DNA from: an uncultured delta proteobacterium
Lineage (GTDB): Bacteria > Desulfobacterota > Binatia > UBA9968
DNA length: 64,000 nt
Reading direction: 5' to 3'
NCBI GenBank assembly: GCA_963737905.1
Contig: CAVTUQ010000008.1
Location: 32,001 to 96,000, forward strand
The notes below the pieces were generated by a model that saw only the letters and a program-made list of their open reading frames with translations, did not search any database and had not been told where the DNA came from. The position numbers were made by a program, and so were the translations under genes. Below are positions 1 through 64,000 of the stretch, one piece after another (the stretch's first letter is position 1; the number at the start of each line of letters is the position of its first letter).

Positions 1-2
1 CC

Positions 3-404
3 GAACTGCCGCTGGTCGTTCATGAGCGAGACGCTGCAAGCGAAGCCGTCGAGCTATTGCGCAATGAAGGCGCTGGCAAAATTCGCGGCGTGATCCACTG
101 CTTCACGGGCGATTATGAGGCTGCTCGAGACTACCTTGACTTGGGATTCTATCTTTCCTTCACCGGTATCATCACATTTAAAAACGCCGAGCCGCTGCGG
201 CAAGTTGTAAGTAAAGTGCCGCTGGATCGAATGTTCGTTGAAACCGATTCGCCCTACCTCACGCCGGTTCCTCATAGAGGAAAGCGCAACGAGCCGGCTT
301 ACGTGAGGCTGGTCGCTGAAACCGTTGCACGTGTAAAAAGCATATCCCTGGAGGAAGTTGCTCACACGACGACCGGCAATGTTCAGCAGCTTTTTCGGAT
401 CTAG
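3..404 (+). CDS. tatD: TatD-family hydrolase (5' end outside window)
   Basis: Open frame from base 3 with LPLVVHER, GVIHCFTG and ETDSPYLTPVPHRGKRNEP TatD motifs. Confidence 0.9.
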   Translation, partial: ELPLVVHERDAASEAVELLRNEGAGKIRGVIHCFTGDYEAARDYLDLGFYLSFTGIITFKNAEPLRQVVSKVPLDRMFVETDSPYLTPVPHRGKRNEPAYVRLVAETVARVKSISLEEVAHTTTGNVQQLFRI

Positions 405-778
405 AAAATGGAGTGGCCCCGGTTTCATGATTGTCGCCCATAGGAGATCTACAAGAAGAGTTAGAATGCGCGGCTTTTCTTGGGTGTCTTGGACGCGGAC
501 CGCACGACATGCCAGACGATCACTCCGACCGGTACCCTAAGCGCCAGCCACGACAAGAAATCCCAAGTACCATAGTGATCGACCTGGGTGCCGGCTCCAA
601 AGCCAATGCTTGTCATACGGTAGAGGAAGTGGCCGTTCGAATCGATGGAACCACCAAAATCGAAACCACCTTCGGCACGTCCATCAGTGCCGGTCTGCAG
701 CGCTTTAGGTGACCGTAAACAGCGAGAAATTCCTCGACGATGGGGTTAGGCATGATCTACTATGGCTGGAAAGCTGCT

Positions 779-1606
779 CTATCCTACATCCTGGCCCCGG
801 TCATTGTCGGGGTGATTGACGGCACCTAATTTCCAGTAGCCTTGAGTGTGGGCGTGCGCCCGGTCCATTCCCCGCTCGTTCAGGAGATGGCGGCGGATAT
901 CCCGCATGACGCCGGCCTCGCACCCGATCCAGATCTGGCCGTTGCCCTCAGGAAATCGAAACTCCCGCACCGCTTGCTCCAGCCTTCGCCCGACCCGTCC
1001 GACTTCCCCGCCGTGGTGTAGCCACGTCACCTGAAACCGCGCGGGTGACTCCAACTCTAGCTCTTCCGCTGCGTCCGCCACCTCGACCAAGACATGGGCG
1101 AAGCAGGATGGCGGCAGCGCCTCAAGGAGGGTCCCCACGGCAGGGAGCGCCGCTTCGTCGCCGCCTATCAGATACCAGTCCGCCTCACCGTCCACTTTAT
1201 ATGCTCCTCCGGGCTGATGAGACACCGCAACTATCTGTCCCGGTTGGGCCTGTTCCGCCCAGGTGGAGCCGGGCCCCTCGCCGTGCAACAGGAAATCAAT
1301 CGTTAGTTCCCCTGCTTCCACATCCCATCGTCGGGGAGTGTAAGTGCGGTTCAAGGGTCGCTGCTGACCGTCCCTGAGGATCGGTCCCTCGGGTCCCCAT
1401 TCAGGGAGGACCAATTTCGGCTCACCGGGTGGAGGAAAATTCACCTTCAGGTGCTCCGCCGGGCCCTTCGTCGCAAAGCCCTCCAGTTCCTTCCCGGCGA
1501 AAACTATCCGGACCATATGGGGAGTAAGACTCTCCACCCGGGCGACTTCTGCCAGGCGCGGCTTTGCACGAACGCGACGGGGTTTCTGGGATTCAATTTC
1601 GTTCAT
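779..1606 (-). CDS. Siderophore-interacting protein (ViuB/YqjH-like FAD-binding ferric-siderophore reductase)
   Basis: LTPHMVRIVF, RTYTPRRWD, GDEAALPAV, IGCE and GYWK motifs; AAAGGAG RBS before ATG 1606. Confidence 0.9.
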   Translation of the reverse strand: MNEIESQKPRRVRAKPRLAEVARVESLTPHMVRIVFAGKELEGFATKGPAEHLKVNFPPPGEPKLVLPEWGPEGPILRDGQQRPLNRTYTPRRWDVEAGELTIDFLLHGEGPGSTWAEQAQPGQIVAVSHQPGGAYKVDGEADWYLIGGDEAALPAVGTLLEALPPSCFAHVLVEVADAAEELELESPARFQVTWLHHGGEVGRVGRRLEQAVREFRFPEGNGQIWIGCEAGVMRDIRRHLLNERGMDRAHAHTQGYWKLGAVNHPDNDRGQDVG

Positions 1607-1817
1607 CTCAACTCCTTTCACAAAACGTTAGCTTAACAAATCTTCTCTTCTTAGCTGCACCCGTTGAAAATGTCCAATCCTGTCTCTGGTCAGACAGGCA
1701 TCGGAAAACGCTGCAGCGCGGCCTCGTGGCCGCATCCGCTGGGGCGCCCCTATCCCCAAGGTCGTGTTTCGCGGTCCCGATATTAGCGGAGCCCGTCTCT
1801 GGCGTGCGCCAGAGTTG

Positions 1818-2003
1818 TTATGTTTGCTGCCGGGTCTTCGGAGCGATCGCTTCAATCTGGTCGGCGACCTCGCGAAGTTCTCGCGCCAAACCCTTGAAAC
1901 CTTCATTGATGACTTCCGTTGAGGCTGTTTCGTAGTGTACGTGTACCAGTGCTCCTTGACCAATAGTGACTTCCCATTTTTTTTCCGAAACACTGTCCTT
2001 CAT
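1818..2003 (-). CDS. Small hypothetical protein (61 aa), VHxHY family, copy 1
   Basis: AAGGAGG RBS; ungapped similarity (14/41 identities, counted by eye) to the ORF starting at 10297. Confidence 0.75.
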   Translation of the reverse strand: MKDSVSEKKWEVTIGQGALVHVHYETASTEVINEGFKGLARELREVADQIEAIAPKTRQQT

Positions 2004-2152
2004 GATTTCCTCCTTAGTATCGAGTCATCTTGTGATCTGACTAGCACCTAAATTTTCCCAGCGGTCCACCCTTTGAGAACACGGTCGGGATCGATGATTG
2101 AAGTCATCAATCTTTTGTCCAATCTGTATGATAGCTATGGCTATTTGCTCTT

Positions 2153-2464
2153 TCATTTTTTACTGATCCTTGTTCGCGGATTCTTCTTGCACACGGCCGG
2201 TGAATTCCAGCACTGATCGCTCGTGGCCGCTTTCCACCAGTGCAGAGCGCGGGCGATATGTTCTTCAATGGCCTGGGGTTTTGTTCGGTACTCGCTTCTG
2301 ATCGCGAGCATCAAGTAATGCAGAGCGATCATCGCCGCAATTTTGCCGTTGGGAATGTCGCGGTACTTTTCTTCCATCCACAGTATGGCGTTGAGAATGA
2401 CCTCCACATTGCAGTGAGCGGTCTTTTCACCCAATTCGCATGCTTTGCGTATTAAAGAGTCCAT
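2153..2464 (-). CDS. Hypothetical protein (103 aa)
   Basis: GAAAGGA RBS, ATG start, co-oriented within the iron operon; no family recognised. Confidence 0.55.
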   Translation of the reverse strand: MDSLIRKACELGEKTAHCNVEVILNAILWMEEKYRDIPNGKIAAMIALHYLMLAIRSEYRTKPQAIEEHIARALHWWKAATSDQCWNSPAVCKKNPRTRISKK

Positions 2465-2507
2465 GTTTCATCATCCTTTCGTTGCTGTCTGTCCATTCGG
2501 AAAATCG

Positions 2508-2572
2508 AAAAGCCCGCGCTCCGCCATGGGTTGGCGAAGCCGCGGGCTCTGGATTAATCACCTCTGGCCGCT
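2508..2572 (-). promoter_or_regulatory. Candidate attenuator RNA element B (two CCAGAG boxes + terminator-like hairpin)
   Basis: Minus strand AGCGGCCAGAGG-TGATTAAT-CCAGAGCCCGCG-GCTTCGCCA-ACCCA-TGGCGGAGC-GCGGGCTTTT; second copy at 10312-10380. Confidence 0.7.
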
Positions 2573-2706
2573 GGCTATCTAATCGATCAGAGTCAGCTTA
2601 TGATTCTTACGAGCCTCTTTTATTTTTTACTGCGGTGCGACTCATAAGCGACAACATGAGGATTGCGATAGACGTGAGTTGGAGCATCAACGTCGCCGTT
2701 CCTTCA

Positions 2707-4525
2707 TCATGCCGCTGCGGAAACGCCATGGTCCCGCTGCAGGCTGGCGATCACTCCCTCGGTCCAATGCTTGGCCGGCACGTCATAGTCCACGTCGCAA
2801 TCGACACGCGGGTAAAGACGCGTGGCGCCGTGGCGCTCCAATGCCGCATCGAGATCGCGGCCGCACTTGCAGAAGTGATCATAGGTGGAATTGCCCAGCG
2901 CAAGCACGGAAAATTTCATCCCGCGTAAATTCAAGCCGTCTCTTCGCACGACTGCTTCCCAAAACGGGGCGGCATCGTCTGGGGGCTCACCATTGCCGTA
3001 GGTGCTGGTGATGATAACCACGCAGCTTTCCCGGGACAGCGCATCGACGGTGTAATGGGCCATGTCTTTCAGGCGCACATTGAAGCCCCGCCGAGCGATA
3101 ACTTCGGCGGTGCGTTGCGCGAGCGATTCGGCGTTGCCGGTTACGGTGCCGAAGAGGATTAACAGCGAAATGCTTTCAGAGTAGTTTCCCATAGCCTCAT
3201 GCCGGTGCGCGGCTGTTCCGTTTCCGTCCGCTGAATGACCTGGCTGAGAAGATTCTCCAGGCAAAATCTCGAGCTCCATAGATGATTTTTCTCCTTCGAG
3301 TTGTAAGTCTTGTGAAATTTCAATCGATGGTGCGTTCTTTGACAGCGCCGGTTGGGTAACCGACGGCTCTTCTAGTTCTCGACCCCAGGAACGGAAGCGG
3401 CGCCAGGCCATGGCCAAACCGGTCCAGACCAAAAAGCAGCCGCCCAGGGAAGCCAGACCGGCGATGGTCTGGCCGAAAAACCCAAAGGCTTCACCGGTGT
3501 GAAGACCCCTGAACCAGCTCCTGAGCTTTCTCCCTGCGCTGTTTTCCGAATAAGGCTCCCACGTCACCACTTCGGCTGTGGCACGGTTGAGGGTCAACTG
3601 CGAGCGCGCAAAATTGTGCGGCGCGCCGGGCTCGGAAATAGAAACCGTGACGGGTCCGTCCGGACGGGGCGCGAAGCGCATCATGAGCATCGTCCAGCCG
3701 GGAACTTGCCGTTCTGCGCTGGCCAGCAGAGCATCGAGATTGGCCGTTGGCTTGGCAATCCGTTGTTCTTCAGCATTACCCGCACCTCGACGGGCGCGTT
3801 GGGGCGGGCCCACGGGTCCTTGGACTCTGGGCGGTGGCTCGCTTCCCGTAAGCGTGTAGAGCACATCATTAGCCCAGGGATAGGACATGACTGCCGCGGT
3901 TAAGAGTAAGAACCACCAATACGCTCGAAGACCAGAAGCCGATGACGTTATGCCAGTTCCAGTCCCGGGCCTTGCCGCTCAGCCGGCGGTTAAATATCAG
4001 GCTGGTCTTCAGACCGCGCCACTTCCAGCTGTTCGGCCACCAGAGATAAACGCCGGTGACGGCGAGCCAGAAGAACGCCAGGTTGCAGGCGCCCGTGATG
4101 GCTTTCCCGATGGCGCGGCCTTCGTCGTCCATTCCCAGCCAACGGTGCCAATCGACGATTTCATGAAGGAAGTTGTGCGTCGCCGACAACCCGCCCAGCA
4201 GTTCGCCGGTGTAAGGATTGATGAAAACGGTGTTCTCGCGGCCAAGATTGACGATGACCGAAGCGGTGGGGTCCGACTTCATCGTGATAAATGCCGGACG
4301 GCCTTCACGATTGGCTTCACGCACTTTCCCCACCAGTTCGTTCAAGCTCAGGCGTTTGGCTTCCGGACCGGGCGTGACCCAGCGCGCATTCCATTCCGAG
4401 TATTCGGAGATCTGAGGCTCGTACATAAGCACGACGCCGGTGAAGGACATGGTAAAAATCACCAGGCCGGCGATGACGCCGGCGAGGAGGTGGGTCCAAA
4501 AAATGATCTTGTGAAATAGTTTCAT
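2707..4525 (-). CDS. PepSY-associated TM domain protein fused to C-terminal flavodoxin domain (frameshift near 3890)
   Basis: FWTHLLAG, HRWLG, WHNVIGFWSS and GLHTGE PepSY-TM motifs; flavodoxin motifs GTVTGNAE, STYGNGEPPD and LGNSTYDHFC; split over ORFs 3869-4525 and 2707-3888. Confidence 0.85.
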
Positions 4526-4552
4526 GGCTTGGTTCTTCGAAAAGTTAATTCA

Positions 4553-5084
4553 TTACTTTTTTAGGTCGCTGAACTCTTGGATGAACCAGTGGCGCAAAAG
4601 ATCCTTCTCATAACGCAAGTAATCATCCATCGGATAAAAAGTCCGCAACTGATAATTAAGGTCGGTCAACTCCCGTTTGCCGCTCCGAACCACTTGACCG
4701 CTCGGGCCGATGACGCGAAACTCGAGGGCAATCCGCGGCGGATAGAGGCCGTTGGTGATCCGTACCTGATCTGATTGCGGTCCATGCCACGGCTCGAAAT
4801 TGCCGGCGAGATCAACGTCGGTGACTCTGATATCCAGATTCATATCCCGCGGGATTGTTTCGTCTCCCATTTCTTGCATGAACTTTGCGATGGTATCGAG
4901 GATGGAGTCAGAGTTGGGCTTGAAATCGGCACGTCTCGCATCGGTGAACTTTTCCGGCTTCACAAAGACGACGGCAATTCGCGAGACTGGTTCTGGTTCC
5001 TGAGACGCTGCCGCGTAACTCGAAGCCGAACAGAACGGTCACGATCAGCGCTTGGTAAAGAATCCGGCAAGAGGGTTGGTTCAT
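4553..5084 (-). CDS. DUF3016-like exported protein (frameshift in N-terminal region)
   Basis: PEKFTD, VTDVDLAG-FEPW, YPPRI and LRYEK motifs; signal-like N-terminus from ATG 5084 lies in another frame. Confidence 0.7.
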
Positions 5085-5089
5085 GACGT

Positions 5090-5772
5090 CTACACTTCCG
5101 CAAAGCGACGCAGCAAATTGTGATAACAATTTGTCAGGCTCACCACTCCAGCATGGTTGGGCAAAGCCTGGTTGACCTGGTTGATCGCCATATCGAGATC
5201 GAAAAGAAGCGTTCTTTGACCATCGTCGCGCACCATACTCTGCACCCAGAAGAATGCTGCCAACCGCACGCCCCTTGTCACTGGATTAACGTGATGCAAG
5301 CTGGTTGCTGGGTAGACGACCATGTCACCAGCCGATAATTTCAGCGGATGTGCGCCGTAGACATCGTCGACGACAAGCTCACCGCCGTCATATTCGTCCG
5401 GGCTGCTGACAAAAAGGGTCGCGGATATATCGGTGCGTATCCGGTAGGGCGTGCCGGGAATTTGCATGACCGAGTTATCCAAATGCGACGCCAAACGATT
5501 CGCCGCCTTCGTAACGGTTGAAGAGCGGCGGAAAGACCCGGAGCGGCAACGCCGCAGTGATAAAAAGCGGGTTGCGCTCCAGGGCTGCGACGATCATGTC
5601 GCCCAATTCCCGCGCCTCGGGGCTGTTCTCAGCCAGCTGACGATTGTTTTTAACGACCTTCGATTGGTAACCTGCGGTGACGCGCCCGTCCACCCAGACT
5701 CGCCCGGTGCATCACTTCCCGACAATGGGCGACCTGTTCCTGGCTAAGAACGTGGGGAATATGGACAATCAT
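5090..5772 (-). CDS. piuC: PKHD-type Fe(II)/2-oxoglutarate hydroxylase (PiuC/YbiX), frameshifted
   Basis: [44 protein letters not shown] and [11 protein letters not shown] spread over three reading segments. Confidence 0.88.
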
Positions 5773-5787
5773 CAGGCTTCTCTTCCG

Positions 5788-8009
5788 TTAGAATCTAAAG
5801 AAGGTGCTCGCGATGAAGGTTCTTCCTGCGCCGGGCACGACATGGGACGGATGTATGCTTTCAATAAAGGCAGCGTTGGTAAGATTTTGAGCGTTCAGAC
5901 GGCACTGAATCCTCTCGGTGACGTTGTAAGCTACCGTCGCATCCCAGCGAACATAACCCGGGACCTCATTGACATTTGAATTGTTCGCGAACCGGCTGCC
6001 GACGTAAGTTGGCCCGCCGCCGATCTGCCACTTGTCCAAAAAGTCGTAGGTGGTCCAGAGAGTCGCGCTGTATTTCGGTATGTTCTGCGGCACCTTGCCC
6101 TGGAGGGAATAGGTCACGCCTTCGACAGTCTGAACGTCCTTGGACTTGAGAATCTTCGCGTCGAGAAAAGTGTAGCCGGCCCATACGTTCCACCCGGGCA
6201 GAATCCGTCCGGCTGCGCTGAACTCGACGCCACGGGAGCGCTGCTTGCCGTCGAGCACTTGCACGCCAAGGATAGGGTCGTTGGTGCGGGCATTGGTCTT
6301 CTCGATCGTGAACAACGCGCCTTGGAGGGTCAGCGCTCCGCCCATCAATAAAAATTTGCTGCCGATTTCGAAGATCTCGTTCTTTTCCGGCGGTGTCGCC
6401 TGGTTGTTGGCCGCCAACGTCAACCCTTCGGCCGAGGGGTTGAAGGCGGTTGCATAGGAGAAATAGTAGCTCTGCTGCGGCGTCGGATGAAAAACCAGGC
6501 CGCCGCGGTAACTGAACATCTTGTCCAGGCTGTCGAAGTCCACTTGCCCGGGCAATTTGTTTTCTTGATCGGCGCTAAAATAGTCCCAGCGCACGCCCCC
6601 GATGATGTCGAACTATTCATGCAATGCGATCTGGTCCGCGGCATAAATACCGAATCCGGCTGCGTCGGTAAAAGCGCTTCACCCCTAAGGTTTTGGGATT
6701 CGGGGTTTGATTGTTATTTGGGTTGTTAAGGGTCGTGGCGGGACCGGCGCTGGCATACCGGAGGTTATCGAGTCGTATCCCAGGACAGCTCTATGCCGCT
6801 AGCGAGCGTGTGCCCGAAGCCAAAGGTGTTGAACCGCGCGGTAAGGTCGGTCTGGCTGTCCGCAGATGCCTTCCGTGGTGTGGCGTTCCGGCCGGCTTCT
6901 GGTGATCCAGTGATTGTTGCGCCGGGTCCGCAAGTAATGGGCGCTGCGCAAGGGTAGGGCCGGTATACTCAGATCCAGGTCGCGGCGGACATTGCTATAG
7001 CGAAATGCGCTGCGTAAATTCAGAGCGTCGCTGAATTGATGGTTCAGGCTGATGGTGCCGATATTGGTGTAAGTTTTTTCATAGTCGTGCTTGGTCAAGC
7101 CATACCAGGTACCCCGGTCGACCCGCACGGGTTCGCCGTGGAAAAAAGGAAAACCGTAGTCCGGAATGTTGTCTTCGTGCTGAAACAAATAACTGAAGTT
7201 CATCTGGGTCGGCGTGCCGAGGCCCAGGTGAGAGTTGGAGCGAAGCCCTGGCGGGTCACTTTGACATGATCTCGGTCGACGATATCGGCGTGGTGGGCCA
7301 TGGCGTTCAGACGAAGAGCCATTGTGGGGGAGAGTGGCTGATTGATGTCCGCGGTGCCGCGGAAGTAAGGGCCGCTACCGGCGCTGGCGGTCCCATCGTA
7401 GAAGCCCTCGAGTTGGGGAGCCTTGCTGACCTGGTTGATGATCCCGCCGGTGGAGCCGCGACCGAAGTAAATGGAAGCGGGTCCCTTGAGCACTTCAACG
7501 CTTTGGATATTGAAGGTGTCGCGGAAATAGGTCCCTTGATCGCGGACGCCGTCCAGATACATGTCGTTGCGCGCGCTGAAGCCGCGCAGGGTGAAGTTGT
7601 CGCCCTGAGCGCCGCCAGCTTCACTCGCGGCGATACCGATGCCGGTGACATTGCGCATCGCATCGCGCAAGGTTGTCGCCGCCTGTTCGTTCATGATTTC
7701 TCTTGGCACAATGGTGATGGACTGGGGGATGTCTTGCACCGGCTCGGGTAGACGCTGCAGCCCCAGGTTCGGCACGACATAAGGACTCTTTTCCTCGGTG
7801 ACTGTTACTTGGGGCAGCGTGAATTCTTCTTGCTTTTGTTGTTCCGCTGGTTTGGGTTCCGCCGCCTTTGGTTCCGCCGCGAAACCGTTAGTTGCCAAAG
7901 CGAACGTAAAGGCCACGGCTCGGCCGACACCCTCACCGGCGGCGAGGGTGATCTTGTGGAGGAGTTTGTTCCTCCGTCTTTCATTGGCACGTTTTTCTTG
8001 TCGACTCAT
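5788..8009 (-). CDS. TonB-dependent siderophore receptor (Fiu/PiuA-like), multiple frameshifts
   Basis: Plug motifs DIPQSITIV, LRGF and VEVLKGPAS..FGRGSTGGIINQVSK; beta-barrel C-terminus ending FRF; GGAGG RBS. Confidence 0.9.
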
Positions 8010-8077
8010 GGTTTCCTCCAAAGTGTGAATTTTTTGTTGCTGGCTGGCATGAGTCGCCTCATACACTGGCTGGCTGG
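8002..8077 (-). promoter_or_regulatory. Receptor 5' leader with GCCAGCCAG direct repeats flanking a GNRA hairpin (candidate HemP-responsive element)
   Basis: Minus strand CCAGCCAGCCAG-TGTATGAG-GCGA-CTCATG-CCAGCCAGC immediately downstream of hemP. Confidence 0.6.
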
Positions 8078-8084
8078 TTACTGT

Positions 8085-8270
8085 TTATTTGGTCAAAATT
8101 AGTTTACCGTTCCGCGTGATTCGCAAGCTGTACTCTTTGGTCTGATGAACGATGACGATCTCCCGCTCGCCTTGAAACAAATGAGTGCTTTCAATCCTGG
8201 GCTTTCTATCCGCCGTCGGTCAACGGGAACTGGATCGTTCAGAGTCGAAAATCGTTGGTTTCCCTTCCAT
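8085..8270 (-). CDS. hemP: Hemin uptake regulator HemP/HmuP (in-frame TGA at codon 17; missing from ORF track)
   Basis: Manual translation gives RIESTHLFQGEREIVIVHQTKEYSLRITRNGKLILTK*, the HemP GKLILTK C-terminal signature. Confidence 0.85.
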
Positions 8271-8277
8271 CGTGTTT

Positions 8278-9078
8278 CTAATGGAGCTCAAATTTTACCG
8301 GCAGTAGCACCCATACCTGTACGGCTTCTTTACCCCTGCGCGCAGGTTCGAAGAGCCATTTTTTCACCGCTTCAGCGGCGGAAAAATCAAGGTCACGAAA
8401 GCCAGCGGACTTCTCAATGAGAACTTCACCAACACGCCCGTTTTCCAGCACTCTGACTCTCAATAACGGTAACGCCTTGCGCGCCGATTTTTCGCGCCGA
8501 TTCGGGATAGCGCGGCTTGACCTGATAGCCTCCGAGCGGACGAGCCACCGCCGCAAGCCCATTGCCATTGCCACCACCGCCGAAACCATCCCCTTTTTCA
8601 CCTCTGCCTAGCCCTGCGACTGCCGTGCCCCCGCCGCCTCCGCCCATGCCGCTGCCGCCCGCGACTTCTACGTCGCCGCCGGCAAATAGACCTCCCACAC
8701 CCGCTTCCCCTCCTGCTGCCTCGCCGGCGGGCGCTTTGCTAGCGACGCTGCCTTTCTCCGGACCTGAGGCCGTCAGCTCGGGTGGCGGAGGTAGTTCCTC
8801 GACTTTCGGCGGCGGTTCGTTGGGTCTCGACTCTGGCGATGTCGGTCTTTATGAATCAGCCTGGGTGCTTTTATCTTCTCGACTTTCTTGGGCTCGGGTT
8901 TGGGCGCGGGTGCCGGATCGGGCGTTTGCTTCACTTCGGGGATATCGGTCAGGGAAACCTCGATATTCTGCGTTGGTGTCGTCGGCCTAGTCCCAGCGAT
9001 AAGGAGCGAAGCCGTAGGGATCAGGGCAGCGTGGATCAATGCGGAGATGGCGAAACCGGAAAACAGCGAATCCTTCAT
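8278..9078 (-). CDS. tonB: Energy transducer TonB (frameshifted)
   Basis: N-terminal TM with S-x3-H (SALIH), Pro/Lys- and Gly-rich linker, C-terminal domain PRYPESAR...LDFSAAEAVKKW.FEPA; follows exbD. Confidence 0.85.
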
Positions 9079-9491
9079 CACTTGGTCTCCTTGGGTTTAA
9101 CAGCGATGGACAACTTGGTGGCGCCGGTCTGGCGGGCCTCATCCAAGATTTCCACAACTTTGCCATGTTGGACCCCGTCATCTGCATTGATAACCACCAG
9201 CAATTCGGGAGTCTTCGCCAACTCCGCGCTCAACGATTGGCGCAGTAACTCCTCCGAAATCGCACTCTTATTGAAAAAGAGTTGGCCTTCCTTCGTGAGA
9301 GAAATCACAGCGGTTTCAGTAGGCGGTTGGCTTCCTGTAGCGGCCTTGGGCAGATTCACTTGCACGCCGGTAAAGCGTGCCATGGAGAGAGTTGAAATCA
9401 TGAAAAAGACCAGCAGAAAGAAAATCGTATCGATCATGGGAATGATTTCGATGCGAGCCTTTTTTAAGTTTCTCTTTCTTTGCAGCCGCAT
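9078..9491 (-). CDS. exbD: Biopolymer transporter ExbD
   Basis: IIPMIDTIFFLLVFFMI TM with Asp, VNLPKA, INADDGV. Confidence 0.92.
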   Translation of the reverse strand: MRLQRKRNLKKARIEIIPMIDTIFFLLVFFMISTLSMARFTGVQVNLPKAATGSQPPTETAVISLTKEGQLFFNKSAISEELLRQSLSAELAKTPELLVVINADDGVQHGKVVEILDEARQTGATKLSIAVKPKETK

Positions 9492-10099
9492 TAGCGGGCC
9501 TCCTGTTGGGCGAGCAGAGCCAGCTCCAGGCGCGAAGCGAAGTATTCGATATTCTCCATCTCCTTTTCCGCGCGTGAGGTAAAATAGTTGTAGGGAATGA
9601 GAGTCAGAATCGCGATGAGCAATCCGGTCGCGGTCGCGATCAGAGCCTCGGCGACTCCCCCTGTCACTGCGTGAGGCTGGCCCAGTCCGGCGTCGGACAT
9701 GATGCCGAAAGAGCTGATCATGCCGGTAATCGTGCCGAGAAGGCCCAAGAGCGGCGCCAAAGTGATGATCGTATCGAGAATCACCAGACGGCGCTTGAGA
9801 ATCGGCATCTCGCCCTGCGCCGCCACTTCCATGGCTTTCGAGTAGGAAGGATTGCGGTGCGCTAGGCCGGCGGTGAGAACCCGCGCGGCTGGCAATGGCG
9901 ACCCCTGACCGTCGGAGAGCGCTTCCTTCAATTTCCCTTGCTCAACCGATGCGAGCATCTGCTCTACCGGCTGCTTCGAGCTGATGCCGCGCCAGTAGAG
10001 AAGGCGTTCTATGGTTACCGCGAGTGAAATGATCGAGCACAAAACCAAGGGGATCATGACCAGCCCCCCTTTGACGACAATGGAAATGATGTCAGACAT
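9491..10099 (-). CDS. exbB: MotA/TolQ/ExbB proton channel
   Basis: GGLVMIPL, APLLGLLGTITGMI and GGVAEALIATATGL; start MSDIIS at 10099. Confidence 0.92.
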   Translation of the reverse strand: MSDIISIVVKGGLVMIPLVLCSIISLAVTIERLLYWRGISSKQPVEQMLASVEQGKLKEALSDGQGSPLPAARVLTAGLAHRNPSYSKAMEVAAQGEMPILKRRLVILDTIITLAPLLGLLGTITGMISSFGIMSDAGLGQPHAVTGGVAEALIATATGLLIAILTLIPYNYFTSRAEKEMENIEYFASRLELALLAQQEAR

Positions 10100-10101
10100 G
10101 G

Positions 10102-10297
10102 CTACTGCAAGAGTCCTTTCTTGTTTTGAATTTCGTGTTCCTGTAATGTCGACACCCAGCCGGTTAGCCAGTCGTTGAAGTTCCACCGCCAAATCAGGAA
10201 AATCATCCTTCAGAATGTGAAGAGAACCGGTGCCGTAGTGCAGATGGACGGTTCCTCTTTCGCAGAGCGCGATTTCCCATCTTCGGTTTTTTTTCAT
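10102..10297 (-). CDS. Small hypothetical protein, VHxHY family, copy 2 (reads in frame into exbB as given; probably a separate gene)
   Basis: GGAGG RBS then MKKNRRWEIALCERGTVHLHYGTGSLHILKDDFPDLAVELQRLANRL; an out-of-frame TAG sits 2 nt before the exbB ATG. Confidence 0.7.
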
Positions 10298-10311
10298 TCT
10301 GGTCCTCCAAC

Positions 10312-10380
10312 AAAAGAGCCCGATACTCCGCCGTGTCTCGACAGGATATCGGGCTCTGGGTTTCAAAACCTCTGGCCGCT
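10312..10380 (-). promoter_or_regulatory. Candidate attenuator RNA element A (two CCAGAG boxes + terminator-like hairpin)
   Basis: Minus strand AGCGGCCAGAGG-TTTTGAAAC-CCAGAGCCCGATA-TCCTGTCG-AGACA-CGGCGGAG-TATCGGGCTCT-TTTG, followed by an RBS. Confidence 0.72.
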
Positions 10381-10405
10381 CAAGATTCGAAATCAAACAT
10401 TTCGG

Positions 10406-10597
10406 CTAAATTTCATTTACCATCTTTGCCGCCCTATCCTTTTCCAGCGGGACGATGATTTGCCTTTTGCATCGCCGGCATTTCAACTCGACTCCTTCCG
10501 GTACCAAGCGCGCCAGCATGCTGCCGCACAGACAACGAAAGGGTTTTATTCCCGGATGATCGTGGCCGGGCTTATCTTGGCCGTGTTGCTTCAACAT
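10406..10597 (-). CDS. Com-like Cys4 metal-ribbon small protein (63 aa)
   Basis: FRCLCGSMLAR...VELKCRRCKR resembles the Mu Com pattern (RC..C..LLA...EIKC.RC); start overlaps the FTR1 3' end. Confidence 0.75.
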   Translation of the reverse strand: MLKQHGQDKPGHDHPGIKPFRCLCGSMLARLVPEGVELKCRRCKRQIIVPLEKDRAAKMVNEI

Positions 10598-12543
10598 AGC
10601 TTTCTTTGTCTCGTGCGGCCTTTTGGTTTTCTCTGGCCATCCAGAACGAAGTCGCTACAAATGCGAGCAGCATCAAACCTTGGGCCGCCAATGTTTCGAG
10701 CGTTGGATATATCCCCAAGAATGGCACCTGCGGAACAAAACCGACCGGCGTGCTCGGAACCCATCCGGCGGCCTGGAGCTCCTTGATCCCATTGCCGGCA
10801 AAAATGAAGGCCATAATATAAAGCAGAGTTCCGGTGGCGCCGAAAAAGTATTTCAGCGGTATGCGCACGCCGAGCTTGAGAATCGCGAAAGTCACTACGA
10901 GCAGAGCCGCCAGACCCGTCTACGAAGCCCCAGACCACCGCGCCACGGTTGCTTTCGTTCTGTAGCCAGAGCGCTTGATAGAACAGCACGACCTCAAAAG
11001 CTTCTCGATACACGGCGAAGAACGAGATGCCCACGAGGCCGAGAATTTTTTTGCCGGAGAGAACGCTTCTTGACTTTATTTTGAATAAACGCCTGCCAGC
11101 GTTTGGCTTCGGTTCGGGTATGAAGCCAATAGCCGACATAAAATAGTGCAACCGCCGCGAACACGGAAATGAAGCCCTCCATGCTCTCGCGATGTTGGCC
11201 GCTAAAAGTCAGTACGGTTTGAGTGGCGATCCAGGTCAGGCCGCCAGCAATCAGCGCGAGGATCCAACCCAGGTGGATATAACGGATCGCCTCACTTGCA
11301 CCCATGACTCTAAGCATCGCCAGAATTGCGGCAAGGATCAGAGCCGCTTCGAGACCTTCTCGTAGAATGATCAGCGCGGAGTTAGTGAAGGAATAATAGT
11401 AGCCGGAAAGACTGTCGTCACGGGCCAGTATCTCGTGACGCCTGATCTAAATTGGCTTCGAGTTCCAGATGGCGTTTCTGAATTTCCTCGGCAGGAAGTC
11501 CTCGTCGGATGGCGTTGCGAAATTCGGTGAATTTTCCCTCGATGCTTCGACCAAAAGAAAGATCTTTCGCAAATAAGGCCGGTTCCGCCAGATCAAACCC
11601 GTCGATATAGGCTTCTACCGATTTTTGATATGCCTTTTCCCTTTCTCCCTTGTTATAGAGCTCGGAGGCTTCACGAAGCAGCGTGCGGGCGACTAGCAGC
11701 GGATCGTTGGGTTTTGTTTCTAGAAGTCCGCGCCGAAGGTAGGCGAGGGCAGCGTTGGCTTGCGACTCTTTGCTCAGCGTAGGGCTTTAGTTTTTCGACA
11801 AGCTGTTCGTCGGAGCTTGTCGCGAGGGTAGGTACGGTTGTTAGATCACTGGTGACATTCTTCGACTGAAGCAGGGAGGCGCCTGCCTTAGCCGAATCCG
11901 CTGAGAAACGAAGGGAAAGAACATAAAAAGCTACTTGCCAGCGCTGATCTTCGCTGAGGGCAGCGAAGGAAGCCATCGCGGTGTTCTCCACCCCGAAGCT
12001 AGCCACGTTGAAAGCCTTGAAAGGAGAGAGCCCGGCCATAAATTCCGCATCGGTAAAATTGGCCGGCGCGGGATTTTTAGGATTCATCGTGGCGCGACTG
12101 GGACCGTCGCCTTTGCCAGTCTCGCCGTGGCACTGCGCGCAGTTCTCCAAATAAATTGCTTTCCCGCTCGCCAGAGACGGAAGCTGTTTGGGGTAGGGAA
12201 CGATATTATAAGTGGCGATCAGTTTTTGTTTGGCACTATTGGCAAGCTCCGCCACCGTTTTTGGGTCGCCCTTGTTGTCAATCTGATTGGCAAGAGACTT
12301 GAGGCTCGGCTCAATGCTGGCCTTATCCGCTTTGTCCGCGGCTTTGAGCTGGTTGAGAAGCTCGACGATCCGCTTGGAGAATTCCTGCATCTCCCCGTAT
12401 TCATCCTGGTTGACGATCTTCCCGTCTTGGACAGCGTTTTTGTAATCGCTGCCCAGGTAATCGAGCAAGGCCACGAGTCTTCTTGCCTCGTCGTCGGCGA
12501 AGGCCATGGAGGCGCCGAATAAAAAAGTCAGAAAAATCACCAC
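10572..12543 (-). CDS. Cytochrome c / FTR1 iron permease fusion (PbrT-like), several frameshifts; true start may be near 12637
   Basis: CAQCH heme motif; REGLE and REAFE FTR1 motifs; GIKELQAAG and GIYPTLE C-terminus; pieces in different frames. Confidence 0.85.
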
Positions 12544-12880
12544 CGCTGATCTATGCGTTACGGCCGGCTCGCGTGAGACGTAACGAACGATTTGATTTGC
12601 TTCGGTTCACAGGCAGTGGTGTCAAAAAAGATCTCATAGAGATTAAGCCTGAGCCGTCAGGAGAAATCGTTTCCTCCTAATCCACGCGCTTAGGCCGTCC
12701 ATGGCGAGCACGACACCAGCATCAACAACGAGATACTGTCCAAACGGCGATATTCGAGCGTTTGAGTCGTGACCTGTCTTGCAGTATTTTCATAGCTTGT
12801 CCTTCTCGCTGCTTGAACTTTTCATCGGCCGGCGTTATAGGGCGAAGAAGAGTCAAGCCGGTTGATGTATCGTCGCTAAA

Positions 12881-12900
12881 AAGTTAGTATCATCTAACTT
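12881..12900. promoter_or_regulatory. Inverted repeat, candidate operator of the DtxR-family repressor
   Basis: AAGTTAG-TATCAT-CTAACTT in the divergent region between the iron operon and the repressor gene. Confidence 0.55.
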
Positions 12901-12941
12901 GAGAAGTTCCTATATTGAAATAAATTTACTTTGTCAACCCC

Positions 12942-13613
12942 ATGTCAAGCTCTAAGGTTACTCAAGCTATCGAGGACTATCTCCGGACCATTTATGCTCT
13001 TGAAGAAGAGGTCCAGCCGGTGATTGCCGCGCGGGTCGCGGAGGAAGTAGGCGTTACGCCGTCGACGATGGTGAGTACGCTACGCCGATTGGAAGGCGAG
13101 GGTTATCTAAAGGTCATTCGGCGCAAGGAGATTCATTTGACCGCCGAGGGCAAACAAGTCGCAGAAAGGATTCTGCGCCGCCATTTTCTTCTGGAGCGCT
13201 TCTTGACAGATCTGTTGGGATTGGATTGGGTGAAAGCGCACCAAGAAGCCCATCGCCTCGAACACGCTCTATCGCAGGAAGTGGAGGACCGACTGGCCAA
13301 ACTGCTCGGCTATCCGACGACCTGCCCGCACGGCAATCCCATTCCAAGCAAAGACTCACAGAAGCCGCCGAAGAGCAGAGGGACTCCCTTGCATAGTATC
13401 GCGGCTGGGAAAGAGGTCGAGTTGGATTACATCACCGAGGGTGGGGAGCGAGATGCGCGACTTTTGGGTTTCATGCAAGAGCACGGGCTCGTCCCGGGCA
13501 CCAAGGTTCGCGTGCTCGACGTAGCGCCGTCAATGGGAGTGATGAGCCTAAAAGTCGGCCAAGACGAATTTTCCCTCGGCATCGAAGCCGCCAAAAAGAT
13601 TCGTGTCCATTAA
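12942..13613 (+). CDS. DtxR/MntR/IdeR-family metal-dependent repressor with FeoA-like C-terminal domain
   Basis: EDYLRTIY, HTH, RRHFLLERFL, EAHRLEH and CPHGNPIP motifs. Confidence 0.93.
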   Translation: MSSSKVTQAIEDYLRTIYALEEEVQPVIAARVAEEVGVTPSTMVSTLRRLEGEGYLKVIRRKEIHLTAEGKQVAERILRRHFLLERFLTDLLGLDWVKAHQEAHRLEHALSQEVEDRLAKLLGYPTTCPHGNPIPSKDSQKPPKSRGTPLHSIAAGKEVELDYITEGGERDARLLGFMQEHGLVPGTKVRVLDVAPSMGVMSLKVGQDEFSLGIEAAKKIRVH

Positions 13614-13657
13614 ATAAACAAAGTAAATGACTCAGCCCGACGGTGATCCGTCGTCGA

Positions 13658-13924
13658 TCAGGCCTCGGCAGGATTGTCGGGGTTTCGATCGGAGTCAGGG
13701 TTTTCGCGCTGACGCTGAGCCAACTCAGCCGAAAGAAAATCGATCTGGTCGCTAATCGGCGCGTCGCGGTCGATCAAGATCAGCTCCTGCCCGTTAACAC
13801 GGCAACGCCCGCTTCGAGCCCGATAGCCAACCTCCCGCAGTAATTTTTCCGTGCGAACCTCGATGTTCATTTGTCTGGCGGCGCTAATCAACTCGCTCAA
13901 CCGCGACTCGTGCTTTTGTCCCAT
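13658..13924 (-). CDS. Hypothetical protein (88 aa)
   Basis: ATG start with GAGG upstream; protein-like composition (IEVRTEKL..GRCRVNG..LILID). Confidence 0.6.
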   Translation of the reverse strand: MGQKHESRLSELISAARQMNIEVRTEKLLREVGYRARSGRCRVNGQELILIDRDAPISDQIDFLSAELAQRQRENPDSDRNPDNPAEA

Positions 13925-14080
13925 TGCTCAACCTCGAGTAGGATATTTCCAGTATCTCTTATCGAAGCGTGTTTGTAAATCGGCGCGGCGCTGATTAGCT
14001 TGCAAAATCATCGCATGTTGCTATCGTAGCGACGGCTTCCACAAAGGCTTACCCTGCGGGCAATCGTTTCAGGAGGGGCG

Positions 14081-14916
14081 ATGATCAAAAACATTTTGAT
14101 TCCTCTCGACGGTTCGGAGCACTCCACGGCCGCGCTCGATTATGGCATGTGGATGGCGGAAAAGTTTAACGGCACGCTCTTTGGACAGCACGTCATCGAC
14201 ACGATCTCAATTGAGGGCACCTTTTTTCACGATATTTCGGGCTCTCTCGGATTCGAACCCTACCTCGACTTTTCGACGAAGATGCGTGAGGTGTTGGAAG
14301 AGCGGGGCAAAGTCATCCTCGAAGATTTTTCCGAGCGATGCCGCAATCGGAAGATCAAACATCAGACCTTTCTGGATATGGGCCTCATTGCCAACGAGAT
14401 CTGCGAGCGTTCCAAAGTTGCCGACCTTGTCATTATCGGCCATCGCGGAATCAACGAGGAATTCTCCACCGGCCTGCTCGGTACAACTGCTGAAAGCATA
14501 ACGCGGAAGTGTCCCCGTCCCGTCTTCGTTTCGACGAAAAAGTTTACCGCCATCGCGCGTCCTTTGTTGCTTATGATGGCAGTCAGCGGGCGAGTTCGGC
14601 CATGGAGTCGGCGGCGGAGTTTTGCACGGTGCTTGGTCTCCCCTTGACCGTTCTCACCATCGCCAAAGAGGAGCAGTTGGCGGGAGCCATCGTCCAGCAA
14701 GCGAAGTCCTATCTGAGTTCTTACGCGATCGAAAGCCGTTATGAGATTGACCGTGGCTATCCAGAGCAGAAGATCATCGATTATCTGACCAAGTTCGATT
14801 ACGATATCCTGTTTATCGGCGCCTATGGGCACCGACGCATTATCGAAATGGTCTTGGGCAGCACAACCGAGTACGTCCTCAGAAAAAGCCCCTGCCCGGT
14901 TTTCTTGAATCGATAA
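14081..14916 (+). CDS. Tandem universal stress protein (UspA x2), frameshift near 14565
   Basis: ILIPLDGS, DLVIIGHRG, LLGTTAE; second domain VAYDGS, GAYGH, VLGSTTEYVLR..PCPV. Confidence 0.88.
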
Positions 14917-14941
14917 ACGGCCAGTCACTGAGAGTGAGGAA

Positions 14942-15748
14942 ATGAAATTTCTGGCGGCCGCGGTGCAAATGGTAGCGTCCAGCGACAAAGCGAACAATCT
15001 GGATGAAGCCAGGCGCTGGGTCTGTGCCGCGGCATCCAAGGGGGCCCGGGTCATCGCGCTTCCTGAAGTCTTCATTTGGCGCGGTCACAAGAGCGATGAG
15101 AGAAAGTCCGCAGAACCGATTCCCGGACCCACCTCTCAGGAATTGGCCAGCCTTGCCCGAGAGCTCGGTATTTATCTAGTCGGGGGCTCGATCCTCGAGG
15201 AAATCCCCGGCAACGAGAAGGTTTACAACACAAGCCTTCTGTTTGGACCCAAGGGAGAGCGGCTGGCAAGTTATCGAAAGATTCATCTGTTCGACGTCGA
15301 TCTGGCGCAAGGAGTTTCGGTCCGGGAATCCGACACCCGCGCGTTCGGTAATACCATCGTCGTTGCCGAAACCGAATTATGCCGGATGGGCCTGACCGTA
15401 TGTTACGATCTTCGTTTTCCTGAACTCTACCGCGGGCTCGCGACGCGCGGCGCGCAGTTAATCTTTGTCCCGTCCGCCTTTACCGCCTATACAGGTCGAG
15501 CACATTGGGAGCCCCTGCTGCGCGCGCGCGCCATCGAAAATCAAGTCTACGTCATCGCCCCGGCTCAGTTCGGGAAAAGTGCGAGGAGCTTCGAGACCTA
15601 CGGCCATTCAATGATCGTCGATCCCTGGGGAAAGATCTTGGCCGAACTCCCCGACGGTCCGGGCTTCGTCACAGCCGAAGTCGATCTGGATTATCTCGGC
15701 AAGGTGCGCCGAGAATTACCGGCGCTCTCCCACCGCAAGCTGGTGTAA
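14942..15748 (+). CDS. Carbon-nitrogen hydrolase (Nit1-like amidase)
   Basis: Catalytic E (LPE), K (YRKIHLFD) and C (CYDLRFPE); ARAIENQ. Confidence 0.92.
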   Translation: MKFLAAAVQMVASSDKANNLDEARRWVCAAASKGARVIALPEVFIWRGHKSDERKSAEPIPGPTSQELASLARELGIYLVGGSILEEIPGNEKVYNTSLLFGPKGERLASYRKIHLFDVDLAQGVSVRESDTRAFGNTIVVAETELCRMGLTVCYDLRFPELYRGLATRGAQLIFVPSAFTAYTGRAHWEPLLRARAIENQVYVIAPAQFGKSARSFETYGHSMIVDPWGKILAELPDGPGFVTAEVDLDYLGKVRRELPALSHRKLV

Positions 15749-15890
15749 CTCACGCTTCAGAAGTTTCTCGCAATGAAACCAAGGGGGCTTACTGTAATCT
15801 TGAATAATATATTAAACCCAAAGCTCCTTCCTAACTAACGTCCGGCGATCTTCGGTGGGTGGGCTTCTCGCCTCCAAGCAGTGATTGGGT

Positions 15891-17312
15891 TCAGGGCGCG
15901 TGGGCGCGATGGTGGTGTCGCATTGTGCGCAGGCGTTCCTTGTCGACCTTTCCGCCTACGAAGAGTATGGCGACCACCACCCCGCAGACCGCGAGCACGG
16001 CGTCCACCAAAAACGCCCTGTGGATTCCTTCCACTAACGACCCGGCCGTCACAACCAGCGCCGTATTCAAGCCGAGGCCGATGGAACCGCCGGCGATCTG
16101 AAACATGTAGATGATCCCTCCGGCGAGGCTCGAGCGCGACGGATCCAGGGCTGTCACCGCCGCGGTGGTGATCGAGGAGTAAAAGAGGCCGACCCCGATG
16201 CCGAGGACAATCATGCCTGCAACGAGGCCTTCATACGTTGTCGTTGACCGGACCAATGACAGCATAAAGATACCGACGGCAAGGAAAACGGCACCCAGCG
16301 ACACAATCAATTTCGGCCCCATTCGTTCGTAAAGCGGGCCGGCCACGAAGGACGTCACGGCAAACGTACCCATCATCGGCAACAAGCCCGCCCCCGATGC
16401 CGCGGCGGAGTAGCCGAGCACTTTGGTCATGAACTGTGGCAAGTAGAGTAACGCGGCAAAGAAAATCGCCGACATCAGCAGTACCGCTATACACGCGGCG
16501 AGAAAGGCGCGATTCTTGAGCACATCGTTGGGCACAAGCGCCATCGCGCCGGCGCGTCGCTCGATCACTATGAACAATAAAAGCGCTACGGCGGAGACTA
16601 CGAAGAGGGCAACGATCAGCGGGTCGCTCCACCCCAGGTCGATTCCCTCGTCGAGTGCGAATAGAAGCGCGAGGAGGCCAATAGAGAGCGAAACGACCCC
16701 GCCGTAGTCTATGCGGTGATCGGAGAGCGTGCCTTGATCCGCGTGGACGACGCGCCAGGTGACTAGCATGGCGAACGCGGCGATGGGAAGGTTTAGGTAA
16801 AAGATCCAGCGCCAACTGAGCGCGTCGGTCAGGGCGCCTCCGATAAGAGGTCCAATCGCATTCCCGAAACCCGCCGCACCCAGAATTAGGCCGCCGGCTA
16901 GGCCCGCTTTGCTCTGGGGCAAGATCGCATAGGTCATGCCTAGTATGGCCGGCCACATCATGGCGCCGCCCACTCCCATCAGCGCACGGCAGGCCAGAAG
17001 TATTCCGACGTTCGGCGCGAAGCCGCCGATCATTGAGAAGACGGCAAAGAGGCCAGCACCGAGCAAAAATATCCGCCGCCGGCCGAACATGTCGGCGAGG
17101 CGGCCGCCGGTGACGATCAGCACGCCGAACACCAACGCGTAGCCGTTGATAATCCACTGCACCGTTGTAACATCGGCCCCGAAATCCTGTTCCATTGCCG
17201 GGAGCGCGACGCTCAAGGCGGTGAAGTCGTTGGCGACGACAAGGACGGCCAATGCCATTGCGGCGAGGCCCAGTATTGTCGATTTGTTGAGCCGATCTTC
17301 AGTCTGCGTCAT
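15891..17312 (-). CDS. MFS drug/metabolite transporter (DHA2-type)
   Basis: GGRLADMFGRRR motif A, WRWIFYLNLP, about 14 hydrophobic segments. Confidence 0.9.
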   Translation of the reverse strand: MTQTEDRLNKSTILGLAAMALAVLVVANDFTALSVALPAMEQDFGADVTTVQWIINGYALVFGVLIVTGGRLADMFGRRRIFLLGAGLFAVFSMIGGFAPNVGILLACRALMGVGGAMMWPAILGMTYAILPQSKAGLAGGLILGAAGFGNAIGPLIGGALTDALSWRWIFYLNLPIAAFAMLVTWRVVHADQGTLSDHRIDYGGVVSLSIGLLALLFALDEGIDLGWSDPLIVALFVVSAVALLLFIVIERRAGAMALVPNDVLKNRAFLAACIAVLLMSAIFFAALLYLPQFMTKVLGYSAAASGAGLLPMMGTFAVTSFVAGPLYERMGPKLIVSLGAVFLAVGIFMLSLVRSTTTYEGLVAGMIVLGIGVGLFYSSITTAAVTALDPSRSSLAGGIIYMFQIAGGSIGLGLNTALVVTAGSLVEGIHRAFLVDAVLAVCGVVVAILFVGGKVDKERLRTMRHHHRAHAP

Positions 17313-17471
17313 ATGCCCTTGTGCGTGTCTTGAGCTGATCGCTGGTGCCAAAAGAGTGGAGTTCAAACGCCCAGAATTGGACGAGGCGAGGTTTCGTCCG
17401 CAGCGGCTACCATTCCGAGATCGCTTAACTTGTCCGCTGTCCTTGGCTCTCCTGTCATTTTACTAACCGAA

Positions 17472-17948
17472 CTACCCTACGGCATTCAGGACCTTCCCCC
17501 CAACTTCGACCGGCTTGGAGTCGATAAGGATGAAAGCGATCACACAAGGCTGGGTGCCGCGGTTGACCCAATTATGGATCGTTCCGCGCTGCACGAGCAC
17601 ATCGCCCGCCTTCAGATGGACCACCGAGTCCGTGAGCTCCATGTCGATCTCGCCCGACACGACGACGGCATAGTCGATTGAATCCGTCCTGTGGTTTCGC
17701 GGCGCCACACCCGGCGCGAACTCGACGACGCGAAAAACCGTTCCGTTCTTCAGGGTCGTGCCGACCCGCCTCAGTCCCTCGTCGGCATCGCCGCTGTTGT
17801 TTACCGGAAAAGACTCCGTGGTCCAGACGACACAGGCCGTCTGTGCCGGCCGGCTCGAGGTGATGTTCTTGGAAACTTCGTCAATCTTGACGACCGCGCG
17901 GCCGTTTGCATCGTGTCCGGTCACTACTCGTCGTACTTGAACTGGCAT
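17472..17948 (-). CDS. Cupin domain protein
   Basis: RRVVTGHD, HRTDSIDYAVVVSGE and GDVLVQRGTIHNW motifs. Confidence 0.88.
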   Translation of the reverse strand: MPVQVRRVVTGHDANGRAVVKIDEVSKNITSSRPAQTACVVWTTESFPVNNSGDADEGLRRVGTTLKNGTVFRVVEFAPGVAPRNHRTDSIDYAVVVSGEIDMELTDSVVHLKAGDVLVQRGTIHNWVNRGTQPCVIAFILIDSKPVEVGGKVLNAVG

Positions 17949-18158
17949 CGTTTTCTACCTCCCTGACCTTGGTTAGTATAACGCTGTGGGGTTATGGTCT
18001 CGGCCTGGATGTCATGATACTCGTGCAGCAGCATGACTCGGCTGCCTAACTTGCGATTGGCAGGAGCCTATTTCGTCCGCATTCTCACGTCAAGCTAGCG
18101 CACTACGAGGCTCAAAATGGTCATGAGATCTTCTAGGAGAGCCGGAGCCCAAAACCTC

Positions 18159-19166
18159 TTAACGCAGGAGCACCAAGGCGACTGCCACAAGCGCGGCAAT
18201 GAGGGCAGTGCAGGCTAGCCCGAGCGCCGTCAGTATTGCGGTCCGCCACCGCGCCTCCACCTTTCGCCACACATTAACGGGATCGGGTGCTGCAACACCG
18301 TCCTCGGCGAAGAGCGACTGCCGCATGATGGCCTTTGCCGAGAGTACCTCTTCCGTGGCACATTCGAAATGCCGCTGGCTTATACGCTTGCCTAGGTCGG
18401 GGCCTGGTTCGGCCGCAGCTGCGGCGGCGGCTTTGATGACCGCATTCTTGATATTGCCGCCGCTCATAACGTACTGCTCAGCGAGCCGGCGGAAATCCAC
18501 GTCCGGTGCCAGCGGCGTCTTTTTCGGATGAACCTGCAGCTCCCAGATCCGCTCACGCTCTTCCACTCCCGGCATCTCAAACAGCACATGGGTTCGGATA
18601 CGACGCTCAAATGCCGGGTCAAAGTTCGCCGCTAGATTGGTTGCAAAGATCACAATGCCGTTAAACGCCTCCAACTCGCGGAGGAGAATGTTGACGGTCA
18701 AGTTGGCTTCACGGTCAGAGCGCAAGGGAGCGCCAGCTGAGCGTCGCGTCGCGATCGCATCAGCTTCGTCAAAGAAGAGGACGGCGTTTTGCTCGACCGC
18801 CGCCCGAAATGCAGCGACTATGTTTTTTGGAGTCTCGCCTATCCACATCGACTCTGCCTCGGCATAGTCGACCACGAGAAGCTTCATGCCGAGCTCATGC
18901 GCGATAGCCTCGGCGCAGATCGTCTTTCCAGTCCCCGGCGGCCCCGCAAAGTTAAATGCTAACCCGAGTCCTGACGTGTGCCGCTCGCCTAGACCCCAGC
19001 GGGAAAAAATCAGGGTGTGATTGCGAACTTGGGCCAACGCCTGCTCCAAGGTGCGCCGGGTTTGAGGCGGGAGAACAACTTCCGCCAATGTGCGCTCCGG
19101 CGTGACGGTTTCCAGTACTCGTCGCGAAGCGAGACTCGTAAAGAACGAAATTAGAGGACTCGTCAT
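18159..19166 (-). CDS. AAA+ ATPase with C-terminal membrane anchor
   Basis: Walker A GPPGTGKT, Walker B FFDEAD, ATN..DPAFERR, SGGNIKN; hydrophobic C-terminus. Confidence 0.85.
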   Translation of the reverse strand: MTSPLISFFTSLASRRVLETVTPERTLAEVVLPPQTRRTLEQALAQVRNHTLIFSRWGLGERHTSGLGLAFNFAGPPGTGKTICAEAIAHELGMKLLVVDYAEAESMWIGETPKNIVAAFRAAVEQNAVLFFDEADAIATRRSAGAPLRSDREANLTVNILLRELEAFNGIVIFATNLAANFDPAFERRIRTHVLFEMPGVEERERIWELQVHPKKTPLAPDVDFRRLAEQYVMSGGNIKNAVIKAAAAAAAEPGPDLGKRISQRHFECATEEVLSAKAIMRQSLFAEDGVAAPDPVNVWRKVEARWRTAILTALGLACTALIAALVAVALVLLR

Positions 19167-19651
19167 ACCTGGTTCCGATCAGATCGGTCGGCCGGCTGCA
19201 TATTCAGATCCGGGCTTCCAAGATTCTCTACGCGGTTTGTAGAGAATTTCCAGTATTCCGCCAATTTGTTGTGACTTGAAGATTCTCCATGCAGGGCGTA
19301 GGGAATCTCTGCGCACTAAAAAGCCTGTGGTATTTCAGGGTTTTTGGCCAACCGCAATGTATTCTTCATCATAGTCACCATAACATCGGTGACAGCCTTT
19401 GCGAAACTCCTCGGCCGTAACGGCGCATAGAGCGGCATCTATAAAATCGACGCTTCGAGATTATGGGTAACGTAGCCCGGCTCACCAGAGCGCGCGACGG
19501 AATTTTGCGCTGCCTCTCTCGGCCATTGGCAAACGATTGCGTGGGGAAAGTTCTCGATGCCGATTAAGCTATAATGTCCGCTCCGTCGGGTAAACAGGCG
19601 ACGTTATCTACATCGGCCAATCTTTCACGACTCAATGCAGGCAAGCTGTTT

Positions 19652-19688
19652 TGCTTAGGATTTGGGCACGTTGCGTAAATCCTGAGCA
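19652..19688. promoter_or_regulatory. Tandem NtrC-type enhancer sites (TGC-N11-GCA x2)
   Basis: TGCTTAGGATTTGGGCA and TGCGTAAATCCTGAGCA with starts 20 bp apart. Confidence 0.65.
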
Positions 19689-19810
19689 CTCGTTTTGAGC
19701 ATTCGAATCACACAAGACCGTCAACAAGCATCAGGCATAGCGATAAAAAACTCATAAAAATAAATGTTTAAGCGTGGAAAAAAGCTAAAAATAATTGTCT
19801 CGATAAGTCA

Positions 19811-19826
19811 CGGCATATGCGTTGCT
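19811..19826 (+). promoter_or_regulatory. Sigma-54 promoter of PII-amt operon 1
   Basis: CGGCATATGCGTTGCT, GG-N10-GC. Confidence 0.8.
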
Positions 19827-19835
19827 AAGGGTTAA

Positions 19836-20219
<384 letters not shown>

Positions 20220-20246
20220 CAAAATAAAGATAGAGGAGGACGAATA

Positions 20247-21719
20247 ATGAAACGTGATTTTTGCAAGCGCTTTGGCGGGTTTTTGCTGCCAGGAATTCTC
20301 GCCTTGATTCTGATTCCCGCATTGGCTTACGCGCTGGACGGCAAGATTTTCAATGCCGAAGCCAAGAAATTGGAAGCCGTACCGGAAGCCAAGTTTTGGG
20401 TGGACACGATATGGACGGTCATCACGGCGATGCTGGTCTTTTTCATGCAGGCCGGCTTTGCCATGGTGGAAGGCGGATTCACGCGAGCCAAGAATACGGC
20501 GAATATCATGATGAAAAATTTCATGGACTTCGCCATGGGATCACTCGCCTTTTGGCTGATCGGCTTTGGCATCATGTTCGGCAACGGCAACGCCCTCTTC
20601 GGCACCACGGGATTTTTTGTGACGGCCGGTACCGGCGCGCTTTATGATGCCCTCAACTGGACAAGCGTACCGACTTTGACCGCGTGGTTCTTCCAACTCG
20701 TCTTTGCGGCGACGGCAGCGACTATTGTCTCCGGGGCGATGGCCGAACGAACAAAATTTGTCTCGTATCTGATCTATAGTTTTTTTATTTCTTTAATTTT
20801 CTATCCGATCGTCGGTCACTGGATTTGGGGTGGTGGCTGGCTCGCCAGCATGGGCATGCTCGACTTTGCCGGCTCAACTGTCGTTCACTCGGTGGGAGGA
20901 TGGTTTGCGCTGGTCGGGGCCATCATGTTGGGTCCCAGGTTGGGAAAATACGACAAGTCGGGAAAGCCTCTCGCTATACCTGGCCACAGTCTCTCACTGG
21001 CCACCTTGGGGACTTTCATCTTGTGGTTTGGTTGGTTTGGTTTCAATCCCGGTAGCACCATGGGGGCCGATGTGGAAGCGATCTCGCTCACGGCCACCAA
21101 CACCAATCTCGCGGCGGCGGCAGGCGGAATTTCAGCGATGCTTGTGTCATGGGTCCTGTTTAAAAAGCCTGATCTTTCTATGGCACTTAACGGTGCCCTC
21201 GCTGGTCTCGTGGCCATCACGTGCGCCTGTGCTTTTGTCGATCCGTGGGCATCGATTGTATTCTTTGGTGTCGTCCCCGGGGCCGTCGTCGTGCTGTCCG
21301 TTATAATGTTCGACAAGATCAAAGTTGACGATCCGGTCGGGGCCATTTCCGTACACGGCGTTTGCGGTTCATTGGGAACGCTTCTTCTAGGGTTCTTTCA
21401 TACCAAACTAGGGTTTTTGTACACCGGTGCAACAGACTTCCTGTTCACACAGGCAGTGGGAGTAGCGAGTGTCTTTGCGTTTTGTGTGGTTGGTGCGTTG
21501 CTTCTTTTCGGATCGATCAAAGCTATTGTCGGATTACGTGTTTCGGAAGAAGAAGAAATCGAAGGCCTTGATATCAATGAACACGGCAACATCGCATATC
21601 CGGACTTTGTATCGACGATGTCAGGACTGTCCAGGTCGTTCGCTTCCCCTGCAACCGGAATGGGGCAGCAGGCTGCTCATCCTTCGGCAGTGGTATTGAC
21701 TCAGGAAACGGGCAAATAA
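20247..21719 (+). CDS. amtB: Ammonium transporter
   Basis: FMQAGFAMVE, FQLVFA, GAMAER, DFAGSTVVH, WFGWFGFN, DDPVGAISVHG. Confidence 0.95.
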   Translation: MKRDFCKRFGGFLLPGILALILIPALAYALDGKIFNAEAKKLEAVPEAKFWVDTIWTVITAMLVFFMQAGFAMVEGGFTRAKNTANIMMKNFMDFAMGSLAFWLIGFGIMFGNGNALFGTTGFFVTAGTGALYDALNWTSVPTLTAWFFQLVFAATAATIVSGAMAERTKFVSYLIYSFFISLIFYPIVGHWIWGGGWLASMGMLDFAGSTVVHSVGGWFALVGAIMLGPRLGKYDKSGKPLAIPGHSLSLATLGTFILWFGWFGFNPGSTMGADVEAISLTATNTNLAAAAGGISAMLVSWVLFKKPDLSMALNGALAGLVAITCACAFVDPWASIVFFGVVPGAVVVLSVIMFDKIKVDDPVGAISVHGVCGSLGTLLLGFFHTKLGFLYTGATDFLFTQAVGVASVFAFCVVGALLLFGSIKAIVGLRVSEEEEIEGLDINEHGNIAYPDFVSTMSGLSRSFASPATGMGQQAAHPSAVVLTQETGK

Positions 21720-21739
21720 TAAAAGAAGAGAGCCGTTTC

Positions 21740-21775
21740 CCGTCGGCTGGCTCCATAATCGGAGCCAGCCGACGG
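21740..21775 (+). terminator. Strong hairpin after amtB1
   Basis: 15-bp perfect stem CCGTCGGCTGGCTCC/GGAGCCAGCCGACGG; no clear U-tract. Confidence 0.5.
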
Positions 21776-22195
21776 AAGGAAAGCCTACCCAGAGTTCTTT
21801 GCAATGATGATTCAGTGCCGGCCCAGTTTGGTTTCCCGTCTCAAAGGCGTCGTTTCTTAGGCACGATTGCTTCTCCTTCAAATCGCGGCGACTGCCGAAT
21901 CTCCAGTGGGCAATCATGCCGCGGTCGGCGATTCTAAAGTGCGGCAAAGTGCGCTTAACTCGTTGGCAGCTCATGCCAAGGGCGTGAAATCGCGCAATTT
22001 GATTATCCGTTCTAAATCGGCTAAACCGTCGATCGGACTCGCGACAGGTTTGCGCCGCGATTACCGGAGTTCGATGTGAAAATCCGGTTTATTGATTGAT
22101 CGAATTCGGCACCAAATCTTCTTGAGCGGTTACAGTGGCTCAGATCGTAAATCGATCGAAGACGCGATTGTCGCGAACGGTTAGAGCGAGCTTAC

Positions 22196-23758
22196 ATGAA
22201 GCCTTCGATTACGATCAAAAAGCGCCGGTTGGCGCCCGGACCATCAGGCGAGTATGATGCCTCGTTTAAAGAGTACGTCATCGCGATCGTTCTCCCTTTG
22301 CTCGTAACCGCTGGGTCATTGGTTCTCGAGTCGGTCGCCGGCCACAGCGCGGTTCCTTCCCTGTATCTCCTGTTGGTCGTTGTTCTCGGACTTAGATTGA
22401 GTCGAGGTCCGGTATTAGTCGCGGCCGTGAGCAGCGCGCTGGCGTGGTATACGGTGTTCATCCCACCGCGTTTTGCTTTTCATATCGGCACTCTCGAGGA
22501 GATGCTGATCTTTAGCACCTTCTTCGCGGTGGCGATGGCGATGGGACACTTGACGAGCCGGCTACGTTTGAGCGAGATGGGCGAACGAAGGCGACAGCAG
22601 CGTACGGCCGCGCTTTACCAGCTTGTGCATCAAGCGGGCCTGGCACCCGATCTTAACAGCGGACTCAGCGCGGCGATCAGGCTCATCGAGACGCTCTTCG
22701 ATGTGCGCGCCGCCCTTTTACTGCGTCGCTCAGATCATACACTGGCTGCGGAAACGCATACGGCCAGTTCTTTTGCACTTTGCGAAAGGGAATACAGCGC
22801 GGCAATATGGGCCTTCAGCCATGGGACGCCGGCAGGAAAGTTTACCGACACCTTTCGGGATTCGGAGGCCCTGCATCTACCGCTTCAAGCGGGCACCACT
22901 GCTGTGGGCATCCTGTCAATCCTTCCCTCTCCTGGAACAAATCTCGATCTTCCAGAAAGGGAGTTGCTGGAAACATTCGCCGTGCTCATCGGGACAATCC
23001 TGGAGAAAGACCATCTGCTCCAAGACCTCAAGCACGCGGAAATCCTTGAGGCCTCGGAGCGCCTGCACCGCGCGCTTCTGCAAAGCGTTTCGCACGAGCT
23101 CAAGACTCCTTTATCGGCGATCCAAACCGGCATTGACGCTCTCGGGAAGCAAGTGGGCAGCGGCGAAGAACGACGACAGATGACCCTTCGGGAGATCCAG
23201 CAGGCGCTGCGGCGCCTTCACCGCGTAATCAACAATTTGCTGAATATGACCCGCATCGAATCAGACGTGATTTATCCAAAGTTGGACTGGTGCGAAGTTG
23301 GCGAACTTATTCAAGCTGCCATCGATCTCGCTGCCGACGGCATCGGCGATGATCCGATCGTAGTGGAAATAGACGGAGATCTGCCGATGGTCCGGGTGGA
23401 TCAACCCCTCCTGGAACAATGTCTCTGCAATCTTTTGCTTAACGCCGCTTCCAATAGCCAACCGAGAACAAAGGTAATTATTCGCGCGGGAGTCGCCGAT
23501 AACCGGTTGATCCTCTCGGTGCTCGACGAGGGCAAAGGAATCCCTGAGTCGGATTTGCCGCGCATCTTTGAAACCTTTCACCGTGGAGTAGAGGCCCCTC
23601 CCGGTGGCACCGGGCTCGGCCTTGCAATCGTGGACGGCTTCGTGCGGGCGCACGGTGGAAGTGTGGCCGCAACTAATAGACAGCCGCGGGGGGCAGAATT
23701 CGTGATAACGATTCCGGTTGAGACTCTGCGATTGGATGCACTGGAGAGCTTGGCGTGA
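22196..23758 (+). CDS. KdpD-like sensor histidine kinase (DUF4118-GAF-HK; lacks N-terminal KdpD and Usp domains)
   Basis: 4-TM region with FIPPRF, H-box VSHELKTPL, NLLLNA, DEGKGI, GTGLGLAI. Confidence 0.88.
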   Translation: MKPSITIKKRRLAPGPSGEYDASFKEYVIAIVLPLLVTAGSLVLESVAGHSAVPSLYLLLVVVLGLRLSRGPVLVAAVSSALAWYTVFIPPRFAFHIGTLEEMLIFSTFFAVAMAMGHLTSRLRLSEMGERRRQQRTAALYQLVHQAGLAPDLNSGLSAAIRLIETLFDVRAALLLRRSDHTLAAETHTASSFALCEREYSAAIWAFSHGTPAGKFTDTFRDSEALHLPLQAGTTAVGILSILPSPGTNLDLPERELLETFAVLIGTILEKDHLLQDLKHAEILEASERLHRALLQSVSHELKTPLSAIQTGIDALGKQVGSGEERRQMTLREIQQALRRLHRVINNLLNMTRIESDVIYPKLDWCEVGELIQAAIDLAADGIGDDPIVVEIDGDLPMVRVDQPLLEQCLCNLLLNAASNSQPRTKVIIRAGVADNRLILSVLDEGKGIPESDLPRIFETFHRGVEAPPGGTGLGLAIVDGFVRAHGGSVAATNRQPRGAEFVITIPVETLRLDALESLA

Positions 23759-24459
23759 ACGAAAAGGCAACCGCACTGATCATAGACGACGAGCCGCAGA
23801 TTCGCAGGCTGCTCCGCATTGTTCTGGAGCAAGAGCATTACCGTGCGCTGGAATCCGATAGCGGCCGCCACGGCCTTTCTGAGGTAGCGCTTCGTAGACC
23901 GGATGTCGTGCTATTGGATTTGGGGTTGCCGGACATGGACGGGTTGGAGGTGCTTAAACGGGTGCGCCAGTGGAGCCAGGTACCGGTGCTGATTCTCTCC
24001 GTAAAAGACAGCCCGGAGGATAAAGTTGCCGCTTTAGACGCCGGGGCGGACGACTATGTGACCAAGCCCTTCGAAGCCACCGAACTTCTAGCGCGGCTGC
24101 GGGCGATCCAACGGCGCGCTCCTGCCGGTACCGAGAACGCCCACTTCGAAGCTGGCCATCTCGCCATCGACTTCAGCAGTCACACTGTGACGGTCGAGGG
24201 CCGGGAGGTCAAACTGACTGCGACCGAGTATGCGTTGCTAAAGCTGCTGGCGCTGCACGCCGGAAAAGTTGTTACCCACAAGCAGCTGCTACGTGAGGTG
24301 TGGGGACCAAACGCGGAAGAGCAGTCGCAATATTTACGAGTTTATATGATGCATCTACGCAAGAAGATCGAAATTTCCGCAGGACCCGAAAGACTCTTAA
24401 GAACGGAAAGCGGGATCGGTTATCGTCTTGTAGCTCCACCGCACACGCCTCAGGGCTGA
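23755..24459 (+). CDS. kdpE: KdpE-like OmpR-family response regulator
   Basis: DDEPQI, LDLGLPD, GADDYVTKPF, THKQLLREVWG, YLRVYM, GIGYR; overlaps the kinase stop. Confidence 0.88.
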   Translation: MNEKATALIIDDEPQIRRLLRIVLEQEHYRALESDSGRHGLSEVALRRPDVVLLDLGLPDMDGLEVLKRVRQWSQVPVLILSVKDSPEDKVAALDAGADDYVTKPFEATELLARLRAIQRRAPAGTENAHFEAGHLAIDFSSHTVTVEGREVKLTATEYALLKLLALHAGKVVTHKQLLREVWGPNAEEQSQYLRVYMMHLRKKIEISAGPERLLRTESGIGYRLVAPPHTPQG

Positions 24460-24589
24460 AGAGCTAAGCCGCTATTGTAGTGCCCCTAAGGCTTCTTTGC
24501 GTATAAATGCTTCGAGAGGGGCGGGCCTTCAGTCACATAGATAACTCTCCTGATTGGTTATTTCACGAACCTTTTCGGTGAGGTTTTGC

Positions 24590-24626
24590 TGCTTAGGATT
24601 TGCGCAGCTTGCTTAAAGCGTGGGCA
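24590..24626. promoter_or_regulatory. Tandem NtrC-type enhancer sites
   Basis: TGCTTAGGATTTGCGCA and TGCTTAAAGCGTGGGCA with starts 20 bp apart, followed by an AT-rich tract. Confidence 0.65.
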
Positions 24627-24759
24627 ATTCATTTTGAACTGTCTGATGTTGTCCAAGGGGTATTAGCGCAAGTGATGTCATAAAAAATTAATAAAAATTT
24701 ACTTTACTAAAATTAAATAAAAATAAAAATTACTTGTCACCGCTGATATTAACCTACTA

Positions 24760-24775
24760 TGGTATATCTGTTGCT
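24760..24775 (+). promoter_or_regulatory. Sigma-54 promoter (distal) upstream of PII copy 2
   Basis: TGGTATATCTGTTGCT, GG-N10-GC. Confidence 0.7.
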
Positions 24776-24933
24776 TGCTCAGCGACGAAATTTTCATCCA
24801 CCAATCGGTCAACGACCGGCTCAATCATTAAGCAACTCAGCATGAGTGCGCGGATCACGTTTTTTTGCGTGATCTGAAAAAAATCCTCAATCATTTCCAG
24901 CTTTATTATCCCGCGTCCCGCGACGAGCGATGG

Positions 24934-24949
24934 TGGCATCGCGCTTGCT
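24934..24949 (+). promoter_or_regulatory. Sigma-54 promoter (proximal) upstream of PII copy 2
   Basis: TGGCATCGCGCTTGCT, GG-N10-GC. Confidence 0.75.
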
Positions 24950-24983
24950 CCTAGCAGCGCAAGGGTTGGCCGGTTCGCCGTAG

Positions 24984-25352
<369 letters not shown>

Positions 25353-25381
25353 GAGAACAGACTAGGAAAAGGGGAGGAAAA

Positions 25382-27145
25382 ATGGAACGAGGAAAATATA
25401 GGACTATCTTTGCGTCCTTGGTCGGAGGGCTTTGGATGTTATTGTTTATGGGGTTTTCATTTGCTGCCGAGGAAGCTCCGCCACCGGCGGGTGGAGAACC
25501 GCCAAAAGCCGAGGCTCCAGCGGCTGCACCCGCGGTGCCCGCGCCAAAGCTGCCGCCGTATTTTACGGCCACGAGCCCGGACCCCAAGACGACGTTGTGG
25601 CCGGATCCGACAGGTGCAAACTCCGGTGTCTGGGCGGCGCCGGCCGGAGACGGCAAAGGAGATCTCCCGGAGAAGCTGTCCGTTCAAGACGTCTACGACC
25701 GGATGGCGCACAACCTGTTCGCGATCAATTTTGTCTGGGCGCTTGTCACCGGCTTTCTCGTCATGTTTATGCAGGCGGGCTTTATGATGGTCGAGACCGG
25801 TCTATGTCGCGCGAAGAACAGCTCCCACACCGCAGCGATGAATCTGATGATTTACCCACTAGGTGGACTCGGGTTTTGGATCTATGGCTTTGCGATCGGC
25901 TGGGGCAACTGGTGGAACGGACCGGTGCCCCCAGGTTGGTTTGCCTCTCTCGGTCCCGGTCTGTCGATGTTGAATGGCGGTTGGGGGTTGGGTGCGGCGG
26001 TGGACGCTGCCGGGAAAGCTACGGGGGCATTCACGTATGGCATCATTGGAACGACGGGTTGGTTTCTCACGGGCGTCGCCAATGACGTTGCCGTCATGGT
26101 GCTTTTCTTTTTTATGATGGTCTTCATGGATACGACGGCGACGATTCCCACTGGAGCGATGGCCGAGCGCTGGTCATGGAAGAATTTCCTTCTCTACGGC
26201 TTTTGGGTAGCACTTCCCTATTGTATCTATGCGAATTGGCTCTGGGGTGGCGGTTGGCTAGCGCAAGGTGGCATCAATTGGGGTCTTGGGCATGGAGCGG
26301 TGGACTTTGCCGGTTCGGGTGTTGTTCACGCGATGGGGGGGATCATTGGGCTGGCTGGCGCGATGGTCATCGGTCCCCGTATTGGCAAATACGATTCGCA
26401 AGGCCGGCCGAAGGCCATGCCTGGCCATAGCGTACCGATGGTTGTAGCAGGTACCTTTATCCTAGCTTTTGGCTGGTTTGGGTTTAACCCGGGTTCTACC
26501 CTTGCCGGTACAGATCTACGCATCAGCTTCATCGTGGTGAACACGATGCTCGCCAGCTTTACCGGATCTCTCTTCGCTATGTTTACGCTCATGGCCAAGG
26601 GGCTCAAGCCAGATACGACAATGATGTGCAACGGTATGCTCGCGGGGCTCGTGGCAATCACCGCGCCTTGTGCATTCGTCAATCCCGTGGGGGCGGTGAT
26701 CATCGGTGCAGTTGCCGGTATCCTTGTCGTGCTCAGTGTTTTCTTCTTCGAAGCGCGTGGCATTGACGATCCGGTCGGCGCCATCTCCGTGCACGGTACA
26801 AACGGTCTCTGGGGCGTGTTGTCCGTAGGTATTTTTGCGACCGGCGAGTACGGCGCAGGCTGGAATAGCGTGGTGCGCGACGAGATGGTGAAGGTCTATG
26901 GTTCAGACGGCGTCCGCGGTCTCCTATACGGTGATTTCTCCCAGTTCATAATGCAGATCATAGACTGCGCGGTCGTTGCGGTGTTTGGCTTTGTCATGGC
27001 CTACATCTGGTTCAAAATCAGCGACCTGATTACGCCGATCCGCGTCAGCGTAGAAACCGAGACGGAGGGGCTCGACGGCCCAGAGATGGGCGTCCTCGGT
27101 TACCCGGACTTCCAGCTCCATCAGGGATCGAGGATTGTGGAATAG
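25382..27145 (+). CDS. amtB: Ammonium transporter with long N-terminal extension
   Basis: FMQAGF, GAMAER, DFAGSGVVH, FGWFGFN, DDPVGAISVHG. Confidence 0.93.
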   Translation: MERGKYRTIFASLVGGLWMLLFMGFSFAAEEAPPPAGGEPPKAEAPAAAPAVPAPKLPPYFTATSPDPKTTLWPDPTGANSGVWAAPAGDGKGDLPEKLSVQDVYDRMAHNLFAINFVWALVTGFLVMFMQAGFMMVETGLCRAKNSSHTAAMNLMIYPLGGLGFWIYGFAIGWGNWWNGPVPPGWFASLGPGLSMLNGGWGLGAAVDAAGKATGAFTYGIIGTTGWFLTGVANDVAVMVLFFFMMVFMDTTATIPTGAMAERWSWKNFLLYGFWVALPYCIYANWLWGGGWLAQGGINWGLGHGAVDFAGSGVVHAMGGIIGLAGAMVIGPRIGKYDSQGRPKAMPGHSVPMVVAGTFILAFGWFGFNPGSTLAGTDLRISFIVVNTMLASFTGSLFAMFTLMAKGLKPDTTMMCNGMLAGLVAITAPCAFVNPVGAVIIGAVAGILVVLSVFFFEARGIDDPVGAISVHGTNGLWGVLSVGIFATGEYGAGWNSVVRDEMVKVYGSDGVRGLLYGDFSQFIMQIIDCAVVAVFGFVMAYIWFKISDLITPIRVSVETETEGLDGPEMGVLGYPDFQLHQGSRIVE

Positions 27146-27250
27146 CAACGCCGAGAGCCGCGTTTCGCCCAAAATACGACTCTCACTGGTCCGTTGCATG
27201 ACAGCGAATTTTCCGATTCGGCTGAAACAATCTACTCGTGTTCATTTCGT

Positions 27251-27287
27251 TGGCTAGCATTTGGGCATGACGCTTAGTGTTTGGGCA
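27251..27287. promoter_or_regulatory. Tandem degenerate NtrC-type enhancer sites
   Basis: TGGCTAGCATTTGGGCA and CGCTTAGTGTTTGGGCA with starts 20 bp apart. Confidence 0.55.
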
Positions 27288-27380
27288 GTTTTCATGTGAA
27301 TCATCATCCCAGCACGTTCTCTACGACAGGAAAGTGGTGATTTTCAATAAGAAAAAGATTTGCTGATCCATGAAAGGCTG

Positions 27381-27396
27381 TGGCATGCGAGTTGCT
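27381..27396 (+). promoter_or_regulatory. Sigma-54 promoter of glnB-glnA operon
   Basis: TGGCATGCGAGTTGCT, GG-N10-GC. Confidence 0.82.
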
Positions 27397-27468
27397 GATT
27401 CAGGACTTATTTTCTCGAGAAAAGTTTCAGTCGAAAGTCTTCGCTCCCGGCTTCCATTTTTAGATTAA

Positions 27469-27825
<357 letters not shown>

Positions 27826-27941
27826 AACGACATCATGAGATCGATGGATATCTGGCAAGAAACAATGACCTAGAATCCTTGGCAGGCAAGGGACGAACAA
27901 CATTCCCAACGAGCAATAGTCAATTAGGAGGCAAATGTAAC

Positions 27942-29357
27942 ATGGCAGCCAAAGACGTACTGGAGCTAGTCAAGAAGAACAAAATAGAATTTGTGGATTT
28001 CAAATTTGTGGACGTGCCCGGGTTATGGCAGCACTTTTCGATTCCGGCGGCAGAGTTGACGGCGGACTTATTTGAAGACGGGATTGGCTTTGACGGCTCC
28101 AGCATACGGGGATTTCAGTCGATCAACGAGTCCGACATGCTCCTTATCCCCGACCCCGACAGCGCCATGATGGACCCGTTCACCGAGCATGTGACGTTGA
28201 GCTTAACCTGCAACGTCATCGACGCCGTGACCCGAGAGTCCTACAGTAGAGATCCCCGTTACGTAGCCCAAAAAGCGGAGAAATACCTAAAATCGACAGG
28301 AATAGCCGACATAAGTTACTGGGGGCCCGAGATCGAGTTCTTCATCTTTGACAACATTAGATTCAACCAAAGCACCAACGAAGGGTATTACTTTATCGAC
28401 TCCGAAGAAGCGTTTTGGAACTCGGGGAGCAATGACAAACAGAACCTGGGCTACAAGATCCGCTATAAAGAAGGCTATTTCCCCGTGCCACCCATGGACC
28501 AATACCAGGATCTGCGCTCCGAGATGGTCAAGAACCTAGAGAAATGCGGCATCAAGGTCGAGGTGCACCATCACGAAGTGGCCACCGGGGGACAGACCGA
28601 AATCGACATGCGCTATGGGACGCTCACGCGGATGGCCGACCAGGTTTTGCTGTACAAGTACGTGGTCAAGAACACCGCTCGAAAGCGCGGCAAAGTGGTC
28701 ACCGTGATGCCCAAGCCCCTATTCCAAGACAACGGTTCCGGCATGCACGTCCACCAGAGTCTGTGGAAGGCCGGCAAGAACATCTTCTACGACAAGAAGG
28801 GTTATGGATTAATCAGCGAGACCGCCAGATACTATATTGGCGGCTTAATTAAACATGCCCACGCGCTGTGCGGCTTTATCGCGCCGACAACCAACTCCTA
28901 CCGAAGGCTGGTTCCCGGCTACGAAGCGCCGATCAACCTTGTCTATTCAGCCCGTAACCGAAGTGCCTGTGTTCGAATCCCCATGTACTCGACCAGCGAG
29001 AAGGCCAAGCGGCTCGAATTCCGTACTCCTGATCCGAGCTGCAATCCTTATTTTGCCTTTCCGGCGATGCTGATGGCGGGCCTCGATGGGATACGAAACA
29101 AGATCGAGCCGCCCAAGCCCATCGACAAAGACTTATATGATCTGGAGCCGGAAGAGGCTGCCAAGATCAAATCGATGCCCGGGTCCTTGGATCAAGCCCT
29201 GGATGCGCTTGAGAAAGACCATGAATTCCTACTTCGAGGGGATGTGTTTACCAAGGATGTGATTGAGACCTGGCTTGACTACAAGCGTAAGAAGGAGGTC
29301 GATGCCATCCGGCTCAGACCCCATCCCCATGAATTCGCCCTGTACTTCGATATCTAA
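27942..29357 (+). CDS. glnA: Glutamine synthetase type I
   Basis: FDGSSI, HHEVATGGQ, DNGSGMHVH, RLVPGYEAP, NRSACVRIP, DLYDL adenylylation region; AGGAGG RBS. Confidence 0.97.
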   Translation: MAAKDVLELVKKNKIEFVDFKFVDVPGLWQHFSIPAAELTADLFEDGIGFDGSSIRGFQSINESDMLLIPDPDSAMMDPFTEHVTLSLTCNVIDAVTRESYSRDPRYVAQKAEKYLKSTGIADISYWGPEIEFFIFDNIRFNQSTNEGYYFIDSEEAFWNSGSNDKQNLGYKIRYKEGYFPVPPMDQYQDLRSEMVKNLEKCGIKVEVHHHEVATGGQTEIDMRYGTLTRMADQVLLYKYVVKNTARKRGKVVTVMPKPLFQDNGSGMHVHQSLWKAGKNIFYDKKGYGLISETARYYIGGLIKHAHALCGFIAPTTNSYRRLVPGYEAPINLVYSARNRSACVRIPMYSTSEKAKRLEFRTPDPSCNPYFAFPAMLMAGLDGIRNKIEPPKPIDKDLYDLEPEEAAKIKSMPGSLDQALDALEKDHEFLLRGDVFTKDVIETWLDYKRKKEVDAIRLRPHPHEFALYFDI

Positions 29358-29384
29358 ACCACACGCTAACGGACAGGGGGCCCG

Positions 29385-30131
29385 ATGGACGAGGTCCTAG
29401 TTTTTCAGCACGACCCGTTTGAGGGTCTGGGTTTTTTTGCGGAGGTATTGGAAAAGCAGGGAGCGAGTTTTCGAACGATCCGGCTTTTTCATGGCGAGGT
29501 GCCTGCCGAGGATTGGGAGGAAACCAGCGCTCTCATCATTCTTGGTGGGCCGATGAGCGTGTCTGACGAGGAACAATATCCGTTCCTTCGTTGGGAAAAG
29601 ACGATTATCCGCGCGGCCATAGACGACGCAGTGCCCCTCTTGGGAGTCTGTTTGGGTGCGCAGCTTATCGCGGCCGCTCTTGGTGCGGAGGTTCATCACG
29701 GACCGGTGAAAGAAATCGGTTGGTATCCGATTTCAATCACACCGCATGGGCAGGTGGATTCATCGCTTGGGTACCTTCCCGAAAACGCGGTGGTGTTTCA
29801 ATGGCACGGCGACGGTTTTGGTATGCCTGCCGGCGCGCAACGCTTAGCGTCGTCCACCTATTATGAAAATCAGGCGTTTCGCCTGGGCAAAAACATCTAT
29901 GGTCTCCAGTTCCATCTTGAGATGACGTCGGAAATGATTGAGCGATGGATCGATGAACGTTCCAAAGACCTCGCCCAGGTTCCTTACATTCATCCGGACA
30001 AAATAGTCAGTGATACCCAAAACTACCTGCCCACCTTGAAATATTACGCGGAAAAGTTTCTGTCAGAATTCATCCGTCGCGCGACCAAACCGAAAAACAT
30101 AAGAACAAAAAAAGGCCACGCAAAAGTATGA
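29385..30131 (+). CDS. Class I glutamine amidotransferase domain protein
   Basis: ILGGPMSV, GVCLGAQL (nucleophile Cys), QWHGD, GLQFHLE (His/Glu). Confidence 0.9.
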   Translation: MDEVLVFQHDPFEGLGFFAEVLEKQGASFRTIRLFHGEVPAEDWEETSALIILGGPMSVSDEEQYPFLRWEKTIIRAAIDDAVPLLGVCLGAQLIAAALGAEVHHGPVKEIGWYPISITPHGQVDSSLGYLPENAVVFQWHGDGFGMPAGAQRLASSTYYENQAFRLGKNIYGLQFHLEMTSEMIERWIDERSKDLAQVPYIHPDKIVSDTQNYLPTLKYYAEKFLSEFIRRATKPKNIRTKKGHAKV

Positions 30132-30715
30132 GGAGGGTCCTGGTCATAGACGACCATGTTCCCTCCCGCGACAATCTAAAACGGGCTCTGGCTGCCAGTG
30201 GTTGTCAGATTGTCGGCGAGGGAATGAGCGGCAAGGGAGCGGCCCAGTTAGCTTCGGCCACGGTCCCTGATGTAATTTTGATGGCGGTGGGCCTGTCTGA
30301 TCTGGATGGGATACGCGCTGCGCGGAAGATCATGCAGGCAAAGCCCGTTCCGGTTATTCTTGTCAGCAGCCACTACGACCCCGAAACTGTCGAGCGCGCT
30401 AAACGTGCCGGCGTGATGGGTTATCTTCTCAAACCTCTGCGAGACGGCGAGCTGCTACCCACAATCGAAATTGCAGTGTCTCATTTCCAAGAGTTTGTTG
30501 CCCTCCAAAAAGAAAACGAGAATCTCAAGAAGACCCTCGAAGCACGGAAGATCATTGAGCGCGCGAAAGGGATTTTGATGAAGAGCCAAGGACTTTCGGA
30601 GGGGGAGGCATTTTCCTTAATTCAGAAAAAGAGCATGGACTTACGTAAACCGATGGGTGAAATCGCGGAAGCGGTGATCTTGAGCGCAGAGCTCTCTAAA
30701 GGGAAGAGCGATTAA
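30128..30715 (+). CDS. ANTAR-domain antiterminator with atypical receiver domain (NasT/AmiR-like)
   Basis: ANTAR motif RKIIERAKGILM...EAF..IQKKSMD; receiver PDVILMAVG has Ala at the phospho-Asp position. Confidence 0.92.
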   Translation: MRRVLVIDDHVPSRDNLKRALAASGCQIVGEGMSGKGAAQLASATVPDVILMAVGLSDLDGIRAARKIMQAKPVPVILVSSHYDPETVERAKRAGVMGYLLKPLRDGELLPTIEIAVSHFQEFVALQKENENLKKTLEARKIIERAKGILMKSQGLSEGEAFSLIQKKSMDLRKPMGEIAEAVILSAELSKGKSD

Positions 30716-30741
30716 AGCTCCGTGGTGCGCCAACGATTCGG

Positions 30742-30758
30742 TGCTGAATTCCCGGGCA
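30742..30758. promoter_or_regulatory. NtrC-type enhancer site
   Basis: TGCTGAATTCCCGGGCA (TGC-N11-GCA). Confidence 0.5.
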
Positions 30759-30840
30759 GGGAGTGATTCTTTGATACGCAATCCACTTGTGAGGCGATGA
30801 AATAACACCGTAGGCAAGAACTTTTTTCCCAAGATAGCGC

Positions 30841-30856
30841 TGGCATAACCGTTGCT
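30841..30856 (+). promoter_or_regulatory. Sigma-54 promoter
   Basis: TGGCATAACCGTTGCT, GG-N10-GC. Confidence 0.82.
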
Positions 30857-30871
30857 ACTCAGCGAGTCAAG

Positions 30872-30936
30872 GGCAACGTTGCCATCGGTCGAGCAAAGGC
30901 GCTCATCGTGCAAGCGGTGGAGCGCTTTTGTTTTTT
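30872..30936 (+). promoter_or_regulatory. ANTAR-target dual hairpin overlapping an intrinsic terminator
   Basis: P1 GGC-AACGTT-GCC and P2 GAGC-AAAGGC-GCTC (A1/G4 hexaloops); terminator CAAAGGCGCTC...GAGCGCTTTTG-TTTTTT. Confidence 0.85.
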
Positions 30937-30955
30937 GGTTGATAAGGAGGTCTTT

Positions 30956-31156
30956 ATGGCTCGGCGTCACGAGAAAACAATCACCGGAAAAATATTCGAG
31001 AATATCCTCTTTTTGGAAGAGGTCTTTGGTGACAAGGCCGATACGGATATCCCGGATGTACCGGTTCTCGAATTAGCAAAATGCTTTGAATTGTCTCATC
31101 GAAGAACGTTGCATCCCACCAGAGGACGCCAGAAGCCCTGGCCGCTTTGGAAATAG
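30956..31156 (+). CDS. Hypothetical protein under sigma-54/ANTAR control (may extend to 31323 via frameshift)
   Basis: TAAGGAGG RBS, ATG 30956; another frame continues ALAALEIERANYRITEVNDWVVVHP... to TAA 31323. Confidence 0.7.
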   Translation: MARRHEKTITGKIFENILFLEEVFGDKADTDIPDVPVLELAKCFELSHRRTLHPTRGRQKPWPLWK

Positions 31157-31640
31157 AGCGGGCGAATTACCGAATCACCGAGGTGAATGATTGGGTTGTC
31201 GTCCACCCCTCGGGCAAAGCCCAAAACAGCGAACCCCTTTCACGGCCTAAGATTGACCAAGATCGCGGAGTGTACAAACTACAAGTTCGAGCATTGTCCA
31301 GCCGAGCCGAGCTTAAAGTCTAAACGACGTCAGCTCAGGCAATCAATTCACTTTGAAGGGCAAACCAAAAAACGAGCGCCATAAAACCATTCACCCAATA
31401 TCTGTCCACGCTTTGGGTCAAGAATTGCATTGGTTCAGCGAGACTGTAGTTGATGACCAGTCGGGCATCATGAAAGCGCCGGAAAACTAAGTGGAACTTA
31501 GGATTTCTAGGCCCCATCGGCTGGCTTTGAGAAAAGCGTTGCCTAAATCTTAGTCCTGGCTGTGGTTAATGTTTGAGCGTTTGCTTAATTTCGTAACACT
31601 TAATTTTCGATTCCAGTCGATACTTGGTTGGCTCATTGGG

Positions 31641-31656
31641 CGGTATCTAAGTTGCT
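31641..31656 (+). promoter_or_regulatory. Sigma-54 promoter of porin gene
   Basis: CGGTATCTAAGTTGCT, GG-N10-GC; degenerate enhancer-like sites at 31540-31598. Confidence 0.65.
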
Positions 31657-31723
31657 TATCTAGAAAAGACTTTTTGACTGTGTCATATCACGCGTAGTCT
31701 CAATTTTTAGGAGGTGCACGACG

Positions 31724-32996
31724 ATGAAAAAAGGTGTGGTGGGTTTGTGGATTTTCAGCTTGTTTTTCTTGCTCAGCACGGTATACGCGGCTGAGCCGGA
31801 ACAGAAACCAGCTGCGCCGGAACAGAAACCGGCCGAGCCGGCGGAAAAACCTTTAGAACCAGGGTGGCTAAGCTTAGATAGCAGTGTGGGCGTTGCGGAC
31901 AATTGGATCGCACTTAATAAGTCAGCTGTGGAAAACGCTTTAGGGTTCAGCATTGGCGGGTACTTGGACACGAGTTACACTTGGAGTTCACGTCATCCGA
32001 AAGATCCCTCCAGAATCAGCGGTCGATATTTCTATGGAGACCAGAACAAAGTCGACTTTAACGATTTCCATATAGTTTTCGACAAGCCGGAGAAAGATTG
32101 GGGTGTTGGCTTCCACATATCCGGTGATTTCGGCCGCACCGGAGAGTTGTTGAGGGAAGCGACGTTGTGGAGCCTAAACTTGAATAAGGAACCTTCAGCC
32201 GAGTTGCGCGAGTCCTACATCACCACGACGATTCCTGTCGGTGAAGGAATTCAATTCAAGGGAGGTTTGTTTGTAACGACTCTGGGAACGGAAATCCTTC
32301 CAAACCCAGGCTCTTACAATGACCAAATAACGCGTTCGTTCGCGTTCAACTATGCCATTCCACTTCGTCACCTAGGCGGTCTTTTTACCTATCCATTTCT
32401 CAAAACGCTGACTGGCACCATGGGTGTTGTAACCGGTTGGGATAATCCTCGCGATAACAACGGTTCGCCATCGGGATTGTTTGGGCTAACCTTCACCCCC
32501 AGTGACACGTTCTCGTTGGCAAGCAATATCATCGTTGGTCCAGAACAGACGCATAACACCAACGATCCCCGTTTTACCTGGAGTAATGTCGCCACGATCA
32601 AGCCAATGGACCCTCTTACTCTCTTGCTAGAGTTTACGCTTGGTTTTGAGCAAGACGCATCGACGCCGACGGGTATTAAGGATGCCCAGTGGTACGCCTT
32701 CGCTGGTACAGGAGTCTTGGAGCTGGACGGACCGCTTCAGCACGTCGCTCCGAACCGAGCTATTTTTAGATGAAGGAGCGTCGAGGACGTCAAGGCTTTG
32801 CGGCCACCAAACCTATATTTCAACGTTGCGTTAGGTGAAGTGACGTTGGCGGGAACCTACAAGTTCACCAAAATGTTCCAGGGCCGAGCGGAGTTTAGGC
32901 AAGACTGGGCCAATCGAGCCGTTTATAAGAGAGGGTCGCAGCAACGCCAATGCCAATCAGACGACCTTAGGCCTGCAGTTGCTCTATCAATACTAG
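31724..32996 (+). CDS. Outer-membrane beta-barrel porin (BBP2/DUF1597-like), frameshifted near C-terminus
   Basis: Signal peptide, GGYLDTSY, GLFVTTLGTE, VTGWD, RAEFRQD, C-terminal QLLYQY beta-signal. Confidence 0.8.
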
Positions 32997-33021
32997 CCCA
33001 ATCGATAACTGGTTTCGCAGG

Positions 33022-33061
33022 CGGGGGAGGGAGACGGAACGTTTCCCTCCCCGTTTTTTTT
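33022..33061 (+). terminator. Rho-independent terminator
   Basis: GGGGAGGGAGACG/CGTTTCCCTCCCC stem followed by T8. Confidence 0.85.
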
Positions 33062-33151
33062 GAAATGCATTTCCCGATGACAGGTTCTCTCATGGAGATC
33101 TTGCAGAACCCCCGTCACGTTTGAGTCGTTCGGTTCTTTCCCGTATATGAA

Positions 33152-34767
33152 ATGTTGTCCACCTGGTTTTTTAATCGTTGGACATTTTCGATCGTTGGCC
33201 TCATAACTTGGACGCCCAGAAGCGCCACTATTTGTACCTTTGCCTTTTAGCGGGAGTCTCTTCTTCCCAGCCCTTGGCGCAAGGGATTTTTGGGCGCCGG
33301 TCGAGCCGCGCTATGCCGAGATCGTCCGCGTCATGTTCGCCAAGGGCGAATGGATTGTGCCCACGGTCAACGGTGATCTCTATACGGATAAACCGATTCT
33401 CTATTTCTGGTTGGCCTTCATTTGCTCAAAGCTCTTTGGGGCCGTAAACGAATGGACCGTCCGTCTTCCTGCTGCGCTTGGCGCCGTGGGAGCTGTTTTT
33501 ACAACCTACGCCCTCGGTCGAAACTTCTTCAGTCCGAGAATCGGCTTAATCGCCGCGTTTGTGCTAGCGACTTCAGCGCGGGTCATTTGGGAAGGGCGCT
33601 GGGCCCATGTGGACACGCTCTTTAGTTCTTCTTTGTTTTGTCGATGTACTTCGCCGCGCGAGCGGTCTTGAAAAAGGGAACTCTCAACGAACTGGTTCTT
33701 TCCTATGCCCTCATGGCGCTCGCAACGTTGACGAAGGGACTGATCGGGGTTGTGCTGCCGGCGCTTATTCTTCTAACGTTCGCTGCCGTCCGACGCGATT
33801 GGCGACTTTTGTCGGAAGCGCGCCTCCCATGGGGAGTGCTAATGTTTCTAGTGATCGCTGCTCCGTGGTTTGTCTTGGTGAATAGTGCCACCGACGGAAA
33901 GTGGTTGACGGATTTTATCTATCTCCATCACATCCAGCGATACCTCGCAGGTGTTGGCCACAGGCAGCCATTCTATTATTACTTTACGACGTTACCGGTC
34001 GATCTTTTGCCTTGGACGATATTTGCGATCCCGGCACTGTTCGTCTACAAGCCTCACAGGAAGGTCTTTGGAGACCCACTCTTGCTTTTCTTGACGTTGT
34101 GGTTTGTCGTTGTTTTCGTCTTCTTTACTCTTTCGGACACGAAGCGTGACTTGTATCTTCTTCCGCTTTTCCCTCCGGTGGCGCTCCTGATTGGAAAGTA
34201 TATCGACGATCTCGCGTCCGGCTCCTAGTGCAGGATCGTGGATCGAGGAGGCCCTGTTGTTTTTCAACTCGCTATGGCTTGGATGCCTCGCGCTGCCCAT
34301 CGCCACATGGGTTGTTTTTAGTGAGGCCTTCCGGCCGAGCGGTTTGCCGGCGCATACTTCGTCTGGCATCGTTCATCGCGGAAGGTGTTTTTGACGGCCA
34401 CCCTCGCCATGACATTTCCTACACTGACGGCGTCAGTGTGGTTGCTGCCGTTTCTGGAACGCTATAAGTCTCCCAGACCTTTTGCACTCGCAGTCAAAAA
34501 ACGCATTCCGCCAGCAGCACGGCTTTTTGTTTACGCTGACACGATGAACGACTATAATTTTTACCTGGAGAGAACCGTCATCCCGATCGTGGCCTCACAA
34601 GCGGAAACACAAACGCTGCTATTACAGGCGGACCCCGCCTATATGGTCGTTAGGGACAGGGATCTCAAGAAGTTGAAATGGATTACGAGGGACAGGATTC
34701 TCTTCAAGGCCGGCGCCCGCGGGAGGGTTGGTACCTGATTGCGCTCGGCAGTCGTATCAATCCATAG
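33152..34767 (+). CDS. ArnT/GT-C (family 39/83-like) membrane glycosyltransferase, several frameshifts; start uncertain
   Basis: EPRYAEI, DKPILYFW, EWTVRLP, LTKGLIG, APWF, HRQPFYYY and KRDLYLLP spread across frames. Confidence 0.8.
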
Positions 34768-34908
34768 TGGTCTCGCTTCATCCGGGTCTGTTTAACGACT
34801 CTATTGACACCGGACGGACAATTGGCTTAGCTCTAGTGGCTAAAACGTTCGCGCACCAAAGCCTGAATGAATTTGGCTTAAGAAAGATTGGAAGCGAAAG
34901 GAGTTGCC

Positions 34909-36516
34909 ATGAAACTTTTGAAACGCGTAAAAGCGATCGTCGCGACTGTCGTACTGCTCATTTTTCTCGTCCCTTACGTGTTCGCGGCCCAGCAGGAGAG
35001 TCCACGACCAGGAGGTGAGCTGGTATTTGCCGTGGGCGGCACCCCGCCGTCTTACGATGGTCACCGCGAAACCACGTTTGCCATGCTCCATCCGATCGCA
35101 CCGCACTACAGCACGCTGTTGAGATTCGATCCGCAAAATTACCCGAAGATTATCGGCGATGTTGCCGAGAGCTGGACGATCTCCAAGGATGCGCTCACTT
35201 ATACCTTCAAGATTCGCAAGGGAATTCAGTTTCACGATGGCAGTCTACTAACCGCCAATGACGTCAAGGCAACCTACGACAAGATTATTTTTCCGCCCGA
35301 AGGGGTGGTGAGCGCGCGCCAGGCCACCTACAGGGTCGTGGACAAAGTGGAGACTCCGGATGCGCAAACCGTGGTCTTTCGTTTGAAGTATCCATCGGCA
35401 TCTTTTCTCGCCAACCTGGCGTCGCCATGGAACTTCATCTACAAAGCCGACATCCTGGCTAAGGACCCGCGCTGGTATGAAAAGAATATCATGGGCACAG
35501 GGCCGTTTACTTATGTCGAGTACGTAGCGGGCTCTCACTGGGTGGGAAAGAAGAATCCAAATTATTTCATGAAGGGGAGACCGTATCTCGACGGCTATAG
35601 AGCAGTCATCATCCGGGACACCGCCCCGCGGGTCGCTGCAGTACGGAGCGGGCAAGCGCTCATCGAATTCCGCGGCTTCAACCCCGCAGCGCGCGACGAC
35701 ATCGTGAAAACCGCGGGGAACCAGGTGATGGTGCAGGAAAGCCCGTGGGTCTGTAATCTCACCGTGACGCTCAACAACGAAAAAAAACCGTTCGATGACG
35801 TGCGAGTTCGACGCGCCCTCACGCTTGCGATCGATCGGTGGGGAGCATCGAAGGCGCTGTCGCAGATTTCGGTGATGAAGTACGTAGGAGGGCTTTTACG
35901 GCCCGGCTCCGAGTTCGCTATACCTGAGTCCGAGCTCGTCAAGCTCGCCGGATTCGGAAAGAACATCGAGGCGTCGCGCAAGGAAGCGAGACAATTGCTT
36001 AAAGAAGCCGGAGTGCCTGAGGGTTTTTCCTTCACGCTCAAGAACCGCAACGTGAGAGAACCCTACGAAGTGACCGGCGTCTACGTCATCGATCAATGGC
36101 GTCAGGTCGGACTCAATGTCAATCACGTTCAGCAGGAAGAAGGAGCTTACTTCAATGATTTTCGCCAGGGTAACTACGAGGCCGGGATCGATTTTTCCTG
36201 TGATTTTATGGACGACCCGGATCTGCAGCTCTTCAAGTTCGTGAGCAGCAATAAGAGTCCCGTCAATTACGCGCGATACAACGACACGGTGTTGGATGAC
36301 CTATACGACAAGCAGAGCCGAGCCACCGATCCCAAAGAACGCCTGAAGCTCATAAGGCAATTCGAAAAGCGCGTTATCGATGAGAAGGCCTATCAGTTCC
36401 CCCCCACCCTCTGGTGGCAGCGCATCGTGCCGCACTGGACGAAAGTGAGAGGCTGGAAGATCACACCGAGTCACTACGTCAATCAGGACCTGAGGGACGT
36501 CTGGCTCGCGGAGTAA
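34909..36516 (+). CDS. ABC transporter substrate-binding protein (family 5, Dpp/Opp-like)
   Basis: Signal peptide, AESWTISKD..TYTFKIRKG..FHDG, GTGPF, KPFDDVRVRRA. Confidence 0.92.
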   Translation: MKLLKRVKAIVATVVLLIFLVPYVFAAQQESPRPGGELVFAVGGTPPSYDGHRETTFAMLHPIAPHYSTLLRFDPQNYPKIIGDVAESWTISKDALTYTFKIRKGIQFHDGSLLTANDVKATYDKIIFPPEGVVSARQATYRVVDKVETPDAQTVVFRLKYPSASFLANLASPWNFIYKADILAKDPRWYEKNIMGTGPFTYVEYVAGSHWVGKKNPNYFMKGRPYLDGYRAVIIRDTAPRVAAVRSGQALIEFRGFNPAARDDIVKTAGNQVMVQESPWVCNLTVTLNNEKKPFDDVRVRRALTLAIDRWGASKALSQISVMKYVGGLLRPGSEFAIPESELVKLAGFGKNIEASRKEARQLLKEAGVPEGFSFTLKNRNVREPYEVTGVYVIDQWRQVGLNVNHVQQEEGAYFNDFRQGNYEAGIDFSCDFMDDPDLQLFKFVSSNKSPVNYARYNDTVLDDLYDKQSRATDPKERLKLIRQFEKRVIDEKAYQFPPTLWWQRIVPHWTKVRGWKITPSHYVNQDLRDVWLAE

Positions 36517-36526
36517 TCCTTGCCAC

Positions 36527-36591
36527 GAGGATAGGGGATGGATGATAGGATCGAGAATCGCACGATCGTCGATTTTCCATCTTCAATCCTC
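36527..36591. repeat. Inverted array of degenerate heptamers
   Basis: GAGGATA GGGGATG GATGATA ... CGATTTT CCATCTT CAATCCT. Confidence 0.55.
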
Positions 36592-36602
36592 TCTAGCTGA
36601 AG

Positions 36603-37556
36603 GTGCGGCAGTACATTCTCAAACGTCTATTGTTAATGATCCCGACTCTGTTCGGGGTTGCCGCGCTTATTTTTCTGGTCCTTCGCGTTCTGCCGGGAGA
36701 CATTGTTGAACTCAAATACGCAGGCGCGGGCGCCTATGCGCCGAAAGAGGCGATCGCGCGGGAGCGGGCGCAACTCGGTTTAGACAAACCCATCTGGCAA
36801 CAATTCGTGAGCTGGATATCGGGGATTGTTCGTCTCGACTTCGGCACCTCGATGTGGACCGGGCAACCCATTAGCCATGAAATCGCGATCCGTCTGGAGC
36901 TAAGCCTTGAGCTCGCGTTGATGGCGACGTTTATCGCGGTTCTCCTCTCGATTCCGCTCGGCACTCTGGCAGCGGTAAAACAGGACACCTGGGTCGACTA
37001 CTGCGTGCGGATTTTTTCCATCGCGGGTCTTGCCATTCCGTCGTTTTGGCTTGGCATCGTTATCATTCTTGCTTTCATCATCTATTTTCGCTGGCTGCCC
37101 CCGCTGACTTTTACCTCGTTCTGGGTCGATCCCAAGGCGAACCTCATGCAGCTCATCTGGCCGGCACTTGCGGTCGGCTATCGCTACTCTGCAGTCGCCA
37201 CGCGTATGACCCGCTCCGCGATTTTGGAAGTCTTGCGCGAAGATTATATCCGGACCGCGCGGGCCAAGGGGCTTTGGGAGAGAGCCGTCCTCATTCGCCA
37301 TGCGCTCAAAAACGCGCTGCTACCGGTGATCACGGTGATAGGGCTCGAATTCGCTTTCCTCGTCGGCGGCTTGGTGGTCACCGAGCAGGTATTCAACCTA
37401 AACGGAATCGGCAAGCTCTTAGTGGAAGCGATCAGCCAACGCGATTACACCATGGTCCAAAGTCTTGTTTTGCTCACTTCATTCGTTTTTATCTTCGTAA
37501 ATTTTCTCGTCGATTTGATAAACGCCTATTTGGATCCCCGCATCCGCTATCGATGA
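36603..37556 (+). CDS. ABC permease (DppB/OppB-like)
   Basis: LGLDKP, DFGTS, EDYIRTARAKGL, HALKNA, LDPRIR. Confidence 0.93.
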   Translation: MRQYILKRLLLMIPTLFGVAALIFLVLRVLPGDIVELKYAGAGAYAPKEAIARERAQLGLDKPIWQQFVSWISGIVRLDFGTSMWTGQPISHEIAIRLELSLELALMATFIAVLLSIPLGTLAAVKQDTWVDYCVRIFSIAGLAIPSFWLGIVIILAFIIYFRWLPPLTFTSFWVDPKANLMQLIWPALAVGYRYSAVATRMTRSAILEVLREDYIRTARAKGLWERAVLIRHALKNALLPVITVIGLEFAFLVGGLVVTEQVFNLNGIGKLLVEAISQRDYTMVQSLVLLTSFVFIFVNFLVDLINAYLDPRIRYR

Positions 37557-37584
37557 ACGATGCTAACAAGGGAGGGATTGAAGT

Positions 37585-37647
37585 AGTTCAAACGTTCAAA
37601 CGGTTGAACTCGTCAGACTAGGTTCAACCATCTGAATCGTTTGAACG
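37585..37647. repeat. Short GTTCAA/TTGAAC repeat element
   Basis: Same unit as the 44820-44937 element. Confidence 0.5.
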
Positions 37648-38549
37648 AGCGTGAGATGGCAAGATATAGCCATAGGGTTTTTAAGTCTCCAATTATCTCT
37701 CGCGTTGATCGGTGGCTTGAGGCGTCTTTCCGTTTTACTTGCCAGCGTCCGTTAGGTGCCGTCGGAGCGGCCATTATCGGCATCATGATCGCGGCGGCCG
37801 TCCTTGCGGGATTTGTTTCACCCTACGATCCGTTGACGACGGATTACGCAACAATGTTACAGGCACCGAGCTCAGTTCACTGGCTCGGAACGGACTCGTT
37901 CGGTCGAGACGTATTCACGCGGATCATCTATGGCTCGCGCACGGCTTTGTGGATCGGCTTTGCGTCTTCCTTCCTTGGATCCACCATTGGAGCGCTCATC
38001 GGCCTAACCAGTGCCTATTTCGGCGGCAAGATCGATCTCGTGCTCCAACGTTTCATGGATCTGCTTTTGTCGTTTCCATTGATCATTTTGGCTCTGGTGG
38101 TGGTTTCGTTGCTGGGCTCCGGCATGACGAATGTCATTCTCGCCATCACGGTTCCCATGGTACCGCGATGCGCTCTGGTCGTGCGCAGCAGCGCCCTCAC
38201 TTTGCGTGAGATGCCGTTTGTAGAAGCCGCGCGCGCTCTCGGCTTCGGTCCGTTGCATATCATTGTCCGCCATTTGATGCCCAATGTCATGGCGCCCTAC
38301 CTGATCATGCTGACCGCATTTCTCGGCCAGGCAATTCTTTTAGAGGCCTCACTTTCCTTCCTGGGTCTGGGCGTGGCGGAACCGCAAGCGGCTTGGGGCC
38401 TGATGTTGCGTGGTGCCGCCGTTGAATTCGCGGAGCGCGCGCCTTGGATGGCTATCTACCCGGGTATCGCCATCAGCTTGTCAGTTTTTGCCTTTAATCT
38501 TTTCGGCGACTCGTTGCGCGACGCGTTGGATCCGAAACTGCGGATCTGA
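37641..38549 (+). CDS. ABC permease (DppC/OppC-like)
   Basis: HWLGTDSFGRD, FVEAARALG, LSFLGLG, WGLML, GDSLRDALDP. Confidence 0.92.
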   Translation: MNEREMARYSHRVFKSPIISRVDRWLEASFRFTCQRPLGAVGAAIIGIMIAAAVLAGFVSPYDPLTTDYATMLQAPSSVHWLGTDSFGRDVFTRIIYGSRTALWIGFASSFLGSTIGALIGLTSAYFGGKIDLVLQRFMDLLLSFPLIILALVVVSLLGSGMTNVILAITVPMVPRCALVVRSSALTLREMPFVEAARALGFGPLHIIVRHLMPNVMAPYLIMLTAFLGQAILLEASLSFLGLGVAEPQAAWGLMLRGAAVEFAERAPWMAIYPGIAISLSVFAFNLFGDSLRDALDPKLRI

Positions 38550-38685
38550 CAATCAAAGCGGCTTCGCGCCGTCAAGAATGATTTCCACAAGAATGATTTT
38601 CCAGTCGCATGCCCCGAAAAATCTTGATAGTTTGCGGAGGGAAATTTCTGAGTTGTCATAAGACCATGACGTGCATAAGGGATAA

Positions 38686-39135
38686 ATGGCCGTGTTAAGA
38701 AGATTGTCGGCGTCTTCGGTGCTACTGTGGGGAATGGTGCTGGTTGCCGGCACCTACTTCGTTTATCTGAGAGCGCCCGATTGGCTCGAAGGTGAACCTG
38801 ATCCTCGTTCGCAGGAATTCTTGAATAAGATCGCCGCGGAGATCAATCGATCAGTACCGGTTATGATCGATCAAGAAACCGAACTCATGCCCGCAGCCGG
38901 CGCGCCAGGGATGCTGATCTACAACTATCGTCTGGTCAATGTTTCAGTAGCGCAAGTGGATCACAGTAAGTTCGCGACCGGGGCGAAAGATCGGCTGAAG
39001 CAAGGCGTCTGCAACCGGCCCGAAACTCGGGATGATTTTTTAAAAAAGGGCGTCACGTTGCGTTACTCTTACTTCGATAAGGATAAACAACACATCGCAA
39101 CCGTCGATGTGACGCCATCGGACTGCGGATTCTAG
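38686..39135 (+). CDS. Hypothetical exported/membrane-anchored protein (PA3611/GspS-like pattern)
   Basis: N-terminal TM; VPVMIDQET..LIYNYRL..C...GVTLRYSYFDK...C. Confidence 0.6.
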   Translation: MAVLRRLSASSVLLWGMVLVAGTYFVYLRAPDWLEGEPDPRSQEFLNKIAAEINRSVPVMIDQETELMPAAGAPGMLIYNYRLVNVSVAQVDHSKFATGAKDRLKQGVCNRPETRDDFLKKGVTLRYSYFDKDKQHIATVDVTPSDCGF

Positions 39136-39196
39136 AACGCGCTGCGACGGATCGACGACGTGCGGCGTATTCAGGATGATGCTCTTGCCAAGATGG

Positions 39197-40225
39197 TCAT
39201 TTCAGAATTTCTTTTGCTTTGGGGATGAGTTTCGGATCGAGCTTGAATATGTCTTTCACGTTCCGCTCGAGCTCCTCCCCGTCCAACGGGTTGATATCGA
39301 GCTTTGCCTTCTTGGCGTCAGCAAGAAACTCTGGGTCTTTCATGACGGCCATAAATGCCTTTCGCAATGTCATCAGCCGGTCTTTCGGCGTCCCGGGTGG
39401 AAGCAAATAGGGTCTGGCCGCTGGCCCTACGCTGTGAACCAACGAGCTGATCAGGTTTCGCGCTTCGTCGGTCTTGGCATAGCTCATCGCTAGTGGGACC
39501 TTGGAAAGTTCCGGGTGGGATTTCGCGGTGGTCTGTAAAACAATCTCCAGGTCGCCGCTTTTCAGCTCGTTAGGCCAGGTGGCCGTGAAGGACTGCCAAG
39601 CGTTGCACACTCCTTGAACTTCGCCGCCGTCGAACGCCAGCCTGACGTCCGCGGTCCCCTTATAACCCGAGACAATTTGCGCAGGAAGCCCGATCGTTGC
39701 GATGAGTACCTTGGGGATATCGTCCGTGGCCGAACCCGCGCCGACTCCGCCGAGTTTCACGATGGTCTTGGAGGCCATCCACTGGTCCATGCTCGAGATG
39801 CCCGTATTTTTTTTGGAAATGCCGATAACATAATCGTCCTGGGTCGGTACACCGATGTATTCGAATTTGGCTGCGTCGAACTCGATGCCAGGCTTGCCCA
39901 ATAGTTGCTGTAAGAAGAGTCCGCCGATAAAATGTCCGATGGTCAGTCCATCCGGTTTGGCTACGTTGTACATATAATTCGCCGAAATGAGAAATCCGGC
40001 CCCCGGCATATTTTCCACGACAAAGGTCGGATTCCCAGGGATGTGCTTTCCCATGTGCCGTGCGATAGTGCGAGAGTAGGTATCATAACCGCCGCCCGCA
40101 GACGCCCCGACGATAATCCTGACCGTCTTGCCTTTGTAAAAGGAGTCTTGTGCTTTTGCCGGGTTGGGGAACAAAAGCAATACGAAAGAAAAAACGGTCA
40201 CTAGACGGGTGAGAACTTGAGTCAT
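39197..40225 (-). CDS. Tripartite tricarboxylate transporter (Bug/TctC) substrate-binding protein
   Basis: AGGGYD, VENMPGAG, AKPDGLTI, YKGTA, PPGTP. Confidence 0.9.
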   Translation of the reverse strand: MTQVLTRLVTVFSFVLLLFPNPAKAQDSFYKGKTVRIIVGASAGGGYDTYSRTIARHMGKHIPGNPTFVVENMPGAGFLISANYMYNVAKPDGLTIGHFIGGLFLQQLLGKPGIEFDAAKFEYIGVPTQDDYVIGISKKNTGISSMDQWMASKTIVKLGGVGAGSATDDIPKVLIATIGLPAQIVSGYKGTADVRLAFDGGEVQGVCNAWQSFTATWPNELKSGDLEIVLQTTAKSHPELSKVPLAMSYAKTDEARNLISSLVHSVGPAARPYLLPPGTPKDRLMTLRKAFMAVMKDPEFLADAKKAKLDINPLDGEELERNVKDIFKLDPKLIPKAKEILK

Positions 40226-40267
40226 AATGCCTCCTTCAGACTGTAGCCAATTGAGGTCACGCGAGCC

Positions 40268-41290
40268 CTACTTCAATATTTCCTTAAGCTGGTTCACCAG
40301 ACGCGGGTCCATCTTGAAGAGGTTGGCGACGATTATTTCTACCTCTTCCCCGGTTAGCGGATCCGTATCCAGTTTTGATTTCTTCGCATCCGCGACGAAT
40401 TCGCTATCCTGGAGGACTTCCACGAAAGCCTTGCGCAACATCTGCACTCGATCCTTAGGCGTTCCCGGCGCTACCGCGTATAATCGGGTGACCGCGGCTG
40501 GGTCATGAGCACCGAATTTGAGTAGCTGCCGCCCGTTTTCGTTCGGCGCATAGTCGATGGCGTTCGGCACTTTGGCCAATTCTGGATGGGGCTTGGCATT
40601 CACCTGTAGGACAATCGCCACGTTGCCGGAGTCGAGTCCCTGACGCCAGATCGATTTAATGGACTCCCACTGCCAGCAGCCACCCGCGACTTCACCTGCT
40701 TCGGCGGCGAGGCGAATCTCGGCGGTTCCTTTGTAGCCGGCCACGAGCTGGATCGGTAAATTCAGAGCGGCCTGTAAAATCTTCGCCGTATTATAAGTGG
40801 TGTCCCCCGGCGCAACCCCGCCCAGCTTGACTGGAGTCTTCGAATTCTTGAGCGCGTCAAAGCTCGGAATCCCGCTTGCTTTGGTAAATGCGCACGCCAC
40901 GTTGTCCTGGGTTGGGCTGCCAAGATACTCGAATTTGCGCGCGTCGAATTCAATCCCGGGTTTGCCGATGACCTGGTTAATCACCTGATTGCCGTGAAAA
41001 TTGAGGATAGTCAGGCCGTCTGGTTTGGCGATCTTGTAAACATGATTGGCTGCCACAAGGCTGGCCGCACCTGTCATGTTTTCCACGACGACGCTCGGAT
41101 TTCCCGGAAGATGGTGGCCGAGATGGCGGCCGATCACGCGCGAATAGGTGTCAAAGCCGCCCCCCGGGGAAAAACCTACAATAAGTTTGATCGCTTTGCC
41201 CTCATAGAAAGGGGCGGCGCTGTAGACCGAGGGAACAAATATCCAGCTCAGAGCGATAACAAAATAAGCCCGTTTCAATCGTCTAAACAT
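40268..41290 (-). CDS. Tripartite tricarboxylate transporter (Bug/TctC) substrate-binding protein
   Basis: PGGGFD, VENMTGA, KPDGLTI, YKGTA, APGTP; paralogue of neighbour. Confidence 0.9.
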   Translation of the reverse strand: MFRRLKRAYFVIALSWIFVPSVYSAAPFYEGKAIKLIVGFSPGGGFDTYSRVIGRHLGHHLPGNPSVVVENMTGAASLVAANHVYKIAKPDGLTILNFHGNQVINQVIGKPGIEFDARKFEYLGSPTQDNVACAFTKASGIPSFDALKNSKTPVKLGGVAPGDTTYNTAKILQAALNLPIQLVAGYKGTAEIRLAAEAGEVAGGCWQWESIKSIWRQGLDSGNVAIVLQVNAKPHPELAKVPNAIDYAPNENGRQLLKFGAHDPAAVTRLYAVAPGTPKDRVQMLRKAFVEVLQDSEFVADAKKSKLDTDPLTGEEVEIIVANLFKMDPRLVNQLKEILK

Positions 41291-41364
41291 CTCTACGAGA
41301 TCCCCTTCCGGAAACTCAGCCGGTGTTTGTTAGATCGCTATTAACTATAAATCAAGACACGCTG

Positions 41365-42156
41365 TCAACGGTCGCTCAGCAGAAGCGCTCGCAACTCTTC
41401 TTCCCACGAACGGCTGCCGCCAGCGTCCCATTGGCAATGAAGATCACGGATTTGTCCCGATGCAGTGAACTTCGCTAGCTCTCCAAGAGCCTCGCTGAGA
41501 ATCTCTTCCTGCTTTCGGCGGTCTCCGGGGCGGCCAAAGGTGCGACCAACGGGATGATCGACAAAAACGGCCCGCGGAGGCGGGACTTTGGCCATGATAT
41601 CTAAAGCCGTTCCAATGACCAGAGTCGGGATGTCATGGCTTTCGATGAAATGGGCGATGAGACCCACGGTCTCATGGCAGAAGGGTCAATAGGGCACGAG
41701 CAGGGCAAGGTCAACGTCCGCTTGCTTCAGCTCCCCAACAATCGCCGGGGCGAGTTCGGTTTCCACTTCTTGATGCCGCCGGATACCGCCCATAAACGAA
41801 ACGTGAATGGGGGACAAGCTCCCCACGATTTGCTTTGCAGCGAGATTTGCCAAAGCGGCCATCGGGAAAACGATTTCGGGATTGTGCCGCGGCACCGGAC
41901 CAATGCGCGAATGGTGATCAATCACAATCTCGCTTGCCTCGGAATCGGACGGAATGAGCCGGTAGCTCAGGTCTTCGGCCGGCGCAAAGGGTTCCTGACG
42001 GTTGAGACGCAAAGCCGCGCTCGTCAAAAGCGCGACGCGTGACTGGTTCACTGGCTTCTTTACCGCGCACCACGACCGTTTCGATGGCGCGACCAAAACC
42101 CGAGGCGGCTTAGGAGCCGATGATTGAGCCATGATGGGTAGATATTCCAGAGCCAT
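41365..42156 (-). CDS. GrdB/PrdB-like selenoprotein B family protein (Sec at TGA 41688-41686; 263 aa)
   Basis: Two track ORFs lie in frame across one TGA, giving LLVPY-U-PFCHETVGLIAHFIE..IPT (UxxC); RVALLTSA, NPEIVFP, PPRAVFVDHPVG. Confidence 0.85.
41657..41675 (-). promoter_or_regulatory. Candidate bacterial SECIS hairpin
   Basis: ATGAGACC-GTG-GGTCTCAT, separated from the UGA by 10 nt. Confidence 0.75.
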
Positions 42157-42294
42157 GGGTGGGTTATCCTTTTTTCATGGAAAATTCGTTTGGTGGGCAC
42201 GATAGAGTCCTAATATTGTACGCGGATATCGGAAGTCAACCTTCGGGTGGGCTGAGTGCTTTGTGAATGGGGATGTGGTAAGCAAGAAACACCT

Positions 42295-42986
42295 ATGGTT
42301 GATGTCGCTGCCAACTACCATAAGATTATCGAGCGAATTGGCGAGGCAGCGCTAAGAGCCGGCCGAAATCCACAAGCAATCAAGCTTTTGGCTGCAGGAA
42401 AATCTCAAAGCATCGAGCTGATACAGGCAGCGATTGCGGTGGGAGTGAGGTCATCGGCGAGAACTACGTGCAGGAGGCGGAGAGTAAAAGGCAAGTCATT
42501 TCAGAGATCGTCGAATGGCATTTGATCGGGCACCTTCAGCGCAACAAAGCAAGGGCAGCGATTCAGATATTCGATCTGATTCAATCGCTGGACAGCGCTG
42601 CCTTAGCTATGGAACTCGAAAAAGCGGGAAGAAAGAATGGAAAGACGATTTGTACGTTTATCGAAGTCAACCTTGGCGACGAACAGTCGAAGTCAGGCAT
42701 CGGACAAGACAAAGTTGCGGAGCTTTTGAAAAGGGTGAGCGACTTATCGCATGTTAAAGTACAGGGATTGATGGCTGTTCCGCCGTTTAAAGAAAATCCC
42801 GAAGAGGTGCGTCCCTTTTTTCGCGCGTTGAAAGATCTCCAGTCGGAGCTGGAGTGCTTGACCATTCCCAATGTCAGCCTCCATGAACTGTCTATGGGAA
42901 TGACCCACGATTATCCCGTCGCCGTCGAAGAAGGCGCAACCATCGTGCGCATCGGCACCGCTCTATTTGGCCCGAGGAAGACATAG
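42295..42986 (+). CDS. yggS: PLP homeostasis protein YggS (frameshift near 42450)
   Basis: GENYVQE, WHLIGHLQRNK, QSLD, GLMAV, LSMGMTHDY, EEGATIVRIGTALFG. Confidence 0.9.
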
Positions 42987-42994
42987 AAAAGACG

Positions 42995-43294
42995 ATGTTC
43001 ATCATGGCGAATTTGCTTGTTGCCTTGGCCCAAGTTCTCGACTATATCCTGTGGGCTTACTGGTGGATTCTTTTGGGTCGAGTCGTGATTTCGTGGGTTA
43101 ACGCCGACCCCCATAATCCTATTGTCCGTTTTCTTTATGTTGCAACAGAGCCGGTGCTGGCTAGGGTACGCCGGATGTTGCCGGTTTATACAGGTGGATT
43201 CGACCTATCGCCGATTGTGGTTTGGATCGGGGTTATTTTCTTGCAGCGTTTCCTGGTTCAGTCGCTCTATGATCTTGCCCATACGCTCAGATAG
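42995..43294 (+). CDS. yggT: YggT-family membrane protein
   Basis: ISWVNADPHNP, TEPVL, GFDLSP. Confidence 0.9.
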   Translation: MFIMANLLVALAQVLDYILWAYWWILLGRVVISWVNADPHNPIVRFLYVATEPVLARVRRMLPVYTGGFDLSPIVVWIGVIFLQRFLVQSLYDLAHTLR

Positions 43295-43393
43295 GTACGG
43301 TTTCTGCAATGAAATCGTTCTATGCCGAGCGGTTGAGATGTTAAGACGGGGATGAATGACCGTCTGAAATAAATATTCAGGAGGTTTGGAAAG

Positions 43394-44812
43394 ATGAAAA
43401 TTTTTCTAGCCGGAAACTGGGTGGACAAAGCAAAAACAATCGAGGTCAAAAACCCATTCGATAACTCTGTGATCGATACCGTGCCCAGATCCGATGCCGG
43501 GGATCTGGAGAAAGCGCTGGCCTTCGCGGAGCATGGCGCCAAAGTGATGGCGAAGCTTTCAAGCTACGAGCGCTGGAAGATTTTGCGCAAGGCGGCCGAT
43601 TTGATGGCCGCACACAACGAAGAGTTGGGCCAAACCATTTCTCAAGAAGAAGGGAAAGTAATCGCCGAAGGGCGCGGTGAAGCTAGCCGGGCCGTTGAAA
43701 CCATGATGGGATCGGCCGAGGAAGCCAAGCGGATTCATGGGGAAACGGTCCCCCTGGACGCAGATCCGACCGGAAGCAAAAAGCTTGGATTTACGTTGCG
43801 CGTACCCTGCGGAGTCGTGGCGGCCATTGCGCCGTTTAATTTTCCGCTCAATTTGGTTTGTCACAAAGTCGGGCCGGCGTTGGCAGCGGGTAACACAGTA
43901 ATCGTGAAGCCGGCATCAGACACGCCGCTCTCGGCTTTGAAGCTCACCGAGATTTTGCTCGAGTCCGGACTGCCGCCGGAAGGGATTCAATGCATTACCG
44001 GCTCGGGCGGAGAAATCGGCGATGCTTTGGTCGCCGACCGTCGCGTACGTAAAGTCACGTTTACCGGCAGCCGGGAAGTCGGCGATCGGATCTGCCGCAC
44101 GGCGGGTATTAAAAAGGTGACGATGGAACTTGGCTCCAACAGCCCGGTTATTGTTATGCCCGACGCCGATCTAAACAAAGTAGCGGCCGCCATCGCGACG
44201 ACCGGATACGGAAACGCGGGCCAGACTTGTATCTCGACGCAGCGGGTGCTGACGGCTAAAAAAGTCTACAGCGATTTTCTCGGCGCGCTGAAACCCAAAG
44301 TCGAAGCGCTGACCATCGGTAATCAGCTCGATGAAAAGTCCAAAGTCGGACCCATGGTAAAGGAGAGTGAAGCCGTACGGGTCGACGACTGGATTACGGA
44401 AGCGGTGGCAGGCGGCGCGCGGATGGTCGCGGGCGGTGGTAGGCGAGGCGCGATCTATATGCCGGCCGTGGTGGCCGATGTCCATCCGGACATGCGTATC
44501 TCTCGTGATGAACTGTTCGGTCCAGCGGTGGCGGTAACGCCGTTCGATACGATTGAAGAGGCGCTCGCCCTGGCCAACGACAGCGTCTATGGACTGGCGG
44601 CCGGCATTTTCACCGAGAATGTCGAGTGGGCGATGAAGTTTGCCCGCGAGGCAGAAGCGGGCAACCTCCACGTCAATTGGGGCTCCCAGTGGCGCGTCGA
44701 TTTGATGCCTTACGGGGGTCTCAAAGACTCCGGCTTTGGAAAAGAAGGTCCGCGGTACGCAGTGGAGGAGATGACGGAACTCAAAATGGTCGTGTTTCAC
44801 TTGAATAGCTGA
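43394..44812 (+). CDS. NAD(P)-dependent aldehyde dehydrogenase
   Basis: PFNFPL, KPA, FTGS, MELGSN, GQTCIS, ELFGP, PYGGLKDSGFGKEG. Confidence 0.93.
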   Translation: MKIFLAGNWVDKAKTIEVKNPFDNSVIDTVPRSDAGDLEKALAFAEHGAKVMAKLSSYERWKILRKAADLMAAHNEELGQTISQEEGKVIAEGRGEASRAVETMMGSAEEAKRIHGETVPLDADPTGSKKLGFTLRVPCGVVAAIAPFNFPLNLVCHKVGPALAAGNTVIVKPASDTPLSALKLTEILLESGLPPEGIQCITGSGGEIGDALVADRRVRKVTFTGSREVGDRICRTAGIKKVTMELGSNSPVIVMPDADLNKVAAAIATTGYGNAGQTCISTQRVLTAKKVYSDFLGALKPKVEALTIGNQLDEKSKVGPMVKESEAVRVDDWITEAVAGGARMVAGGGRRGAIYMPAVVADVHPDMRISRDELFGPAVAVTPFDTIEEALALANDSVYGLAAGIFTENVEWAMKFAREAEAGNLHVNWGSQWRVDLMPYGGLKDSGFGKEGPRYAVEEMTELKMVVFHLNS

Positions 44813-44819
44813 CTATGTG

Positions 44820-44937
44820 CGTTCAAATCGTTCAAGTCGTTCAAAACGTTCCAATCGTCGAAGAGTCAGAACAGCTCGGAACGATCTCGGGAGGGGCAAC
44901 GACTTGAACGTCTTGGACGATTTGAACGGCTTGAACG
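44820..44937. repeat. REP-like inverted array of 9-mers
   Basis: 4x CGTTCAANN-type units then 4x NNTTGAACG-type units, forming a long imperfect hairpin. Confidence 0.75.
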
Positions 44938-44947
44938 AGACAAACGG

Positions 44948-45670
44948 ATGAGAAGCGACGGTCGAAAACCACGGCAACTTAGGCCGCTGACGATTACGCC
45001 GGGTTACTTAAAGACGGCGGACGGCTCGGTCTTGATCGAAGTGGGGGATACGAGAGTCATCTGTACGGCGAAGCTCGAAGAGCGCGTGCCGCAGTTCCTG
45101 CGCAACAGCGGCAAGGGTTGGATTACGGCTGAGTATGGCATGCTCCCGGGTTCTTCACAGGTGCGCATCGGGCGTGAAGCATCGCGCGGGAAGATCGGCG
45201 GGAGAACCCATGAGATTCAGCGGCTCATCGGTCGAAGCCTCAGGGCGATTGCTGATCTCAAGAGCCTTGGCGAAAGAACGATCTGGATTGACTGCGATGT
45301 GATACAGGCGGACGGAGGTACCCGAACGGCATCCATCACGGGTGCTTACGTTGCGCTGATGGAATCCGTGCGGCGCTGGCGCGACCGCGGAATCGTTAAT
45401 GAAGATCCGATCAAAGATTCGGTTGCAGCCGTCAGTGTGGGTATCATCGACGGCAAAATTCTTCTGGACTTGTCTTACGAGGAAGACAGCCGGGCCGATG
45501 TCGATATGAACTTCGTCATGACCGGCTCCGGCAAGTTCGTCGAAGTGCAAGGGACCGCGGAGAGCGCTCCCTTCACGCAGAAACAGATGGAGCGCATGAC
45601 GGAAATCGCTCAAGAGGGGATTCGCGAGCTGATCAAAGCGCAGAAGAAAGTTCTCACCTCCATCGCCTGA
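44948..45670 (+). CDS. rph: Ribonuclease PH
   Basis: [44 protein letters not shown]. Confidence 0.96.
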
Positions 45671-45683
45671 ATTATGATGAATC

Positions 45684-46343
45684 GTGACTGAGCTGCTCGT
45701 TGCTACTACGAATCGAGGGAAATTTGCCGAGGTTGAATCCTCCCTCAAATATCTTCCGCTAAAGATTCTTCCGTTGCCGAGTTTGGGAAACTTTCCCCTA
45801 GTATTTGAAGATGGCGCTACCTACGAAGAGAACGCCCTCAAGAAGGCAAGGACATTGGCGGAATATTCTGGCTATGTCACGTTGGCCGATGATTCAGGCT
45901 TGGAGGTGGATGCGCTGAACAGAGCGCCGGGCATTTATTCGGCCCGTTACAGTGGTGAGGAAGGAAACGATCAGAAAAACAATGACAAGCTTCTCGCCGT
46001 ACTCAAGCAGGTTCCAGATGAAAAACGCACCGCGCGGTTCGTTTGTGTCTTGGCGCTTTGTGGGCCGACTTCTTCGGACATGAAGGCATGGACTGTGCAC
46101 GAGTCCTGCGAAGGACGCATCGCTTTTGCTCCAAAGGGTAGTGGCGGCTTTGGCTACGATCCGCTTTTTTTGTATCCGCCCTTCGGCAAAACCTTTGGTG
46201 AGATCGATCGAGAAACCAAAGCAACGGTGAGCCATCGGGGTAAGGCGCTAAAGAAACTGGCGCAGGGTTTGCCAACCATCATGGATCTGGGACAAAACCT
46301 TGATTTCAAACCCCGCCTGTGTAGAATAACATGGTTCATCTAA
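45684..46343 (+). CDS. rdgB: dITP/XTP pyrophosphatase
   Basis: ATTNRGK, ENALKKA, ADDSGLEVDAL, GFGYDP, SHRGKAL. Confidence 0.95.
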   Translation: MTELLVATTNRGKFAEVESSLKYLPLKILPLPSLGNFPLVFEDGATYEENALKKARTLAEYSGYVTLADDSGLEVDALNRAPGIYSARYSGEEGNDQKNNDKLLAVLKQVPDEKRTARFVCVLALCGPTSSDMKAWTVHESCEGRIAFAPKGSGGFGYDPLFLYPPFGKTFGEIDRETKATVSHRGKALKKLAQGLPTIMDLGQNLDFKPRLCRITWFI

Positions 46344-46420
46344 CGGGGCGTAGCGCAGCCTGGTAGCGCACCTGCCTTGGGCGCAGGGGGTCGGAAGTTC
46401 AAATCTTCTCGCCCCGACCA
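46344..46420 (+). tRNA. tRNA-Pro(TGG)
   Basis: Cloverleaf; anticodon loop CTTGGGC; CCA end. Confidence 0.95.
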
Positions 46421-46426
46421 GATTTA

Positions 46427-46486
46427 CAGTCAGCAGTGGACAGTAACCAGTGAACAGTTGGGGCGACTGTTTTCTGTTCACTGCTA
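46427..46486. repeat. Heptamer inverted array in tRNA spacer
   Basis: CAGTCAG CAGTGGA CAGTAAC CAGTGAA CAGT ... ACTGTTT TCTGTTC ACTGCTA. Confidence 0.65.
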
Positions 46487-46497
46487 GCTTTTGAGTT

Positions 46498-46574
46498 GCG
46501 CCAGTAGCTCAGCTGGATAGAGCAACGGCCTTCTAAGCCGTAGGTCAGGGGTTCGAATCCCTTCTGGCGCGCCA
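46498..46574 (+). tRNA. tRNA-Arg(TCT)
   Basis: Anticodon loop CTTCTAA; GTTCGAATC; CCA end. Confidence 0.95.
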
Positions 46575-46592
46575 CCGTGGGTTTTTCGATGT

Positions 46593-46669
46593 GGTGAGTG
46601 TAGCTCAACGGTTAGAGCACTGGACTGTGGCTCCAGGGGTTGAGGGTTCAAATCCCTTCACTCACCCCA
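46593..46669 (+). tRNA. tRNA-His(GTG)
   Basis: Anticodon loop CTGTGGC; G-1; CCA end. Confidence 0.95.
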
Positions 46670-46682
46670 AGCTATTTCGTCT

Positions 46683-46743
46683 GAGGATAGACGATCGAAT
46701 CGACGATCACGATCTTCGATCCTCTGTATTCGATGCTCGATTT
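46683..46743. repeat. Heptamer inverted array in tRNA spacer
   Basis: GAGGATA GACGATC ... CGATCTT CGATCCT CTGTATT CGATGCT; same family as 36527-36591. Confidence 0.55.
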
Positions 46744-46750
46744 GGCGCAT

Positions 46751-46826
<76 letters not shown>

Positions 46827-46964
46827 AACATTTCAAGCAAAGACGCGTTACGTGGCACACGGGCGTTCCCGCTAAGAATCTATTGTTTAGACTAATTGGT
46901 AGTGAGATAATCTCATAACAATCCGCACCACCACGGCAAGCGCCTACCGCGGGCGGAGTCACAT

Positions 46965-47490
46965 ATGGGGCTGGATGAAGGAATGACCTACTCGATGCCC
47001 TTGGAGGTGTATCTCCAGTCAGCTGTAGTACGCGGAATCCTTGGTACGAATCAGGATCGTCTAAGCAACTATTTTATTCTTCGAGAAGGCGACGAGGTGT
47101 TTTCTCTCAAAGAGGCAATGCTGGAAAGTCGCAGACCGAAAACCGGTGGCGATAAGTGCTGACGAGTACCTTATTTATATGCAAGAAGTATTTTTGATCG
47201 CGGATCTGAGTCCGCAATTCAGGTCGGAGCGGTCGGGTCTCGAGCATCTCTACGTGAAGAAAGAGGCGAGCAAAGCGTTGTTGGGCGTCGGTCCATTCTG
47301 GCTCCGAGGAAATATCCATCTTATACCTGGGAGTGCACTCCATGAGCTTTTGATGGCAAAAACGCGCTTCATTCCAGTAACCGATGCGACGTTGATAGAT
47401 CGCTCCGACGTGGGACCCCGCACCTATCTGGTTAATCGAACCAAGATCGGTTTCATCACAGCCGTCGGCGAAGGCCTAGAAGAGTTATAA
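46965..47490 (+). CDS. Hypothetical protein with tandem DUF6812-like domains (frameshift near 47130)
   Basis: Repeated pattern RG.l....RLS...F..L.EA and RGNIHL.PG...RFIPVTDA...VNR..I. Confidence 0.6.
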
Positions 47491-47505
47491 TCATAAGGAT
47501 GAATT

Positions 47506-47823
47506 TTGGAATCGCACTATCCGACTGAAATCAACCATATTAAAGCGGACGGCCTCATCCGGATCACTTGGGAGGATGGTCACGTTGGAGCGTACGCTCA
47601 GGAGTATCTTCGCGGGTACTGCCCCTGTGCGTTGTGCCAAGGGCACGGGGTGCAAAGAAATTTTGTTTCCGTTCCCGAGGCTAGGCTACAAGAGATTCGC
47701 GCTGTCGGTAACTATGCCATCGAATTCGTCTGGCACGACGGTCATAGCACCGGAATCTACACTTACGACTACCTAAGATCTCTCTGTCCCTGTGACGGTT
47801 GTAAAGAGCGTCAACCCGATTAG
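47506..47823 (+). CDS. DUF971 / gamma-butyrobetaine hydroxylase N-terminal-like protein
   Basis: ITWEDGH, YLRGYCPCALC, VGNYAI..WHDGHSTGIYTYDYL. Confidence 0.88.
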   Translation: MESHYPTEINHIKADGLIRITWEDGHVGAYAQEYLRGYCPCALCQGHGVQRNFVSVPEARLQEIRAVGNYAIEFVWHDGHSTGIYTYDYLRSLCPCDGCKERQPD

Positions 47824-47934
47824 GCCTGATCTTTCCTCGCCTGAATCTGCTCGTCTCATGAACCTGCACTATAAGTCATGTCTGCTCGTGTGCAGAAATC
47901 CAAGCTCGCTTAGGTAATTTAGGCGGTGCAGCAC

Positions 47935-47963
47935 TTGACATAGCACAACTCCTTTTCTACTCT
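47935..47963 (+). promoter_or_regulatory. Sigma-70-type promoter of tRNA-Leu/tig
   Basis: TTGACA-N17-TACTCT. Confidence 0.6.
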
Positions 47964-48006
47964 CCTTTTTTGTTCTGAGAGGTCGACGTGTTCTTGAGTA
48001 ATTCAA

Positions 48007-48090
48007 GCGAGAGTGGCGGAACTGGCAGACGCACTAGACTTAGGATCTAGCGGGTAACCCGTGGGGGTTCGAGTCCCCCCTCTCGCACCA
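48007..48090 (+). tRNA. tRNA-Leu(TAG)
   Basis: Anticodon loop CTTAGGA; long variable arm; CCA end. Confidence 0.95.
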
Positions 48091-48219
48091 AAATCATAAA
48101 TAGTCTATGACATTAGTGGTGAGATAGAATATGAGTCGTTCAGTCACAGCCGAAGCGAGCTGGAATCCGCGGATCGAATTTGAATGCACAAGGGAGCGGG
48201 ATGCGTTTTGTGATGAGTT

Positions 48220-49545
48220 ATGAAGATAGACGTTGATGAAATAAGTCCGGTGCAGCGAAAGATCCGAGTTGAACTACCTGCGGAAGCGGTGGCCAGTGAG
48301 TTTTCCCGCGCGTACGAAGACCTCCGGCGACGAGTACGCATAAAAGGATTCCGCGCCGGCAAGGCGCCCCGGGGTGTACTGCAAGGCATCTACGGGGACG
48401 AACTTAAGGGACAGGTGCGGTCGCAGCTGGTGGAGGAATCTTTGGGGGAGGTCATCAAAGAGCGGGGGCTGCAGATCGTTTCCCGACCTGAGATTGAAGC
48501 CAATGATCTGGTCGAAGGCAGTCCTTTTTCTTTCTCAGCTGTTTTCGAAATCAAGCCGGCAATCGAAGTCAAGGACTATTTGGGTATCGAGGTCGAGAAA
48601 GTCAAACTTTTTGTTACCGATGACCAGGTCAATGAAGCGCTCCGTCGACTCCAGGAGAGTCATGCGCGGCTGGAGCCTGTTGAAAATCGCACCGTCGTCC
48701 AGCAGGGAGACTTTGTCACTTTGGATTTTGAAGGATCTATTGCGGGCAAGCCATTTCAAGGCGGAAAAGGAGAGAACTATTTTTTGGAAGTTGGTGGCGG
48801 ACAGGCATTGCCGCAATTTGAAGAAGCAGTTATAGGACTGACTCAGGGGGTGCCCACGAAACTTCAAGTCGTCTATCCGGAGAATTATTCAAATAGCGAG
48901 CTTGCTGGCAAGACCGTGGATTTTTCTGTGCTGGTACGCGAGATCAAGCAAAAGGTACTTCCGGAGCTTGACGACGATTTCGCCAAAGATCATGGCGAAT
49001 GCGGTTCTCTAGCGGAGCTAAGAACAGCCATCCAGACACGCCTGGAAAATGAGCTGAATCACATTCAACAAGAGGAACTCAAAGAGCAGATTATTGGTCG
49101 TCTTATTGAAACTAGTTCCTTTGCGCCGCCACCCACGATGGTGGAGCGACAAACCCGTTACCTCATGGAGCGCTATCAAAACCGAGGCCTCGGACAAAGC
49201 GCTTCGGGACCGCAGCCGGCGCCCTCTTTGGAAGAAACGAGAAAAACTCTCGAAGGGCGCGCTCAGCGTCAGGTTCAAGCGACCCTGTTAGTTGAAAAGA
49301 TTGCTCAGCTTGAAAATATCGAGGTCTCCGACAAAGAGGTTCAGGAAAGGGTTGAAAACCTCAGTCGGGCCGCCGGTGACAGGGCAAAAACGGTCCGCGA
49401 GGCCTACTCTAAGCCGGAGACCCGGGACGATTTGCGGGCCCAGATGGTTTTCGATCGTACACTCGGTTTTCTACTCGAACGCGCGCTCATTAAGGAGGTC
49501 GATGCGCCCGCCACAAAGGTTGATGAACAAGGTAAAAAAGGCTAA
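48220..49545 (+). CDS. tig: Trigger factor
   Basis: GFRAGKAP signature, FKBP domain, upstream of clpP. Confidence 0.95.
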   Translation: MKIDVDEISPVQRKIRVELPAEAVASEFSRAYEDLRRRVRIKGFRAGKAPRGVLQGIYGDELKGQVRSQLVEESLGEVIKERGLQIVSRPEIEANDLVEGSPFSFSAVFEIKPAIEVKDYLGIEVEKVKLFVTDDQVNEALRRLQESHARLEPVENRTVVQQGDFVTLDFEGSIAGKPFQGGKGENYFLEVGGGQALPQFEEAVIGLTQGVPTKLQVVYPENYSNSELAGKTVDFSVLVREIKQKVLPELDDDFAKDHGECGSLAELRTAIQTRLENELNHIQQEELKEQIIGRLIETSSFAPPPTMVERQTRYLMERYQNRGLGQSASGPQPAPSLEETRKTLEGRAQRQVQATLLVEKIAQLENIEVSDKEVQERVENLSRAAGDRAKTVREAYSKPETRDDLRAQMVFDRTLGFLLERALIKEVDAPATKVDEQGKKG

Positions 49546-49578
49546 AATGCTCTTTGTGGTTGAGGAGTTTCCTAAGAA

Positions 49579-50181
49579 ATGAACTTTATTCCTATTGTCG
49601 TTGAGCAGACCGGTCGCGGGGAACGCGCCTACGACATTTACTCTCGGCTACTCAAGGATCGTATCGTATTTCTCGGGTCCGTGGTCACCGATGATGTGGC
49701 GAACCTGATCACTGCGCAGTTACTCTTTCTGGAATCTGAAGATCCCGACCGAGACGTTTTCTTTTATATCAACAGCCCTGGGGGTTCGGTAACCGCAGGC
49801 CTTGCTATCTATGACACAATGCAATATGTCCGACCCCAGATCTCGACCGTTTGCGTCGGCCAAGCTGCGAGCATGGGCGCGGTACTGCTAGCCGCAGGGG
49901 CAAAGGGAAAGCGCTACTCCCTGCCCCACTCGCGCATCATGATTCACCAGCCGCTGGGTGGGTTTCAAGGCCAAGCTGCCGATATCGATATTCAGGCCCG
50001 TGAAATTCTTCGGATGCGGGAAGATTTAAACAATATCTTGATGAAGCACACGGGGCAAAGTCTAAAAAAAATTGAAAAGGACACGGATCGTGATCTTTTT
50101 CTGAATGGCAAGCAAGCCCAGGAATACGGGTTGGTGGATGAAGTTATCGCCACGCGACCGGAAAGCAGCCTCAAGAAGTGA
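49579..50181 (+). CDS. clpP: ATP-dependent Clp protease proteolytic subunit
   Basis: [29 protein letters not shown]. Confidence 0.97.
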
Positions 50182-50207
50182 GGGAACTTTAGTGAAGCGG
50201 GGGTTCT

Positions 50208-51458
50208 ATGCCAAAGCACGGTGAGACTTCGGGAAATCTTGTCTGCTCTTTCTGCGGGAAGAGTCAGGATGAGGTGCGCAAGCTGATTGCGGGCCCGACA
50301 GTATATATTTGCGATGAGTGCATCGATCTTTGCAACGATATCATCGCTGAGGAGTGCGAGCACGACGAAACTCTGACGGCGTCGTCCAATGTACCCAAAC
50401 CCGCCGAGATCAAACGCGTATTAGATCAGTACGTGATTGGTCAGGAGAGGGCGAAAAAGATCCTGGCTGTAGCCGTCCATAATCACTACAAGCGCATCGA
50501 TAGCCAGATGGTCACGGGGGATGTGGAGTTGCAGAAAAGCAACATCCTTCTGCTGGGACCGACGGGATCGGGAAAAACATTGTTGGCGCAGACTTTGGCT
50601 CGTTTTCTCCAAGTTCCCTTCACCATCGCTGACGCCACCAGCCTGACCGAGGCAGGGTATGTCGGAGAGGATGTAGAAAATATCATTCTTAGCCTCCTCC
50701 AAGCTGCCGACTACGACGTTGAAAAAGCTCAGCGTGGGATCGTCTATATAGATGAAATCGACAAAATCTCGCGGAAGGCAGACAACCCGTCGATAACTCG
50801 CGACGTTTCGGGCGAAGGCGTACAGCAGGCGTTGCTGAAGATCATTGAAGGAACGATGGCGAGCGTCCCTCCGAAGGGTGGCCGAAAACACCCACAGCAG
50901 GAGTTCCTGCAAGTGGATACGACCAACATCCTTTTCATCTGCGGTGGCGCGTTTGTCGGGCTCGAGGACATCATTCGCAAGCGGACGGGACGCAAGCGGA
51001 TGGGATTTGGCGGTGAGCTCGAAGAAAGAGATGGTAGAAGACCGACCGAACTTTTGCATGACGTGCAGCCGGAGGACTTGTTGAAATTTGGTCTGATTCC
51101 CGAGTTTATTGGAAGGCTGCCCGTTATCGCTACGCTGGATGAGCTAGACGAGACAGCCCTGGTACGTATCCTGAGAGAGCCGAAGAATGCGCTGACCAAA
51201 CAGTATTCCAAACTTTTTGACATGGAGAGCGTCCACCTGAAGTTTACCGAGGAAGCACTTCAAGCGATTTCCCGTGAGGCGATGAAACGAAAGTCGGGCG
51301 CGCGCGGACTCAGGGCGATCATGGAAAATATCATGCTCGAAATCATGTACGATATGCCTTCCCAACCCAACATCAAAGAGGTCGTTATTTCCGAGGACGT
51401 TGTAAACAAGAATGAACTTCCCATTGTCGTATACACCAAGGCTGCGGAGAGCGCGTAG
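50208..51458 (+). CDS. clpX: Clp protease ATP-binding subunit ClpX
   Basis: CSFCGK Zn-finger, [26 protein letters not shown]. Confidence 0.97.
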
Positions 51459-51464
51459 AGAGGA

Positions 51465-53936
51465 ATGGATATGTTATTTCGCAATGATAAAGACAAAAAA
51501 GACGAACCGGCGACCGGCGTAACGCGGGTACCCTTGTTACCTCTCAGGGATATTATCGTTTTTCCTCATATGGTGGTTCCTTTGTTTGTCGGTCGGCAGC
51601 GTTCGATCAAAGCGCTGGAAGAAGCCACACAGAAGCAAGGACCGATCTTCCTTTCGTCCCAAAAGGATGCAAAAACCAATGAGCCAACGGAAGAGGACAT
51701 CTATAAGATCGGTACCCTAGGCACGGTTGTGCAGATGTTAAAGCTTCCTGATGGGACGGTGAAAGTTCTCATCGAGGGCAAGAAGAGGGCTCAAGTTAAC
51801 CGGTTTGTGAACAGTCCGGATTTCTTTTTGGTGGAAGTAGAGGAAGCCCCGGAGATCCTTGAACGGAACACAGAAGTGGAAGCATTAACTCGTGAAGTCC
51901 GCTCGACGTTTGAAAATTACGTCAAGCTGAAAAAGAAAATACCTCCGGAAATGGTGATGTCGGTCTCTTCGATCGACGATCCAGGCCGCTTGGCAGACAC
52001 CATCGTGGCGCATCTGGGCATCAAGCTCGAAGACCGACAAAATCTCCTCGAGACTTTCAATGCCGCAGAACGACTGGAAAAGGTCCTTGGCCATATGCGT
52101 GCCGAGATCGAGATCTTAGAGGTCGAGCGCCGCATTCGCTCGCGGGTAAAAAAGCAGATGGAGCGCTCGCAGAAAGAGTACTATCTGAATGAACAGATGC
52201 GGGCGATTCAGAAAGAATTGGGTGAAAAGGACGAATTCAAAAACGAAATTCAGGAGATTGAAGAAAAGATAAAGCAGAAGAAGCTTTCCGCGGAGGCGCG
52301 CGAGAAGGTGGATAAGGAGCTCAAGAAGCTCAAGATGATGTCACCCATGTCCGCGGAAGCTACGGTGGTCCGGAACTATATCGATTGGATTCTGAGTTTG
52401 CCGTGGAACGAGTTTACCGACGACAAACTCGATATTACCGAGGCCGAAAAGGTCCTCGAAGACGACCATTACGGGTTGGAAAAGGTCAAGGAGCGCATCC
52501 TGGAGTATTTGGCCGTCCAAAGTTTAGTCGGCAAGATCAAGGGTCCCATTCTTTGTCTCGTGGGTCCTCCGGGTGTTGGCAAAACATCATTAGGACGCTC
52601 CATTGCACGGGCAACGGGAAGAAAGTTCGTCCGCGTTTCATTGGGTGGCGTGCGCGATGAGGCAGAAATTCGAGGACATCGACGGACCTATATTGGCGCT
52701 TTGCCTGGCAAAATCGTTCAATCGATGAAGAAGGCGGGATCGAGCAATCCGGTTTTCCTGATGGATGAAATCGATAAGATGTCGACAGATTTTCGCGGGG
52801 ATCCATCCTCGGCGCTGCTTGAAGTTTTGGATCCAGAACAAAATACCACGTTCAATGATCACTATTTGGACTTGGACTACGATCTCTCCAAAGTTATGTT
52901 TATCACGACGGCGAACACGCTGGACCGGATTCCACGCCCGCTGCAAGACCGCATGGAAATTATAAGGATTGCTGGCTACACGGAGCTGGAAAAACTCAGC
53001 ATCGCTAAACGTTACTTATTGGAAAAGCAGAAGGAAGCGAATGGCTTGAAGCCAGAGAATGCCACATTTACGGACAATGCTCTGCTCGGCGTGATTCGGC
53101 ATTACACCAAAGAAGCCGGAGTGCGAAACCTGGAGCGGGAAATCGCCGCCATCTGCCGAAAGGTTGCGGTGGAAGTCGTTAAAAAGGATCGGGACTCGCA
53201 CATCCAAGTGGGCACAAAGAGCCTGCACAGGTATTTGGGTCCCGCCAAATATCGATATGGTAAAGCGGAAGCTGAACAGAAGATCGGAGTGACGACCGGA
53301 TTGGCCTGGACCGAACTCGGTGGTGAGCTCTTGGCGACCGAAGTGACGGTTATGCCCGGAAAGGGACAGCTGATTATCACGGGCAAGCTCGGCGATGTCA
53401 TGCAAGAGTCAGCTCGGGCCGCCATGAGTTACGTACGTTCGCGGGCGACTGAATTAGGATTGGAAAGAGACTTCTATCAGAAGATCGACGTTCACATTCA
53501 TGTCCCTGAAGGGGCGATTCCCAAAGACGGACCCTCGGCCGGCATTACGATGGCGACATCGCTTGTTTCCGCATTGACCAAGGTCCCGGTTTACAACGAC
53601 CTCGCGATGACCGGTGAGATAACACTTAGAGGCGCGGTTCTCCCCATCGGTGGTTTGAAAGAAAAAGTTCTGGCGGCACATCGAGCGGGCATAAAGAAAG
53701 TACTCATCCCGGCAGAAAACGAAAAGGATATTGAAGAGATCCCTGCGAGCGTTCTAAAAACTGTGACGCTGGAATTGGTTGCTCATATGGATCAAGTGCT
53801 GAAGAAGGCCTTGGTTACGGACGATCCAGAGAACCTTTTCAAAGGCCCGCCCGAGCAAGTTGAGTCCAAGGAGGAACCCCCTCCCTTCGCGGGAAAAGTG
53901 GACGAAGTTCCTGGCCCTGAGATTCTGCCACAGTAA
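51465..53936 (+). CDS. lon: Lon protease
   Basis: [30 protein letters not shown]. Confidence 0.97.
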
Positions 53937-53959
53937 GTCATTCTAACCGCACAGGTGGT

Positions 53960-53988
53960 TTGACACCCGGTATTCCTGCTGTTATAAA
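53960..53988 (+). promoter_or_regulatory. Sigma-70-type promoter of hup
   Basis: TTGACA-N17-TATAAA. Confidence 0.65.
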
Positions 53989-54040
53989 ATCCCCTTGCCC
54001 TGTGTTTTGGATTGGGGCAAGGGATGATGAGGGGAGGACA

Positions 54041-54313
54041 ATGACAAAGGCGGATTTAATCGATTCGCTTGCGAAGCGATTTGAGTTACCCCGGCAGAGA
54101 GCGGAAGAGATTATCGGCGGATTGTTTGACGATATCTGTGCCGCTTTAAAGAACAGCGAGAAGGTAAATATTTCCGGGTTTGGTACCTTTTCAGTGTCCC
54201 ACCGAAAAGGGAGGACGGGAAGGAATCCCAAGACCGGTGAAACGATCGAAATTGCTCCGTCCCGAGCAGCCAAATTTAAAGCAGGCAAAATTCTAAAAGA
54301 GTCCCTCAGCTAG
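54041..54313 (+). CDS. hup: HU-family DNA-binding protein
   Basis: MTKADL, GFGTF, GRNPKTG, FKAGK; GGAGG RBS. Confidence 0.93.
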   Translation: MTKADLIDSLAKRFELPRQRAEEIIGGLFDDICAALKNSEKVNISGFGTFSVSHRKGRTGRNPKTGETIEIAPSRAAKFKAGKILKESLS

Positions 54314-54420
54314 ATATCATTCACCTTAACGTTGCAACTGGAAACAGCCTAAGGTAATAAAGCTGGACGGTTTGGTCTTTTTAAGGGCGAGCTATGGGCT
54401 GGTGTGTTTTCGTTTGAGAG

Positions 54421-54495
54421 GGGCGGTTAGCTCAGCGGGAGAGCATCGGCCTTACAAGCCGGGGGTCACAGGTTCAAATCCTGTACCGCCCACCA
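54421..54495 (+). tRNA. tRNA-Val(TAC)
   Basis: Anticodon loop CTTACAA; CCA end. Confidence 0.95.
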
Positions 54496-54516
54496 GACGG
54501 TTCGTCGCACAGTATC

Positions 54517-54593
54517 GGGGTCGTAGTTCAGCTGGTTAGAACGCCGGCCTGTCACGCCGGAGGTCGCGAGTTCGAGTCTCGTCGGCCCCGCCA
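54517..54593 (+). tRNA. tRNA-Asp(GTC)
   Basis: Anticodon loop CTGTCAC; CCA end. Confidence 0.95.
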
Positions 54594-54633
54594 TTTATGT
54601 ATTGAAGGATCGGAGTTTGCGGAGTTAGGGACG

Positions 54634-55059
54634 ATGAAAACAAAGGAAGCGCTTGCCCAACGGCAATGGTATGTGGTCGACGCTCAGGGAAAAGTATTGG
54701 GCCGCATGGCTACTGAAATCGCCAAGGTTTTGCGTGGGAAAAACAAGCCAATTTTTACACCCAATGCCGATGCCGGTGATTTTGTGATTGTCATCAATGC
54801 GCGAGGTGTGAAACTTACGGGAAAAAAGCTTCAAAAGAAGGTCTATTATCGCCACACCGAATATCCGGGTGGGATTCGCGAAAGAACGGCTGAAAAGATG
54901 CTGGAAGAGAAACCTGAGGACCTAGTGCTTCTGGCCGTTAAGGGGATGTTGCCAAAAAACCGGTTGAGTAGAAAGTTATTTACCAAGCTTAAGGTTTATG
55001 CAGGTCCCGAACATCCTCACGAAGCACAAAAGCCACAACCCCTGCTGATTGAAACATAG
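54634..55059 (+). CDS. rplM: 50S ribosomal protein L13
   Basis: [31 protein letters not shown]. Confidence 0.97.
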
Positions 55060-55073
55060 GAGTATAAGGATAG

Positions 55074-55466
55074 ATGGCTGAGAGGATGATTACCGCAACT
55101 GGAAGAAGGAAAACTTCTGTCGCCCGTGTCTTTTTGCGACAAGGTAAGGGTGCGATCTCGATCAATGAGCGATCGTTGGAGGAATACTTTGGTCGCGAAA
55201 CAGAACGAATGATTGTGCTCCAACCTTTTGGAGTGCTACAGGCCAGCGGCAGTTTTGACATCGAAGTCAATGTCAAAGGCGGCGGTAGCTCCGGTCAGGC
55301 GGGAGCCATCCGTCATGGGATTACACGCGCGCTCATACAGGCCGACTCCGCATTTCGTTCGCCACTTAAAAAGGCCGGGTTTGTCACGCGTGATCCGCGC
55401 GCTGTGGAACGAAAAAAGTACGGTCGCCATAAGGCGCGAAAGCGACCGCAGTACTCCAAACGATAG
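55074..55466 (+). CDS. rpsI: 30S ribosomal protein S9
   Basis: [33 protein letters not shown]. Confidence 0.97.
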
Positions 55467-55606
55467 AATCCTTATCTGAGCCGTCGGATCGGCTAAAACA
55501 TTTCGTTTTGCATGCTTGAGCACCTCGGGCGCTTCGTGGGTTGAACCTGTACGCATACTGATTCCTTCACACCGCGCCTTTGAAGTGCTTCACTCTCACG
55601 TGAAAC

Positions 55607-56716
55607 CTAAGCTTCCGCTGTGAAGAAAAATAATCCGATCAATGCGAAGATGCTGTTGGGGATCCAAGCGGCGGCCCAAGGGGGGAGCGCGCCGTTGTGG
55701 CCAAGAGAAACGCAAAAGGCCGACAGGACCCAGTAACCAAAGCCGATGAGCATCGCCACCCCGAAGCTCATCGCCATGCTACCGCTCATTTGTCTCCGAA
55801 GCGCGAAAGGGATAGCGATCAGAATCATCAGCGGCGAAATCAACGGGAAGGCCAATTTGGACTGTAAATCGACCTCGTAAGAAGTGGCGTCTATCCCTTT
55901 GTTCTTCATATCGAAAATCTGTTTTTGTAAATCAAAAAAGGTAAATTCGTCCGCATCCCGCGCCAGCAGTTTGAGATCCTGCGGGGTTTCTGAAATCGGA
56001 GGTGCGGTGTTTGGTTTTTGATTAATCACTTTCCCGTCCGGCAAAAAATGCCATTCTGTGATTTCGTTGGCTTCCCAACCTTGACCGGTCCAGCGAGCGC
56101 TCGGAATCTCCATCAATCCGCGCAGGCTCAAATCACGATTTAAGAGGAAAATAGTGATGCCCCGTAGAGTGCTTGTTGAGGGGTCGAAGTTATCGATGTT
56201 GATAAAACTGCCTTCTCCCCTTATCCATATGTCCGCCGTACCGAACAGACTTTGTTGTTGTTTGTTTTTCACCTCGGTCTTGAAGATGGTTTGTGCTTGA
56301 TGCGCAAACGCGGGTACAAGCGCTTCGTTCCAAAAAAAAGTGAACACGCAGATGAACAAAGAGAGAATCAACAGAGGAAGCGCGATACGTTGGACCCTAA
56401 TGCCATTCGATCGCATGGCGGTAATCTCCTGCGTTCGCGTCAACATTCCGAGACAAAACAAAGCAGAAAACAAAGTTGCGAAACCGATCACGCGGGAAAT
56501 GGAACCCGGAGCCTTGTAGAGGAAGTAGCGGATGATAGTCCCTATCGAGGCCCCACTATCGACAAAATTACTGATGCGGTCAAAGAAATCGACGACCAGA
56601 TAGAGAGCGGTAATACAAATCAGACTGATGACAAAAGCGCGCAGGAATCCCTGTGCTAAGTAGCGGTCGAGGATGCCACCCATAGGAAGAAATCTCACGT
56701 TTCCGCGCGCTGCCAT
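55607..56716 (-). CDS. lptG: LPS export ABC permease LptG
   Basis: ILDRYL, EITAMRSNG, LPPWAAAWIPN; paired with lptF. Confidence 0.88.
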   Translation of the reverse strand: MAARGNVRFLPMGGILDRYLAQGFLRAFVISLICITALYLVVDFFDRISNFVDSGASIGTIIRYFLYKAPGSISRVIGFATLFSALFCLGMLTRTQEITAMRSNGIRVQRIALPLLILSLFICVFTFFWNEALVPAFAHQAQTIFKTEVKNKQQQSLFGTADIWIRGEGSFINIDNFDPSTSTLRGITIFLLNRDLSLRGLMEIPSARWTGQGWEANEITEWHFLPDGKVINQKPNTAPPISETPQDLKLLARDADEFTFFDLQKQIFDMKNKGIDATSYEVDLQSKLAFPLISPLMILIAIPFALRRQMSGSMAMSFGVAMLIGFGYWVLSAFCVSLGHNGALPPWAAAWIPNSIFALIGLFFFTAEA

Positions 56717-56726
56717 GCTGATGTCC

Positions 56727-57926
56727 TTAGTCTCTATGTTTCGACTTGAGCTGGCTGAAATATTGACTGGCCGAGGCAAGCGCGGTCTCTAATCCAGCCT
56801 GAAAGCGCAACGGGGATTCGCGGCATGCCTTTCTAAAGAAGTGGACGGAAACTCCTCCTACGACAAGATTGGGAAGCCAGAGCGCCAGGATCGGGTGAAA
56901 AACCCCTTTATCACCGAGTGCCTTTCCGAGAGAAAGAAACGCATAATAGGTGAGCAGCCAAAAAAAACATAGCATGAGTCCCCACGAACGGTTAGCTCGA
57001 GAGCTTCGAGGTAGTAGAGTCAATGACACGCCCAGGAGGCAAAATACCAACGGAGCAAAGCCGAAAGAGATCCGTTGATGAAATTCCATCCGCTCGGGTA
57101 TGGTTTTGGCTCCCTCTGCCTCCTTCTCTTGAATGATCCTGACCAAATGGCGGATGGACATCTCTTTCGGCCCTGCCTCCTTCCTTTTGACAGGGCTGAT
57201 GAGCTCATCGAGGTCAAGCTTAAAATCATAGACATTGAAGCGAGTTTGGCTGAAACCGGGCCGATTTTTTTCCCTTTCGTAAATGGAGCCGTCAAAGAGC
57301 TTGAGCCCTAACGTGTTTGTTTCCTCGTCGGTGGTAATGAGCCCGACCTTTCCCAAGATGATATCTTCTCTAAGGCGATCGCGCTTATCAACGATAAGTA
57401 CGCCTTGGGCCGTGCTACCCGGTGGGATAATTTCTTCCACGTAGATAAGGATATTGGGAAAGTCGTCGTTGAAAACCTTCTCCTTTAGAGCTGTTCCCAC
57501 ACGGCTTTTAGCAATGTTATAAAGTTCTTTCTTAATGGCCAAATTGGCCGCCGGTCGTGCCAGCATGGTTAGCAACAATGTGACGATGGCGATCATCAGC
57601 GCGACGATACCGAGGGGCCAAAGAATTTGCGTGGGACTGATGCCGGAAGCTTTCATAGCAAGCAGTTCTTGATCGCTGGACAGTCTCCCCAAACCAAGAA
57701 GAATGGCCAACAAGAATGCCATTGGAACTGTTAACTCTAAAAAAGTGGGTAAAATTAGAGAAAAAAGCTTAGCCGTTTGGACTAGAGGGACACCTCGAGT
57801 GATGACTAACTCGATCAACTTCAAGATACGGGCAATCAAGAGGATGAATGTAAAAGCCAGAAGCCCGAAAAAAAATGGGGGAAGAATCTCGGAAATCAAA
57901 TAGCGAGTCAGGGTTTTGTATCCCAC
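56727..57926 (-). CDS. lptF: LPS export ABC permease LptF
   Basis: LTRYL, GRLSSDQELLAMKASG, WLPNL. Confidence 0.9.
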   Translation of the reverse strand: MGYKTLTRYLISEILPPFFFGLLAFTFILLIARILKLIELVITRGVPLVQTAKLFSLILPTFLELTVPMAFLLAILLGLGRLSSDQELLAMKASGISPTQILWPLGIVALMIAIVTLLLTMLARPAANLAIKKELYNIAKSRVGTALKEKVFNDDFPNILIYVEEIIPPGSTAQGVLIVDKRDRLREDIILGKVGLITTDEETNTLGLKLFDGSIYEREKNRPGFSQTRFNVYDFKLDLDELISPVKRKEAGPKEMSIRHLVRIIQEKEAEGAKTIPERMEFHQRISFGFAPLVFCLLGVSLTLLPRSSRANRSWGLMLCFFWLLTYYAFLSLGKALGDKGVFHPILALWLPNLVVGGVSVHFFRKACRESPLRFQAGLETALASASQYFSQLKSKHRD

Positions 57927-57992
57927 GATCCTGTCATGCTATCTGTTGGTTTTGTGTTTGTAAAATCCTCCAGACAGTTTTGGAGAACGGAG

Positions 57993-58766
57993 ATGAGTAG
58001 AGAGGCACCAAGATTTCTTTTTGGCATCAATCCCGTATTGGAGAAACTCAAGGCCTCGCCTCATGACATCTCCAAAATCTTGATTGCCAGCGGCTCGTCT
58101 GCAGCGGTCTTACGCGGTGTTGACGCGCAAGCCAGGGGTCTTGGGATACGTATAAGCTTCGTGCCGCCGGAGCTTTTGGATCGATTGTCGGATGGGCAAA
58201 GGCATCAAGGGGTAGTAGCCGAGGTCGTAGACTATTCTTACTTATCTTTTGCAGATTTGCTCAAGGCGATTTCATCACACTCCGGATTGGTTTGGATTCT
58301 GATCCTGGACGGATTGACGGACCCAAGAAATTTTGGCGCTTTGTTGCGGACTGCGGAGTCTGTAGGGATTCATCACATTGTGATTCCCAAGGACCGTGCC
58401 GTCGCCGTGACCTCGACTGTTATTAAGGCTTCTGCGGGCGCAGCTCATTACCTCAGTATTTACCGTGCGACTAATCTCAGGCGCGCCATTTCGGACCTGA
58501 AGGAGCTGGGATTCTGGATCGTGGGCTTAGACATTAAGGCGCCAGAGTCGATCTATGACAGGGTATATCCGCAGCGGCTCGGGATCGTCTTGGGAAGCGA
58601 AGGCGGAGGCATCCGTCCTCTGATCTTAAGAGAGTGCGATTTTCTGGCATCCATACCGATGCGAGGGAAAATCGCCTCGCTCAACGTTGCGGTCGCCGGG
58701 GCCGTCTTTCTTTATGAATTAGTGCGCCAGGCACATCGCATTGACAAGGAAGGGACGAAGGGATAA
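57993..58766 (+). CDS. rlmB: 23S rRNA Gm2251 methyltransferase (SpoU family)
   Basis: HQGVVA, DPRNFGALLRTA, KASAGA, GSEGGG, IPMRG.IASLNV. Confidence 0.92.
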   Translation: MSREAPRFLFGINPVLEKLKASPHDISKILIASGSSAAVLRGVDAQARGLGIRISFVPPELLDRLSDGQRHQGVVAEVVDYSYLSFADLLKAISSHSGLVWILILDGLTDPRNFGALLRTAESVGIHHIVIPKDRAVAVTSTVIKASAGAAHYLSIYRATNLRRAISDLKELGFWIVGLDIKAPESIYDRVYPQRLGIVLGSEGGGIRPLILRECDFLASIPMRGKIASLNVAVAGAVFLYELVRQAHRIDKEGTKG

Positions 58767-58983
58767 TAGGTGTCAGAGATAGGTATTTTACGCCGGTTTT
58801 GTCTTACCTGTTGACATCGGAAGCTGAAGGTGGTTTAAATATCCGTTTACGAACAGGGAATTGATATTCTCTGTGCCGTCGTTCGCCATATAGGCTCAGG
58901 ATCCGTACGGTATAGGTCATAATCCCTCACCAATTAATCAGGATGTCGCTATTTGATGGCGCATGGGAATGTTCTCGAGCCAT

Positions 58984-59058
58984 GCTGGCGTAGCTCAACG
59001 GTAGAGCAGCTGATTTGTAATCAGCAGGTTGTAGGTTCAAGTCCTATCGCCAGCTCCA
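58984..59058 (+). tRNA. tRNA-Thr(TGT)
   Basis: Anticodon loop TTTGTAA; CCA end. Confidence 0.95.
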
Positions 59059-59151
59059 GACAGATTAATTGTCATGGTGTTGAGATATACAGAACGGCGA
59101 TCGCTCGTTGGAAGCACGGGGCAAGGGATAGTGCAGTTTTTAGAGAGAAGA

Positions 59152-59236
<85 letters not shown>

Positions 59237-59245
59237 TTTTTGTTT

Positions 59246-59321
59246 GCGGGAATAGCTCAGTTGGTAGAGCGCGAGCCTTCCAAGCTCGGGGTCGCGGGTT
59301 CGAGTCCCGTTTCCCGCTCCA
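59246..59321 (+). tRNA. tRNA-Gly(TCC)
   Basis: Anticodon loop CTTCCAA; CCA end. Confidence 0.95.
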
Positions 59322-59410
59322 ATTTGCGCATGACTGTGATGGCGGATAGCGGATGGCTGGCCTCTTTGTGGAGAAATTTAGGCCGTAGGCTATGGCCCGT
59401 TGACAGGTAT

Positions 59411-59483
59411 GCCCAGGTAGCTCAGTCGGTAGAGCACGTCCTTGGTAAGGACGAGGTCAGCGGTTCAATCCCGCTCCTGGGCT
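59411..59483 (+). tRNA. tRNA-Thr(GGT) (CCA not encoded)
   Basis: Anticodon loop TTGGTAA; GCCCAGG/CCTGGGC acceptor stem. Confidence 0.93.
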
Positions 59484-59578
59484 TTTGCCGGAATTGAGGT
59501 TGCTTTACGCCGAAGAGTTAGGAATGCAAACAAAACCGTACAGCCATTGACTGGGAAACATAGTAGTAGGAGGAAGTG

Positions 59579-60769
59579 ATGAGCAAGCAGAAATTTGAGC
59601 GAAAAAAGCCTCACCTGAATATCGGTACGATCGGTCACGTCGACCACGGGAAAACAACGTTGACCGCCGCGATTACCAAGGTGTTGGAGAAGCAGGGTAA
59701 GGCCAAGTTCATGGCTTATGATCAGATCGACAAAGCACCGGAAGAAAGAGAGCGGGGGGTCACGATCAATATCGCCCACGTCGAGTATGAGACGGATAAG
59801 CGCCACTATGCTCACGTTGATTGCCCAGGCCACGCGGACTATATAAAGAACATGATCACCGGGGCCGCCCAGATGGATGGCGCGATTTTGGTGGTTTCGG
59901 CGGCTGACGGCCCCATGCCGCAAACCCGGGAACACATCTTGCTCGCACGACAAGTCGGGGTCCCGGCCATTGTGGTCTACTTGAACAAGGCAGATATGGT
60001 CGACGATAAGGAACTCCTAGAACTTGTCGAGTTAGAGGTTAGGGAGCTGCTTTCCAAGTATAAGTTTCCAGGAGATGATACTCCGATCGTCGTGGGAAGC
60101 GCCCTAAAGGCGTTGGAGGGGGATACGTCAGAGATCGGCGAAGGGTCGATCATGAAGCTTATGGAGGCTGTGGATTCGTTTATTCAGGAGCCTGTCCGGG
60201 CCATCGATAAACCGTTCATCATGCCGGTGGAAGATGTCTTCACCATCAGCGGTCGCGGAACCGTAGTCACCGGTCGTGTGGAGCGCGGGATCGTCAAGGT
60301 CGGCGAAGAGATTGAGATCGTGGGATTTAGGGATACTCAAAAAACGGTGGCGACGGGTGTCGAGATGTTTCGCAAGCTCTTGGACGAGGGCCGAGCCGGC
60401 GACAACATTGGCGTGCTGCTGCGAGGAACCAAGCGCGAAGAGGTTGAGAGAGGGCAGGTTCTAGCCAAACCCGGCAGCATTACGCCGCATACAAAATTTA
60501 ACGCCGAGGCTTACGTACTAACTAAAGAAGAGGGTGGACGGCACACACCCTTTTTCAACGGCTACCGGCCACAGTTCTACTTCCGAACCACCGATGTTAC
60601 TGGGGTTGTGAAGCTTCCTCAGGGCACCGAAATGGTCATGCCCGGTGACAATATCAATGCAGAGATCGAGTTGATCACGCCGGTGGCCATGGACGAAGGG
60701 CTGAAATTCGCGATCCGCGAAGGCGGTAAGACCGTCGGCGCAGGCATCGTGACCAAGATCATCCAGTAA
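59579..60769 (+). CDS. tuf: Elongation factor Tu
   Basis: [28 protein letters not shown]. Confidence 0.98.
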
Positions 60770-60792
60770 CTCCAAGGAGGGAGGCTGCGATC

Positions 60793-60945
60793 ATGCGAGA
60801 ACTCATAGGGTTTGCTTGCGACCAATGTAAGCGAAAGAATTACACGACGACGAAAAACAGAAAGAAGACTACGGAAAAATTGGCTCTTAAGAAATTCTGT
60901 TCTTCTTGCCGGATCCATACCCTGCATCGCGAGGTAAAAGTCTAA
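60793..60945 (+). CDS. rpmG: 50S ribosomal protein L33 (Zn-binding C+ form; missing from ORF track)
   Basis: Manual translation MRELIGFACDQCKRKNYTTTKNRKKTTEKLALKKFCSSCRIHTLHREVKV. Confidence 0.95.
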   Translation: MRELIGFACDQCKRKNYTTTKNRKKTTEKLALKKFCSSCRIHTLHREVKV

Positions 60946-60956
60946 CAAAGATACAG

Positions 60957-61034
60957 GGGTCAGTAGCTCCAATTGGCTAGAGCGCCGGACTCCAAATCCG
61001 GTTGTTGCAGGTTCGAGTCCTGCCTGACCCGCCA
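60957..61034 (+). tRNA. tRNA-Trp(CCA)
   Basis: Anticodon loop CTCCAAA; lies between rpmG and secE. Confidence 0.93.
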
Positions 61035-61055
61035 TCTCATCGCGTTGGGCATTTC

Positions 61056-61271
61056 ATGGGAGATTGGATCGAGAAAGTCCAGGATAGTGTTCGCCGCTTA
61101 ACTGGGTTCTTCCAAGAGTCCTGGCAGGAACTGAGGAAAGTCCATTGGCCATCACGTAAAGAGACTTACGCCGCCACCCTGGTTGTCATAATTCTAGTAG
61201 TACTGATTTCCGTGTACTTGGCAGTGGTGGATTTGGGCCTTACTAGAGCGATTCAGGCGATTGTCGACTAG
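61056..61271 (+). CDS. secE: Preprotein translocase SecE
   Basis: ELRKVHWPSRKE followed by a TM helix. Confidence 0.93.
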   Translation: MGDWIEKVQDSVRRLTGFFQESWQELRKVHWPSRKETYAATLVVIILVVLISVYLAVVDLGLTRAIQAIVD

Positions 61272-61288
61272 ATTCTTAGGTTTCCCGT

Positions 61289-61819
61289 ATGGCGAAACAA
61301 TGGTACATCGTTCACACCTTTTCGGGATATGAGCAGAAGGCTAAAGTCGCTTTGGAGGAAAGAATCAAAGCGCTCGGCAAGCAAGAGTACTTTGGCGAGA
61401 TCTTGGTGCCGGTAGAGAAGGTGGTCGAGCTCGTTAAAGGGAAGAAGAAGACTTCTTCAAGGAAGTTCTTCCCCGGCTATATCTTGGTTCAGATGGAGCT
61501 CGATGATGAGACGTGGCATGTCGTCAAAGAGACTCCGAAGGTTACTGGTTTCGTTGGTGGAAGCACTAATCCACCGTCGGTGAGTGATGAGGAGGTTCGG
61601 ACCATTACCCAACAGATGGAGGAAGGGGCGATCAAGCCGAAGCCCCGGGTTCTCTTTTCGGTCGGCGAGAATGTTAAGGTGGTCGATGGTCCGTTTGCGG
61701 ATTTTAACGGCGTAGTGGAAGAAGTTAAGCCGGACAAAGGCAAGCTCAGAGTGCTGATTAGCATTTTTGGCAGGGCCACGCCGGTGGAGTTGGAATTTGT
61801 TCAGGTGGAGCGCAACTAG
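61289..61819 (+). CDS. nusG: Transcription factor NusG
   Basis: WYIVHTFSGYE, FFPGY, KOW motif DGPFADF, IFGRATPVEL. Confidence 0.97.
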   Translation: MAKQWYIVHTFSGYEQKAKVALEERIKALGKQEYFGEILVPVEKVVELVKGKKKTSSRKFFPGYILVQMELDDETWHVVKETPKVTGFVGGSTNPPSVSDEEVRTITQQMEEGAIKPKPRVLFSVGENVKVVDGPFADFNGVVEEVKPDKGKLRVLISIFGRATPVELEFVQVERN

Positions 61820-61837
61820 CGAGAAGGATCGAGGACC

Positions 61838-62263
61838 ATGGCGAAGAAGGTGATTGGCGAGATCAAACTTCAGATACCGGCGGGCCAAGCGAATCCAAGC
61901 CCGCCCGTTGGGCCGGCTTTGGGTCAGCGCGGAGTCAATATCATGGAGTTTTGCAAATCCTTCAACGCGGCAACCCAATCACAGCAGGGAATGATTATCC
62001 CTGTGATCGTCACCGTATACGCGGATCGTTCCTTCACATTCGTGACGAAGACCCCACCGGCGTCCGTTCTCTTAAAGAAGGCGGCGGGGGTTGAAAAAGG
62101 CTCATCGGAGCCTGGGAAAGTGAAGGTTGGCAAGGTTACGCGGGCTCAGGTCAGGGAAATCGCGGAACTTAAGCTCAAAGACCTAACGGCAAAAGATCTC
62201 GCAGCGGCGGAGAAATCTGTCGAGGGTACAGCCCATAGCTTGGGTCTAGAAATCGAAGGTTGA
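61838..62263 (+). CDS. rplK: 50S ribosomal protein L11
   Basis: [23 protein letters not shown]. Confidence 0.97.
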
Positions 62264-62315
62264 CAAACTCGAGCCTAGCGGCGGGTTTTTCTAAACGACG
62301 GTCTGAAGGAAAAAT

Positions 62316-63020
62316 ATGAGCGGAAACGGAAAATCCTATCGAGCTGCGTTGGCGAAACTCGATCGTAACCAGCGCTATGTTTTGGAAGACGGTCTTCGAC
62401 TCGTGAAGGAAACGGCCCGTGCCAAGTTTGACGAAACCGTTGAGATCGCCGTGCGCTTGGGTGTGGATCCTCGGCAAGCAGACCAGAACGTCCGGGGCAC
62501 GGTGAGTCTGCCGCACGGGATGGGGAAAACCGTTCGGGTTCTTGCCTTCGCCAAAGGGGAGAAGGAAAAGGAGGCGCGAGAGGCTGGAGCGGACTTTGTC
62601 GGTAGTGAGGAGCTTATCAAGAAAATAAGTGAGGGCTGGTTAGACTTCGACAAGACGGTGGCGACTCCTGACATGATGGCAGTCGTGGGCCGAATCGGTA
62701 AGATTCTGGGTCCTAGAGGGCTCATGCCAAACCCTAGGACTGGGACGGTGACCGGAGACATCGGTAAGGCAATAAAAGAGATCAAAGCAGGTAAACTTGA
62801 ATTTCGCGTGGACAAAGCAGGAATTGTGCATGTGCCGGTGGGGAAGGCTTCTTTCAATCCAGAACAACTGATCGACAATGCAAAGGCCGTCTTGACGTCC
62901 ATTCTAAGGGCCAAGCCCGCTTCCGCTAAGGGAAACTACGTTCGTGGGGTGACGATCTCCGCGACCATGGGACCCGGAATAAAAATCGATCTTTCTCAAC
63001 TGCGCGCCATGGCTGCGTGA
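62316..63020 (+). CDS. rplA: 50S ribosomal protein L1
   Basis: [29 protein letters not shown]. Confidence 0.97.
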
Positions 63021-63074
63021 GATCGCATCTTTTACGGTAGTGTCCATTTTCTGAATTGATATCAGGAGAAGAGC

Positions 63075-63617
63075 ATGGCGGAATTGGAAATTGTACGCGC
63101 GAGTCACGGCGAAAAGGCTGAGACTGTGGCGTTTGTTCATGAAAAATTCAAAACAGCGAAGATGGCCATTGCCACCGAATATCGCGGCCTTAGCGTGGCT
63201 CAGATGACCCGCCTGAGGCGGACGATTCGTGACGCTTCGGGAGAATATCAGGTCATTAAAAATACCCTCGTGCGCCGGGCGCTTAAGGACACCGCTTATA
63301 GTACGTTGGATCGTTTGCTTGACGGGCCGAATGGTTGGGTTTTCGCGTACGAGGATCCGGTCATGCTCTCCAAAGCCCTCGTCAAGTTTGTTGACGACAA
63401 CGAGAAATTGACGATTAAGGGCGGTGTTTTCGAAGGGGAGTATATGGATCCGGCCAGGGTCAAGGTCTTGGCCCAGATGCCGAGTAAGCCAGAACTTCAA
63501 GCCAAATTACTTGCTCTCATTCAGGCTCCCGCGACTCATCTAGTTCGACTTATGCAGGAGCCGGGAGCGCGGGTTGTTAGATTGATCGAACTATTGCGCA
63601 AGGGAAAGTCAGAGTGA
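63075..63617 (+). CDS. rplJ: 50S ribosomal protein L10
   Basis: EYRGLSV, VIKNTL, MPSKPEL; operon position. Confidence 0.95.
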   Translation: MAELEIVRASHGEKAETVAFVHEKFKTAKMAIATEYRGLSVAQMTRLRRTIRDASGEYQVIKNTLVRRALKDTAYSTLDRLLDGPNGWVFAYEDPVMLSKALVKFVDDNEKLTIKGGVFEGEYMDPARVKVLAQMPSKPELQAKLLALIQAPATHLVRLMQEPGARVVRLIELLRKGKSE

Positions 63618-63665
63618 TGCCATCGGAGATGTTGGTTTGGAACGAACTTAAAAGGGGGAAGGTTT

Positions 63666-64000
63666 ATGCCAGAGGTATCCAAGGATCAAGTAAAGGACTT
63701 TATCAAGAACATGACGTTGCTGGACGCAGCGGCTCTCGTTAAGGAACTCGAAGAAGAGTTGGGCGTGAGTGCGGCAGCGCCAGTGGCGGTTGCGGCCGCC
63801 GCGGGCCCCGCGGCTGCCGCGGCGGAAGAAAAAACTGAGTTTAACGTTATTCTCGCGGAGGCGGGTGAAAAGAAGATTCAAGTGATCAAGGTCGTTCGGG
63901 AGCTTACTGGTTTAGGCTTGAAGGAAGCTAAGGACCTGGTCGATGGCGCACCCAAAGCTGTTAAAGAGGGCGTCGCCAAGGCGGAAGCGGAAAGCGTCAA
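63666..64000 (+). CDS. rplL: 50S ribosomal protein L7/L12 (runs off window)
   Basis: [45 protein letters not shown]. Confidence 0.96.

What the first reader, a model, noticed from the sequence alone, without database searches (positions are those of the whole stretch)
10102..10597. Candidate new metal-sensing antitermination module: Com-like Cys4 ribbon + CCAGAG attenuator + VHxHY protein
Seen: inside an iron-uptake operon, a 63-aa CxC...CxxC protein is followed within ~25 nt by element A. That element has two CCAGAG boxes, the second forming the 5' arm of an 11-bp perfect stem with U-tract, directly ahead of the RBS for the VHxHY gene and exbB-exbD-tonB. The element recurs at 2508-2572, and GGCCAGAG also occurs ~35 nt upstream of the ribbon gene (10631-10638). 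Established: phage Mu Com is a 4-Cys zinc-finger protein that binds mRNA and remodels it to activate expression, and Cys4 knuckles can bind Fe (rubredoxin-like). Inference: a domesticated Com-like protein binds the tandem CCAGAG boxes in a metal-dependent way to allow read-through or translation of TonB-system genes. I know of no described chromosomal iron regulator of this type.
Basis: partly seen in the sequence, partly recalled or inferred. Interest (0 to 1): 0.85.

Follow-up and report, generated by a model that had tools for sequence, protein, structure and literature searches.

The report
Com-like zinc-ribbon antiterminator in iron operons
A tiny zinc-ribbon protein distantly related to phage Mu's Com is always encoded next to a conserved RNA hairpin that competes with a transcription terminator in front of iron-uptake genes, which points to an undescribed protein-operated RNA switch found in many soil bacteria, including Myxococcus.

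Summary
A 63-aa CxC...CxxC ORF (10597-10406, minus strand) is followed 28 nt later by two CCAGAG boxes. The second box is the 5' arm of an 11-bp-plus terminator with a U tract, ahead of a VHxHY gene and exbB-exbD-tonB. A second copy lies at 2577-2508.

The link is far beyond chance. A covariance model finds the element strongly in 17 of 18 related genomes that carry the protein and in 0 of 43 without it. The bipartite motif follows the gene in 59 of 80 loci from Binatia and Myxococcota, with no minus-strand hits. Metagenome contigs picked by the RNA pattern alone carry the gene directly upstream in 47 of 66 cases.

The two boxes can pair into a small pseudo-symmetric hairpin that uses terminator bases. 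One of its pairs covaries. The protein aligns to Mu Com at 89.6% hhalign probability but fails Pfam PF10122. Published Com recognises CC(N)2-3GAG beside an inhibitory hairpin.

Best reading: protein-stabilised antitermination. Metal sensing is unsupported; a DtxR-type repressor sits next door. The third upstream box is chance. VHxHY is an accessory, Binatia-only family.

The parts
12942..13613 (+). DtxR/IdeR-family iron-dependent repressor, divergent from the operon. Likely the primary iron sensor. Context only.
   Evidence: Pfam Fe_dep_repress 2.5e-14, Fe_dep_repr_C 1.5e-31, FeoA 2.2e-11
12881..12900 (.). Palindrome AAGTTAG-N6-CTAACTT in the divergent promoter region. Candidate DtxR-type operator (recalled resemblance, not tested).
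   Evidence: Read
10572..12543 (-). Cytochrome c domain plus FTR1 iron permease, split by indels in this assembly. The gene just upstream of the ribbon gene.
   Evidence: Pfam Cytochrom_C 1.2e-12; FTR1 2.5e-6. Same order in 26-27 of 80 loci.
10406..10597 (-). Com-like Cys4 zinc-ribbon gene, 63 aa. Its start overlaps the FTR1 3' end by 26 nt. Proposed trans factor.
   Evidence: 444 homologues; hhalign to Mu Com: Prob 89.6%, E 1.9e-6
10352..10377 (-). Antiterminator core: GGC|CAGA|GGU - loop - ACC|CAGA|GCC. Box 1 is 10375-10370, box 2 is 10359-10354.
   Evidence: AT alone -5.8 kcal/mol
10309..10357 (-). Intrinsic terminator hairpin (10357-10315) and U tract (10314-10309). Its first bases are box 2.
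10102..10297 (-). VHxHY small-protein gene (family typically 64 aa) with a 1-nt indel in this assembly. SD at 10308-10304.
8278..10099 (-). exbB (10099-9491), exbD (9491-9078) and tonB in pieces (9081-8278).
   Evidence: Pfam MotA_ExbB 1.7e-30, ExbD 3.2e-32, TonB_C 2.9e-12
5788..8066 (-). TonB-dependent receptor, in three frames.
   Evidence: Pfam Plug 3e-24, TonB_dep_Rec_b-barrel 1.9e-43
2508..2577 (-). Second copy of the element, with no ribbon gene upstream (trans site). Core 2569-2545, box 1 2567-2562, box 2 2552-2547.
   Evidence: 58.7 bits; terminator -36.2, AT -4.2 kcal/mol
779..2464 (-). Genes behind the second element: a 103-aa ORF with no family (2464-2153), a VHVHY paralogue of 61 aa (2003-1818), and a siderophore-interacting protein (1621-779).
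   Evidence: SIP 1.7e-37, FAD_binding_9 2.2e-33

Best explanation
The region holds a protein-operated RNA switch.

The RNA. About 70 nt of transcript can fold in two ways.
- By default it folds into a strong intrinsic terminator whose 5' arm begins with box 2.
- Alternatively, box 1 and box 2 pair with each other into a weak hairpin with a symmetric 4x4 internal loop: G-G-C | C-M-G-M | G-G-Y, a 5-6-nt loop, then R-C-C | C-M-G-M | G-C-C. This hairpin takes the GCC at the base of the terminator away from the U tract.

The protein. The 63-aa Com-like zinc ribbon is translated from the same transcript just upstream. It binds the CMGM loop strands, which are the CCAGAG boxes. Probably one copy binds each half-site. 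Binding stabilises the antiterminator, so RNA polymerase reads through into the VHxHY-ExbB-ExbD-TonB-receptor genes. The protein also acts in trans at the second element (2577-2508).

Iron sensing. This most likely happens at the promoter, through the neighbouring DtxR-type repressor. The Com-like step then works as a second, threshold or timing gate that ties costly TonB-dependent uptake to sustained expression of the upstream FTR1 gene.

Shown: the anatomy, conservation, co-occurrence, strand bias, terminator overlap, one covarying pair and remote homology to Com.
Inferred: RNA binding, the direction of control (read-through), the stoichiometry and the physiological role.
For: 1. Conservation. 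20 elements from the window and 14 relatives share AG(C/A)GG-CCAGAGG-U-N4-8-A(A/U)C-CCAGAGCCCGG. The sequence between the conserved ends of the terminator stem varies, and a U tract follows.

2. Protein to RNA.
- Strong R1 hits (E<1e-8) occur in 17 of the 18 genomes with a strong Com-like hit, and in 0 of 43 without one.
- The 4 weak hits in the other family are not elements.
- 15 of the 17 positive genomes supplied training sequences for R1. G003 and G007 did not.
- 59 of 80 named Binatia and Myxococcota loci carry the bipartite motif within 350 nt downstream on the same strand. There were 11 further plus-strand hits and 0 minus-strand hits in about 851 kb.
- All 36 R1 hits of 40 bits or more lie on the gene's strand.

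3. RNA to protein. Of 66 metagenome instances found by the RNA pattern alone that had at least 250 nt upstream, 47 have a Com-like ORF directly upstream.

4. Co-loss. G001 (same genus) has a Com-like remnant joined to exbB by a deletion, and no element.

5. Terminator overlap.
- In 40 of 78 elements box 2's GCC lies in the 5' arm of the MFE hairpin and a U tract follows.
- A run of 4 or more T follows in 65 of 74 metagenome instances.

6. Antiterminator helix.
- The pair Y10:R1' is UA 39, CG 15, UG 5, other 2 in 61 sequences. No C:A was seen, and 0 of 500 shuffles reached the observed score.
- A low-GC lineage has GAC...GUU in place of GGU...ACC, a second compensatory change.
- RNAalifold predicts the same box 1-box 2 pairing on its own for 17 Myxococcaceae leaders.

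7. Energetics. The antiterminator alone is -5.8 and -4.2 kcal/mol, against -32.4 and -36.2 for the terminator fold. It needs a stabilising factor.

8. The protein.
- Its invariant core is basic: RCxCGSLLARLVPxGVELKCRRCKRxxxVPLE.
- hhalign to Mu Com gives Prob 89.6%, E 1.9e-6, 31 columns.
- JGI labels many homologues 'phage FluMu protein Com'.

9. Literature. Com recognises 5'-CC(N)2-3GAG-3' in a hairpin that lies next to, and partly overlaps, an inhibitory structure. SELEX gave a bipartite motif (PMC6483171, sections read).

10. Targets are all iron-uptake genes: ExbBD/TonB, TonB-dependent receptor, porin-like, cupredoxin, DUF4198, ferritin and SIP.
Against: - No binding or read-through data exist.
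- The protein fails Pfam PF10122 and NCBIfam in 22 of 22 members, even at E<=10. Its first knuckle is CxC, not CxxC.
- Only one antiterminator pair covaries in the 61-sequence alignment. The other five pairs were fixed by the regex used to collect the sequences. Most C:G cases come from one clade (Myxococcaceae), so independent events are few.
- A triloop hairpin made from box 1 alone (GGCC-NGN-GGYN) fits the data too, 96.7% paired, though it shows no double changes.
- The M positions vary (A or C), so the GAG of the Com motif is not always kept.
- 38 of 78 elements, mostly Myxococcota, lack a U-tract terminator. The output there must differ.
- G036 and G203 have the protein but no recognisable element. 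G007's gene is not followed by one.
- The direction of control is inferred only from the absence of any other antiterminator.
Confidence: 0.6

Rival explanations
1. Same parts, but the Cys4 site is itself the sensor. Zn or Fe occupancy, or oxidation of the site, decides whether the ribbon folds and binds the RNA. Read-through would then report the cell's metal status directly.
For: - The module is confined to iron-uptake operons.
- Four invariant Cys.
- Cys4 knuckles can hold Fe (recalled general knowledge, from no call).
Against: - A canonical DtxR/IdeR iron repressor lies next to the operon.
- Mu Com's Cys4 site is described as coordinating zinc (PMC6483171, introduction). That it is purely structural is my own reading.
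- A protein that needs metal in order to activate uptake has the wrong sign for iron, unless Fe displaces Zn.
- The N-terminal His-rich stretch of the window's protein is not conserved.
Confidence: 0.15
2. The Com-like protein is a repressor. It binds the box 1 hairpin and box 2 to favour termination, or, in Myxococcota, to occlude the ribosome-binding site. This would be negative feedback on the operon.
For: - The co-occurrence data do not give the sign of control.
- A box-1-only triloop hairpin is equally compatible with the sequences.
Against: - The terminator already dominates the fold by more than 25 kcal/mol without help.
- The only conserved alternative structure removes terminator bases.
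- Mu Com is an activator that opens an inhibitory hairpin (PMC6483171).
Confidence: 0.12
3. The element is operated by something else: a small ligand or metal ion (a riboswitch), or another protein such as VHxHY. The Com-like gene would then be just a co-transcribed passenger.
For: - The VHxHY gene is the commonest gene right behind the element in Binatia.
- Its model (pLDDT 85.6) gives weak matches to one theme, the PUR/PC4 single-strand nucleic-acid binders: Z 4.6, 4.5, 4.3 and 4.2.
- Small riboswitches do exist (recalled).
Against: - VHxHY was not found in Myxococcota loci that keep the element and the ribbon gene.
- The family is tiny: 57 representative clusters.
- All Z scores are below 5, which is not significant by the tool's own note.
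- A riboswitch would not need the ribbon gene directly upstream in 47 of 66 pattern-selected instances.
- No Rfam family matches.
Confidence: 0.08
4. The boxes are a DNA operator (direct repeats) for a DNA-binding Com-family regulator, as one UniRef name suggests.
For: UniRef names one homologue 'Com family DNA-binding transcript...'.
Against: - Strict strand bias: 70 plus-strand hits and 0 minus-strand hits.
- The site lies after the regulator gene and overlaps a terminator.
- G:U pairs are tolerated in the helix (UG 5, GU 11 of 61).
- Mu Com binds RNA (PMC6483171).
Confidence: 0.04

Closest known systems
Phage Mu Com / mom translational activation
   Same: - A protein of about 62 aa with an N-terminal Cys4 ribbon.
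- Encoded just upstream of its target on the same transcript.
- The recognition motif CC(N)nGAG is presented in a small hairpin that lies beside, and overlaps, an inhibitory hairpin. Binding opens that hairpin (PMC6483171).
- The core motif [VI]E[LI][KR]C[RP]RCKR[QH]II is shared.
   Different: - Here the inhibitory hairpin is, in Binatia, an intrinsic transcription terminator rather than a ribosome-site trap.
- The site is a symmetric internal loop formed by two boxes.
- The first knuckle is CxC.
- The Pfam model does not match.
- The setting is chromosomal iron uptake with extra trans sites, not a phage DNA-modification gene.
BglG/SacY/LicT-type antiterminators and their RAT hairpin (recalled, from no call)
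   Same: A weak hairpin with internal loops overlaps the 5' arm of a terminator and needs a bound protein, binding a near-symmetric site, to win against it.
   Different: - A completely different protein: no CAT or PRD domains, and only a 35-residue zinc ribbon.
- No sugar-phosphotransferase input.
Pseudomonas com-like genes (PF10122) preceding llpA bacteriocin, tailocin cargo and levansucrase genes
   Same: Chromosomal Com homologues sit directly upstream of single target genes. Their role is stated to be unexplored (PMC6240691, passage read).
   Different: - Those match PF10122 and belong to phage-derived clusters.
- No RNA site or terminator was described in the passage read.
- No link to iron.
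HutP, TRAP and PyrR RNA-binding attenuation proteins (recalled)
   Same: A protein binds repeated short RNA motifs and chooses between terminator and antiterminator.
   Different: - Those proteins are ligand-activated multimers of unrelated folds.
- They are not encoded as a ribbon immediately before each site.

Membership tests
Mu Com family (Pfam PF10122 Zn_ribbon_Com) | Match to the family HMM | tested here: not met
   0 of 22 members hit PF10122 at E<=10. Mu Com itself hits at 2.7e-9. NCBIfam gave nothing relevant.
Mu Com family (Pfam PF10122 Zn_ribbon_Com) | Detectable sequence relationship to Mu Com | tested here: met
   hhalign of A2 against Mu Com: Prob 89.6%, E 1.9e-6, 31 columns, 39% identity. 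tblastn against 50,697 phage records found nothing below E 4.
Mu Com family (Pfam PF10122 Zn_ribbon_Com) | About 60 aa, N-terminal CxxC...CxxC zinc ribbon, variable tail | tested here: inconclusive
   63 aa with a variable tail and four invariant Cys, but the first knuckle is CxC. The AF2 model shows three short strands, pLDDT 79-86 over the core and 65.6 overall. Foldseek found no significant match.
Mu Com family (Pfam PF10122 Zn_ribbon_Com) | Encoded immediately upstream of its target on one transcript | tested here: met
   Same-strand adjacency in 59 of 80 loci and 47 of 66 pattern-selected instances.
Mu Com family (Pfam PF10122 Zn_ribbon_Com) | Binds RNA with a CC(N)2-3GAG motif in a hairpin next to an inhibitory structure; binds zinc | not testable with these tools
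   Only the sequence analogy is available: CC-N-GAG boxes in an internal loop that overlaps a terminator (PMC6483171).
Intrinsic (Rho-independent) terminator | GC-rich hairpin immediately followed by a U tract | tested here: met
   Window copies fold at -32.4 and -36.2 kcal/mol with UUUUGUU and UUUUCGAUUUU tails. 40 of 78 elements overall fit. The outer stem pairs 36:65 and 37:64 show double changes.
Any Rfam family (riboswitch or known leader) | Covariance-model match | tested here: not met
   Nothing at gathering score in the window except 12 tRNAs. Nothing credible at E<=10 over 10250-10700, nor in six related loci.
BglG/SacY antiterminator family | CAT RNA-binding domain and PRD domains | tested here: not met
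   No Pfam domain of any kind in the 63-aa protein. The resemblance is one of mechanism only.

The most novel reading that the evidence does not exclude
A widespread, undescribed class of bacterial riboregulation. A minimal Com-type zinc ribbon has a Cys4 site that reports Fe/Zn status. It operates a 26-nt symmetric antiterminator, or in Myxococcota a ribosome-site switch. This forms a post-initiation metal checkpoint for TonB-dependent iron uptake. In Binatia the PUR/PC4-like VHxHY protein feeds back on the same RNA.
Probability: 0.12. Interest if true: 0.9.

Novelty: new variant of a known kind. Interest (0 to 1): 0.78.

Why it matters
Com has been a one-system curiosity of phage Mu. Chromosomal com-like genes in Pseudomonas were noted but left unexplained (PMC6240691).

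This module gives Com-type ribbons a defined cellular RNA target, a terminator as the output, and a coherent regulon of iron-uptake genes. It occurs in hundreds of uncultured Binatia and in genetically tractable Myxococcus, Corallococcus and related myxobacteria, so it can be tested directly.

It would add a very small protein-RNA pair (about 35 structured residues and 26 nt) to the known antitermination mechanisms. It would also add a post-initiation layer to bacterial iron regulation.

I found no description of it in four full-text searches or in Rfam 15. Subscription journals and supplementary files were not searchable.

Tried and rejected
- **Third box.** GGCCAGAG at 10638-10631 lies in coding sequence and is conserved in 1 of 25 loci. 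Rejected.
- **Loose pattern in the own genome.** The 3 extra hits are all in coding sequence without a hairpin.
- **Weak R1 hits in family f3.** Three are a GroEL terminator lacking box 1, and one is an unrelated repeat.
- **Pfam, NCBIfam and PDB sequence searches for the ribbon.** Nothing relevant.
- **tblastn against phages.** Nothing below E 4.
- **Foldseek on PDB for both models.** Nothing at E<=0.001.
- **Homodimer of the ribbon with Zn (complex prediction).** No verdict: 0.36 against a mark of 0.42. This counts neither for nor against binding.
- **RNA evidence.**
  - Only contigs of related soil organisms were available.
  - Two RNA-library runs from one study have contigs over the ribbon gene and the FTR1 3' end (10382-10673 and 10405-10622).
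  - None covers 10149-10381. With contigs, and at 88-95% likeness, this says nothing about termination.
- **Simple terminator scanner.** It missed both elements because their loops exceed its limit.
- **Phylum-wide R1 scan with strict filters.** No hits outside G000. Direct inspection of the four protein-positive genomes found elements in three.
- **VHxHY as a Cys/His metal site.** Only W, V, H, Y and L are invariant.

Full report
**What is there**

All the relevant genes lie on the minus strand. In order:
- a cytochrome-c domain plus FTR1 permease (12543-10572, split by indels);
- a 63-aa ORF with CxC...CxxC (10597-10406), whose start overlaps the FTR1 end by 26 nt;
- a 28-nt gap, then the element;
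- GGAGG and an ATG at 10297 opening the VHLHY small gene;
- exbB (10099-9491), exbD and tonB (in pieces), and a TonB-dependent receptor (in three frames).

A DtxR/IdeR-family repressor is encoded divergently at 12942-13613.

The element reads GAGCGG-CCAGAG-GUUUUGAAAC-CCAGAG-CCCGAUA...UAUCGGGCUCU-UUUUGUU. The stretch folds at -32.4 kcal/mol. The second copy (2577-2508) precedes a 103-aa ORF, a VHVHY paralogue and a siderophore-interacting protein.

The assembly carries many single-base indels. The VHxHY frame runs into exbB only because ATG-to-TAG is 196 nt. Related soil contigs lack one base at 10149/10150, and another at 10921 in FTR1. Most homologues are 64 aa.

**Is it more than chance?**

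No Rfam family matches. I aligned 20 elements from the window and from loci found with the protein (A1) and built a covariance model, R1.

Among 61 genomes of the same order:
- the protein is found strongly (E<1e-10) in 18;
- R1 hits strongly (E<1e-8) in 17 of those 18, and in none of the other 43;
- four weak hits in another family are not elements.

Fifteen of the 17 positive genomes supplied training sequences, so the absences and the two untrained genomes (G003, G007) carry the independent weight. One of the 17, G012, is an unpublished genome. It also supplies 2 of the 20 rows of A1.

A same-genus genome (G001) has a remnant of the gene joined to exbB by a deletion, and no element. Genomes carry one to three elements, some of them far from the gene.

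**Wider sampling**

A scan of one genome per species found 173 loci encoding relatives. The best 80 are Binatia MAGs plus Myxococcus, Corallococcus, Pyxidicoccus, Hyalangium, Sorangium and other Myxococcota.
- In 59 of the 80, a relaxed bipartite pattern lies within 350 nt downstream on the same strand.
- There are 11 further plus-strand matches and none on the minus strand in about 851 kb.
- All 36 R1 hits of 40 bits or more lie on the gene's strand.

For the reverse test I scanned metagenome contigs with the RNA pattern alone.
- Of 76 distinct instances, 66 had at least 250 nt upstream.
- 47 of those 66 have a Com-like ORF directly upstream.
- A run of four or more T follows in 65 of 74.

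In a phylum-wide sample the protein occurs in 4 of 150 further genomes. The strict-filter RNA scan found nothing there. Direct inspection found elements behind the gene in three of the four, and none in G203.

**Anatomy of the RNA**

Across 79 distinct elements (62 distinct cores) the invariant part is GGCC-M-G-M-GG-Y, a spacer of 3-8 nt (5-6 nt in 67 of 79) that usually ends in GA, then R-(C/U)-CC-M-G-M-GCC.

The two boxes are complementary at their ends. G1G2C3 pairs with G8'C9'C10', and G8G9Y10 pairs with R1'C2'C3'. This leaves a symmetric internal loop, CMGM over CMGM.

The evidence for this fold:
- Pair Y10:R1' is UA 39, CG 15, UG 5, other 2 of 61, with no C:A, and 0 of 500 shuffles reach the observed score.
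- A low-GC lineage shows GAC...GUU, a second compensatory change.
- RNAalifold finds the same pairing unaided in 17 Myxococcaceae leaders, extended there by a CCUG/CAGG helix.

Caveats:
- The other five pairs were fixed by my search pattern.
- Most C:G cases are from one clade.
- A hairpin of box 1 alone fits equally well, though without double changes.

The outer three pairs use the GCC that begins the terminator stem. In 40 of 78 elements box 2 lies in the 5' arm of a hairpin followed by a U tract. The antiterminator alone is worth only -5.8 and -4.2 kcal/mol, so it cannot compete unaided.

In Myxococcota there is mostly no U tract. In three Corallococcus loci the MFE fold pairs box 2 with the bases between the Shine-Dalgarno sequence and the AUG. 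This hints at translational control, as in Mu.

**The protein**

444 homologues were found. The core RCxCGSLLARLVPxGVELKCRRCKRxxxVPLE is nearly invariant from Binatia to Myxococcota.
- No Pfam or NCBIfam model matches any of 22 members.
- A profile of the family aligns to Mu Com, taken from NC_000929, with 89.6% probability.
- JGI labels many members 'phage FluMu protein Com'.

Nowacka et al. 2019 (PMC6483171; introduction, SELEX section and discussion overview read) report several points. Com recognises CC(N)2-3GAG in a hairpin loop, and SELEX gives a bipartite motif. The natural site lies beside, and partly overlaps, the inhibitory hairpin that Com opens. The boxes here are CC-N-GAG, with the GA in the internal loop.

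A Pseudomonas review (PMC6240691, passage read) notes chromosomal com-like genes in front of bacteriocin and other genes, with an unexplored role.

**VHxHY**

- It is a narrow family: 75 close hits, mostly 64 aa, and 57 representative clusters in 1.84 billion proteins. No Pfam match.
- Only W, V, H, Y and L are invariant.
- The model is a confident beta3-alpha fold, pLDDT 85.6.
- Its best structural matches are weak but share one theme, PUR repeats and PC4 homologues, at Z 4.6-3.5.
- It was not found in the Myxococcota loci, so it is not a core part of the module.

**Mechanism and verdict**

The best-supported reading has four steps.
1. The ribbon protein is made from the transcript just ahead of the element.
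2. It binds the CMGM strands and stabilises the antiterminator.
3. Transcription then continues into the TonB-system and other iron-uptake genes.
4. The protein also acts in trans at secondary elements.

The neighbouring DtxR-type repressor is the likely iron sensor. Nothing supports metal sensing by the ribbon.

The sign of control, the binding itself and the physiological role are inferences.

Noticed in passing
window 12942-13613 (+) and 12881-12900: A DtxR/IdeR-family iron-dependent repressor with a FeoA domain is encoded divergently from the cytc-FTR1 operon. The shared intergenic region holds the palindrome AAGTTAG-N6-CTAACTT, a candidate operator.
   Followed up: partly
window 5788-8066, 8278-9081, 10572-11317, 2707-4525: The TonB-dependent receptor, TonB, FTR1 and a PepSY_TM/flavodoxin gene are each split over two or three frames. 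Related contigs lack single bases at 10149/10150 and 10921. The assembly seems to carry many 1-nt indels.
   Followed up: partly
G001:C53 (L024/L029): A same-genus genome has the Com-like N-terminus joined by a deletion to the middle of exbB. It has no element anywhere in the genome. This may be co-loss, or an assembly chimera.
   Followed up: partly
L059:92-703 (-), L034:1591-2208 (+): The VHxH domain is fused to a C-terminal domain of about 140 aa with no Pfam match. The gene again lies directly behind an element.
   Followed up: no
L036, L042, L044 (G016, G012, G030); L062, L063, L070, L118: An alternative layout: Com-like, element, a 100-aa protein with no family (begins MPAVGK...), an XRE-type HTH gene, a second element, then VHxHY.
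   Followed up: no
L143:470-560 (-), genome G157: A low-GC, 1.9-Mb genome of another family in the same phylum has the ribbon gene and a variant element. The inner helix is GAC/GUU, and a separate AU-rich terminator follows box 2.
   Followed up: partly
L056:930-1421 (-), genome G032: An element 6 kb from the Com-like gene precedes a ferritin-like gene. The regulon may therefore include iron storage as well as uptake.
   Followed up: no
window 19880-20179, 25013-25312, 27486-27785: Three 300-nt direct repeats, 83-85% identical, spaced 5.1 and 2.5 kb apart. Probably paralogous genes. Not examined.
   Followed up: no
window 46344-48087, 54421-54590, 58984-61031: Twelve tRNA genes in three clusters.
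   Followed up: no
window 4553-5494 (-): A DUF3016 protein and a PKHD-type Fe2+-dependent dioxygenase (YbiX-like, truncated or frameshifted) lie downstream of the receptor gene.
   Followed up: no

Follow-up and report, generated by a model that had tools for sequence, protein, structure and literature searches.

A candidate GnfR-type antiterminator lacking the phospho-acceptor aspartate, encoded beside a glutamine amidotransferase-like protein in a Binatia nitrogen operon

This study addressed how an ANTAR-domain antiterminator can be controlled when its receiver has lost the phospho-acceptor aspartate, and whether the class-I glutamine amidotransferase (GATase)-like protein encoded directly ahead of it serves as its sensor. 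The two genes occupy positions 29385-30715 of the window, that is, the whole 64,000-nucleotide stretch of Binatia DNA that was analyzed. A previous interpretation made from the letters of the DNA alone (hereafter the sequence-only reading) had proposed that the GATase could be a glutamine sensor that takes the place of phosphorylation by sequestering or releasing the antiterminator.

The features of the locus are listed in the table. The ORF coordinates bore out the co-orientation of glnB, glnA, GATase, and ANTAR genes described in the sequence-only reading, all of them on the plus strand, and also the junction at which the GATase stop codon TGA (30129-30131) overlaps the ANTAR start codon ATG (30128-30130) in a joint ATGA (30128-30131). 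The gap between glnA and the GATase gene is 27 nt. In a consensus scan, neither the glnB2-glnA nor the glnA-GATase gap contained a terminator-like site; hairpins of this kind lay within the coding regions of glnB2 and the GATase gene, at 27630 and 29412. The window contains six sigma-54-type motifs versus 3.5 expected, a count not above chance, so the case for these motifs rests on their placement; a similar motif lies ahead of homologous leaders in other loci. The motif at 27381-27396 is likely the promoter of glnB2-glnA-GATase-ANTAR, and in our best reading the pair of genes forms the distal end of this putatively sigma-54-driven operon. The statement that no kinase is adjacent held for the immediate neighbors; 6.4 kb upstream, however, lies a DUF4118-GAF histidine kinase gene (22196-23758), which overlaps the gene for an OmpR-type regulator of its own (23755-24459).

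Table. Positions of genes, promoter-like motifs, and leader elements in the window.
Feature	Position	Strand	Basis or remark
sigma-54-type -24/-12 motif TGGCATCGCGCTTGCT	24934-24949	+	exact TGGCAYN5TTGCW match; 65 nt ahead of glnB1
glnB1	25014-25352	+	ORF; translation near-identical to glnB2
ammonium transporter	25382-27145	+	ORF; Pfam Ammonium_transp 341 bits
sigma-54-type motif TGGCATGCGAGTTGCT	27381-27396	+	exact match; 91 nt ahead of glnB2
glnB2 (PII)	27487-27825	+	PF00543 (P-II) 118 bits
glnA, type I glutamine synthetase	27942-29357	+	PF00120 (Gln-synt_C) 454 bits, PF03951 110 bits
class-I GATase-like protein, stand-alone, 248 aa	29385-30131	+	PF00117 68.1 bits; triad C89/H177/E179
REC-ANTAR antiterminator, 195 aa	30128-30715	+	PF00072 78.1 bits, PF03861 76.0 bits, both above cut-off
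sigma-54-type motif TGGCATAACCGTTGCT	30841-30856	+	exact match; 16 nt ahead of hairpin P1
leader hairpin P1, GGC-AACGTT-GCC, hexaloop A1 and G4	30872-30883	+	31-leader covariation
leader hairpin P2, GAGC-AAAGGC-GCTC, containing the GnfR-site core GCAAAGGCGC	30891-30904	+	31-leader alignment
intrinsic terminator and T-run, 5' arm = P2 loop and 3' stem	30894-30936	+	MFE -33.1 kcal/mol, z -4.5
66-aa ORF, strong ribosome-binding site	30956-31156	+	first gene past leader; without Pfam family
BBP2/OmpL-type porin	31724-32773	+	PF07642 132 bits; next gene downstream; recurs in these nitrogen clusters

The absence of the phospho-Asp was examined by full-length alignment, which placed Ala53 of the segment 'PDVILMAVG' (codon GCG, 30284-30286) on the phospho-Asp of Rv1626 (1s8n, 'MDV') and of 6wsh ('MDI'). 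The protein retains D8, D9, S80, K102, and P103, and the alignment thus agrees with the earlier description of kept DD and KP residues and an alanine at the acceptor position. Alanine was also found in 11 of 12 orthologues from related genomes, the 12th (45% identical) having arginine in that column. Contigs from four public DNA runs in three studies span the Ala53 codon, with no entry at that codon among the differences listed, although the window DNA itself may come from the sample behind one of the four; a public-run contig covering 30042-30298 showed 0 differences to the window. The alanine codon was upheld by both the public-run contigs and the orthologues; Ala53 is a conserved state and not an assembly error. 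Without the phospho-Asp, the antiterminator, the product of the only ANTAR-domain gene found in its own genome (G000; one PF03861 match), cannot accept a phosphoryl group at the canonical site and would have no kinase switch.

We then compared the acceptor site in the window protein and its homologues from 80 ANTAR-seeded loci, in which Asp occurs 41 times, Ala 37 times, and Ser three times. The 40 homologues (of 81) with Ala or Ser formed one clade under midpoint rooting, with members in Binatia, Methylomirabilota, and Rokubacteria. Bacteria of these groups abound in soil and groundwater, and most of them are uncultured. Five residues set the clade apart: G55 (38/40 Asp-less versus 2/41 Asp-containing homologues), L56 (40/40 versus 5/41), S81 (37/40 versus 0/41), H82 (34/40 versus 0/41, with Arg in 5/40 Asp-less), and H10 (30/40 versus 0/41, with Ser in 10/40 Asp-less). 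K102 and P103 are present in all 81 proteins, and D8 and D9 in 39 of the 40 Asp-less ones. The substitutions fall on DD+1, D, D+2, D+3, T+1, and T+2, which we take to be positions lining the active site in CheY-like receivers. The pocket around the lost Asp thus appears to have been remodelled in concert and conserved afterwards (H10, G55, L56, S81, H82), with D8, D9, T/S80, and K102 retained.

Aspartate-less receiver (ALR) domains are described as highly enriched on ANTAR outputs, and the second acidic position is given as kept in just 29% of ALRs in general (Maule et al. 2015, PMC4395418, in the sections concerned with these domains). The clade of the window protein shares the missing phospho-Asp with them; unlike ALRs generally as those sections present them, it keeps both acidic residues, the T/S, and the Lys, and has added a conserved His, Ser, and Gly around the site. 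ANTAR, AmiR, and NasT are unmentioned in a 2025 perspective on pseudo-receivers (PMC12632262). The clade may serve as an example of a rewired two-component output.

The RNA on which such a protein would act was sought downstream of its gene. ANTAR target RNA, as Ramesh et al. are said to have described in 2012, consists of two hexaloop stem-loops, each with A as the first and G as the fourth loop base; the second stem-loop (P2) shares bases with a terminator. Exactly this arrangement was found at 30872-30936, and the leader claimed for these positions proved to be real, with two A..G.. hexaloop hairpins, an overlapping terminator, and covariation over 31 leaders. It lies behind a second sigma-54-type motif and 157 nt past the ANTAR stop codon, and the 30841-30936 region precedes the small ORF and the porin gene. 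Loop positions A1 and G4 are invariant in both hairpins of the 31 aligned leaders. Covarying pairs numbered 5/5 in P1, 2/4 in P2, and 4/11 in the terminator, in leaders chosen by a scan that needed stems of at least 3 pairs and thereby inflated the paired share for inner pairs. The covariation score was reached by 0 of 500 shuffles, slid controls collapsed, and covariation also links the variable base in the P2 loop to the 3' arm of the terminator. Both the stem requirement of the leader scan and the chance-level number of sigma-54 motifs in the window stand against the explanation that we favor below.

The pattern GCAANGGCG[CT][CT] plus terminator occurred 65 times on the ANTAR strand, in 44 of the 80 loci (849 kb), with 0 occurrences on the opposite strand and 0 in reversed controls over the same 849 kb. 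A generic genome scan for two A..G.. hexaloops and a complementary terminator arm was rejected as a leader finder, since its 52 matches compared with 64 in reversed sequence; only the sequence-anchored pattern was specific. A search of window positions 24000-33000 against Rfam, at E up to 5, gave no match. Taken together, the findings support a convincing ANTAR-type leader, as judged from alignment and folding, just downstream of the antiterminator gene and within a nitrogen operon context.

One of the nearest known counterparts is GnfR (GSU2822) of Geobacter sulfurreducens. In the portions of Ueki & Lovley 2010 (PMC2995071) on which this comparison draws, GnfR is a REC-ANTAR antiterminator of the nitrogen-fixation regulon, is phosphorylated by GnfK, requires phosphorylation for RNA binding, and has the RNA site CAGGCAANGGCGCC. 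The window site cGAGCAAAGGCGCTC lies 35 nt after a TGGCAT-N5-TTGCT motif and is of the GnfR type. As far as those portions extend, both systems share the REC-ANTAR architecture, terminators placed behind RpoN-type promoters, the site core GCAANGGCGC overlapping the terminator, nitrogen-acquisition targets, and a regulator gene behind a sigma-54 motif. They differ in the dinucleotide 5' of the core (AG in the window, GG in the published GnfR site), in the targets (nitrite, nitrate, and cyanate uptake genes and a porin in the window genome, nif genes for GnfR), and in the receiver, which has Ala at the acceptor and a remodelled pocket in place of GnfR's receipt of a phosphoryl group from GnfK. 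Likened by site and architecture to GnfR as described there, the window regulator would recognise the same RNA site.

The regulon extends beyond the window. Three further leaders in the same genome precede genes for a NirD-like Rieske protein and sirohaem synthase, for an NrtA-type ABC transporter and cyanase, and for a secreted protein. A relaxed leader pattern gave six matches in this genome versus two in the control, the three inspected being those of the stricter pattern; the leader site C35 was derived from scans other than the strict and relaxed patterns. In other loci, the first gene past the leader was nirA-like in 10 cases, amt in five, glnB in four, porin in three, and nrtA in three. 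Homologues of the 66-aa ORF follow the leader in four loci, in one of which (L022) nirA comes next, and 17 of the 80 loci have a porin gene no more than 5 kb away from the ANTAR gene. The leaders in the window genome thus appear to mark nitrite, nitrate, and cyanate assimilation genes, and a leader composed of a sigma-54 promoter, two hexaloops, and a terminator could be used in these genomes as a sequence marker for nitrogen genes of the second tier (nirA, nrt, cynS, amt, and porins). To our knowledge, GnfR-type antitermination has been studied in Geobacter only, where it depends on a kinase. The Asp-less clade would represent a natural signalling experiment: all of it would use this RNA switch, with the phospho-acceptor gone and the pocket rebuilt and conserved.

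The explanation that we favor, and judge to lie slightly on the probable side, is a phosphorylation-independent antiterminator of the GnfR type whose supply is set by sigma-54, whose pocket was remodelled and then conserved, and whose GATase neighbor is a co-transcribed hydrolase and not an obligatory sensor. The ANTAR protein would be the antiterminator of a nitrogen regulon and would bind leaders with two hairpins whose hexaloops carry A1 and G4. Because P2 (GCAAAGGCGC) contains the 5' arm of the intrinsic terminator, this binding would let RNA polymerase read on. Nitrogen limitation would most likely be felt through sigma-54-dependent synthesis of the regulator itself. In such a two-tier cascade, sigma-54 would turn on the target promoters as well as the regulator, and read-through of the targets would have to wait until the regulator has accumulated. 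Control by synthesis alone is a step that we infer, and the conserved, remodelled pocket speaks against a merely constitutive receiver; that pocket makes a second input other than a phosphoryl group likely.

Protein partners provide a precedent for such an input. The claim that AmiR and NasT are controlled by partners (AmiC and NasS) and not by phosphorylation agrees with PMC3795266, which, in the part bearing on them, presents both as Asp-less ANTAR proteins held by protein partners. A partner is therefore a reasonable expectation for the window protein as well. AmiR-AmiC of Pseudomonas aeruginosa and NasT-NasS of Paracoccus denitrificans resemble the window system in combining an ANTAR domain with a receiver-like domain without a kinase, and NasT also in the antitermination of nitrate/nitrite assimilation genes (PMC3795266, same part). 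According to that part, AmiC and NasS are bound partners, ligand sensors of the periplasmic-binding-protein fold encoded beside the regulator, whereas the neighbors in the window are glnA, the GATase gene, and a porin gene, and the class-I GATase is a candidate partner only. Among the neighbors of the 80 loci, no cluster of cytoplasmic partners with the periplasmic-binding-protein fold was found, and the NrtA-like neighbors carry Tat signals. The window receiver is much nearer to canonical receivers (1s8n, E 1e-38) than to AmiR_N (PF21332), for which it scored 18.5 bits, below the cut-off of 27.

The GATase was considered as the partner first. On this hypothesis, which we regard as improbable, the protein of GATase fold would act as a 'trigger enzyme' that senses glutamine: bound to the receiver of antiterminators of the GnfR type, it would keep or free them depending on glutamine and would join AmiC and NasS as a third kind of ANTAR partner. 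The gene pair recurs: a GATase homologue adjoins the ANTAR gene in 28 of the 80 loci, with gaps of -1 to 251 nt, and two more loci have a GATase gene elsewhere in the cluster. The GATase gene comes first in Binatia and the ANTAR gene in delta-type MAGs, two phylum-level lineages, so the adjacency survived a rearrangement. In a metagenome scan, all three close GATase orthologues (at least 71% identity) were followed by an Asp-less ANTAR gene. Loci with the ANTAR-then-GATase order had a sigma-54 motif ahead of the ANTAR gene in 18 of 18 cases, a leader ahead of it in 0 of 18, and a leader after the GATase gene in 16 of 18. The GATase gene was the first gene past the leader for 0 of 65 leaders, and for 0 of 3 in a further set; the gene ahead of the leader was a GATase or ANTAR gene in 32 of the 65. 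The constant placing of the GATase gene on the same side of the leader as the regulator and the dedicated two-gene sigma-54 operon of one lineage both speak against the favored explanation, and the recurrence of the neighbor under either gene order might indicate glutamine sensing.

The comparative data nevertheless weigh against the GATase as a sensor. Its pairing with Asp-less REC-ANTAR proteins, the co-occurrence by which the sequence-only reading could be judged, was less common (9/39 loci) than that with Asp-containing ones (19/41). The locus DNA (up to 8 kb per side) of 18 Asp-less loci with flanks of at least 1 kb on each side contained no GATase homologue, and no GATase gene lies near the ANTAR gene in the Methylomirabilota/Rokubacteria part of the clade. 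Seven of the 12 related genomes with an ANTAR orthologue have only an approximately 40% identical GATase paralogue; the one in G000 (38% identical) has the housekeeping neighbors 2-oxoacid:ferredoxin oxidoreductase, Fpg, KsgA, and TsaD. Conversely, three genomes (G004, G008, and G015; 96-98% complete) retain the GATase orthologue in glnA-GATase-porin or glnB-amt-GATase-porin clusters, with no PF03861 match in the genome and no leader at the GATase cluster. Neither the 13 longer ANTAR relatives (all GAF-ANTAR) nor the four longer GATase relatives (fusions to asparaginase, hemerythrin, LmbE, or PF06778) included a GATase-ANTAR fusion, an absence that is weak evidence. When Binatia with (11) and without (12) the GATase were compared, the only ANTAR residue tracking its presence was I50/V, a conservative exchange. 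A predicted complex of the two proteins scored 0.00 in a run without controls, which speaks neither for binding nor against it.

The GATase cannot therefore be the general answer to the control of the Asp-less receiver, and the proposal that it replaces phosphorylation is not supported. It appears to be a frequent but dispensable neighbor and not an obligatory sensor; the sensor role for the Asp-less regulator remains a weakly supported minority reading. A broader form of this reading, to which we give equally little credence, holds that a GATase-fold glutamine sensor, catalytically dead in some lineages, gates phosphorylatable and Asp-less GnfR-type ANTAR proteins alike through the receiver. 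GnfK has no sensor domain in the portions of PMC2995071 cited above, so a missing input exists that such a sensor could supply. If true, GATase gating would constitute a third class of ANTAR partner and a signal input for the sensor-less GnfK. Of 39 GATase relatives, 37 have an intact catalytic triad, which argues against a sensor; the two GATases in which Gly replaces the catalytic Cys (L033 and L034, both beside Asp-less ANTAR genes) keep the LG-G-LGAQ motif, His, and Glu, and they count for the sensor and against the favored explanation. The novelty claimed for the pairing stands insofar as our literature search on ANTAR proteins with (glutamine) amidotransferases in nitrogen control or antitermination found no such pair described, the NasS-NasT paper being the only relevant one among the papers listed.

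The pseudo-receiver pocket could itself be the sensor, a proposal to which we likewise assign a low probability. D8, D9, H10, S81, H82, and K102 would form the binding site of a metal or small anionic metabolite, or would take a non-canonical modification, and this would drive dimerisation and RNA binding with no protein partner. The concerted, clade-specific substitutions are consistent with this proposal, as are the retained acidic pair, T/S, and Lys, in which the protein is unlike AmiR, and the Ser at the acceptor position in three loci. However, no ligand can be named, the conservation equally fits a protein interface or fold stability, and the exchanges at H10 (to Ser) and H82 (to Arg) weaken it.

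Least probable is that PII (GlnB), or the product of a gene elsewhere, relays 2-oxoglutarate/ATP status by binding to the pseudo-receiver: PII proteins control many targets through binding, glnB belongs to the same operon, is no more than 5 kb away from the ANTAR gene in 23 of the 80 loci, and in L042 ends 42 nt ahead of the ANTAR start, but PII genes occur in nearly all nitrogen clusters, so this linkage carries little information, and we know of no PII-ANTAR complex. A search of G000 for a NasS-like cytoplasmic partner gave 153 PF13379 matches, of which the only strong one, an NrtA-type protein, has an RRQFL Tat-like motif.

Returning to the favored explanation, the GATase would be an intact class-I amidotransferase-fold hydrolase that is co-transcribed with the regulator. 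Its Cys-His-Glu triad was confirmed as C89 (in GVCLG), H177, and E179 (in QFHLE). It did not reach the equivalog cut-off of NCBIfam PRK07053 (228.4 versus 250 bits, over residues 1-233 of 248), and its nearest solved chains are the uncharacterised GATases 1o1y, 9xfs, 3l7n, and 3m3p. It resembles these stand-alone COG0518/PRK07053-type proteins (1o1y being TM1158) in fold, length, triad, and the lack of a synthase partner domain; unlike them, its subgroup is set in glnA/glnB/amt/porin clusters, often beside an ANTAR regulator. The protein is probably a glutaminase or a gamma-glutamyl/amide hydrolase with its own role in nitrogen metabolism. A glutaminase produced early in nitrogen starvation would make little metabolic sense, which is a further point against the explanation. 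Approximately 12 of 80 GATase-seeded metagenome loci lack an ANTAR gene and have a more distant family member next to amt, glnB, or glnA. A more distant likeness links the window GATase to gamma-glutamyl hydrolases, with 7d54 and plant GGP1 as examples.

The REC-ANTAR gene of the window lies at the end of a co-oriented nitrogen cluster (table). Consistent with the sequence-only reading, whose observed elements were all borne out, glnB, glnA, the GATase gene, and the ANTAR gene were all located on the plus strand, and the GATase stop codon overlapped the ANTAR start codon (ATGA).

Features of the nitrogen cluster and the downstream leader RNA (window positions)
Feature	Position	Strand	Remark
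Ammonium transporter	20247-21719	+	
DUF4118-GAF-HisKA-HATPase histidine kinase	22196-23758	+	
OmpR-type response regulator	23755-24459	+	overlaps histidine kinase gene
glnB1	25014-25352	+	
amt	25382-27145	+	
glnB2	27487-27825	+	
glnA	27942-29357	+	
Class-I GATase	29385-30131	+	248 aa
REC-ANTAR protein	30128-30715	+	195 aa
Sigma-54 -24/-12 motif, exact	30841-30856	+	126 nt past ANTAR stop
Hairpin P1, GGC-AACGTT-GCC	30872-30883	+	
Hairpin P2, GAGC-AAAGGC-GCTC	30891-30904	+	core GCAAAGGCGC
Terminator	30894-30936	+	built on loop and 3' stem of P2
BBP2-type porin	31724-32773	+	~1 kb past REC-ANTAR gene

Three ammonium-transporter genes, one encoding a 587-aa protein with a long Ala/Pro-rich N-terminal extension, and two near-identical glnB copies were present within 8 kb (20247-27145). 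The kinase/OmpR-type regulator pair (22196-24459) has an ammonium transporter gene on one side and glnB1-amt on the other, all in one orientation, and may thus form a two-component system related to nitrogen or ammonium. At 29412-29437, 27 nt into the GATase coding region, lies a terminator-like hairpin (GACCC-GTTTGA-GGGTC TGGGTTTTTTT) with a T7 run; it could reduce transcription running on from glnA, or it could simply reflect the conserved codons for GLGFF.

The receiver motif of the REC-ANTAR protein reads PDVILMAVG, and Ala53 aligned with the phospho-Asp of 1s8n (E 1e-38) and 6wsh, the closest solved ANTAR regulators, confirming the substitution reported previously from the DNA; D8, D9, S80, K102, and P103 were retained. 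Contigs from four public DNA runs (three studies) covered the Ala codon, and among the differences listed, none was found there. A full-length ANTAR orthologue was identified in 12 of 41 related genomes, and the phospho-acceptor site was Ala in 11 of these and Arg in the twelfth (45% identical); one genome of the 12 (G006) is marked unpublished. A homologue scan of 185,579 species genomes, using an alignment of the window protein and 10 orthologues as the query, yielded 80 loci; in these and the window, the acceptor site was Asp in 41, Ala in 37, and Ser in 3. The Asp-less proteins formed one clade at midpoint rooting, comprising Binatia and Methylomirabilota/Rokubacteria. These alignments indicate that Ala at the acceptor site is a conserved state. 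Positions surrounding the receiver active site distinguished the Asp-less from the Asp-containing proteins, namely G55 (38/40 versus 2/41), L56 (40/40 versus 5/41), S81 (37/40 versus 0/41), H82 (34/40 versus 0/41), and H10 (30/40 versus 0/41). K102 and P103 were kept in 81/81 proteins, and D8 and D9, like T/S80, in 39/40 Asp-less proteins. This pattern points to an Asp-less pocket that was rebuilt and then held and is not decaying.

The leader RNA downstream of the regulator folded at -33.1 kcal/mol (z = -4.5). Its P2 core matched CAGGCAANGGCGCC, which PMC2995071 describes as the RNA site of Geobacter GnfR, in leaders behind RpoN promoters. The pattern 'GCAANGGCG[CT][CT] plus terminator' gave 65 matches in 44 of the 80 loci (849 kb), all on the ANTAR strand; the same 849 kb gave none on the opposite strand and none in reversed controls. 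Among 31 aligned leaders, hexaloop positions A1 and G4 were invariant in P1 and P2 alike. Covariation was observed in 5/5 pairs of P1 and 2/4 of P2, and the variable P2 loop base covaried with the terminator 3' arm; these pairing statistics carry the caveat that the 31 leaders were picked by a scan demanding stems of at least 3 pairs. The observed alignment score was reached by 0/500 shuffles, and paired cells dropped from 95% to 29-51% in slid controls. A dispersed intergenic repeat (...CTCGCGCAAAGGCGCAAAGG.CGCCAAG...CTTGGCGTCTTGGCG...) on many contigs of the window's own genome (including C2:102713, C2:113374, C12:84338, C29:46899, C42:14049, and C46:9366) holds GCAAAGGCGC by chance; it looks REP/MITE-type and was rejected as a leader.

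Besides the window's leader, three in the same genome were convincing; the gene sets behind them encode, respectively, a Rieske_2 (NirD-like) protein and a sirohaem-synthase-like protein, an NMT1_2 (NrtA-type) ABC transporter and cyanase, and an uncharacterised protein of 275 aa accompanied by Usp and MFS genes. The first gene behind the leader in other loci was nirA-like (10), a gene for a 265-aa secreted protein (6), amt (5), glnB (4), porin (3), or nrtA (3). The window's ANTAR domain is the only one in its genome. On the basis of the leader evidence, the nitrogen-gene targets, and this sole ANTAR domain, we assigned the protein as a putative GnfR-type antiterminator for second-tier nitrogen-acquisition genes, and the regulatory frame of the earlier interpretation is supported. 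The first gene behind the window's leader is a 66-aa ORF (30956-31156) with a strong ribosome-binding site and homologues in four loci. In the sister species (L022), nirA and nrt genes come next, whereas in the window there are 570 nt (31157-31723) without a same-orientation ORF of at least 60 aa and then the porin, which suggests rearrangement. The window's own 6.7-Mb genome also contained 153 PF13379 (NMT1_2, NrtA/SsuA-type solute-binding) matches above the cut-off, a very large expansion.

Exact sigma-54 motifs were located upstream of glnB1, glnB2, and the leader; because the window count (6 versus 3.5 expected) was not above chance, their placement carries the promoter argument. A fourth such motif, TGGCATTGGCGTTGCT, lies on the minus strand just past the porin gene (32940-32955), with no obvious gene downstream. 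The layout recurred in delta-type MAGs with the order ANTAR-then-GATase: the ANTAR gene was preceded by the motif in 18/18 loci and by a leader in 0/18; behind the GATase gene, the motif was found in 15/18 and the leader in 16/18. This layout suggests that the regulator is expressed from an unattenuated sigma-54 promoter and that its targets require both sigma-54 and antitermination, which would constitute a feed-forward scheme in two tiers. In the Asp-less form, nitrogen limitation would act on the regulator mainly by way of its synthesis.

The sequence-only reading had proposed that the GATase, whose Cys-His-Glu triad (C89, H177, and E179) is indeed retained, could be a glutamine sensor standing in for phosphorylation. 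Several results favoured a functional tie. In 28 of 80 loci, a GATase homologue adjoined the ANTAR gene, and in 2 more it was nearby; the order was GATase-then-ANTAR in Binatia and ANTAR-then-GATase in the delta-type MAGs. A GATase-seeded metagenome scan showed an Asp-less ANTAR gene behind 3/3 close orthologues. No leader had the GATase as its first downstream gene (0/65 leaders, and 0/3 in another set). In two loci from different MAGs with 95% identical DNA (L033, from related genome G005, and L034), Gly replaced the catalytic Cys. However, adjacency was commoner beside Asp-containing regulators (19/41) than Asp-less ones (9/39), and no GATase homologue was found in 18 Asp-less loci flanked by 1 kb or more on both sides. 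Of the 41 relatives, 8 carried the GATase orthologue and 12 the ANTAR orthologue; the two occurred together in only 5. Three related genomes (G004, G008, and G015; 98, 98, and 96% complete) carried the GATase orthologue in clusters of the form glnB-amt-GATase-porin or glnA-GATase-porin; they gave no PF03861 match genome-wide, and the porin had no leader ahead of it. In approximately 12 of 80 metagenome loci, more distant members of the GATase family lay beside amt, glnB, or glnA, and an ANTAR gene was absent. The triad was intact in 37/39 GATases, and no fusion to REC or ANTAR was found; one family member was fused to an asparaginase. This distribution suggests that the GATase has a function independent of the antiterminator and that the Asp-less receiver works without it in many genomes. 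The comparative data did not support the sensor role, which we consider improbable. The nearest solved relatives (1o1y, 9xfs, 3l7n, and 3m3p) are uncharacterised, and gamma-glutamyl hydrolases are more distant; we infer that the GATase is probably a hydrolase of nitrogen metabolism.

In L033 (407-448) and L034 (583-624), GGC (Gly) stood for TGC (Cys) around GATase residue 89; the His, the Glu, the LGAQ motif, and a full-length frame were kept directly upstream of Asp-less ANTAR genes. Contigs from three soil-metagenome runs matched the window through the glnA stop and then diverged into unrelated sequence (29358-29359), indicating that close relatives exist without this GATase behind glnA.

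The window regulator shares with GnfR the RNA site, the sigma-54 context, and the nitrogen regulon but lacks the activation by phosphotransfer that defines GnfR. Like AmiR and NasT, it is independent of a kinase; unlike them, it has no adjacent PBP-fold partner. Its receiver is close to canonical and scores 18.5 bits against AmiR_N, short of the 27-bit cut-off. PMC4395418 reports that Asp-less receivers are enriched on ANTAR domains, and the Asp-less ANTAR class is therefore already known. What is new from our comparisons is that the GnfR-type family has an Asp-less branch, which is monophyletic and whose pocket has been rebuilt and conserved. The GATase gene that recurs beside the ANTAR gene is also new; no published description of it was found in the literature searched. 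In three Fervidifonticultor/Armatimonadota loci (L089, L093, and L095; ~5400-7350), a stretch resembling the GAF part of the GAF-ANTAR protein P0010 (37-38% identity) lies directly upstream of an Asp-containing REC-ANTAR gene, which may represent a layout like that of PdtaS/PdtaR and separate from the nitrogen clusters.

Follow-up and report, generated by a model that had tools for sequence, protein, structure and literature searches.

Transcripts under the control of ANTAR proteins carry two hexaloop stem-loops with A1 and G4 in the loops, the second of which (P2) overlaps a terminator, as set out by Ramesh et al. 2012 (PMC3369931), and nitrite reductase is among the ANTAR targets predicted there (PMC3369931). 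In Klebsiella oxytoca, nasF is described as combining an NtrC/RpoN promoter with antitermination by NasR (PMC12591593). Genes with RpoN promoters in Geobacter sulfurreducens carry leader terminators which are relieved by GnfR, according to Ueki and Lovley 2010 (PMC2995071). AmiR of Pseudomonas aeruginosa is described as an unphosphorylated, receiver-like ANTAR protein which is sequestered by an adjacently encoded ligand-binding partner, AmiC (PMC12591593). NirP1 is a cyanobacterial small protein reported to regulate nitrite reductase by binding the enzyme (PMC10907346).

Klebsiella nasF and the nitrogen-fixation genes of Geobacter have already been described as combining sigma-54 initiation with ANTAR antitermination, and the regulation of the locus described here is ordinary in that respect. 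Its cargo, a 66-aa protein (the mini-protein, encoded by the mini-gene) whose family is unannotated, is a modest new lead. The locus lies in the window, by which we mean the whole stretch of 64,000 nucleotides that was analysed, taken from an uncultured deltaproteobacterium. It probably represents the 5' end of a nitrogen-assimilation operon, transcribed from a sigma-54 promoter under ANTAR control, which has been reduced to its first gene.

Promoter and Leader RNA

The elements which precede the mini-gene are as follows.

30742-30783, + strand: conserved upstream element (TGC..N..GGCA ... TGA..N..ACGCA), candidate sigma-54 activator site
30841-30856, + strand: sigma-54 (-24/-12) promoter, TGGCATaaccgTTGCT, with GG at -24 and GC at -12
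30872-30883, + strand: P1 hairpin, GGC-AACGUU-GCC, 3 bp and a hexaloop with A1 and G4
30891-30904, + strand: P2 hairpin, GAGC-AAAGGC-GCUC, 4 bp and a hexaloop with A1 and G4
30891-30936, + strand: intrinsic terminator, with its hairpin at 30891-30933, P2 in the 5' arm and a T tract at 30926-30936

The promoter reads TGGCATAACCGTTGCT at 30841-30856 and has the spacing of TGGCAC-N5-TTGCW. The window contains 4 matches to the strict pattern TGGCAYN5TTGCW, vs 0.11 expected from shuffles, and the remaining plus-strand matches stand before amt and glnB. In an alignment of 20 related loci the GGCA and TTGC columns of the promoter show no variation, and conserved blocks lie about 60-100 nt 5' of it; this conservation makes the element at 30742-30783 a candidate activator site. 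The genome encodes rpoN (Sigma54_DBD, 209.9 bits, contig C37), and no sigma-70-like site was found in 30000-32500.

Downstream of the promoter, P1 and P2 are separated by a linker of 7 nt. All of P2 is contained in the 5' arm of the terminator, so the two are mutually exclusive, and the T tract TTTTGTTTTTT (30926-30936) stands 3' of the terminator hairpin. The terminator hairpin alone is predicted at -25.7 kcal/mol and is also the minimum-energy fold, and the conformer with P1 and P2 reaches only -9.7 kcal/mol. In the 20-locus alignment 90.3% of cells at the P1 and P2 positions are paired, and 3 of the pairs have changed on both sides; at the terminator positions the figure is 97.3%, with 2 such pairs, and slid controls gave 25-60%. 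The covariation score of the terminator was reached by 0 of 500 shuffles. The P1 stem has 3 bp in the window and up to 7 bp in relatives, and the 4 core pairs of P2 are invariant in the 20 loci. Relatives keep A1 and G4 in the P2 loop, and their P1 loop is often G-initial (GACGxx).

With A1 and G4 in both loops and with P2 overlapping the terminator, the leader is supported as a putative EutV/NasR-type dual-hexaloop architecture. This is how the first-pass annotation had read it, from a sigma-54 promoter followed by P1 and P2 at a distance of 7 nt, with P2 in the 5' arm of a T-tract terminator. The invariance and enrichment of the promoter bear out the former, and the sequence, folding energies and covariation confirm the latter.

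Distribution of the Leader

The covariance model made for the leader reaches 75 bits at the locus (E about 1e-18 in the window). It has no other convincing match in the window, where amt, glnB and glnA stand without such a leader. A scan of the genome for further targets, as the first-pass annotation had proposed, gave one more match, on contig C25, with 48 bits and TGGCAT-N5-TTGC upstream. A third match (C15, 21.8 bits, E 0.046) resembles an ordinary gene-end hairpin and was not counted. Further leaders may exist in the genome, because the model search scored 150 of 3363 first-look candidates. Across the family, 44 of 90 genomes have a match to the model, and 30 of the 39 mini-gene matches have a leader match on their own strand, no more than 450 nt upstream. 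The regulon of this leader appears to be very small, with 1-3 leaders per genome.

No family in Rfam 15 matches 30700-31400 at E up to 10, and a search of the window at gathering scores left the leader unmatched and returned only tRNAs elsewhere. Membership in the motif therefore depends on our own covariance model and on the published criteria. A regular expression for dual hexaloops with stems of at least 4 bp was noisy, and it overlooked this leader because P1 has 3 bp; it was replaced by a promoter-anchored scan and the covariance model.

The ANTAR Protein and Its Neighbour

Two overlapping genes stand upstream of the leader.

29385-30131, + strand: class-I glutamine amidotransferase-like gene (Pfam GATase, 1.1e-18), whose stop overlaps the ANTAR start
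30128-30715, + strand: gene of a receiver-ANTAR antiterminator protein, 195 aa (Pfam Response_reg 7e-22, ANTAR 1.9e-21)

The ANTAR protein is the single match to PF03861 in the genome (76-78 bits), and its gene is immediately 5' of the leader. In public genomes the ANTAR gene immediately precedes the mini-gene at 24 of 26 loci, and in G062, the sole genome without an ANTAR gene at the locus, the leader is degenerate as well. By association only, then, the leader is the putative target of the adjacent ANTAR protein, and it is in this form that the direct targeting proposed by the first-pass annotation stands.

Pfam gives Response_reg and ANTAR alone for this protein, with no NIT domain, and the AmiR_N profile matches it weakly, at 18.5 bits vs a cut-off of 27. 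When the protein is aligned to 1s8n, 6wsh and a CheY, Ala53 occupies the position of the phospho-acceptor Asp (MAV vs MDV/MDI), and the orthologue in G002 has the same MAV. Because the acceptor Asp is missing, the phosphorylation step of GnfR and EutV cannot apply, and a protein partner probably controls the activity of the ANTAR protein instead. The obvious candidate is the amidotransferase-like protein, which would be co-translated with it here and in one relative (L060) forms a fusion with REC-ANTAR. The amidotransferase-like protein scores 228 bits against the NCBIfam glutamine amidotransferase PRK07053, below the cut-off of 250. With Ala53, moreover, the second lock could respond to something other than nitrogen starvation. 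The "double nitrogen lock" which had been proposed for this gene thus holds as an architecture, and nitrogen starvation as its second signal is not required.

The 66-aa Protein

The leader is followed by an intact gene and by the remnant of another.

30943-30950, + strand: Shine-Dalgarno site TAAGGAGG, 5 nt 5' of the ATG (30956)
30956-31156, + strand: mini-gene, intact, 66 aa, unannotated family, with the same start and stop as its orthologues
31147-31323, + strand: remnant of a STAS (anti-sigma-antagonist-like) gene, with a TTG start and a 10-nt overlap with the mini-gene

An AGGAG-like purine-rich stretch precedes most of the 20 orthologous starts, and the start, stop and length (64-67 aa) of the mini-gene are kept in 19 of the 20 related loci. 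The protein has a conserved core at about residues 12-46 and a basic tail which ends in WPLWK. Compared with two genomes of the same genus, at pS about 0.5, its dN/dS is 0.063 (G001) and 0.177 (G002); over codons 1-47 it is 0.03-0.09. The homology search which the first-pass annotation had called for found a conserved family of no described kind, with 652 homologues from metagenomes in 79 clusters at 50% identity, all of them short and none with a Pfam domain. An alignment of 139 sequences has 14 invariant columns, and 37 of the 90 genomes of the bacterial family have the mini-gene. Judging from these alignments, the mini-protein is an intact product under purifying selection.

The mini-protein matched 0 families in Pfam (likewise 0 for 78 of 79 relatives and longer forms taken together), 0 families in NCBIfam and, in a profile search, 0 entries in the PDB at E up to 10, and the ESM Atlas gave nothing usable; the first-pass annotation had also recognised no family for it. 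Just 5 longer forms are present in a set of 5.8 billion proteins, and they are likely gene-calling chimeras; an exhaustive HMMER profile search found short proteins only, with no longer or fused forms. AlphaFold monomer models of the mini-protein are weak (pLDDT 66 and 72) and partly ordered only, and the fold searches made with them produced no clear match, with a best E of 7.2 in Foldseek and a best Z of 3.2 in VIA-align. A helix-turn-helix (HTH) reading of VLELAKCFELS was dropped, as no HTH family matched. When the mini-protein and STAS, both from L043, were modelled as a complex, each with its own alignment and without controls, the score was 0.00, which is no answer and carries no weight for binding or against it.

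No other gene accompanies the ANTAR gene as constantly as the mini-gene. The latter is kept with or without STAS, metallo-beta-lactamase-fold (MBL) and nirA genes downstream, and it is found free-standing before neighbours as different as STAS, nirA, Usp and porin genes. The genome also holds a second mini-gene with a STAS start, on contig C22, which is frameshifted, contains stops and has no leader match.

The Operon in Relatives and Its Remnant

In relatives the leader is followed by the mini-gene, the STAS gene, the MBL-fold gene and the gene of a ferredoxin-nitrite reductase (nirA), with the domains STAS PF01740, Lactamase_B and NIR_SIR. Nitrate-transporter genes are sometimes added, as in L060, which has an NrtA-like protein and a permease. 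One relative's ferredoxin-nitrite reductase scores 565 bits against NF007125, on a 3'-cut protein. The relatives' STAS proteins have 108-125 aa and pass PF01740; their start, an ATG, GTG or TTG, overlaps the mini-gene by 8-10 nt where STAS is present. This gene order shows the mini-gene as the first cistron of a predicted nitrite/nitrate-assimilation operon.

Here, the STAS remnant is homologous over its first 26-31 residues or so only. A relative's intact STAS of 115 aa matches the window at 31165-31242 only (residues 2-27, 73% identity), and Pfam finds no complete STAS domain (about 100 residues) in the ORF at 31147-31323. The MBL gene and the other downstream genes left no trace in 31100-31800, and a close nirA was not found in the assembly; because the genome is 87% complete, nirA is lost in the sense of being absent from the assembly. 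A porin gene stands farther downstream, at 31724. The locus has also changed in relatives, where G002 has a STAS gene with an internal deletion and G070 has just a fragment of a siroheme-synthesis gene.

Proposed Mechanism

The -24/-12 promoter and the conserved upstream element would start, near 30866, a transcript whose first 70 nt or so can take two alternative folds. The default fold would be the strong terminator, and the alternative would be the pair of weak hexaloop hairpins, of which P2 borrows the 5' arm of the terminator. Following the EutV/NasR/GnfR paradigm, initiation would need an active sigma-54 activator, which would signal nitrogen limitation, and the terminator would stop transcription except when the loops of P1 and P2 are clamped by the neighbouring ANTAR protein, acting as a dimer. 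Read-through would then reach the mini-gene as the intact first cistron and STAS as a stub, with the MBL-fold gene and nirA gone in this genome.

As to the mini-protein itself, our best guess is that it serves as a small adaptor, largely helical, which binds and folds on a partner within this regulatory and nitrite-assimilation module. That partner could be one of the operon's own products, STAS or NirA, which is possible though on balance doubtful. That the mini-protein acts in feedback on the amidotransferase-ANTAR switch is a more tentative idea again.

Alternative Explanations

The ANTAR switch could work without a kinase and have the mini-protein as its own trans-acting component, acting either through feedback on the amidotransferase-ANTAR pair or through NirP1-like binding of NirA or STAS. 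Such a component would explain why the mini-gene is the sole cargo kept beside the ANTAR gene even after the loss of STAS, MBL and nirA, as in this genome, and a mini-protein made only after antitermination would set the duration and strength of the nitrogen-assimilation regulon; we nonetheless consider this unlikely. Somewhat less probable still is that the leader and mini-gene are functionless leftovers of a vanishing nirA operon, whose conservation reflects the recent past only. The stub of STAS, the undetectable MBL and other downstream genes and the missing nirA fit such a relic, as do the broken copy on C22, which has no leader match, and the decay seen in relatives (the STAS deletion in G002, the lost ANTAR gene and degenerate leader in G062, the siroheme-synthesis fragment in G070). 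Yet every element from the promoter through P1, P2, the terminator and the Shine-Dalgarno site to the start and stop of the mini-gene is intact here, and the C22 copy illustrates how rapidly such a gene breaks without constraint. The dN/dS of 0.06-0.18 against the two same-genus genomes and the constancy of the mini-gene beside the ANTAR gene, independent of STAS, MBL and nirA, also argue against a relic.

Two further explanations bear on what is translated. The 66-codon frame could be an upstream ORF whose translation tunes downstream polarity or stability, in place of encoding a trans-acting protein: it is always the first cistron, directly 3' of the terminator, it overlaps the STAS start by 8-10 nt in relatives, and its monomer model is only partly ordered. 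The conservation is, however, strong and residue-specific (the 14 invariant columns and the low dN/dS of codons 1-47), and the mini-gene is kept before differing neighbours, and here without an intact downstream partner. Conservation and free-standing retention of this kind are not expected if the act of translation alone mattered, and we rate this explanation as very improbable. We give the least credence to a single gene of about 120 aa, split by a frameshift or a sequencing error, whose product would modulate glutamine synthetase or PII; the first-pass annotation had given this length for a frame-corrected ORF and such a modulator as an example of a possible function. Two open frames do abut at 31147-31156, glnB and glnA adjoin the locus, and small-protein regulators of nitrogen enzymes exist, NirP1 being a described example (PMC10907346). 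Relatives, however, have two separate genes with their own starts, one of 64-67 aa which ends in WPLWK/N-stop and one of 108-125 aa for STAS, and only 5 longer proteins turned up among the 5.8 billion. The 66-aa frame shares its stop with relatives, and 31147-31323 is a separate, truncated, overlapping gene. The frame-corrected single gene was rejected on these grounds, and the preferred reading is the reduced operon, with one of the relatives' two overlapping genes intact and the other a remnant.

Significance

Small proteins which modulate nitrogen enzymes are being actively studied in cyanobacteria, and soil and sediment anaerobes could hold a counterpart of them. The analysis flags an unannotated small-protein family whose members would almost always be the first product released by an ANTAR switch. 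It also provides a leader model, compact and well conserved, for an uncultured family of deltaproteobacteria, and corrects a tempting mis-annotation, in that there are two overlapping genes here and no single frameshifted one.

Comparison with Known Systems

NirP1 serves as an analogy only for a 66-aa protein encoded before nirA, and no sequence relationship is claimed; unlike NirP1, which is tied to its enzyme, the mini-protein persists in loci without nirA. Like AmiR, the ANTAR protein here has a receiver-like domain with no phosphorylation at the usual Asp and a candidate partner encoded alongside. AmiC, however, is a periplasmic-binding-protein-like sensor, whereas a class-I amidotransferase-like protein is encoded beside the ANTAR protein here, and the pairing is a candidate only.

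The two-level control by a -24/-12 promoter and by ANTAR relief of a terminator with A1/G4 hexaloops resembles Klebsiella nasF and NasR, as these are described (PMC12591593, PMC3369931). NasR senses nitrate and nitrite with a NIT domain, in whose place the ANTAR protein of this locus has a receiver-like one; and unlike nasF, the first cistron here encodes a 66-aa protein of an unannotated family, with the assimilation genes gone in this genome.

GnfR of Geobacter, as described, is likewise a deltaproteobacterial REC-ANTAR protein whose targets have RpoN promoters and leader terminators (PMC2995071). Like the reported GnfR site CAGGCAANGGCGCC, which overlaps a terminator, P2 here (GAGCAAAGGCGCUC) has an AANGGC loop (PMC2995071). 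GnfR takes its phosphate from GnfK. In the ANTAR protein of this locus Ala stands in place of the acceptor residue, and its partner by coupling or fusion is an amidotransferase-like protein. The targets differ as well: in Geobacter they are nif, glnK and amtB, and here the putative target is the mini-gene, with nirA in addition in relatives.

Leader architecture and its conservation

In the assembly (46 contigs, 6.7 Mb, 54.5% G+C, 87% complete), the plus strand of the window carries a nitrogen cluster, with the ANTAR leader and the mini-gene directly 3' of it. The sequence elements listed by the first-pass annotation are all present in the window.

Features of the locus
25382-27145 (+), ammonium transporter (amt)
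27487-27825 (+), PII (glnB)
27879-29357 (+), glutamine synthetase (glnA)
29385-30131 (+), class-I amidotransferase-like gene, keeping the GVCLGAQ motif and the H..E pair
30128-30715 (+), receiver-ANTAR protein gene, overlapping the amidotransferase stop
30841-30856, sigma-54 promoter TGGCATaaccgTTGCT
30872-30883, P1 hairpin GGC-AACGTT-GCC, followed by a 7-nt P1-P2 linker
30891-30904, P2 hairpin GAGC-AAAGGC-GCTC
30891-30933, long terminator hairpin, its 5' arm being P2 and the next five bases
30926-30936, T tract TTTTGTTTTTT
30943-30950, Shine-Dalgarno site TAAGGAGG
30956, ATG of the mini-gene
31724-32773, BBP2/OmpL-like porin gene, downstream of the mini-gene
Downstream, with the porin, membrane-protein gene whose counterpart in relatives matches glycosyltransferase family PMT_2

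The most stable predicted structure for 30855-30960 is the terminator (-37.9 kcal/mol, z -2.46). The terminator hairpin alone is predicted at -25.7 kcal/mol versus -9.7 for the P1+P2 conformer, so termination would be the default and the alternative fold would depend on a protein to assist it.

The strict sigma-54 pattern was observed four times in the window against 0.11 expected. Besides the mini-gene promoter, plus-strand matches lie before amt (24934-24949) and before glnB (27381-27396), and a further match at 32940-32955 (-) is within or behind the porin gene. The genome has rpoN, and a search of 30000-32500 for sigma-70-like promoters gave none. Given the match before glnB, the glnB promoter may also drive the ANTAR gene, in a cascade like Geobacter's.

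Orthologous loci were collected by a DNA search of 41 genomes (this genome and 40 relatives) and a protein search of 90 family genomes, and the leader was aligned over the 20 best loci, the window's own among them. The promoter motif GGCA[CT]-N5-7-TTGC is found at all 20 and an intact P2 core at 19. In this alignment 90.3% of the P1+P2 cells are paired, with three pairs changed on both sides, and the covariation score was reached by 2 of 500 shuffles (slid controls, 33-48%). For the terminator 97.3% of cells are paired, two pairs are changed on both sides, and none of 500 shuffles reached the score (slid controls, 25-60%). The four core pairs of P2 are invariant across the 20 loci, and are thus uninformative on structure, for or against. 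A conserved block about 60-100 nt 5' of the promoter, at about 30742-30783 in the window, is a candidate activator site.

The one locus without an intact P2 core, in relative G062 (L028 / L055), has a degenerate leader with a P2 loop shortened to 5 nt and no P1. It is also the sole locus without an ANTAR gene between the amidotransferase gene and the mini-gene, and its STAS and metallo-beta-lactamase-fold (MBL) genes are fragmentary. The regulator and its target there seem to be degenerating in parallel.

The mini-gene and the truncated gene behind it

The first-pass annotation gave the ORF as 66 aa, or about 120 aa if two frames were joined. The joined gene model was wrong: 31147-31323 is a separate gene, and the 66-aa frame of the mini-gene is unbroken. 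Across the 20 loci the orthologues share the same start, in most cases with a purine-rich ribosome site ahead of it, and the same stop following WPLWK or WPLWN. They are 64-67 aa long at 19 of the 20, the sole exception being G059 (77 aa, with a changed tail). Against two same-genus genomes the dN/dS of the mini-gene is 0.063 and 0.177 at a pS of about 0.53, and 0.03-0.09 over codons 1-47.

In relatives the second frame encodes a STAS-domain protein of 108-125 aa, scoring above the PF01740 cut-off, whose start (ATG, GTG or TTG) overlaps the end of the mini-gene or sits within 10 nt of it. The window's STAS gene is recognisable over its first 26-31 or so residues only; residues 2-27 of a 115-aa relative align to the window at 73% identity, and the STAS alignment agrees. 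Four proteins of a relative, STAS, MBL and two encoded farther downstream, gave no other tblastn match in 31100-31800, and no STAS or MBL orthologues were found in the assembly.

A decayed second copy of the mini-gene and STAS start lies on another contig of this genome (C22:111455-111748, minus strand) at 80% DNA identity. Its frame is shifted by the loss of a single base from a run of T, and its STAS portion is interrupted by stop codons. A sigma-54-like motif is retained upstream, with no ANTAR leader match.

Between the mini-gene and the porin gene there is a single weak terminator-like site (31676-31699), and transcripts may continue as far as the porin gene. At 31641-31656, 68 nt 5' of the porin start, there is a weak sigma-54-like motif, cGGtatctaagTTGCt, and relative locus L051 has a good TGGCATtcgttTTGCT (~9929-9944) ahead of its porin gene. 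Based on these motifs, the porin may be a member of the same nitrogen regulon. Farther along the plus strand, an Rfam scan places twelve tRNA genes in 46344-61031, in three to four tight groups (46344-46823, 48007, 54421-54590, 58984-59483, 60957).

A family of unannotated mini-proteins

The homology and structure search proposed in the first-pass annotation was carried out on the intact 66-aa frame; it yielded many homologues and no annotation. A set of 5.8 billion proteins contains 652 homologues at E up to 0.001; among the 120 listed, none has a Pfam domain or any name other than 'hypothetical protein'. Five longer forms were found; one has a partial receiver domain and appears to be a chimera produced by gene calling. 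When 1.84 billion representatives were searched exhaustively with a profile, 79 clusters emerged, all of 27-126 aa. Of 79 relatives and longer forms scanned against Pfam, 78 were without a match, and the mini-protein matched nothing in NCBIfam, a PDB profile search or the Atlas. The literature on ANTAR/GnfR, the hexaloop and NirP1 yielded no paper on the family, an unnamed protein being unsearchable by words.

In the AlphaFold models (pLDDT 66 and 72), residues 9-24 are helical and a short second helix spans 37-41/43. Core residues 11-45 score 81-88 in the second model; the basic tail is disordered. Fold searches with the models were uninformative. In distant members conservation covers a core of about residues 12-46; only the closer genera have the WPLWK tail.

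Mini-protein matches occur in 37 of the 90 family genomes (9 of 23 genera). A same-strand leader match lies no more than 450 nt upstream of 30 of 39 mini-gene matches, which exclude the second fragment of the C22 copy; this count used 57 of 68 leader matches, the 11 dropped being repeats of the same hairpins, in part or on the opposite strand. Judged by its sequence, the mini-protein is a real, conserved, unannotated cargo of the leader.

Operon content in relatives

Two arrangements are seen 3' of the mini-gene. In one, STAS, the MBL gene and the ferredoxin-nitrite reductase gene nirA follow (e.g. loci L014, L019, L020), and in the other nirA comes straight after the mini-gene (e.g. genomes G001 and G002, loci L017, L021, L026, L030). 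The nirA product has NIR_SIR domain matches and scores 565 bits against the ferredoxin-nitrite reductase model NF007125, slightly below the 594 cut-off, the protein being 3'-cut. At relative locus L060 the operon extends into an NrtA-like binding protein and an ABC permease.

Genes were also counted at 26 loci from public genomes, whose species overlap the relatives used here, so that the counts are not independent of the 20 loci. The ANTAR gene is directly upstream of the mini-gene at 24, an amidotransferase gene is near it at 21, nirA is within its flank at 18, STAS follows it at 14 and a porin is near it at 7. The constant unit is thus glnA, (amidotransferase), ANTAR, leader and mini-gene, and the genes after it vary.

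Elsewhere this genome has one NIR_SIR protein only, 30% identical. Here the nitrite-assimilation operon is truncated, with the mini-protein as its one remaining intact product. Like this genome, relative G070 is without nirA at the locus; its MBL gene is followed by a 174-aa ORF (L043:7809-8330) whose match to uroporphyrinogen-III C-methyltransferase, an enzyme of siroheme synthesis, is limited to the C-terminal third of that enzyme. This fragment is another sign of nitrite-reductase clusters in decay.

Further leaders

Twenty-two leaders went into a covariance model whose structure comprised P1 and the terminator. The genome scan suggested earlier for more targets gave one further convincing site and none else in the window. 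With filters off, the window holds this leader alone (75 bits), the next match being the same hairpin on the opposite strand; amt, glnB and glnA are therefore without such a leader. The further site is at C25:30533-30612 (48 bits), with TGGCATaggaaTTGCC upstream; because the scan scored 150 of the 3363 first-look candidates, there may be further sites. This second leader (C25:30506-32163; L031:707-2363) precedes a 275-aa protein whose N-terminus is hydrophobic and which matches neither Pfam nor NCBIfam, and then a universal stress protein (Usp). Usp genes also lie behind such a leader in G046 (L097) and behind the mini-gene in G047 (L024).

Leader matches at E up to 0.001 occur in 44 of 90 family genomes (13 of 23 genera), mostly one to three per genome; this tally and that of the mini-protein both include the unpublished genome G006, which contributes a single weak match to either. 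In G013 (L004, C52:~25987-26065, minus strand) a sigma-54 promoter and ANTAR leader stand immediately before the gene of the ANTAR protein, suggesting that the regulator controls its own expression. In certain relatives the leader is doubled, either in tandem or on both sides of the mini-gene (in the order leader, mini-gene, leader, nirA), as at L098 (G081 C264:1323-1783) and G097 C82:3238-3602, reminiscent of the eut locus with its several terminators.

The regulator and known systems

The ANTAR protein is the sole one in the genome. In alignment it has Ala53 at the phospho-acceptor Asp position of Rv1626 (1s8n), a CheY and 6wsh, an ANTAR-type response regulator that we take to be EutV; its G002 orthologue has the same MAV. 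At L060 (4329-5744) an amidotransferase-like protein is fused to the ANTAR protein (472 aa).

The two-level design of sigma-54 promoter and ANTAR leader is already known, and the earlier regulatory observation was correct and ordinary, with precedents in Klebsiella nasF and Geobacter GnfR. For Klebsiella nasF, a section of a 2025 review (PMC12591593) describes NtrC/RpoN control together with NasR antitermination. The dual-hexaloop criteria appear in a portion of Ramesh et al. 2012 (PMC3369931), with nitrite reductase among the predicted targets. For Geobacter, part of Ueki and Lovley 2010 (PMC2995071) describes RpoN-promoter genes with leader terminators that GnfR, a REC-ANTAR protein, relieves, and a conserved CAGGCAANGGCGCC overlapping the terminator. 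The GnfR site, as described in that part, has the AANGGC loop in common with P2. Unlike GnfR, the ANTAR protein here has a non-phosphorylatable receiver, and unlike NasR it is without a NIT domain.
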